DNA of 32,412 bases from Nemertoderma westbladi (Eukaryota > Animalia > Xenacoelomorpha): assembly GCA_032718475.1 (NCBI GenBank), contig JAUCBJ010005879.1, positions 1-32,412 on the forward strand. The letters run 5' to 3'. A program made the translations under genes and the position numbers. The notes under the pieces are model-generated. The model had not been told where the DNA came from. It made no database searches and was given only the letters and a program-made list of their open reading frames with translations. How positions within the stretch are numbered: position 1 is the stretch's first letter; every line of letters starts with the position of its first letter. This document shows positions 1 to 32,412 of the stretch, piece by piece.

Positions 1-674
1 TATAAATAATAAAAACCTCTATGAAACAATAAAATGCTGCAGTAATAAATATTTGTTACTACTTTATTGTTTCAGAGGTTTTTATTAATATTAATTTTAC
101 CCTTTAGAGTCGCCATAGCGGGCTATTATGCAAGCAATCAGCTATTATGTGCTTCGATTTTCCCTTGGAGATGGTTGAATTTTGTTTTGTTGATTGCGTC
201 TAGAACCCCCCCCCCCCCACATCTCTATTTTCGAGTTAGTACGGCTTTTGTTGAGTGGTGAATTTGGTGAGCACCAAAATTTACATTTACGCCTAAAAAT
301 AAGAGTTACAATGATCTGGAGCATTATAAAATTTATTCCATTAGAATCAGCACTCCTTGACATTTTTTGGGTCTGATTCAGACAAGTAAATGATAAGGGA
401 AGGGTAATATGGGTCAATGCCAACCATATTGACCAATGTCTCGGAAGTTATTTTTGAAATTATCAAAGCCAACCAACCATTCATTCTCGAATGATTTACA
501 TTTTTGTATATTTTGTGTCTCGTACGTGACTTGGTCAATGGTCAATACGGTTGGCATTTAACATATACAACATTTACATCCATAATAATAAATAACCTGG
601 TATATACTGTACAGTAGTTACGAGGGAGGTTTTTATTAAACGTAATACATTCAAAACGTGACGCTACTGTTAGA

Positions 675-1453
675 ATAGTAGTTAAGTCATATCTGAACCA
701 ATATGAACCCAATCTGAACCCAATCTGACCGAATCTATATACCAAATCTGAATCTAAAATAGAAAGAGGGGCGAAAATTATTAATTTTTGCATTCACAAT
801 TTTGAAATTTGAAGAAATTTTACATATTTATTTTCATATTTAAATTTGCCGGCAGCCGCGCTACTACTGATGTGTTGGGGAGTGACAACATACCTCAGTC
901 AGTCTGTACATAGGCTACCTACATTACAGTTCTTACACCTCAAGGCCTACTACAGTTACTGCTGTACTGTGTGTATTCAGTCGTTAGCGTTATACTATAC
1001 AGTAGCTACAGTACCTGGCTAGGGGTAGGCAGCATGGTAGCGAAACTGAACTTCAACGAGTCCCGTAAATCTGTAGTTTGTCAGTTGGGCTACCGCCTAC
1101 CGGTACAAGGTAGCTATGTGCTATAACGCCAACGACTGCATAGGCCTCCATACATTACAGCCTCAGTAAATGTAGTAGGCCTGCCTGGAGCTGTAAGAAT
1201 TGTAATGTAGGTAGCCTATGTGCAGATGTATGATGTCAGCAGTAGTACTGCAGCTGCAGTACAAATACAAATGCCGCAATACAAAATTTAAATATGAAAA
1301 AAGATATGTAAAATTTCTTCAAATTTCAAAATTGTTAATGCAAAAATTAATAATTTTCACCCTTCTTTCTATTTTCGATTCAGATTGGGTTCAGATTTGG
1401 TATAATTCTTGAGATTGGGTCCAGATTGGGTTCAGATATGGTTTAAGTACTAT
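675..1453. mobile_element. Foldback / MITE-like non-autonomous element (~780 bp, almost wholly an imperfect inverted repeat)
   Basis: 675-848 is the reverse complement of ~1284-1453 (ATAGTAGTTAAGTCATATCTGAACC... / ...GGTTCAGATATGGTTTAAGTACTAT). Arms continue inward, e.g. CATAGGCTACCTACATTACA ~909 vs TGTAATGTAGGTAGCCTATG ~1201 and CAGTCGTTAGCGTTATA ~978 vs TATAACGCCAACGACTG ~1122. The unpaired centre is ~1045-1088. Confidence 0.75.
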
Positions 1454-1458
1454 CCCTA

Positions 1459-2400
1459 CTACAAAATAGTTACAAAATATGCATTATCATATGTATTCAA
1501 CATCACGGGCACTGCAATGTACCATTTAAAACTTAGCAAATGCCCAGAGTAAGGACAACCCTTACTATAGTAACCCTCTCCATATATGTTTGGTTCAAAC
1601 AAGGAACAATATATGTCAGAAATAAAATTTAGTTTTGATCCAATGATTATAGAATTATGTTCTAAAAAACTGGAAACCAAAATAATAACGTTACCAATTA
1701 AGATGAAATCGCCCTTATACAGTGGACTGTCTAGTTCTTCTACAGCACCAACCACTAATCCATTGGATTTCGATTTCGCCTCTTGCACTATTATTCTTGC
1801 ATCCCGAGAGTTATTTGAACGCTTAAGCTTGTTCATGAAGGACTCAAATTTGAATGCAGCCCAATCAATACAACTATATCGTTTGCAAAAGGGTGGAATA
1901 TGTGTTAATAATTGCATGATAAATGTCAGGGCGTGTTTGGTGTACATTTCGCTCAACTGCCAGTGAAAGTTGCTAATGGGCATATTGTAGATATATGTCA
2001 TCCTCACAGTGCTGTTGTGAAGCAAGAATCTGAACTGCAACATGTAAACTCATAAGATGCTCGAAGTATCGCTTTGGTACGTAATATGTCTTTCATCAAT
2101 GGAGATGTATATAAAATGAAGTTCCTGAACTCGGTGGCTTTGTAGTAATCAATGGAATCAAAGCCCCTTAGTTTTCTGTTAAATAAAAAAAGTTCAGGCT
2201 TAGCCTTCCTAGTTTGTAAGGATGCCATTAGCTATCTTCTTCAAACTCGGCGACAAACAACACGATAATGGAGTATTCCGCAATGATGATTTATTACACC
2301 AATATCGAATGAGTTGCTTTACACACCCCAAACAAATGCAATGCATATAGTCAGGGGGGATACCAGTCGATATGGGCAATATTGTTGCACAACTACAATA
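1459..2400 (-). pseudogene. CMC/EnSpm(CACTA)-type transposase, C-terminal part, frameshifted
   Basis: Three consecutive minus-strand ORFs carry family motifs in the expected order: PPDYMHCICLGCVKQL (2209-2421), FNRKLRGFDSIDYYKATEFRNFILYT (2004-2228), then LLTHIP...AAFKFESFMNKLKR (1459-2043). These match the DYMHxxCLG / KATEFR / FxFE signatures of animal EnSpm-like transposases. Confidence 0.8.
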
Positions 2401-2438
2401 CCAATTATTCGCTGTTACCAATTATACTAATTATTATG

Positions 2439-2550
2439 TAACTTTTTGTTGGGCACAGCTTTTGCAAAGTCGGCAATGACGTCCAGGTGGGATCGAACTG
2501 GTGACCTCCAAGTTGGAAGTCTGACGCTCTAACCATTCAGCTAGCGGCTC
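2439..2550 (-). mobile_element. tRNA-derived (SINE-head-like) sequence with Pol III A and B boxes
   Basis: Minus strand reads GAGCCGC-TAGCTGAATGG(A box)-TTAGAGCGTCAGACTTCCAACTTGGAGGTCACCA-GTTCGATCC(B box)-CACCTGGACGTC. The acceptor and T stems do not pair well, so it is not a functional tRNA. Confidence 0.6.
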
Positions 2551-2734
2551 AGGTAAAAGATAGACCAGGAAATACTATCTGATACCTTGTATGTCCGCAA
2601 TTTACATCCTGATGGCCTCACAACTGTCAATATGTTGCCACTGCGCTCAACCCTATCGTACCAGTATCTCACTAGTTCGATCCCACCTGGACGTCATTGC
2701 CGACTTTGCAAAAGCTGTGCCCAACAAAAAGTTA
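2439..2734. repeat. 66-bp inverted repeat (2439-2504 / 2669-2734), one mismatch, ~164-bp spacer
   Basis: TCAC[C/T]AGTTCGATCCCACCTGGACGTCATTGCCGACTTTGCAAAAGCTGTGCCCAACAAAAAGTTA occurs on both strands. Confidence 0.9.
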
Positions 2735-2783
2735 TAATAATATGAAACCACTTATTCACCACTTAATATGAAAACACTTATTC

Positions 2784-3337
2784 ACTACAATACCAATTAT
2801 TATGTGTAGCAGAACTACATTACCAATTATTATGTGTAGCAGAACTACAATACCAATTATTATGTGTAGCAGAACTACAATACCAATTATTATGTGTAGC
2901 AGAACTACAATACCAATTATTATGTGTAGCAGAACTACAATACCAATTATTATGTGTAGCAGAACTACAATACCAATTATTATGTGTAGCAGAACTACAA
3001 TACCAATTATTATGTGTAGCAGAACTACATTACCAATTATTATGTGTAGCAGAACTACAATACCAATTATTATGTGTAGCAGAACTACAATACCAATTAT
3101 TATGTGTAGCAGAACTACAATACCAATTATTATGTGTAGCAGAACTACAATACCAATTATTATGTGTAGCAGAACTACAATACCAATTATTATGTGTAGC
3201 AGAACTACATTACCAATTATTATGTGTAGCAGAACTACAATACCAATTATTATGTGTAGCAGAACTACAATACCAATTATTATGTGTAGCAGAACTACAA
3301 TACCAATTATTATTATGTGTAGCAGAACTACAATACC
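2784..3337. repeat. 30-bp minisatellite, ~18 units (TACCAATTATTATGTGTAGCAGAACTACAA)
   Basis: Directly visible. A>T variant units end at 2820, 3030 and 3210; the last unit has a 3-bp TAT expansion. Confidence 0.98.
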
Positions 3338-3341
3338 GTAT

Positions 3342-3476
3342 ATTATTACCCTGTTATTTTGTTATTTTTCCGGATATTTTAACCCGAGGAACAGGAACTA
3401 GCCGAGGCGCAGCCGAGGCTTTCCTGTTCCGAGGGTTAAAATATCCGGAAAAATAACAAAATAACAGGGTAATAAT
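3342..3476. repeat. 135-bp hairpin palindrome, probable terminal structure of the adjacent Crypton-like element
   Basis: Perfect 44-bp arms (3342-3385 / 3433-3476), a GA/GA mismatch, a 10-bp stem GGAACAGGAA/TTCCTGTTCC, and core AGCC-GA-GGC-GCA-GCC-GA-GGCT. The link to the Crypton is inferred from proximity. Confidence 0.8.
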
Positions 3477-4690
3477 CAAGTTGTTACTCACTAATCCCGG
3501 AAAAATAACATCATTACATGTCGTTATTATACATTATATATATTTACTTCATTGAATTCCGTTTCTAACTTCAAGAAGCTAAATGTTTCTAAAAGGGTTC
3601 TGTTTTGGGGAGAGGAAGAAAAAAGGGGCGTGGAAGTTTTGGGGGTTAAAAATATAAATAAATATTAATATTTATTCTTATGGTCCTTCTTAGGTCTAGA
3701 CTTGTTTATTAGAATGACCCCCAGAGTTGGTTAAAGTTACTATATTATAATAAACAATATGGCTAAACCTCAATAGCACGAACTTTTATTCGAAATGTTA
3801 CATAACTCCGTATTTAGAACGTGATGTAGAAATGATGAGACAGATGAAATTGTTTAGTAAGATAATTCGGTTAGTCCAATAGGTACCGGTCATTCATCTA
3901 AAGTTCCTCTTTGATTATAATTGCTTCTATAAGTAATTATCAATTCACGTTTATAATTATAAAGCATAAGAGAATAAGTGCGCACATGTTAGTTAATAGT
4001 TGCCACGTGTTACTATGACGTTGCCAAGGGACAATTTTCGCGTGGGCAGATTGTTAAAAAACAACCTGGGTTTTTTAAATTACCACGAAAAAATCAAACC
4101 CAGCGATATGGGAACCTGATTTAATATTATAGTTTGGGAAACAGGATGAAAGGGTAATTCAATTTTTTCAATATATTCTGTCTGGTTGATAGTCGATCTT
4201 GTTGACTTTTTTGAGTTTTAATATTTATTAGGCCTATCTATTTTCGTCGTTAGATAACGATTTAATTTTCGAATAACTCGTAGCCCAAGGCGTAATCGTA
4301 ATCCAGCACTTCATAAGATTACAAGGCTTGTAGTAGTTATTAGTATAATATTTGTATCAATTGAAAATATTTGCTTGTTACATGGGTATTTAATTTGCAT
4401 GTTTCAAGTTAGTTCAAGAGAAATCAAAGACAGATTAATTATAATAACAAAAACCGTAACTGTAACTGTAAACCAAAACACAAATGTTAAAGAAAACAGT
4501 AGTTAAGTAGAAAAATATTAAATCGTTAAATCGATGAAAGACTAAAAATAAAAAATATACACTTTCACAAATTAAAAAGTATTTAAGATTACAACAAAAA
4601 TTTATATAGAAAAAAAGACATTGATAACTTTATTTTCTCTCTTAATTTCTTATCTTATTAAATTAGTTTGGTGAACTGGAACTTAGATGT

Positions 4691-6109
4691 TTAAGACTTA
4701 TTATTGAAAATAATATTGACAGGCGCGTGAAACTGTGCCCCCTGCAACAAGCTACTCATGAATTCAGACTTTGTTGACGGAATCTCGATATTCGTTTCTT
4801 GACGAACTGTATCGACTACTTCGTGACTCTCATTTCCTCCGCTACTCTTCGAAACTTCTCGCCCTGATACACATTGACTCAATATCGTACTCAAGGATCG
4901 CTGAGTAGTAGTCGATGGTCGGATGTAAGACGTTGTTGTTCCCAGATTCGCATGTCCCAACTGTATTTGGGCAAAATTGGATGGCTGTCCAGAATCAACT
5001 ATAGCCTGCGCCGCCGTCTTCCGATAACTCATCAGTGTAATCTTTCGATTATCTGTTGTCAATCCTGCACGGCCGAACAGATCCCTTAATATAGTGGGGA
5101 AGGTGTGTTTTCCAACCGGTTGCATGGTGTACCAACTATCATCACGATTGGCCGGTACGGTTGGTTTGGGACGAACCCAAAATGGTGCTTCCTTGTCCAT
5201 CTTCCCATCTGGAAATCTATGTTTAATGTAACACTCGAATAGAGTCACAGGACAACAAGTGCAATCTTCGGGAAACTCGAAAGCTTTCACAGGGAATTTT
5301 CTAGGAGCAGTAATACCCTTTCGAGCCTTCGTTATCCGCTCTTTCAACTGAAGATAGAACTTATCTTCTTGGATGCAATAATGTTTCGTAATGTCTTTGA
5401 CACGCATTTGGCGCATTTCTACGCCAGGTCTTGTCCCAAACTGAGTAGTAAGAACTAGATACAGTGTATCACGCAGCTGATTTGGATTTGAAAATCCAAG
5501 TAATCCTTTGTCCTTCAATAATCTGAAATCCGACGCCTCTAATGGGTCACTCGAGTTAGCAAGGTTTCCTTTGCCCGATGCTTTTATTTGGGATAGACGG
5601 GCCCGGAGAATTTCTTTGGAACGGCTAAATTCTGGTAATTTAAGGACATCGCCATGCCCCAAGTCTTTAAAATGACGCAGCAAACCATAGAAGTAACTTC
5701 GTAGAGAAGTTGTCTCTAACTTTTCTCCATTTTTCTTCTTGTATTTACGAATAAACCCATGAAAATTTATAGCCAGCACTTGAACAGATTGTTTATCTAT
5801 ATCTTCTGAGCATTTAACCAGATGAAGATAATTCTGAAAGGCAGAAACTGATTGCCGAGTTGACTCAGTTGTGTTATGATTATGCGTTTCCATTAGATAC
5901 TGGTCATCATCATCATTGTTTTGAGATAGGCGATTGCAAAAACGATCATCAGATGAATTGTGCGGACCACTGACAAGGGGATATGTTTGAGTTTGACTCG
6001 CATCTTGATCTTCGACATCCGCTGAAAACATTGCTTCCAAATCACCCAAATCTGGACACTCGAAGCCTAGGCCTATTAAATCACTAGGCCTAAGCGATTG
6101 CGATTCCAT
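4691..6109 (-). CDS. Crypton-type tyrosine recombinase (DUF3504 / KCTD1-ZMYM-QRICH1-related), 472 aa, uninterrupted ORF
   Basis: Motifs TTSLRSYFYGLLRHFK, NPNQLRDTLYLVLTTQFGTRPGVEMRQM (catalytic R, codon 5429-5431), ERITKARKG (K), CPVTLFECYIKHR, WYTMQPVGKHT, ITLMSYRKT (HxxR position), QLGHANLGTTTSY (H 4952-4954, nucleophile Y 4925-4927). Confidence 0.88.
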   Translation of the reverse strand: MESQSLRPSDLIGLGFECPDLGDLEAMFSADVEDQDASQTQTYPLVSGPHNSSDDRFCNRLSQNNDDDDQYLMETHNHNTTESTRQSVSAFQNYLHLVKCSEDIDKQSVQVLAINFHGFIRKYKKKNGEKLETTSLRSYFYGLLRHFKDLGHGDVLKLPEFSRSKEILRARLSQIKASGKGNLANSSDPLEASDFRLLKDKGLLGFSNPNQLRDTLYLVLTTQFGTRPGVEMRQMRVKDITKHYCIQEDKFYLQLKERITKARKGITAPRKFPVKAFEFPEDCTCCPVTLFECYIKHRFPDGKMDKEAPFWVRPKPTVPANRDDSWYTMQPVGKHTFPTILRDLFGRAGLTTDNRKITLMSYRKTAAQAIVDSGQPSNFAQIQLGHANLGTTTSYIRPSTTTQRSLSTILSQCVSGREVSKSSGGNESHEVVDTVRQETNIEIPSTKSEFMSSLLQGAQFHAPVNIIFNNKS

Positions 6110-6883
6110 CGATTTAACAAGAATTAGACAAAAGAAGTACCGGTACAGGTGGGCTTACTTCTTTCCTGTAGCCTATTCACTTCGAATCTAACTCTTAACT
6201 CTTGGTACCGTACTAACCCAGTAACCAGAGTAGCCTATCAACTCAACACTGCAACAGCACAACAGGTACCGACCGGTAGGCCTAAAGGCTAGCTTATTTA
6301 TAGAAGTACAGTCAGTACACAGTAGATATGAAGTAGGCTATATATAGCAGTATGCAGTACAGCAGTAGACTGGTAGAAGCATGGCTGCCTGTAAGTGATG
6401 AAGTGTGCAGAGTGCCAGTAGTGTGCAGAAGTGTGTACAGGTGTAATGTAGCCTATTGTGCATAGCATAGTGTTGTAGTGCAGTGTAGGGTTGAATATTC
6501 GGGAGGGGGTCTGAATTTTGACTGTCTAGTTTGTTAACGTAATTGTTGGTTGCTATCGCTTTCGTCCTTCTGGGCTCCTCCCGGAGGCGCACACACGAGG
6601 TGGACGTGTTCCCACCACCCTTGGGGCCAGTCCAACTGATGTTTCTTATCAGACCATGCCGGAGGGTGGTCCGATGCTTCCCGGGTTCAATTTTCAATCC
6701 CCCGATCGCACCGGCACAGCTCGTCGCATGTGTAGCCAGATGGTCGGCTACTGTCAACTTACTGTGGCCTGACTGTACATTGAGCCAACTCAGAGAGTCA
6801 ACCGGCAGGTGGACCAGTAGTTAACGACAAGGTGGTCAACATTCGAAGACATTGAAAACAAGATATGTAGTCATGCTGAATGC

Positions 6884-8079
6884 ATGAAGATTGATATTCT
6901 TAAGGATTTTGATGATCTATTTATCGCTGTTGTCGACCTAGAACGCAGGTTTAAAATCCTTACAGTTGAATATGAAGAAATGAAAAATGCTGCAGTGGCG
7001 AGGGATAATATACCTCAACTACAGGTAGCACAACCTGCAATTACGGCTGAACGCCCAAAATTAAGGAATAGAGAAGATGAAAGCTAGAGCACGAGAACTT
7101 TTCTATTGGCCTGGACTTGGAGATGACGTTGAACGAGTGGTGAATGAGTGTCATGCATGTCAAAGATCTAGACCAGCACTTCCGGCTGAACCACTCACTC
7201 CCTATCCTTGTGCAACAAGGCCAATGGAGGTATTGTGCACGGACTTTGCAAAGTATGGGGGCCAAGAATTTCTCATAATTGTTGATGAGTTAACAGGATT
7301 CTTGTGGATTCGCCTTTGCGATGAGTCAACATCATCATCATATATAAAAAAAACTACTTCGCGCATTATTCATGGAGTATGGAGTACCTCAAGTAATCAG
7401 ATCTGATGGTCAAACTTGTTTTTCATCAGAAGAAATGATGATTTGGTTCAAAACTTGGTCAATCCATTGGTGCCCTAGTTCGCCAAAATTTCCCCAAAGC
7501 AATGGATCTGCAGAAGCAGCAGTGAAAAAGGTCAAGTTATTGTTAGAACGAGTTGATGGCGACTTTCATTCAGATGAATTCGCTCAAGGGTTTATGGAAT
7601 TAGCTGCATCTCAACATTCTTCAACCGGTGTAGCTCCAGCTACTTTAATGTTTGGTCGTCGAATAAACACCTGTTTACCTGCAATAGCAGAATCTTTTAC
7701 TCCAATTTCTTCTGACCAATGGATAGCTGTTGAGAAACGAAGGAAGAATAACAAGATTAAACAGAAATGTGATTTTGATAAAAATAATAATGTAGTTCCT
7801 GCCATAGAAATCACACCACAACAATCCGTTTTAATTTTAGATCCTACTTCAAACAGATAGGATACGCCTGCAATGGTTGTGTGGAACTGTGGAAATCGTC
7901 AATATAGATTACTAGTTCCATCTGGAAAGTTGTTGTATCGCAACCGCCGACATATTCGACCTATACACCCCGAGGCATTAGGTCCAAAGGCGAACATATT
8001 GATGGACAAATATAAAAATATGTCAAACGCAGACATCAGGAATAGTGATCGACTGAAGGACTGTGCTTATGAAAATTGA
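6884..8079 (+). pseudogene. Ty3/Gypsy (Mag-like) integrase remnant, fused to a short putative gag N-terminus
   Basis: From 7065: GIEKMKARARELFYWPG...CHAC (zinc finger end), LCTDF (D1), IIVDELTGF, a frameshift in an A-run ~7346-7353, YGVPQVIRSDGQTCF (D2), SSPKFPQSNGSAEAAVKKVK (E), APATLMFGR and YRNRRHIRP. Confidence 0.85.
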
Positions 8080-8169
8080 AATCATAATGGAACACAAACT
8101 ATAATAATACACTAGACTATTATAGTAAACTATAATAATTAATGTATAATCTGGTCATCACATTAATTT

Positions 8170-8366
8170 GAAAAAAAAGGAATTGTAGTAGATTTATGGA
8201 TTAATGAGGTGGAGGGAAATTTGAATATGTAATACTTTAGGTATTCTAACTATGTACTGCTGTATTAATAACGATTTGTGACTGTACTACCACTTGGCCT
8301 AGTAGCCTAATGATAATTATATACGCACTAATATAAACTGTCAATCTTTGATATTGCAGTATTGCA
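8170..8366 (+). repeat. Gypsy polypurine tract and probable 3' LTR start
   Basis: GAAAAAAAAGGAA (8170-8182) is followed by TGTAGTAG at 8184, downstream of the integrase. The LTR right end and a partner LTR were not identified. Confidence 0.45.
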
Positions 8367-9031
8367 AATATGTTACTAGCGACGACTGAACCAACTGGCA
8401 AGGGTTCCCAAACTCACTTGCAGTGGCCATACATACACTCACGTGTACCACGCACCAACAGCGACAGAAAGCTCATTGACCCAAACAGGTCCCAAAGACC
8501 AATCAGCTGAACATGGAGACAATAACATATAGTATCAAAAAAAAGGAACAGCTGATGGACAATGGAATACATCCAAGCCCCAAAGCCAACTGCCACTGAT
8601 CGCCCACACACAGAACACAGATCACACCACATGAAACCACAGATCACGCAAAGCCACCACCCCTACTGTGTACAGGACTAGCAGTACGGCAAAAGGCCGA
8701 CTAGACGGTTCCACGGCACCATGTTAATTCATGGTTCGCTAGACATGACCAACAATAGCAACAATAGCAACTAACAATTACTTTAACAAACTAGACAGTC
8801 AAAATTCAGACCCCCTCCCAAATATTCAACCCAGGGCTGAAGCGGTCTCAGACAACCCCAAAAAAACCACAGGTCAGTCAGACTTATCCAACCTGGATAT
8901 TGGTCAATCCCCACTAATAGCCCGAGCCAATTAACCATTATAGCTCGTGGGACAAGATATGTAGGGCTATAACTATACTGAAACAACTTTTCCACTATAG
9001 GTACAGTACTAATAGCGTACCTATAGTAGGC

Positions 9032-9498
9032 CTAACACCCAATGAAGTGGATAAATCTAACCTACAATTATTGAGAATTTCACAAAGACTTATAAGAAAT
9101 ATAATCAGCTCAGCGTCAACCCCTTACTCCATTGGCGGATAAATTATCAAGAATTATGATCAATGGATTAATTTGTGTTGGAGGCCGCCTCACTAACACT
9201 CCTATCTCCAGGGATACTATGTTCCCCATATTAATATTCAATCCCGAGATTCAAACCAAATTGATACAGGACGATCATTATCGACTCTATCACACCGGGA
9301 GAGAACACATATTAAGCGAGATCAGAATGCATTATTATCTAGTTCACCCTCGCGCGGCTCTCAACCAGATACTACGAAACTGTATACCTTACAAAAGGAT
9401 TTATAGCAAGCCGATGACGCAATTGGAAGCAGCGCTCCCGATGGAAAGAATTGATTGTTATCAACCCCCATTCAAACACACCAGCGTAGATCTCTTCG
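9032..9498 (+). pseudogene. pol: BEL/Pao element B: pol fragment (integrase zinc-finger region up to first catalytic Asp), 5'-truncated
   Basis: NGLICVGGRL...FPILI...HYRLYHTGREH...CIPY...LPMERI...PPFKHTSVDLF. The reading frame continues at 23314 (GPFEVKR...) once element A and one TSD copy are removed. Confidence 0.88.
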
Positions 9499-10151
9499 TG
9501 TAAGCGGATTCAATTCCATTTCATTTCATTACCCACCAGAAAATGGGATAGTGGCATTTTAGCAATATGTTGGAGATACGAGATTACCAATATTAATCTC
9601 GTATCATAACCAACATTTGGGGGGGGGGGGGGGGGGGGCAACACAAGCCCCGAAGCCACATAGAAAGGAAGGTTAAGAGGTCAAACCACCTCGGAGGGAA
9701 CACAGCTAGTAGAGGCTAGCAGCAGAGGGGAAACACTCCCAGAGAGTGCCAGGGTGACAAGTAGCATATTAGCCAATAGAGGGAAGGGAAGCATGTGATA
9801 GGGAGCAGGAAAGCATCCATTGGTTAGGAGGCCAAAGTAGAGTAGGAGGTGAAGCAATATTAGTGTATCAATCATATATTATGTCAGATTCTTGGATTGA
9901 TACATCAGTTGGTTATTCAGTTTAGTGCAGACCGGTAACAATTATTCACCATCATCGGCACTATCATACCGGTATCTATTATATCTGTATTTATGCCATA
10001 TTAATTGTGCTATCATTTTATAACATCAAGAAACAACATCAAACTCTTATCATTTTTCTCCAACGGCCTCAGCCAAGCTGTTAGCACCATCCCAGAGCAG
10101 AATGGTGACGTGTATAACAATTACCCAGTCGGGATCTCTGATCCCGTCACA
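9499..10151 (+). repeat. 5' LTR of element A (653 bp)
   Basis: TGTAAGC...CCCGTCACA; aligns with 22279-22915. Inr-like TCAGTT motifs occur at 9905 and 9917. Confidence 0.93.
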
Positions 10152-10207
10152 GTGAATAATTTATCAACTGCTACGACTGTGACTGCCAGAGACAGTAAAA
10201 AGAAAAG

Positions 10208-13200
10208 ATGAGCATAGGAGAGCCCCGATTATCTGAGGGAGAGAGAACGCTTCCACGGACCCCGGACGATATCAATCAAACGATCCGTGAGGCCGCGACG
10301 AGACGGAATCGGCCAGCGACGCCGGATTCGCCGACGAGGGACGATCCGGTAGCTGAAGCGGAGGGCGGCCGTCAACCACGAGGGAGGGACGAGTTGACGC
10401 ATGATGGCGGTCGGAGTACCAAAGTCGCCGGCCAGCCACAGGCCGAGGGCGATGGACGGCCCACCGGAACGGTGACGGTGGAGCCGCCGGTACGACAACG
10501 GACCAGGAGAGGTGGAGGAGTCGGTGAAGAGGACATCGGGACGAGTGATCAGCTACGACAGGCCTACAACGCCGCCAAGAAGCTGCTGAAGGAGGACAGA
10601 GAGGGAGGAAAGGTAGACCAGCCAAAGGCTTACACCAAAGGCTAGGTGAGTCGAATAAACATTTTCGATATTTAGTCCGTTTTGAACATGGAGAACTGGC
10701 GAGTGAGACAGCGAGGGGGGTCGCCACAGAACTGTTTGAACTGTGGCGATCCGGGGTTATGGAGCCTGAAGTAGTGTACGTAGGGCCATACTTAGTGGAT
10801 GCTAGGGGAATTAAGTTAGTGGGATGGGCGGATCCGCACGAGGGCGAACCTGAGGTTAACCCCGAGGATTCGGTCTCATCGGTTAGAGAGAACCTCAGAA
10901 AGCGGGGGAAAGTTAGTAGGACAGAGAGGCGACGGGAGTCCGTCGTGACCGATCAGTCCGCTACATCCTCCGCAAAAGCAAGAAGAGTGTTAGAGATAGA
11001 TCTGGCGTATGAACTAGACATAGTGGCGCTGGATCAGAAAGAGTTAGAGAGGCAGCTGGATGAGGGAACTGCGTTATTAGAGAAAGAGAGGGAGTTAGCG
11101 AGGGAGTGTAGAGAGAGGGCCGAGAGGGTGGCGAGGAATTGTAGAGAGCAAGAAGAGAGATAGACAAACGAGCGTAAAGAGCGAGAGGCGAAAGTAGAGA
11201 ATGAGCGTAAAGAGCGAGAAGCGAGGATAGAGAGAGAGGCAAATGAGCGTAGAGAGCGGGAGGCGAGGGAGGCAGAATTAGCGAATCAAAGTTTACGAGA
11301 GGATAGAGAGAGAGAGAGAGCGGGAAAGCATATGCGGGATGATATGCATGCCCGGTTAAGGGGGCTTATGCAATACCAGGCAAAGCAAAAGCGCCGATTA
11401 GAACTGGCATAGTTGGGATTATCTGAGAGTGAGGCCGGTTCAGGTAGTATTTATGAGGAGCCCGAAGTAATGGAAACGTTTGTTAATACCCCACTTATAG
11501 GCACCGGATGACAGACCCAGGACTGGTGTAGCCATACGGGCGGGGGGAGGGGGGGGGGGGGGGGTAATAATAATACTTTGGAAGACATTAATATTAATAG
11601 TACCGTATTGGACAACCCTAATCAAACTTTCGTTGCAGGAAATAATGTTTTACCCAGTAATAATAACTTTAAAATGTACAAAATAATCCAAATAATAATT
11701 TAAATCCAAATATACAAAGTAATACAAATAATCCTAACTTAAATATACAAAGTAATTCAAATAATTCTAATTTAAATATGCAGAATATTCTAAATAATAA
11801 TCCTGATTCAGAACAAAATAATTTAAATAATTTAGATGATAATATTGTTGGTAACGGTGCTATTAATACGAACGCAGGAAACATAGGTGGTCCGACCAGC
11901 GAGAGCATGCAAGTTAGTTCACAGGGAGTAGCGGGGGTGAGTCACCCCGACGGGAGCCTGCAAGGCCACGTAGTTAGGCAGGGAGCAACGGGGGTGAGTC
12001 ACCCCGACGGGAGCCTGCAAGGCCACGCAGTAGTAGAGGGAGAGGCGGGGGTGAATAGACCCAGCCACAGTAGAGACAACGCGTCGACTAGAGAGGGGCG
12101 TAGAAGCGAAGTAGGAGGTAGTGAAATAATAGGTGGCGAGTGGGACGCGGCACCCAACGACTGAGAATAGTAGGGGGATTATGAATATCCCCAGCAGTAT
12201 CCAACCGGCTAGAGAGAGAGAGAGGTTGGCGCCATGAGCGGGCGAGCGACAAGACGTCGAGCCCAGTCGGAAGACGGAAGAAGAACAGTGGAGTTTAACC
12301 GGGAGGTCGAAGAGAGATCTCATGAGCAGGAACGCTACACTGAAGAGAGAAGAAGTGAAGAGAATAGAAGAAGCGTTGCTACGAGCAACCGGAGAGCGAG
12401 GACGGACAGCAAACCATCGGTAGTGGAGATGGAGTGAGAGAGTCAGTGGGGTCGAACTCCGGGAGATTGCCGTCACCCCGGAGAGACGCAGCCTGGCGAG
12501 ATATATCATACGCTGGGAGAGGGGTACAGGATGTACCGGTATGAGGACGAGAACAGGAGAGGGGATTGAAGAGAAACTTCCCGACGGGATGTAGCTGCCG
12601 ATCGAGATTACGGTAGTCGTGGGGAGGACTTCTTGGAATATTTGACAAGATTAAACTTTGGTCCGGAAGGACACAGGCAGACTGCAGGACATACTGTAGG
12701 CCTTAATGCACATACTATAGGCCATGCTGGGAGATATAGTGTAGGCAATAGGGTAGCGCGAACAACGGGATTAGATCCAGAAGTACATACCAGTAGGTAG
12801 GCAGGAAGTGGATAGGCCTATACCGGTACCTGCACAGTAGTATGACTATAATATGCAGTGACATAACATATACCCAGGGGAGGGGGGAGTTATTGCAGAT
12901 AGGTGTATGGGCCCCAATATATTAACATCAACCCTAGTACCAAACATAACACTGGTGGGGGGGGGGGGGGCAGGGTGACATTCCCCCCATTACAATATCA
13001 ACAATACACTCAACCGGGAATAAGAACATCGATCCCCCTGGACCAGAACAGGTCATGCGACACGGAGATATGGAGGGGCCGTTACCCCCAATGATATATC
13101 CGACGCAGAAAAAATCAACAGGCCCGACGGCGGACCGCACCCAACAGGAGAGTCTGTACAGCATCCCTCGAACCCATTGAAAGCACAGGCGATGGGAATG

Positions 13201-13910
13201 GCAACACTTATCAATGCGCTCAAGACCAGGATCGAGCTACCACCAGTTGAGCCATTTATATTCGACGGAAGCAGACCGGAAGAATACCTGCAATTCCGAC
13301 GCATGTACAGCAACGAAATCTTAACTAAGAACCTGATGCAGGCGGAGTGCCTAAAATATTTACAGGTATACACAGGAGGCCCAGCGTACGACATCGTGAG
13401 GCAGTATCAGGGCATATGGACAGGGAATATGGACACCCTGCCAAGATCATCCGGCAGACCTTGAGGGGAATAACAGTGGGTGGCCTCCAGGATAACCCTG
13501 TTAGTATAAAGACCTTCGCGAATAAGGTCGAGAAGGCGTTAATCGTGCTGAAGACGCTAGACACGCCATACGAACTCAACGCATCGAATAACATCACCAC
13601 GATAGCGCAGGCAATGCCAATCTGGCTATGGAATAAATGGAGGAAGATCGCCTTCTCCACCCGGGGGAAGAAAGGTGTGGAACCGGGCCTAGAGGAAATG
13701 TCGAACTTCCTCAATTACGAAGCGGAGTTGATCATGGACCAAGTCTATAGCGAGGATAGTCTGGGGAGGGTGCCAAAGAGCGAATATAACAGGCCGAAAC
13801 CAGAACATAATGCGGCGAATGCATTACCAAAGCTTAGACAATCGCTGCCATACGCGGCGACGCAGGGGACTGCTAGTCCACATATAGCCGGGGGTAGGGC
13901 CACACCATAA
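10208..13910 (+). pseudogene. gag: BEL/Pao gag (DUF1759-like core), many stops and frameshifts
   Basis: ATG at 10208, an E/R-rich coiled coil (~11020-11340), an Asn-rich tract, then LPPVEPFIFDGSRPEEYLQF...LKYLQVYTGGPAYDIV...REYGHP...MPIWLWNKW...LEEMSNFLNYEAE (13177-13910), typical of BEL gag. Confidence 0.85.
11929..12065 (+). repeat. 60-bp in-frame tandem repeat inside gag (2 copies plus a partial third)
   Basis: GGGGTGAGTCACCCCGACGGGAGCCTGCAAGGCCACG recurs 60 bp apart (GVSHPDGSLQGH x2). Each copy contains the palindrome GGGGTGA-G-TCACCCC. Confidence 0.85.
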
Positions 13911-13922
13911 TAATGATACATA

Positions 13923-14560
13923 CAACATAATGATGATGGGGTGATGATATCTCCACCTACTGGCTCCAGAAGTCGAGGAAATCCTGCCAAGTACCTAACT
14001 GATCTAGACTTTGCTGATGACTTAGGAGTACTCTCAGAATCACTAGAGGGAGCCCAACGGCTCCTCAGCTCATTAGAACATGCTGCTTCTAGTGATGGTC
14101 TTTTGATTAACTCCAGAAAGACCAAAACTTTTGACAGTTAACTTTGAAAGTCCTCAGCAAGTCTCTGATCGGATGAGCATAAGCTCAAAAGATGGTATGC
14201 TTGAGCATATGGATGACTTCTGTTACCTGGGATCATGGATCCGGAAGTCAGGTGAGGACCTTCGAATATGTAAGGGAAAGGCATGGGCAGCCTTGAATAG
14301 GCTTTCCAGGATTTGGAAGTCAACGAGAATTAATCGGAAACTTAAGGTCCAATTATTTAGAGCAGCAGTAGTTCCAGTACTCTTCTATGGGAGTCCATGC
14401 TGGGCTCTAACTGCTGAGGACACCAAATCTCTGGATGGCACATTCACAAGAATGTTACGACGGGTTCATTGTGTCAAGTACAATGCACACAATGTATAAT
14501 CTTGTACTTTGGCAGCCTCATGGAGTGAATAAGCATGGTGGACAGCCCACGACTTTCTTG
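13923..14560 (+). mobile_element. Non-LTR retrotransposon (RTE-like) RT C-terminal fragment inside element A
   Basis: LTDLDFADDLGVLSE...GLLINSRKTK, DFCYLGSWI, KAWAALNRLSRIWKS, KVQLFRAAVVPVLFYGSPCWAL, TRMLRRV and LWQPHG...GGQP. Confidence 0.85.
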
Positions 14561-14639
14561 AGACGCATCTTAACCCTATCCATACCGGGGTACTTTAGAC
14601 GCTCAAACTACCGGGGGGGGGGGGGGGGGGGACTTTTGT

Positions 14640-17600
14640 GGACGTAAATGGACAGGACCTACTACCTGCCACTTCATGTGGCTTTAGACCCAATATTGGT
14701 CTGCTATTGGTCAATATTAGAAGGGTAAACTGCGGATGGTGGTTGACGCATCGGCTAAAACCAATGGCAAGAGCCTAAACGACTATCTGCTGGAGAGCCC
14801 CAATATTTACAACTCGGGGATAGAGGTCTTGTTGAGATTTAGGAATGGGAGGCACGCCTTCACATGCGACATCGAAGGCATGTTCAACCAAGTCCGTGTG
14901 ACGGAAGAGGACAGCGACAGCCAGCGCTTCCTATGGTACAACGGCGACGAGGAACCGTCGGCGATACCGATGTACAAAATGGTGGTGCGGAACATGGGGG
15001 CCAAGTCGTCCTCATTTACGACGACCATGGCTGTTAGAGATACGGTAGAGGGGAAAGAGGGAAAGTACAGTGCCAGAGCGATCGACATGATTCGACACGG
15101 CTTCTATGTAGACGATGGGATGGAATCTGGAAATACGGTTGAAGAATTACTGGAGACAGGGCGCGAGGTTCGCAACATCCTGAAAGGATCCGGATTTAAC
15201 CTGACTAAGTTCCAATCCAGCTCAGAGGAGTTCATGAGAGCCATAGAAGACAGGTGGCCAGAGTCGACCATGGACAACCCCACAACAGCCAAGGGACATG
15301 ACATGGCGAACAAGAGAGTGGAGTCTCAGCAGAAGGCGCTGGGGATTGTGTGGAACCCGGAGACTGACGAGTTCATGTGTCATACATAGCAAGGTTATAC
15401 GATCCCTTAGGCCTAGCATCCCCATTGTTAGTCAAGGGGAGCAGATACTAAAGAAAGTATATAAGTTAAAGGACGAGTGGGATACGGAGGTCCCAGAAGA
15501 AATAAGCAAACAGTGGAGTAAGTTGACGGGGAGTTTAGAACAGATGGGGACGTTCAGCATGCCACCCATGTATTTTCCGGACAGGGACATGACGGATCTG
15601 GACCTACACATGTTCTCCGATGCATCATTGGAAGCATATGGAGCGGCACTCTCTCTACCTGGTACAGCGAAAGGGGGCTCATATGCCCAGACTTGCATTC
15701 AGTAAAGCAAAGTCGACACCACCAGATTCAGCATCAGTCCTGAAACTCGAGTTGACAGCTGCGAGATTAGGAGTAAGGGCCACAGCCTACTTGATGGACA
15801 CTATACCCAACATAGTGGAGACACACTACTGGACGGACTCCATGGTTGTGCTGGGCTGGCTGCATAACGAGAAGACGAGATACCCTATATTCGTCGCAAA
15901 TAGGGTAGATGAGATAAGGGCGACAACTGACTTGGAAAGGTGGCACTACTGCCCTACATGCGACAACCCAGCAGACTTGTTATCGAGGGGCGTGGCACGC
16001 CACACTTTCTCAAAGAAGGAAGTGTTGTGGCAGCACGGGCCACACTTCCTGAATTATAGATCGGCCTGGCCACCAATGAAGAAGGTGGACCCGGGCTCAG
16101 AGGAAAGAGCACCAGAAGAAGAGGGAGAAGATTCAGAAGGAGAAGAGATATATAGTCAGATGCTGAGGGAGGTCAAAGAGGTGCCACCGAAATCAGAAAA
16201 GCCATGCGACAACCCGATGGATAGGTTACTCAGCTACAGCTCCAGCTAGTATAAGACCAAGAAGTTGGTAGTGTACTGGAGGGCCTACGGGGATTTCCTC
16301 AAGAGAGTTGGCAAGGACGCCCAGAGGAAAACAAACATCGATCTGGAGGGAGCGGCCAAGGCCGTAATACGGTACGAGCAGAGAAAGAACTACGCCGACG
16401 AAGTGGATCGAGTTAGCAAGCAAAAACATCTTCGTCGGGACAGCGAGCTCAACACGCTGTCACCACAACTAAATGATGATGGGATTCTGGTGATGAACTC
16501 CAGAGTGTGAACAACAACAGCCCAATCATCCCACCAAAACCCGTAATCATTCCCAACAAATCGCCGGTAGTCCACCAGATCATTTGGGACTCCCACAAGT
16601 CGATATTACATGGAGGCACCAACCAGACCCACACAGAGATACGGAGGACTTTCTGGATCACGCAGCTAAGGAAGAAGGTGAAGGCGGTAGTGGGGCAGTG
16701 CCAGACCTGCCGACGGACAAGAAAGGAGGGGGCCGTACAGGAGATGGCGCCATTACCGGCCAGTAGGGTGAGACAGCACGACCTGCCATTCCCACACTGC
16801 GGTGTAGACATGTTCGGGCTGATTAAGGGGGGTGGTACACCATTTTCGGACAACTCTTCGATTTATCACTCTCAGCATTTCAAAATTTTTTGATTTTGGC
16901 TATAATTTGGAATATAGGTGCCTAAGATGCTATTCTACATGATAGGTTAGAAAAAAATTTTTTTTCGCTATTTAATATTAGTTAATACCAGTTAACAATA
17001 AAAAAAACTTGGTTGCTCTTAAAACCCTAAGGCTTTTACAGTTTTGAATCTAATCACGTGAAAGTTTTTTTATATGATAGATCAAAGATGGGGCAACATA
17101 ACTATCAGGCGAAATTTTGTGAAAATAATTCTGCGCCGCTAGGTGGCGCTGCAAATTTAGGCTAAATTTTTAGGTTTGTTATAAATAGTATTAAATTTTA
17201 TTAACAAATAATTTCGAAAAGTTGTCTGATACTTTTATGCAGGGTGGCTATCTAGACACCCACTGGAAGTTTCAGACTAATTGCTCAAAAATTGTAGAAG
17301 TTGTAGGGTTTTGAAGTTGACAATTTCATAAAAAAAATATTTGGAGATAATCTACCTTTCATTATACATAGTAATAGTAATTTCAATAGGAATCCCTAAA
17401 TAGAAATTGGTATAACTGGAAAACTAAATGAGCTATTAAATAGCGGTTTTCAGATTAGGAAACACCATTCAATGGTGCATTATAGTAGACCATAAAAAAA
17501 TTCGACATATTTTTGACCAAAATGGTGCACCCCCCCCCCCCCCCCCCCACCTTAAGATCAAGGTGATGCGACACACGGAGAAACGCTACGGCATCATCTT

Positions 17601-18441
17601 CGTATGCAACAACACGAGGGAGGTAGGAATAGAACTCGCACAGGATGCTACGGCATCGGCATTCATTAATGCCTTAGAGAGATTTAGAGACCGCAAAGGT
17701 GGAACAATCGCGGTGATTTATTCAGACAATGGGACCAACTTCGTGGGAGCGGAGAACGAGTTGGCAGAGGCCTTTGACATCCTAGAGGGAGACGATGTCA
17801 GGGCGGCAATGAGGAGGTGGCAGGTGAAATGGGAAAGGAGGACGCCGTATGTGCCACATACTTTAGGATGTGTCGAGAGGCTTGTGGGTAGTTCTAAATG
17901 TCTGATGACGAAATTGATGAACACCCACATGGTCACAGAGGACATACTAAGAACAGTGCTAGCTAAGTGTGAGGGAATCATTAATAGCAGACCGCTATAC
18001 CCGGAGAATGACGACCCGGAATCACTAGACGTGCTAACACCGGGTCACTTTCTGATGGAAAGGCTGGCGACCATCGACATGCGGGGTGTAGACCCAGATG
18101 ACATACACTCCCGACAGAGTTGGAAGGTCGCCAAGGCGATAAGCACCGAGTATTGGAGACGGTGGAGAAGGTGGGTAGAGGAATACCTCCCCACATTACA
18201 CAGGAGGAGTAAGTGGAGAAACACCACTAGGGAGTTGAAGAAGGGTGACTTGGTGATCGTCACTGACGACACAATCATCAATAACCATTGGAGGCTAGCG
18301 AGAGTGGTAGACACTTACCCCAACGAGGACGGAAGAGTCCGATCGGTGGAAGTGCGGATTGGAGGCAAGATAGGAGCAAAGGACAGGAAGATCTACAGGA
18401 GGGCTGTAGGGAAGTGCTGCCTATTAGAAGGGGCACCATAG
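14640..18441 (+). pseudogene. pol: BEL/Pao pol of element A: RT, RNase H, integrase and DUF5641-like tail; frameshifted and split by a MITE
   Basis: YYLPLHV...GKLRMVVDASAK, CDIEGMFNQV, FYVDD, YDPLGLASP, LHMFSDASLEAYGA, KLELTAA, YWTDSMVVLGW, NPADLLSRG, HKSILHGG...CQTC, CGVDMFG, YSDNGTNFVGA, GCVERLV, INSRPL, YLPTLHRRSKW, GRVRSVEVR. Confidence 0.95.
16827..17551. mobile_element. TTAA-flanked non-autonomous DNA transposon (Kolobok-like MITE, 725 bp)
   Basis: TTAA at 16823-16826 and 17552-17555; TIRs GGGGGGTGGTACACCATTTT / AAAATGGTGCACCCCC...CACC. Removing it restores the frame GLIKIKVMRHTEKRYGIIF. Purine-start termini with a TTAA TSD favour Kolobok over piggyBac (CCY start). Confidence 0.85.
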
Positions 18442-18597
18442 AGTTTAGTCGTCCAAGTGTTGGACTTAGGGGTGGGATTGAGGGCGAGACGCCCTTCCCA
18501 CACAAATATATAAAAAAAAATAATAAAAATAAAAGAAGTGAAATAAAGAAAGGGTTAGAAAGAGAAAGTAATAGTAGATAGTATGTAGTAGTAAGTA

Positions 18598-18962
18598 AGT
18601 AGGCAGATAGAGGTATAGGGAGTGTGGTATATAGGCATACCACGGGAGTAAGAGGGCACATAGTACCATTAGTAGGTAGATAGAGGCATAGGGAGTGTGG
18701 TATATAAGCATACCACGGGAGTAAGACGGTACATAGTACCGTTAGTAGGTAGTTAGAGGCATAGGGAGTGTGGTATATAGGCATACCACGGGAGTAAGAG
18801 GGTACATAGTACCGTTAGTAGGTAGTTAGAGGTATAGGGAGTGTGGTATATAGGCATACCACGGGAGTAAGAGGGTACATAGTACCGTTAGTAGGTAGTT
18901 AGAAGTATAGGGGGTGTGGTATATAAACATACCACAGGAGTAAGAGTGTACATAGTACCGTT
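18598..18962 (+). repeat. 73-bp tandem repeat x5 with two hairpins per unit
   Basis: GGGAGTGTGG (last copy GGGGGTGTGG) recurs at 18618, 18691, 18764, 18837 and 18910. Stems are GTGGTAT/ATACCAC and GGTAC/GTACC. Confidence 0.92.
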
Positions 18963-19140
18963 AGAGTTGGTGTTAGTAGAGTTAGTAGAGTTAGTAGAGT
19001 TAGTAGATTTAGAGGGTTAGTAGAGTTAGTAGAGTTAGTAGAGTTAGAGGGTTAGTAGAGTTAGAGGGTTAGTAGAGTTAGTAGAGTTAGCATAGTTAGT
19101 ATAGTTAGTAGAGTCAGCAGAGTTAGTAGAGTTAGTAGTA
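18963..19140 (+). repeat. 9-bp microsatellite (AGAGTTAGT)n, degenerate
   Basis: Directly visible; it abuts the accessory ORF. Confidence 0.92.
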
Positions 19141-19154
19141 AGAGAGTGGAGAGT

Positions 19155-21383
19155 ATGATATGTAAATATATCATAAGAGTAGTGGTGATAGGGACACGGG
19201 ACACCGTTGCAGACAACGCGATCCTCGAGCATTTCCACGACGTAGTGAAAGTAGACGAGGCAAAGTTCGGGATACCGAAGTATCCGAGGGAACCACCAAG
19301 AAAGGACTGGAGGAGGTTCGTAGAGTCCTTGAACAGGGGAGGATACATGGTCCTAGACGACGAAGGGACTGTGGAGGATGAAGAGGGTTTGAGAAGAGGG
19401 TCGGCGGGGTCGGCCAGAACCATACTACTGCATTTGGCTGCGCCAAATGGAGACATATTCCTATTCGATCTAGGAACGTATCGGAAGAAGAGCGGGCCGA
19501 AATTAAACCGGTTGCCATGGGCGGTGCAGAACCTAGTAAGGGAGAAGTCAACGATGAAGGTGGGATTGGCGATCCGCGACGATGCGGAGATGATCGTCAG
19601 ACCGGAGACCCCCAACCTCCTGGACATGCAAGCAGTCTACATGGCCATGACAGGGCCAGACGGGTTGGGATTGGTAGAGAAGACAGGACATTGCGGAGCA
19701 GTGGCGATGGGCCAGCTCATGGGGCTCATCTGCCACAAGCCGATGAAATGGGGTAAATTCAGGGAGGTGTATGGAGCGGAGCTGGCGAACTCGCTGAAGT
19801 GGGGAGTGAGGCCAGGGAAACAGGAGGTGTATCAGTTCTGGAGAGGAGCGATAAAGATATATCAGAAGCGATATATCCTACAGGAGGATTGGATAATGAT
19901 AGGTTTGCTAAACCTATTCATGGCCGTGGTTATCGGAAGAGAGCCAACGTCGTTTCTGCTAGCAGGATCACCCCTGAACTACAGAAGAACCTTCAAGGTG
20001 CACTTCGAAGGTCTGGCAGACCACCCGGGGCTGAAGGGCGAGTCAGTATACTACAACTGCCGGCATCTAGTAGACAGGGAGGTGGATACACCATATCAGA
20101 GGTGGGAGAAGCTGGAGGCGGATAGACTGGAGGAGAAGCGACTGGAAGAAGTCACCAGATGAGAAAGGAGGGAGGCAGATGAAAGAGAGGCGGAAGCTAG
20201 AGGAGAGGACTACGGATTTGAGGCCCAGAACTTGGACGAGCTACGGTGGGGATCAGGGTTCTTGGGCAAGTTTCTGGGGGAGGAGCTAGGATGGATGGAA
20301 GAATCGCCGAAACAGTCGACATCAGGATTGCAAGCGATGCCCATGCCAGCGGGCTCTGAGGGCGATTTCGCGAGGAAGAGACCGAGAGAACTGGAAGGAT
20401 GGCAAGTTACGGGCAAAAGCCAAGGTGGGAAGGGACACAGTGGGCCTGCCGGGATACCGGGTCTGGATCCACTCCCAGCAGGGGATGAGGATGACGACGA
20501 GTTCGGGGAGATGCCGCCCATCGAGAGGATCGGCCACTCAGACATGGACTGGGTTGGCGAGAGGTTGGTGACGGCCAGTGGGGCGAGGGCCTTCTGGGAT
20601 AAACCCGGCAAGCGGACCTGGGTGCACGAGGAGCCGGCGATGGATTTCGCGGGGAGCACCATCAGGTTGGGTGAGCAACCGGGAACGGCACCACGGGTAG
20701 TGTTTGGAGAGACGATGCCGAGGCGAGACAAGGACGTAGACATTGACAGAGACGTTAACGTCCAGAAGTTTGCTTACCCACGGCTCCATAGACCTAGGAG
20801 ACCGCTTGGGGCAAAAGATAACTTGGGGCGGGATGTGTTGATGCACGGCTGCGATTACTGCGGGAGGCTTACTCACCAGGAAAAGAGCTGTTTGTATCGA
20901 TTCCAGAAGGGGACGAGTTGCCTCTACTGCCGCGAGTCGAGTCATAGGATGGGGGCGTGTCCGAGGTTGCACAACCGCTGCTCTAAGTGTAACTTTAGAG
21001 GGCACTACGGGCGCAAGTGCGACTGGATGGACGACGAGGAGAAGTTAAAGATCTTCGAGGAGTGGGCCGACGTCGGCATTATGACGTGACAGAGAATGAA
21101 GGCCCAGGAGTTCCGGTGGGGTTTGTTCAACATCAATCAGGAGGCCCATCTGGAAATTATTAAGAGGAGACTTCCGTTTACATGCCAAGAGGTAGCGACA
21201 GCGGCATCATATGTTGGGGTCATCAACACGAAGAGGTATTTGGATAGATGGGCGCCGGAGAACAGAGGAGAGTTTAGAGATTTCCTGGCGGAGCACGTGC
21301 CGCGAACCATGAAGATGATCTTGTGGGACACTACTAGGGGGAAGCAGGAGGGGCATTCGGAAGGGCCACCTCCAAAGCGTTAG
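19155..21383 (+). pseudogene. Element A accessory ORF (~740 codons, two in-frame TGA): DEDDy 3'-5' exonuclease-like domain plus 3 CCHC zinc knuckles
   Basis: ORFs 19146-20162, 20232-21089 and 21096-21383 share one frame. ExoI MVLDDEG (19356), ILLHLAAPNGDIFLFDL, ExoII LPWAVQNLVREKSTMKVGLAIRDD (19581), LLDMQ, ExoIII QKRYILQED (19872). Knuckles CDYCGRLTHQEKSC, CLYCRESSHRMGAC, CSKCNFRGHYGRKC (20850-21020). Confidence 0.8.
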
Positions 21384-22270
21384 CGAGAGCTAATAACACC
21401 AGCGCCCAAAGAATCGACCATGGGAATTAGTAAGGCAGTAACGGCGAGAATGAGGAGTCTCAAAGAGGACAAGCCAGAGGGAAGGAAGCGACCCAGACAG
21501 GACGACGATAGAGGGAAGGAACTGAGATGGTTCAAGAAGACGGGATGAGCGAACTAAGACTCGGAGGGGGAGATGTGGGGATGCCTGGAAGGCACCACAT
21601 GTGAAGTAATACGAACTCCTAAGTGCAAATTTAATAAAGTGCAATTAGTATGTACGTATGTAATAATCAATAGAATATAATTAGAATCAATATAATCAAA
21701 GTATGTATTATAGTCATATAACCTTTTCCAACTAGCTACTGGGACTGGGGACCAATTGACTATGGTAGGAGGACGGGACAGTAGACGAATCACACTTCTT
21801 GAGTGCAACGGCACAAAAGGGGAGGGTGAGGCTCATCAGGAGTGAGTAGAGTAAAATAAGTGTGGGTTGAGTATAGGAACATGGGGGAGGTACGGAGAGG
21901 AGGTGTTGACGTGCGCAGAATGTAGATGGGTGCAATTCAAAGGTGGGAAGCAAGCAGTAAGGGAGAGAGTAAGGGACGATAGGGTCCATAGGATATAGAG
22001 TAGAGTGAAGTTAGAGTGAGTTCAGAGTGAGGTGGTATAAAATTGTGTGAAAGGAGTCCATAATTGTCTCGAACAGAGATGTCAGATGTCTTGGTGCAAC
22101 ATAGGTTGCGATTGCACCAAGAAGGGGTAGCAATATCATACCCAGGGGGGACGGCCTGGAAAGCCAACCCCGAGAAAAGAACTCCACCCCACACCCGATA
22201 GTAGATCGGGTTCCAGCGAAATTGAAGCGCACTTGAGGTTGATGCTATCTTTTCACTGGGAAGATAGCAT

Positions 22271-22278
22271 GGGGGGAG
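22271..22278 (+). promoter_or_regulatory. Polypurine tract of element A
   Basis: GGGGGGAG lies immediately before the TG of the 3' LTR. Confidence 0.85.
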
Positions 22279-23308
22279 TGTAAGCAGATTCAATTCCACT
22301 TCATTAACCACAAGAAAATGGGATAGTGGCATTTTAGGAATATGTTGGAGATACGAGATTACCAATATTAATCTCGTATCATAACCAACATTTGGGGGGG
22401 GGGGCAACATAAGCCCCGAAGCCACATAGAAAGGAAGGTTAGAGGTCAAACCACCTCGGAGGGAACACAGCTAGTAGAGGCTAGCAGCAGAGGGAAACAC
22501 TCCCAGAGAGTGCCAGGGTGACAAGTAGCATATTAGCCAATAGAGGGGAGGGAAGCACGTGATAGGGAGCAGGAAAGCATCCATTGGGTAGGAGGCCAAG
22601 GTAGAGTAGGAGGTGAAGCAATATTAGTGTATCAATCATATATTATGTCAGATTCTTGGATTGGTACATCAGTTGGTTATTCAGTTTAGTGCAGACCGGT
22701 AACAATTATTCACCGTCATCGGCACTATCATACCGGTATCTATTATATCTGTATTTTTGCCGTATTAATTGTGCTATCATTTTATAACATCAAGAAACAA
22801 CATCAAACTCTTATCATTTTTCTCCAACGGCCTCAGCCAAGCTGTTAGCACCATCCCAGAGCAGAATGGTGACGTGTATAACAATTACCCAGTCGGGATC
22901 TCTGATCCCGTCACAGTGAATAATTTATCAACTGCTACGACTGTAACTGCCAGAGACAGTAAAAAGAAAAGATGAGCATAGGAGAGCCCCGATTATCTGA
23001 GGGAGAGAGAACGCTTCCGCGGACCCCGGACGATATCAATCAAACGATCCGTGAGGCCGCGACGAGACGGAATCGGCCAGCGACGCCGGATTCGCCGACG
23101 AGGGACGATCCGGTAGCTGAAGCGGAGGGCGGCCGTCAACCACGAGGGAGGGACGAGTTGACGCATGATGGCGGTCGGAGTACCAAAGTCGCCGGCCAGC
23201 CACAGGCCGAGGGCGATGGACGGCCTCGGCCAAGCTGTTAGCACCATCCCAAGGCAGAATGGTGATGCGTATAACAATTACCCGGTTGGGATCTCTGATC
23301 CTGTCACA
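22279..23308 (+). repeat. Compound 3' LTR of element A: full LTR (22279-22915), copy of leader/gag start (22916-23225), second LTR 3' end (23220-23308)
   Basis: 22916-23225 matches the sequence after the 5' LTR (10152-10461) with 2 substitutions. It joins through ACGGCC to an LTR end that is followed by the TSD. Confidence 0.9.
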
Positions 23309-23313
23309 CTTCG

Positions 23314-24266
23314 GGCCCTTTGAAGTTAAGCGTGCCCGCTCGATAGTGAAACGGTGGTGCGTCATGTTTGTTTGCATGACTTTTCGAGCAGTCTATCTGG
23401 ATATGGTTAACAACATGTCGATGAAAAGCTTTATCCTTTGACTCTGGAGACAGATCGGTAGATTTGGCACTAGCCGGACTATAAGATCCAACCAGGGTAC
23501 TAATTTCGTAGGTGCCAACAATGAAATCTCCAAATTCATTATGGATTGGAATGATCACCAGCTCGAAGAACACCTTAAAGTGTCGGCATCCATATGGACA
23601 TTCAATGCCGCCGACGCGCCCTGGTGGGGCGGAAGTTGGGAACGGTTGATTAAAAGTACAAAGGTCTCGTTTCATCACAAATTCCCATGTAAGGCTTATT
23701 TAAATGACAAACTGCTCAGAACACTTTTGGAGGAGATATCAAGTTACTTGAACGATAGACCCCTCTTACCTATTTCGTCGAGTCCACAAGCCATGGAACC
23801 CCTAACACCGTCCCATTTCCTACTAAGAAAACCAGTAACAATGCTGCCCAAATCCGATCCAAAGGATGGCGATGAACTGTTGAGACGCACATGGCAAATG
23901 ATGCAACTACTATCTCGGCGATTCGCAACACACTTCGAAAGCTACTATTTACCTTCAGTCCAGCTCAGGACCAAATGGTTTCCAAAGAAGGAAAATGTAT
24001 CAGTTGGCGATATAGTACTTTTAGTGGATCAGGACAAACCTAGAAAGACCTGGGAAACGGGCTGTATAACAGAAATTTATACGGGTAACAATAACTTGGT
24101 ACGCTCAGTAGAACTGACTATTTGGAGAGATACACCCAAACCCAAAGTACACTATTTAAATTGACCAATCGGATGCCTTTGTTTACTAGAATTGGCAACG
24201 GAACGTTCCGGTAACCACAGGCAACAAAGGTTTAGACTAAGCAATCTGACATACAAACTGGAGTAA
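23314..24266 (+). pseudogene. pol: BEL/Pao element B integrase core and C-terminus
   Basis: GPFEVKR...KRWCVMFVCMTFRAVYLDMV, SNQGTNFVGA, APWWGGSWERLIKSTK, LNDRPL, LTPSHFL, YLPSVQLRTKW, VGDIVLL, LVRSVEL, *PIGCLCLLE. Confidence 0.93.
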
Positions 24267-25327
24267 CGTCTTATAAAGGGTTACGATTGAGTGTGTAATT
24301 ATTTATTAGCCATTTTATACAGCGTAGGTATTAGTATTAGACTATGGTGCGCATGTAGCAACAAAACCTACTTATGTTAATTATACGTTGTATATGATAG
24401 CAACATATGCGACAATTTAATTTAACAGTAAATTATTTGACTTAAAACTTAAATAATTCAAAATAAATGACTAATTACTAACGACAATACTCAATCGTTG
24501 AGCGGATTTATGTGACGTTACGAGCATAGAAATATGTGATTTTCAAAAAAAAAATTGTTTAATTTATATTAAACATAAATCATTAAACACAAACTAATAA
24601 CCACAATTAAATTTAATATCGCCATAAATGCCTAAATTACTACTTAAAATACTACTTAAATTACCAAATGACCAAACTATTACAGTAGTTATTTGTGTGA
24701 AATAAGTGTGAGAAGTGAGCATTCTAATCTCTATTTACAAACATATCACGGAATAATTAATTAAATAAAAACGAAACAACGTGTTTCCCAGGAAACATAG
24801 ATAGAACTCGTACAACTGTGAATGCAACCGCTTAGTACAGCTTGTATGGGAAAAGCAAAATTGTTATCATGGATACACCAAACGGTGAATTCTGGTAAAT
24901 GTTTAAAGTTAAGCGTTTTTGAACTGTATTTTGACCGTATATTGAACAAAAGTGCACAAATAAGCACCAAATTAAGCTAAATAGTGTAAAAAACTGAGAA
25001 ATAGTGTGAAATTTTAAGGTTTACACAATTGTCCAACCCTTCATAGATGCTAGAGTTATAGTTGATCAGTGATGGCTCCGGGCCAGTCCCCTGTCTCCCT
25101 GGCTTGATGAGAGTTTAGCCTTTAGCCACGATATTTCGGTACCGCTGGTAGTTGCAAACTCGATTCTTGCCACTAGGGATTGACCAGGGACTGCGTCACA
25201 GCGTGTCTCGGCGCCTTTGGGGAGGTAACGCTTGCCTAACCCCTATATACATTCTTCTACTCAAACTCGCACATGTCTCGACACACAAAGACACTCAAGC
25301 GACGTTCTGGGGAACAGCACGCAGAGA

Positions 25328-28300
25328 TGATGGATATGATGACTGCTGATTTCACTGGCGATTCCACCGAGCTCGCTCAAAGCATGGAACTGCGTATGGA
25401 TCCTTCAGGGAACTACATCGAACCGCCGATGAACCCCGAACAGCACAACATCGAACAACAATATCGTGAGTTCATTCTCAAATATACCGAGCGCGATGGA
25501 AGTTATAACAGCTTCCTCACCACTGGTCACCCCATGGACTTAAGGGACATCAATGACCAGCATGTTCAAACTACACGTTGAACGGCAACGTAGTAACGAG
25601 ACCTGAACACAACACAACTATCAGATTCGTGTTGGTATCGCGGACGATGACACCGAGAATCCTTCTCACCTCTCCTGCTTCGAGGAATATGTCACCTTTC
25701 TCCGCGAAACGTATCTAAAGGTCGCAAGTCAACATGATTTATAAACTCTGTACCTTAAGGGTGTTCATCCTAACCCGGCTAAGGAGATCAAACGACTCTA
25801 TCACAGCATGATGTACCTTACTGAGGGTCGCCCACTCCCAGTCCTCCCTGATGCTTTCTACGACATGGAGGAATACAGTAAGTCAGGTGTAAAGTCTCCA
25901 CCCCCGTGCAAAACTGACTTTCGGCTCTGGTACTTGTGTCGTCAATGCCCATATCACAACCAACAGGTCTCCACTACACCTGTGAATCACCCCCATCAAC
26001 GATGCTCCCGCCATAGCTTCATCAAGTATATGCACGGTGGGTTTGAGGAGAATCAATTTAACGTCGATGAGAAACGGTTACGTAACTTGCAGAGGTTGCG
26101 TAAACCCATGATCCGTTTCCCTGAATTTTCTCCCGGCCCAATGTTGCCTATATGGTGAAACACATGATGCTCTCACCGACCGACCCCCGCTTCGAAGCCA
26201 TGTATCTGTATTTCCCAGACCTCGTCATGGATGAACAGATAGCTCCCCATTACCAAGAAAAATGCCGACCCCTCTTCAACCTTCCATGGTCGGTATAGGT
26301 CACGGCAGTTTGCTGCAGCACGAGGAATCCATGTGGACCTCCCCTCTCACCTCTGCCGGGACCTCCACGGTTAATCGTAACTACTTTGGTTACCGAGTTC
26401 CTTGGCACCCTTCGAAACTCTATCGGTGTAGATGACCCTATTAAACTCTCCGGCAAGCTCAATGTCGTCCGTCAGATGAAACTACCAAATTCGAATCAGA
26501 AGTCCACCTCCTACAAGAGGAAATCGAATGAGGAAAGGCTATCTCCCTCACGGATGCTCTTAGAGAAAGCCAACATCTTCGCGAAGAAGAGGAATGGACA
26601 GAGCGTGAATGTTTAACTGACGAGCGCGAGCTAGCTTCTTTGGTCCAACCCGCGGTCCAGACTCTTATGGAAGGGTTCCAAAGTAAAGCGCAGGCTCACC
26701 CGTCCAGGTCTGTAAAGCGTTTCGGTGTCACTTACAGTCAAACCCGAACGATACCTTTCGACACTGACATCTCTAACCCCAACCTAGTTGCAGACGCTCT
26801 GATGTTGGAAACCCACATTGTAGAGCCCCTTCTCGACGAAACAGATGAGTGGATCATCGCTCCCCTTGGTCAAACTGACCAAATCAAGTCGCTAATCTGG
26901 GACAAAAACCTATAAAGATGACCTCTCCATCCACCGTTCTATGGAATTCAGGACCATCCGGATTTTGTTCTACTCGGTCAACATTATGTGATGAAACCCG
27001 AGGATCCCGCCTGCAGTATGGATTTTCTACCCCTAGTTAATCCCCTCGATGTGACGGAAATCGAACCACTGCAGATACACCTAGATTACATAATCAAACT
27101 GAACGCCTTTCGCAAACCCTTCAACATACAAACCATCGAGGATAAACCCGCGCCCCTATGGAATCTCGCTAATTTTATTAGTGATCGATTGATTCACTGG
27201 AACATTGACGTACAGTTCCGGGAAGATAAACTCTCTACCACATTGAAAGGAAAATCTGTCGTAGAGAATGTCCAAAGCTACGAATCGGTAGTTATCGCCC
27301 GAGGCTCCATTGGATCCCTCGATAGCTTATGGACACCGGTTGAAGTGGATGAAACTGTCGTGTATCTCGAGTTTAACAACACTCTTGAGATTATCCTATT
27401 ATTATTATTATAATTATTATTATGATGCTATACGATAACGAAGGTTCCGTATCGAACGATGAACTAGGTACTACCCGATTAATACATATCCGTTGTTTTA
27501 ACCAGAGTCACCCATGTATTCACGCGATCCTCCCGTAGCGCTGATGCATCCTTCACCCCTCCGTCCTTCCAGGAAATGGTACCTCGGCATGGACAGTTCA
27601 AGAAGTCCTACAGATACGTTATTGAAACCAAGCGTCACCCTACGCCCAGCATTGAGCCTTCAATGTTGCCCTAACCCGTTCTCGACCTGTTGTTCAATGA
27701 GAGGATTTGTAAACTCGGTTCAGCGATATATCCCGACTTGTATAAGGACTTTGACTCCTTATTAGACATCCCTTACCCTTTTGCAGACACACAAATGATC
27801 CTCCCGTGGGCCCAGGAATGTGGTTTCTTCCGCGCCATTTACGAACGTGTAGGCAACGAAATGCGTAGAGCTGAACATACTGGCATCGGACACATTTCGT
27901 TCCATGAACTCGGTTGGGATTTCAAGGAAGGTAGGTATAACCGTTATTTAAACCTATATGGTGATAATTATTCGCGTTATTACATCAATGGTCCTCTGAC
28001 CACCCCCGGTGCTGTTTATTCTAACATTAGTGTCCCTCTCCGGCCTTCTCCCACCATTTACATAATTTACGAGAACTCTGCCGTATCAGGTTGGCTAGCC
28101 GATACTTGTAGTAGGACTCTGAGGTCCCACCCCTTACTTCTCGGCACCCAGCTTGCCAAAGTTAAACGTGAAGGGAAATTCCAAAGTTTCGAATGTTTTC
28201 AAAGGTTCTTATTCCCCTTCTTCGGCATCGACAGCCAATTCCGTGACCCCGCTCTGAAAGGACAGGTAAATAAGCATTTATCTGCTTTTGAGGACCTAAA

Positions 28301-29233
28301 CCAAAAGGGTTTCGCCATATTCAAGGATGTGTGCATCAAAAACCTACCTTCTACTATTCTAGAGCGCCCCATCCTCAAGTCTGGATACTCAGTCTCAATG
28401 GGCCAAACCTCAGATAAGCAGATAGCTTCCTATTTAAATGACTATGCGGTGGACAACGTTTTAGAATCCAAACCCGTCCATCCCACCTCTGAATTAGACG
28501 ATGACGGCGAGTTTATTATACCGTGGCACCTTTGACCACAACCATTAACGAGAGTTGCCTTTCGTTCAGCCGTGCCACAAGGTCGGAAGCGCTGCATTCA
28601 ATGTGGCTCCCGTGCGCATAAAGCACTACCTACTGGCGAGATTTGCCAAACTTATTCACAATGTTCTGTTCTGAGCTACCCCCTCATTGTCTGTATTGTA
28701 GATTGATTAATGATCACACGTTCTTTAACTGTTCGCAATTCTCGGAACAGTGCGATAAATGTCCATTAAAGGGACATTACCCGAGCTCCTGCCCCTTTGA
28801 CTTGACACAACGGGACGGCGAAACATCCCTCCTAAAGTATATTAAATTGTGGGAGCATTCTGCGGATTTACACCAAATCACACGCCTCCATTATGAGTCT
28901 TCCCACTCATATTGCGGAGTCTTTGCCGTCAACCCTTACACCTTTGTGATTGAAGCGCAACAATCCCACCTTCCTGACTACCAAATACTGTTAACAGTCT
29001 CTGAGCTCACCAACGTTCAATATGTGTGCACGTTCCTTTGCCGTATGAACCCCGGTGATGTGACAACCTATAACCTTATCGAATTTATTCGAAAAGACTC
29101 CAACCTTGGTTACGAGTTCGTCGCCACCAATCCTGAGTTATTACAAACTTTGGATCGCGTTACGTACCTCCGTCATACCGCACGCCTTGCGGAAGAGACA
29201 GAGGTATATTTAGAGGTAGAGGAGGTGTCATGA
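25328..29233 (+). pseudogene. Element B accessory ORF (~1300 codons, broken): unknown N-terminus, DEDDy exonuclease-like domain, 3 zinc knuckles; homologous to the element A accessory ORF
   Basis: ExoI LYDNEG (27434), TRLIHI, ExoII LP*PVLDLLFNERICKLGSAIYPDL (27735), FADTQ, ExoIII-position YIIYEN (28059). CIQCGSRAH, CLYCRLINDHTFFNC and CDKCPLKGHYPSSC lie at 28593-28792, then WEHSADLHQIT. The start position is uncertain. Confidence 0.72.
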
Positions 29234-29336
29234 CTTCTTCACAAACTCTTAAACGACCAGTCACTGCCGCCATCCTCAAGAAAGCGGTACAATCCACATT
29301 ACCCCCTTCCTCTAGATCTTCACCGGCTAAAGTACT

Positions 29337-30708
29337 ATGGAGGGATGTGAAGCGAGAGAGTGGGCGGAAGAGAATGGATTTGATGTGGAAGACTTAGAGG
29401 CAATGGGATGAAACAAGGGTCCCAGCAAGTATCGGTATGGAGATGGAGAGGCGCGGACGGTGAGATGTCCGGAGGACAACCCGGAGGAGTGTCCGATGGA
29501 GTGTCAGGAGGACAATAGTCCGGAGGAGTGTCCGGAGGAGTGTCCGGAAGAGACGCAGGTCCGGTTGAGTGGCATACCGACAAGGGGGAGGTCGAGTAAG
29601 AAGACAGGATGGAAAGGGATAGGATTACTATTGTACCTTCTGTTTTGTCTGTTCTTTCACTTTCTTTTCATTCTGCCGCCGGGAGACAACAAGGTGGGAG
29701 GTGGCATTTTGATGCCAAGAGACGAGGAAGTTAAGAAGGCGGAGGAGAGGAAGGAGGGTATCCTTTATCTAATCCATATCATTCATTTGCTATGTGTGGA
29801 CCAAAGGCGGGAGAAATTGTCGTTTGTCCACCTAAGATTGTTGAACCCGATGCATTTGAACATACGCTGGAAGAGCTGACTCAGTCAACCCGCGAAAAGA
29901 AAGAAGCTCTTAGCCTATACAGAGTCTATAAGGCTTTCGAGGAGGGTGAGATGGAAGAATGGGGCGGAAGACTCGCGAGCCTACCTTACCATTGGACGTC
30001 ACATGATCAGACTTCAGCTAAGGAGATGACACCAAAAATTTTCGAAAGTATAAACTTTGCCCAAAATGTTTAATCGTATCACATATGGTGAATTTGATCG
30101 TTTCCGAACAGAAAAGCGGAACAAGGGAGCTTGGTTAACCGTCGCATGGGCGTATCGAGCCGCATTCTATCACAAACGTATACGAGCGAGCGTATTCGAG
30201 GAAGAGGAGATCCTAGAGGCGACCAACATACCAGCTACTCCGGGTGCGCCGTCTGCACGTCACCCTCGGGAGGACGGACAGAATAGGATTATAAGGGTTC
30301 AGAAAGTGGAGCCAACAACTAAAGAAAACTATAAATATTGAAGAACGAAGGGGATATGAACCGACTATTCGAGTTACTCGGGATATGGTGTCACTTCCCA
30401 GAGAACCGCAAGGAGGATTAGGACACATACCAGCTGATCAAAAGGGGGCGCAAGTTTCTCTTGAGTCTGCGTCGTCCACTTCCCGCGCATTCCCAGACGT
30501 TTTACCAACGGTAGACACAACCGGTCGATCACGAGGAGTCGGTCGAGGATTTGGGATGCCTAATAGACGAGCATGTGAGGAAATGGTCGCACCATCTCCC
30601 AACGTCCAAGGTAAACTAGTGACTCGCCCCACAAGTCCCATACCGCGAGCAAAGTCACCTGTACACAGTTTTCCAGGACGCGGCAGGGCTCGATCCACCA
30701 AGCGGTAA
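29337..30708 (+). pseudogene. Degenerate orphan coding region of unknown product
   Basis: A chain of abutting plus-strand ORFs (29460, 29792, 30057, 30385) with coding-like composition and an ECPE repeat (GAGTGTCCGGAG). No recognised domain. Confidence 0.35.
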
Positions 30709-30724
30709 AAGGGAGGGCAAGGGT

Positions 30725-31330
30725 GGACGGAAGACTCGTGAGCCTTTCTTTTGTATTGTTTATTTTATGTATTGTTTATGTAAATTGTATTGTTTATGTA
30801 ATTTGTTATTGCCCCAAATTTATGTAATTTGTATTGTTCCGATTTTATGAAATTCAGAAAGTTTTATATTTAGAAGGAATTTATATTTGAAAGGTTTATA
30901 TTTTATATTTGAGATGCCTAAAGAGTTTATATTGTTCTAAACTTATGCAGTTTATATTGTTCTAAACTTATGCAGTTTATATTTATATTTAGTAAGAATT
31001 ATATTTAGAAAGATTTACATTTAGAAAGTGCTATATTTGTAGTCATTCCAAACTTACGCAATTTATTGTTTCGAATATTATGCAATTTATATTTTATAAA
31101 GAAGCAGTATTTGTATTCGCAGTAAATAGAAGGCAAGAGCAGACGGAAACTTGTGAGCCTTTCTTGTGATTTATTTGAAATTATTCCAAACTTATGCAAT
31201 TTGTTTTATATTTAAGTAGCATTTGTATTTGTGATTGTTTGAATTTATGCAATATTTGAGATGCAATAGATTTATTTGGTGAATTTAATTTAGATATATA
31301 TTGTACTTACTTAATAAAGCCTTAAATACG
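30725..31330. repeat. AT-rich degenerate repeats
   Basis: TGTATTGTTTATGTAA variants (30750-30840), GTTTATATTGTTCTAAACTTATGCA x2 (~30924-30975), and GACGGAA..CT.GTGAGCCTTTCTT at ~30726 and ~31142. Confidence 0.7.
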
Positions 31331-31626
31331 TAAAGTTTGAATTTGTAATTATTTGTATCGAATTATTATGTAAAGGTGTTATTGTTGAGATTTAATTTGT
31401 AAATATGTAAGTACGTCCCAAGTATTTCATAATTTGATTTAGTATTGGTGAAAACCGTATATTTTATGCTCGATAATATCCTGTTTTCATGGAGCGGTAT
31501 AGAATTATATTCTCATAAATGCCGTGGATTTTCAAAATTTTATTTTGTTCGAATTAACTTTCTATAAAGATTACATTAAGTCCTCATTTGCATTTACCAT
31601 ATCTATTTGTATAACATTGTTCAAGT

Positions 31627-31710
31627 GGTTCAGTAGCTCAGTCGGTTAAGCGTTGGAAATTCGTGTAGTAGGTATCGAGTTCGAATCCTAGTAAGTGTGA
31701 ATTATTTTTT
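31627..31710 (+). mobile_element. tRNA-derived SINE head or tRNA pseudogene
   Basis: A box TAGCTCAGTCGG (31634), B box GAGTTCGAATCC (31677) and a downstream T-run. The anticodon and acceptor stems do not pair. Confidence 0.6.
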
Positions 31711-32412
31711 GTGCTGAGTTTCAACTCATTTAAATTAACCGCTACGAATTAAATTGCATTTGCTCAAGGCAGATTAACCAATAAGATTACAGTTATTAGA
31801 TAGTAACCAATGTCGTGCAAGATACGTGTTCGCTGGACCAATGATTATCTTTAAAAACCTAGTAGAACCCATAGAACAATCTAGATTTATCTCGATTGAT
31901 TGCAGCACAAATTTGCTATAAAAGGTGCAATTTCGTTCATTAGTTATCTTATCTCTCTCTCACTTACATCCATTAGTTATTTCAGATTACATTGTTTATA
32001 TTAATATAATTGTTGGTTATCTGTAATAAAGTCAGAATTATCGCTATATCTGCCCTTTTTCTATCATGTTTCACCACGGTGAACCCAACTGAGGGCCAGG
32101 ATGGCAGGCTAGACATTGGGCCACAGCAATGAACGGGAACATCGGAGGAATGTAGACAGGAGACCACCCACAATACTGATTCGTAGTTATTCGCCCATCG
32201 CCTGAAAGGTTAGACAGCGTTCGATGCCTCGCTACCTAAGTATAAGACCTGAGATCGAAGGTAGAAGTAGCGACACACTGTACGCCAAAAATTTAAATTT
32301 AGGAACCGTATTATTTTGACTCGGGAAAACCCGCGGAAACCCTTTGTATTCCTACGGGAGGAGAGGATAGGCAGAGAGATACCAGTACACAGATAGGACA
32401 CAGGCACACCAT

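Follow-up and report, generated by a model that had tools for sequence, protein, structure and literature searches.

The window analysed here is a 32,412-nt stretch of Nemertoderma westbladi DNA (the whole of contig JAUCBJ010005879.1, forward strand), in which one BEL element (the inner element) is nested within the integrase of a second (the outer element). Downstream of its integrase the inner element carries an additional long reading frame, ORF3. Its features, in order, are:

9494..9498 (+), left copy of the 5-bp target-site duplication, CTTCG, from the sequence
9499..10151 (+), 5' LTR, TG...CA, from direct repeats
9940..9949 (+), decamer within the LTR, complementary to the 10 nt that directly follow the LTR; a candidate self-primer (also at 22704 in the 3' LTR)
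10152..10161 (+), primer-binding position GTGAATAATT, with no TGG tRNA site, from the sequence
13024..13461 (+), decayed gag fragment with a weak DUF1759 match (Pfam E=0.077, below cut-off)
14721..16246 (+), decayed fragments of reverse transcriptase (RVT_1 E=3e-5, below cut-off) and Pao-type Peptidase_A17, the RNase H region (PF05380, 27.6 bits, cut-off 22.3)
16480..18441 (+), integrase (H2C2, core and DUF5641, by Pfam), split by an insert at about 16823-17551
18595..19150 (+), spacer ahead of ORF3, made up of tandem repeat families with units of 73 nt and 9 nt
19155..21383 (+), ORF3, a frame of 742 codons interrupted by TGA at codon 336 (20160-20162) and codon 645 (21087-21089)
22271..22278 (+), polypurine tract GGGGGGAG, from the sequence; the 3' LTR begins next, at 22279
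22279..22915 (+), 3' LTR, from direct repeats
22916..23308 (+), partial tandem duplication, a 5' internal segment (302/304 identical) joined to an LTR end
23309..23313 (+), right copy of the target-site duplication, CTTCG, from the sequence

The inner element thus shows the marks of an LTR retrotransposon (TG...CA LTRs, a short target-site duplication and a polypurine tract), and its LTR pair aligns over 652 columns with 623 matches and 13 mismatches. The CTTCG duplication brackets 9499-23308, and because the partial tandem duplication comes after the 3' LTR, we place the outer end of the element at 23308 and its start at 9499. The terminal segment (22916-23308) duplicates the first 304 internal bases, passes through a short shared stretch at the joint and finishes with an LTR end (23220-23308, 91% identical), a structure as expected of a deleted tandem dimer. 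The empty-site joint 9493→23309 was found in three of four read runs. The element is decayed and has received two further insertions, both very high-copy, at 13926-14573 and 16823-17551; one is a LINE-like reverse transcriptase fragment (by eye) and the other a short element with G/C-run ends. The integrase joint 16822→17552, in which the second insert is absent, was present in all four runs.

Because the Pfam order is RVT_1 (below cut-off), Peptidase_A17, H2C2 and DUF5641, we assign the inner element to BEL/Pao, as the sequence-only reading of this DNA had done. The Pao-specific Peptidase_A17 and DUF5641 both exceed their Pfam cut-offs (E=4e-23 for DUF5641 at the integrase end, 18441), and the order is RT-RH-IN. 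The integrase stop at 18441 and the polypurine tract at 22271, also taken from that reading, both stand, with the long frame between them and inside the LTRs. The scanned fragments showed neither gag Cys-His boxes nor a protease, and approximately 13926-14573 is filled by an insertion. The pairing of the 10 nt after the LTR with the LTR decamer, a match that arises in 106 of 20,000 mononucleotide shuffles, is compatible with self-priming.

ORF3 contains no frame change and 3 stops including the terminal one, compared to 15-44 in the other five frames, in agreement with the earlier description of a frame of about 740 codons with only two TGA interruptions. It is open already from 19065, and the start codon assignment at 19155 is thus provisional. 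Its parts are:

19290..19940 (+), putative WRN/EXD2-like DEDD(y) exonuclease domain: D68 (19356), E70 (19362), D143 (19581), Y240 (19872) and E244 (19884)
20163..20834 (+), acidic Gly/Pro/Ser-rich linker, likely disordered to judge by its composition (residues 337-460: 23% D/E, 31% G/P/S)
20850..21020 (+), triplet of zinc knuckles of the form CX2CX4HX4C, at residues 566-579, 589-602 and 609-622
21021..21380 (+), C-terminal region conserved with the outer ORF (K..E.WAD......F.IN; 29% identity in alignment; best non-self six-frame match in the window at 28838)

The motifs in the exonuclease region read D68-x-E70, ILLHLAA, IFLFDL, LP..KVGLAIRDD (K135, D143), D157-M-Q and Q..Y240-x3-E244. The series reported from the letters alone (DxE, LLxLA...FLFDL, LP...KVGxxIxxD, DxQ, Q..YxxxE/D and three knuckles) was located in ORF3 in full; at ExoIII, which that reading had given as E/D, the tyrosine and acid are present (Y240, E244), and the fourth acid is Glu rather than Asp. 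The knuckles match CX2CX4HX4C exactly, although the corresponding Pfam match falls below cut-off (zf-CCHC_4, E=0.009).

BEL/Pao elements (Belpaoviridae) such as roo, Cer7 and Tas reportedly carry env in a third ORF, and they share superfamily and gene slot with the Nemertoderma element. ORF3 contains no membrane anchor and no N-x-S/T glycosylation site, and its peak hydropathy (1.59) lies within the ExoIII helix; because it lacks anchor and glycosylation sites, we rejected env as its identity. In contrast to the env of roo, Cer7 and Tas, it is predicted to be an intracellular nucleic-acid-binding protein. Between ORF3 and the polypurine tract lies a cysteine-rich decayed frame with no Pfam match (21546-22270); before it come a second purine run and a TGT (about 21565-21580). 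This frame is possibly a fourth ORF or a remnant of an older LTR.

Blind searches returned no relative of the N-terminal domain. In a Pfam scan of ORF3 at curated cut-offs, PF01612, the family proposed for checking by the sequence-only reading, was unmatched, and the N-terminal exonuclease part had no match of any kind. PDB sequences yielded two hydrogenase matches (E>0.5, chance) and no relative. Relatives were likewise absent from a 5.8-billion protein set searched with ORF3 and with the knuckle alignment, from 1.84 billion representatives searched with ORF3 residues 1-335, and from metagenome contigs searched with ORF3. Viral contigs searched with the integrase alignment gave nothing, and the best plasmid match (E=0.6, a hypothetical protein) was treated as chance. 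Structure prediction with Foldseek, also suggested earlier, was uninformative when unguided: the single-sequence AlphaFold model had a pLDDT of 36 and no fold match.

We then compared the domain with profiles of the PF01612 family. PF01612 proteins were collected from bacterial genomes, and of 40 regions 12 WRN/EXD2-like and 13 short RNase D-like ones were aligned, while the other 15, extracted on the wrong strand or in the wrong frame, were set aside. A further 65 longer relatives, one of them an insect EXD2, were gathered as well, and a WRN/EXD2-like HMM of 65 sequences was built. This HMM scored the ORF3 domain at 12.1 bits, compared to a maximum of 4.0 in 2000 shuffles. Across all six frames of the window it found two domains only, at 19419-19595 in ORF3 (E=0.0049) and at 27669-27740 in the outer ORF (E=0.75, not significant taken alone), and across 80 other BEL loci it found nothing above 0.9 bits. 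An alignment of the inner and outer proteins matched by hhalign with a probability of 86.5% and a score of 41.3 (maximum 24.6 in 150 column shuffles), and hhalign with the 12-sequence profile gave a colinear 127-column match reaching through ExoIII (E=5.7e-4). The strongest local profile match is about 50 columns long, and in the global hhalign alignment ExoI is shifted out of register. In contrast, the short RNase D-like/bacterial RNase D profile was not matched by ORF3 (hhalign P=0.52, no HMM match), and we rejected membership of that group. These profile results back the DnaQ/DEDDy-like homology of WRN-exo/EXD2 type proposed from the letters alone: where that reading had allowed for finding no DnaQ fold in profile or structure searches, the WRN/EXD2-like profile matches ORF3.

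MAFFT alignment places D68/E70 at ExoI, K135/G137/D143 at ExoII and Y240 at ExoIII in family-conserved columns, with E244 occupying the catalytic Asp position of ExoIII. ORF3 has the D-x-E of ExoI and the K-x-G-x5-D of ExoII, the latter found in both elements, and its ExoII looks like a WRN-type motif rather than an Rrp6-type one. At ExoIII, ORF3 reads Y240-x3-E244 against the strict Y-x3-D, and because Glu replaces Asp we class it as a DEDDy-like variant and not as a strict member; ExoIII is the weakest of the putative motif assignments. Like WRN-exo, EXD2, Nibbler (Mut-7) and Egalitarian (PF01612), ORF3 has the family's motif order, an ExoII of the form K-x-G-x-x-I-x-x-D and a significant profile match; unlike them, it lies below Pfam detection, shares about 20% identity and has, besides the ExoIII Glu, an extra stretch of about 30 residues ahead of ExoIII. 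An AlphaFold model guided by the family alignment reached a pLDDT of 69.9 and a pTM of 0.70 (75-89 around the three motifs, about 50 in an insertion), and its structural matches were EXD2, Egalitarian, TbRND, Nibbler, WRN and Rrp6 as well as giant-virus exonucleases, with TM-scores to PDB entries of only 0.34-0.52. Because the DEDDy alignment steered the fold, these matches are partly circular and the model shows fold compatibility only. The profile similarity is significant from the ExoI flank to ExoII, and we infer that the N-terminal domain very probably has a DnaQ (RNase H-like) fold.

The strongest support for the exonuclease reading is a homologous exonuclease-plus-knuckle ORF in the outer element, the features of which are:

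9105..9498 (+), 5' half of the outer integrase (H2C2, Pfam E=4.8e-4, below cut-off)
23314..24164 (+), 3' half of the outer integrase (DUF5641, E=9e-16)
25273..29233 (+), decayed downstream ORF region with several stops and frame changes, from homologous motifs
Within that region (+), ExoI D-N-E-G at about 27434, ExoII K-x7-D at 27711-27737, Y-x3-E, and zinc knuckles at 28593-28800

The inner and outer integrases are 29% identical. In a tblastn search of the window, ORF3 matched 28688-28972 (E=1.6e-6), downstream of the outer integrase. Among 64,724 six-frame positions, the best non-self match of the ExoI window was at 27419 (D-N-E-G), with a score of 27 that a chance site equals, while the best non-self matches of the ExoII and post-knuckle windows were at 27663 and 28838, placing ExoI, ExoII and the post-knuckle segment in order. 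Similarity between the two ORFs was highest in the knuckles, their best conserved part (z=15 for the knuckle region); the X-joined exonuclease region gave z=5.3 in glocal alignment and only z=2.5 in local alignment, and BLASTP between the two exonuclease regions gave no significant match. ExoIII, which is Y-x3-E in the outer ORF also, was not significant alone between the elements (ranks 37 and 48; together with three other windows, ranks 8-57), and because its windows are not top-ranked its assignment rests on the family alignments.

The 3' LTR of the outer element was not found in the window, where a different high-copy repeat with short ORFs lacking Pfam matches begins near 29390 and runs to the end (29390-32412), hiding the 3' end of the element. 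We therefore assign the outer ORF to the outer element from its position and from level depth (in run X1, summed depths of 1.5-3.1 thousand over the outer integrase and 0.7-3.6 thousand over the outer ORF region). At its N-terminal side the outer ORF region includes a long part (25273-27410) that is absent from the inner ORF3 and has no Pfam match, and a Cys/His cluster, CRQCPYH...RCSRH, lies near 25935-26010.

Elsewhere in the window we observed an unbroken 487-codon tyrosine-recombinase ORF at 4694-6154 (-) with DUF3504 and Phage_integrase matches, which is Crypton-like; a Gypsy-like integrase fragment (H2C2, rve) at 7065-7860, between the arms of a 69-nt inverted repeat (6488-6556 and 8764-8832); and a 30-nt tandem array at 2664-3433 that is open in three frames and has inverted repeats on both sides.

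Many variant copies of the inner family clearly carry ORF3. Over ORF3, contig depth in run X1 summed to 8-24 thousand, which is of the same order as the 11-33 thousand over pol bins free of interruption, and up to 53 contigs cover a single ORF3 site; these sums do not give copy numbers, and ORF3 itself served to find the runs. The sequence-only reading had named a one-off insertion, absent from other copies of the family, as what would tell against it; reads show ORF3 in many copies, and we rejected a one-off insertion on the depth over many copies together with the homologous outer ORF. Among the best-supported differences listed (2864 further ones exist), 12 fall in ORF3. At 9 of them this copy departs from nearly all others, and all 9 are non-synonymous, which fits private decay of this copy. 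At the remaining 3, where the copies split, all 3 are synonymous (p of about 0.04 against a transition expectation of 0.33), a pattern that may reflect constraint on ORF3, if weakly.

No exonuclease was detected in any of the 80 other BEL loci, of which only 28 had at least 2.5 kb downstream. Nineteen long ORFs that lie beyond other BEL integrases were scanned; they belonged to the gag-pol of neighbouring elements, to other transposons, to host genes or to no known kind, with no exonuclease among them. ORFs of 249-389 codons follow soon after four of these integrases (L180:11249-12415, L135:4298-5044, L159:1823-2734 and L166:11435-12226); that of L180 has a weak PHD finger and the other three have no Pfam match. 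They are possible accessory genes of other kinds.

LTR elements with a DEDDy ORF3 are already on record, while in the literature accessible to us no earlier report was found of a BEL/Pao host or of a fusion to knuckles. The rotifer clades Juno, Vesta and Athena are presumably not BEL/Pao, whereas the Nemertoderma host element is. Bdelloid rotifer Juno and Vesta LTR retrotransposons and Athena/Terminon elements carry a DEDDy-exonuclease ORF3 according to the accessible text of PMC5408684, a rotifer precedent that the sequence-only reading had named, and DEDDy ORF3 is counted among known LTR-element accessory domains (PMC6338049, in the portion available). Like the rotifer ORF3s, that of Nemertoderma has a DnaQ-like DEDDy domain, sits in the env slot as a separate ORF after pol and inside the LTRs, and lacks transmembrane segments; in the rotifers, as here, the function is putative, and Rodriguez et al. 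describe no clear link to copy number (PMC5408684, as far as its accessible text goes). Compared by description only, the rotifer motif is DEED and ours D-E-D-E, and three CCHC knuckles are fused in the Nemertoderma protein where the available rotifer text gives knuckles for gag and pol only (PMC5408684). Dada DNA transposons are also transposon-borne carriers of a DEDDy exonuclease, embedded there in a DDE transposase (PMC3706591, in the text available). A literature search whose scope excluded Repbase, most subscription journals and supplements returned no BEL/Pao exonuclease and no knuckle-fused case.

A close parallel in architecture is the RNase D of Trypanosoma brucei (TbRND), in which an exonuclease is joined to four CCHC fingers that hold the RNA, a combination termed very unusual in the available text of its report (PMC7797062). 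As in ORF3, an N-terminal 3'-5' exonuclease is followed by a C-terminal CCHC array, and TbRND structures are among the fold matches; TbRND, however, is a cellular enzyme that trims guide RNAs in mitochondria and has four fingers and a linker of 28 residues (PMC7797062, same portion), whereas ORF3 is a transposon gene with three knuckles and a linker of about 300 residues. The likeness lies in the architecture and need not reflect orthology.

Because its architecture parallels that of TbRND, ORF3 would likely trim RNA 3' ends. The overall proposal, which we consider about evenly balanced, is that ORF3 is a family-wide BEL/Pao accessory gene, broken in this copy, whose WRN/EXD2-type exonuclease, long linker and three CCHC knuckles would bind single-stranded RNA, trim its 3' end and probably blunt small-RNA silencing. 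The protein would be expressed from a separate subgenomic message; the knuckles would grip single-stranded RNA, and the DnaQ-fold domain with its four acids would trim the 3' end as TbRND does. Catalytic activity in intact copies is somewhat probable, and so is RNA rather than DNA as the substrate, gripped by the knuckles like that of TbRND; that silencing RNAs or cleaved element RNA ends are the target is a more tentative suggestion. Unrelated elements have captured DEDDy domains repeatedly (PMC5408684, PMC3706591 and PMC6431247, each in its accessible part), and since these elements replicate differently, the captures suggest a role common to elements over one specific to priming. Counter-silencing, through trimming of host small RNAs, is hence the role that we would prefer for ORF3. 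That an exonuclease-knuckle ORF is retained in two families whose integrases are 29% identical speaks for a function kept over a long time and against a mere passenger.

The same enzyme might instead serve the replication cycle of the element, trimming the 3' flap of a self-primer or RNA/cDNA ends, or proofreading cDNA, which we regard as unlikely. The missing TGG tRNA site and the pairing of the post-LTR 10 nt with 9940-9949 (106/20,000 shuffles) fit such a role; CCHC knuckles resemble nucleocapsid fingers, and WRN-type domains act on DNA (PMC5408684, within its available text). Yet ORF3 is separate from pol, the exonuclease was not detected in the 80 other BEL loci (28 with at least 2.5 kb downstream), and the LTR and primer site of the outer element lie outside the window. 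The change of the ExoIII Asp to Glu in both elements raises the alternative that the domain is a pseudo-nuclease with weak catalysis or none, which would act in the manner of Egalitarian or EXD1 as an RNA-binding adaptor to localise, package or protect element RNA. Egalitarian is among the top structural matches, its catalytic residues are described as dispensable for RNA binding (PMC13186709, in the part available), and the knuckles are better conserved between the two elements than any other part of the ORF. However, two families with integrases only 29% identical have both preserved the D-x-E of ExoI and the Asp of ExoII, and the fourth position is still acidic, so an adaptor of this kind appears improbable. 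Finally, the uniformly negative blind searches would suit an N-terminal domain outside the DnaQ fold, with a motif resemblance due to chance or to a small convergent segment; the shuffle and decoy controls and the conservation of the same motifs in order in the second element make this very unlikely.

The knuckle-bearing version of a retroelement DEDDy ORF3 described here predicts a substrate sharply, its unbroken N-terminal domain is assayable as is, and it adds a further LTR superfamily and a new architecture to those in which captured DEDD exonucleases are known. It is conceivable, if doubtful, that an old BEL/Pao lineage encodes a TbRND-like RNA trimmer, an active exonuclease steered by its CCHC array, that destroys host piRNA/siRNA guides or completes the primer which a tRNA-independent element makes for itself. 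If counter-silencing, our preferred role, is true, an animal retrotransposon would encode an enzymatic counter to small-RNA silencing, which would be of wide interest.

Follow-up and report, generated by a model that had tools for sequence, protein, structure and literature searches.

Apart from env, little is known about the accessory genes of retrotransposons. The sole described case of an exonuclease among them comes from bdelloid rotifers, whose Juno and Vesta LTR retrotransposons and Athena/Terminon elements carry an ORF3 coding for a DEDDy exonuclease (Rodriguez, Kenefick and Arkhipova 2017, PMC5408684). According to the accessible text of that paper, ORF3 is an extra non-envelope gene located after pol, is interpreted as coding for a 3'-5' exonuclease of RNase D/WRN type, is present in unrelated element lineages, contains a Cys-His zinc motif in some elements (Vesta2, Vesta5), and has a function that is likewise only predicted. 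In BEL/Pao elements, the available excerpts of PMC13524379 and PMC3118150 describe env-like third genes, F-like in Roo and Chuviridae gB-like in mosquitoes. No report joining BEL/Pao elements with an exonuclease was found in the literature searched, which was that outside subscription journals and Repbase reports, and exonuclease-type cargo has so far been described only in retrotransposon groups other than BEL/Pao.

We analyzed a stretch of 32,412 nt (the window) from contig JAUCBJ010005879.1 of Nemertoderma westbladi, which contains two BEL/Pao elements, A and B, one nested in the other (Table 1). Each carries a post-pol gene ending in a module of three CCHC knuckles. The interpretation towards which we lean, and which we consider somewhat probable, is that the whole A gene (19155-21257) likely has a decayed homologue in B 27422-29233, and that the front half of this gene encodes a predicted DEDDy-type 3'-5' exonuclease-like domain. 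The genes of A and B are comparable with rotifer ORF3 by description, not by sequence: the rotifer elements are Gypsy-like or Penelope-like, the homology of their ORF3 to DEDDy enzymes is called strong whereas A and B give no significant profile match, and a three-knuckle CCHC array is not described for ORF3 in the accessible text (neither 'CCHC' nor 'zinc knuckle' occurs there; PMC5408684). With the env-like genes of BEL/Pao they share the position of a third gene after pol, but those genes, as described in the available excerpts, encode membrane fusion glycoproteins, while the A and B genes end in knuckles of a nucleic-acid-binding type (PMC13524379, PMC3118150).

Table 1. Features of elements A and B in the window, in order of position.
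Feature	Position	Strand	Evidence and remarks
B integrase, N-terminal zinc-binding part	9105-9498	+	Integrase_H2C2, E 4.8e-4; interrupted by insertion of A
Element A, whole	9499-23308	+	TSD CTTCG at both flanks
5' LTR of A	9499-10151	+	TG...CA ends; self-blastn
pol of A: RT, 'Pao peptidase' region, integrase and DUF5641	14721-18441	+	Pfam, ORF frames; frameshift-broken
Spacer tandem repeats between pol and post-pol ORF of A	18595-19117	+	73 nt and 9/17 nt units
Front half of the A post-pol ORF, with a candidate 3'-5' exonuclease domain (DEDDy-like)	19155-20159	+	ESM Atlas, profile fit; ends at in-frame TGA 20160-20162
A post-pol ORF, back half, same frame	20163-21086	+	Acidic/Gly-rich linker, FAYPRLHRPRRPL at 20769, three CCHC knuckles
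A 3' end, LTR	22278-22915	+	self-blastn
A 3' end, second leader copy	22916-23225	+	self-blastn
A 3' end, final 89 nt of an LTR	23220-23308	+	Junction sequence
Second TSD copy, CTTCG	23309-23313	+	Adjoins 3' end of A
B integrase, core part and C-terminal DUF5641	23314-24164	+	DUF5641, E 9.3e-16
AT-rich non-coding spacer of B	24165-25239	+	GC 0.32; repeated in the organism's genome (many diverged contigs, bridging joints)
B 'ORFx' (2.1 kb), coding-like but with broken frames	25240-27413	+	No A counterpart, no family; ends in (ATT)n microsatellite
B gene, first piece, candidate ExoI and two strands	27422-27535	+	Starts ATG ATG; MMLYDNEG...TRLIHI...CIHAI
B gene, second piece, different frame	27540-28535	+	In-frame TAA 27672; ExoII-like KLGSAIYPD 27711
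B knuckle module and tail ORF	28593-29233	+	Stop 29231-29233; regex, tblastn
High-copy repeat, starts TGTGAAG after purine-rich run	29347-30500	+	Presumptive: candidate 3' LTR of B or unrelated repeat

Element A is a BEL/Pao LTR retrotransposon (Belpaoviridae), with an LTR pair, a TSD and a Pao-type pol. Within the window, self-blastn aligned 9498-10461 with 22278-23225 at 96.8%, and the pol frames matched Peptidase_A17 (1.5e-15), RVT_1, Integrase_H2C2 (6.7e-12), rve and DUF5641 (6.1e-23). An ORF containing KEKMSIGEP, found at 10199 and 22963, was considered as LTR and rejected, being a duplicated leader according to self-blastn and junction reading. A regex scan of the gag region detected no knuckle in this copy. 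The element is nested inside the integrase of B: the final 5 bases of the N-terminal integrase piece, CTTCG, are one TSD copy, and removal of A together with one TSD copy rejoins the two pieces exactly (...VDLFGPFEVK...).

Judged by its integrase, which carries both Integrase_H2C2 and DUF5641, B is probably a BEL/Pao element as well; the window contains neither an RT nor an LTR pair of B, but a single candidate LTR start at 29347. Over 224 aa the integrases of A and B share 29% identity (E 2e-28). On this alignment the two are deeply diverged BEL/Pao elements, which upholds the initial annotation in its recognition of a second, highly divergent BEL element. ORFx gave a herpesvirus gB-like hint at 25240-25581 (E 0.098) that was gone in a three-frame read-through Pfam scan of 25000-27452, which returned 0 families, glycoprotein families included.

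The B gene begins 3.3 kb 3' of the B integrase stop, and 27422-29233 might be foreign to B, a remnant of a host gene or a piece of some other mobile element lying 3' of a truncated B. Such an origin would fit the lack of an LTR pair in B, the AT-rich spacer (1.1 kb) and unexplained ORFx (2.1 kb) that separate integrase from gene, and the sign of the GC skew, which flips after 25000. We nevertheless consider it quite improbable in view of the unity test of B, which used the summed depth of public contigs at least 80% alike from three runs. Depth is similar over integrase, spacer and gene (23248 to 29307) and jumps only about 29347, rising some 10-50 fold from 29342 to 29386. Diverged copies of B continue through the integrase stop codon, single contigs connect 24199 with 24999 and 24989-25151 with 25964-26105, linking the spacer to the gene, and no site was found where contig ends pile up in number. 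Moreover, the sole homologue of the terminal module occupies the corresponding position after pol in a second BEL/Pao element. In the public contigs, integrase, spacer and gene of B look like one repeat unit, and, as far as contig depth and bridging contigs can test it, 25328-29233 did not prove to be part of another element, which the initial annotation had named as a ground for refutation.

The gene of A is located between the end of pol (18441) and the 3' LTR (22278), inside the element bounded by LTRs and TSDs; the post-pol position proposed earlier was supported for A and B alike. In the frame of 19065, the A gene reads YMVLDDEG (19344), TILLHL (19419), LPWAVQNL (19512), KVGLAIRDD (19557), LLDMQ (19617), KTGHCG (19680), FAYPRLHRPRRPL (20769) and FEEWADVGIMT (21054). 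Its ORF stops at 21087, with in-frame similarity to B extending to about 21257, and this copy is dead, having in-frame stops at 20160 and 21087. The B gene starts in one frame (MMLYDNEG 27422, TRLIHI 27473), passes to a second (PVLDLL 27675, KLGSAIYPD 27711, FADTQ 27780, HTGIG 27876, YIIYEN 28059, FIIPWHL 28512, CIQCGSRAH 28593) and returns to the first (CLYCR 28688, CDKC 28751, WEHSAD 28850). It is dead too: two or more frameshifts break it, as do stops at 27672 and 28533. The range 25328-29233 originally assigned to the B gene was too wide, the part matching A being 27422-29233. The peptide matches quoted in support of that assignment are all present on the + strand in the order given, although only part of them exceeds chance, and self-blastn agrees that the two genes have no similarity at the DNA level.

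Sequence comparison solidly indicates that the post-pol genes of A and B end in the same specific module, three CCHC knuckles followed by a tail (A 20850-21257, B 28593-29060). A regex scan placed the three knuckles of A, all with the pattern C-x2-C-x4-H-x4-C, at 20850-20891, 20919-20960 and 20979-21020; in B two are intact (28688-28732 and 28751-28792, one with x5) and the first, CIQCGSRAH, is frameshift-broken. No further CCHC clusters were present in the six frames of the window. With the A ORF as a tblastn query against the window, the single stretch of B that matched was 28688-28882 (E 9e-5; 34% identity, 65 aa), while the B tail ORF matched A 20919-21257 (28% over 123 aa, E 7e-7) and a further tblastn of the module gave E 1.2e-7. 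In shuffle tests the C-terminal part reached z 12.8 (0/200) and z 11.1 (0/300); the non-knuckle tail by itself gave z 2.9, with 28 of 2000 shuffles as high. The Pfam family zf-CCHC_4 scored 13.7, under its cut-off of 27.

Given that Cys/His spacing is fixed in CCHC knuckles and that the knuckles themselves give 81 of the 85 score points, one could ask if any retroelement zinc-knuckle arrays would look this much alike, the remaining matches being due to chance. This generic explanation appears highly improbable. The knuckles of gag nucleocapsids are similar tandem C-x2-C-x4-H-x4-C units, but those of A and B lie after pol, and the gag knuckle motifs of four metagenome BEL/Pao loci had no match to the A ORF or the B tail at E<=1. 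Adding the non-knuckle tail lengthens the alignment to 123 aa and lowers E; CLYCR and C.KC...GHY are identical in A and B, and each gene has its first knuckle 81 nt from F..P.

A more serious alternative, which we still hold to be rather unlikely, limits the relationship to the knuckle-plus-tail module, either inherited or swapped by template switching; the front halves would be unrelated and not exonucleases, and the protein would be a nucleic-acid chaperone similar to nucleocapsid. Exchange of ORF modules among retroelements is argued for in the accessible text of PMC5408684, and every unbiased comparison of the A and B front halves remained at chance, as this alternative predicts: frameshift-aware Smith-Waterman alignment (z -0.3, 119/200 shuffles as high), cheap-gap chaining (z 0.03 to 1.2) and BLOSUM45 over all frames (z 1.7, 0.8 and 0.05). 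The ExoI piece in a restricted space gave z 5.3 (0/1000) and z 3.7 (4/1000), and a B path joined by hand and scored with BLOSUM45 gave z 4.0 (4/1000) under one out of some 15 parameter sets, all for a region picked post hoc in a small search space. The ExoII and ExoIII pieces taken singly were at chance (631/1000 and 731/1000 shuffles as high). Since integrase identity is merely 29%, a faster-evolving accessory domain would be expected to fall below pairwise detection. The initial annotation had proposed that B carries the same exonuclease-knuckle gene and that a frameshift-aware alignment with shuffles should bear this out; the C-terminal part does so (z 11-13), and the claim holds for the knuckle-tail module, while the exonuclease half stays at z<=1.7 in unbiased tests and falls outside it.

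Cellular PF01612 exonucleases include RNase D, the WRN exonuclease, Rrp6 and mut-7, and DEDDy enzymes are characterized by the motif order ExoI D-x-E, ExoII D and ExoIII Y-x3-D. Candidates for all three motifs follow in this order in A (LDDEG 19350, KVGLAIRDD 19557, YILQED 19872) and in B (27431, 27711, 28059), resembling the cellular succession of a hydrophobic strand with D-x-E, K-h-G-x-A-h-x-x-D and Y-x3-acid; in B the ExoI-like piece is found directly upstream, where it is expected under a shared front half. In both genes the acid after Tyr would be Glu on our reading of the motif, which differs from the cellular enzymes, as do the lack of a significant sequence match, the fusion of the domain to knuckles and its location in a mobile element. 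Among the ESM Atlas matches of the A front half, 24 of 30 carry PF01612 (scores 0.93-0.95), an observation that speaks against an unrelated, non-exonuclease front half; B obtained no usable match, which speaks for it.

A DEDDy profile of our own, built from 60 bacterial PF01612 domains, was fitted as a whole to A with z 3.13 (1/400) and 3.43 (0/200), ranking first among 17 rows that represent 16 window ORFs (15 control ORFs: z -2.0 to 2.24), and to B with z 1.3-1.7. In local mode it gave 0.1 bits for A and 2.5 bits for B, ranking B 6th among 376 window ORFs and A outside the top 15; profile positions 66-105 were matched in B, with 1 of 500 shuffles as high. The hhalign P was 0.013 for B alone and 0.0072 for A plus B, with probabilities of 0.3-5%. 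In both genes the best HMMER/hhalign match fell on the ExoII columns, a coincidence more in line with homologous front halves than with a shared module only. Across 64,820 six-frame residues the ExoII-like pattern is present in just two places, 19557 and 27711, although it was chosen after both sites had been seen and fits 23 of the 60 bacterial domains. The profile traceback aligned ExoI of A to the adjacent DEE and left ExoIII unaligned.

Profile, structure and fold searches provided no further support for the front half, in keeping with the module-only alternative. Even with matches admitted up to E 10, Pfam assigned neither A 19155-20159 nor B 27675-28532 to a family, the PF01612 cut-off not being reached, and PHROGs and NCBIfam returned only noise for the gene. 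A phmmer search of the PDB found no exonuclease, and one with the A2 profile retrieved a single M16 peptidase (E 1.1) and no exonuclease. Two AlphaFold2 runs without relatives ended at pLDDT 36.4 and 34.5. No relatives were found in a set of 5.8 billion proteins, either for the A front half (near and shorter lengths) or for the whole ORF, nor did scans of metagenome and viral contigs for either the exonuclease half or the knuckle part reveal any. Taken from the language-model matches and the weak whole-profile fit, the front half of A is a candidate DEDDy exonuclease and should be treated as a lead; the case for B is weaker than for A.

Under the favored reading of a decayed homologous gene, the protein would be translated from the element's own transcript, and its knuckles, like those of nucleocapsids, could bind RNA or cDNA in single-stranded form. 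Such binding may deliver the predicted nuclease domain to 3' ends. Its task there would be to trim the RNA or cDNA of the element itself as this replicates, or else to remove silencing host small RNAs. A more ambitious version, in which an old BEL/Pao sub-lineage possesses its own active knuckle-tethered 3'-5' exonuclease, acting against small-RNA silencing or finishing cDNA ends and kept since before the split of A and B (29% identical in their integrases), seems to us distinctly unlikely. The related suggestion of the initial annotation, that the gene is an old conserved feature and not an accidental capture, is inseparable from module exchange of the kind that PMC5408684, in its accessible text, proposes for rotifer elements. 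The post-pol gene was seen in none of 10 metagenome BEL/Pao loci, five of which had at least 1.2 kb past the integrase match; two of the loci (L149, L151) showed no post-pol ORF, and a third (L152) no ORF of at least 150 aa 3' of the integrase match.

If true, the exonuclease reading would provide a second independent association of this kind and suggest 3'-end trimming as a recurrent need of retroelements, for the testing of which it would offer a simpler system. Unlike the rotifer case, the host would be a BEL/Pao element, the nuclease would be fused to a knuckle array, and the gene would be common to two lines as far apart as their 29% integrase identity implies. In the organism's public runs, the summed contig depth of the A family amounts to 5,000-30,000 over the gene, and since the family is so abundant there, intact copies likely exist.

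Self-comparison of the window revealed a long direct repeat (9498-10461 versus 22278-23225; 96.8% identity over 964 nt), an 89-nt piece of which is present as a third copy at 23220-23308. A purine-rich tract precedes the 3' LTR of the element so delimited, A, and CTTCG flanks it on both sides (9494-9498 and 23309-23313). Once A and one CTTCG are removed, 9105-9498 and 23314-24164 form one integrase frame (...VDLFGPFEVK...); A (9499-23308) therefore interrupts the integrase of another element, B. By its Pfam domains (Peptidase_A17, 1.5e-15; RVT_1; Integrase_H2C2, 6.7e-12; rve; DUF5641, 6.1e-23), A is a BEL/Pao element, with a pol that is frameshift-broken and contains a LINE-like reverse-transcriptase (RT) fragment. 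B matches Integrase_H2C2 (4.8e-4) and DUF5641 (9.3e-16), and its integrase shares 29% identity with that of A over 224 aa (E 2e-28), so the initial annotation was right to call it a highly divergent BEL element.

The 3' end of A (22278-23313) is compound, consisting of a full LTR, a second leader, the final 89 nt of another LTR and then CTTCG. This resembles what a large deletion would leave of a tandem LTR-internal-LTR-internal-LTR array. The LINE-like RT C-terminal fragment (13917-14640; RVT_1, 5.3e-5; DUF6451, 6.1e-5) occupies the expected place of the A gag knuckles and protease.

Features of elements A and B in the window
Feature	Position	Strand	Basis or remark
A LTRs	9499-10151 and 22278-22915	+	TG...CA ends, junctions read
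A pol end	18441	+	
Tandem-repeat spacer, A pol to post-pol ORF	18595-19117	+	repeat finding
A leader, second copy	22916-23225	+	matches 10152-10461
Further A LTR, last 89 nt only	23220-23308	+	junction reading
B integrase stop	24164	+	
B AT-rich spacer	to 25239	+	
B ORFx	25240-27413	+	2.1 kb broken coding-like frames, then (ATT)n run
B gene frames	27422-27535 first frame; 27540-28535 second (TAA 27672); 28622-29233 first again	+	

The post-pol frame of A is open over 19065-21086, with a Met at 19155 and a sole in-frame TGA at 20160-20162, and is still coding-like beyond the stop at 21087. Its back half carries three C-x2-C-x4-H-x4-C knuckles (at 20850, 20919 and 20979), and a six-frame scan of the window found no knuckle clusters other than those of A and B. 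In run X1, contigs with ≥80% likeness gave a summed depth of 13,000-30,000 over the ORF (19208-21227) versus 4,600-9,000 in non-coding flanks; the higher values would agree with the ORF being better conserved across subfamilies, although contig depth is a poor measure.

For B, the initial annotation had taken 25328-29233 as one gene. Only its 27422-29233 part, beginning ATG ATG, corresponds to the A gene, while the preceding frames, ORFx, gave no family match and have no counterpart in A; the interval thus holds two things. ORFx may be a further gene of B, with a depth similar to that of the rest of the element.

Contigs from three public runs of N. westbladi were placed on the region at ≥80% likeness; they are short, and their depth does not equal copy number. 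Over A, summed depth lay in the thousands to tens of thousands; over 23248-29307 it stayed, with no step, at a few hundred to a few thousand, and from 29342 to 29386 it rises 10-50 fold. Each of the variants at 24158, 24162 and 24199 is present in 3-15 contigs per run, indicating copies that cross the B integrase stop. The spacer is covered by numerous diverged contigs; one contig links 24199 to 24999, and another contains 24989-25151 and 25964-26105. No pile-up of contig ends was reported in the examined B region in the three runs. Together, these observations argue well, though not conclusively, for the integrase, spacer, ORFx and gene of B being one repeat unit. A very high-copy repeat (29347-30500) starts with TGTGAAG after a purine-rich run (GGAGGGA); it could be the missing 3' LTR of B or belong to another element.

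As initially noted, the A and B genes share no DNA-level similarity in the window self-comparison. At the protein level, tblastn of the A ORF against the window matched B only at the knuckles (E 9e-5); from the B side the alignment crosses the A stop codon (29.5% over 95 aa, E 1.2e-7), and a longer one reaches A 21257 (28% over 123 aa, E 7e-7). Significance was assessed with our own frameshift-aware Smith-Waterman alignment, the query being shuffled, and was found for the knuckle module, with the front half at chance. The knuckle region gave z 12.8 (0/200 shuffles) and 11.1 (0/300), and the post-knuckle tail alone z 2.9 (28/2000). In each copy, an F..P motif is located 81 nt upstream of the first knuckle. 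As a control for generic knuckles, BEL/Pao gag knuckle motifs of four metagenome loci were matched by neither module at E ≤1. On these alignments we take the A and B C-terminal modules as homologous.

In the front half, A residues 31-365 scored at the shuffle mean against 4 kb of B in three frames (z -0.3). Cheap-gap chaining gave z 0.03-1.2, BLOSUM45 in all frames z 1.7, 0.8 and 0.05 by search space, and the candidate DEDDy motif pieces ExoII and ExoIII alone were at chance; MAFFT alignment of the ExoII-III stretch gave 23% identity (z 0.8-1.8). Higher values came from an ExoI piece chosen by eye (z 5.3; z 3.7, 4/1000 shuffles, within 700 nt upstream of the B ExoII-like motif) and from a hand-joined B path under one of four matrices (z 4.0). 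Significant values arose only with pieces and frames picked by eye, among about 15 parameter sets, and so do not bear out the claim. Given that the integrases are only 29% identical, an accessory domain would be expected to fall below pairwise detection, so the failed test does not refute homology.

Neither front half matched any Pfam family at E ≤10, nor anything in PHROGs or NCBIfam; PDB sequence searches gave no match, three large protein searches no relatives, and AlphaFold2 models were unusable. In the ESM Atlas, 24 of 30 matches of the A front half were clusters of PF01612, the DEDDy 3'-5' exonuclease family (scores 0.93-0.95, where by the tool's own figures 4-10 of 100 shuffled proteins reach 0.9; recognition 2357); the 286-aa B ORF had no usable match. 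Against our profile of 60 bacterial PF01612 domains, gathered via E. coli rnd, the best local HMMER matches of A and B both fell on the ExoII columns (66-90 and 66-105, the latter including 'fdTq' versus FADTQ). Scores were near zero bits, reached by 8/500 (A) and 1/500 (B) shuffles; among 376 window ORFs B ranked sixth and A outside the top 15. hhalign, always on ExoII, gave P 0.19 (A), 0.013 (B) and 0.0072 (A plus B), with probabilities ≤5%. Our whole-profile alignment, scripted with assumed background frequencies, gave z 3.1-3.4 for A (1/400; 0/200) and 1.3-1.7 for B; fifteen control window ORFs gave -2.0 to 2.24, A being best, narrowly. Its traceback places the A strands TILLHL/DIFLFDL, KVGLAIRDD and KWGVRP on the expected columns, with ExoIII not aligned. 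An ExoII-like pattern, chosen afterwards and fitting 23 of the 60 domains, occurs twice in the six frames, at 19557 and 27711. Tests of PF01612 membership were negative, and the front half is therefore not assigned to that family. It is likely a diverged DEDDy-like domain in A, and the B front half is probably its decayed relative. Of the shared "exonuclease-knuckle gene" first described, the knuckle module holds in both elements, likeness of the front halves appears only after by-eye choice, and an exonuclease identity is at the stage of a lead. This confirms the observation in part and likewise supports part of its initial interpretation.

A DEDDy ORF3 is described in bdelloid rotifers, in the Gypsy-like Juno and Vesta and the Penelope-like Athena (Rodriguez et al., PMC5408684). 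Three options are raised there for that ORF3: processing of element RNA at its 3' end, a connection to silencing like that of mut-7, and catalytically inactive RNA-binding relatives, for example Maelstrom and EXD1. In the present gene, candidate acids (D-x-E, D, Y-x3-E) are readable in A and B alike, and intact relatives could therefore encode an active enzyme. We hypothesize that the knuckles would attach the protein to single-stranded RNA or cDNA and that the nuclease domain would act on 3' ends; a role as replication helper or in anti-silencing is favoured.

Third genes of BEL/Pao elements in the literature searched, as far as its accessible portions go, are env-like only, and no literature joining BEL/Pao, exonuclease and retrotransposon was found. 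A homologue was absent from ten metagenome BEL/Pao loci (29-61% integrase identity), five of which continue for 1.2-7.5 kb past the integrase match; in the locus L149, pol runs directly into an LTR and then the next gag. The novelty lies in a post-pol gene of BEL/Pao elements whose specific three-knuckle module is common to two distant elements.

L149 comprises, over 1-6981, two tandem BEL/Pao copies with a common LTR (pol, LTR, gag-pol) and without a post-pol ORF, its gag knuckles lying at 5613 and 5712. Elsewhere in the window, an array of ~25 30-nt tandem units (2664-3433) is open in several frames on both strands. An intact-looking 487-aa ORF (4694-6154, minus strand; DUF3504, 2.9e-13; Phage_integrase, 7.3e-8) encodes a Crypton-like tyrosine recombinase. 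Just upstream of B lies a fragment of a distinct Gypsy-type integrase (7065-7857, plus strand; Integrase_H2C2, 1e-12), flanked by an inverted 69-nt repeat (6488-6556 versus 8764-8832).
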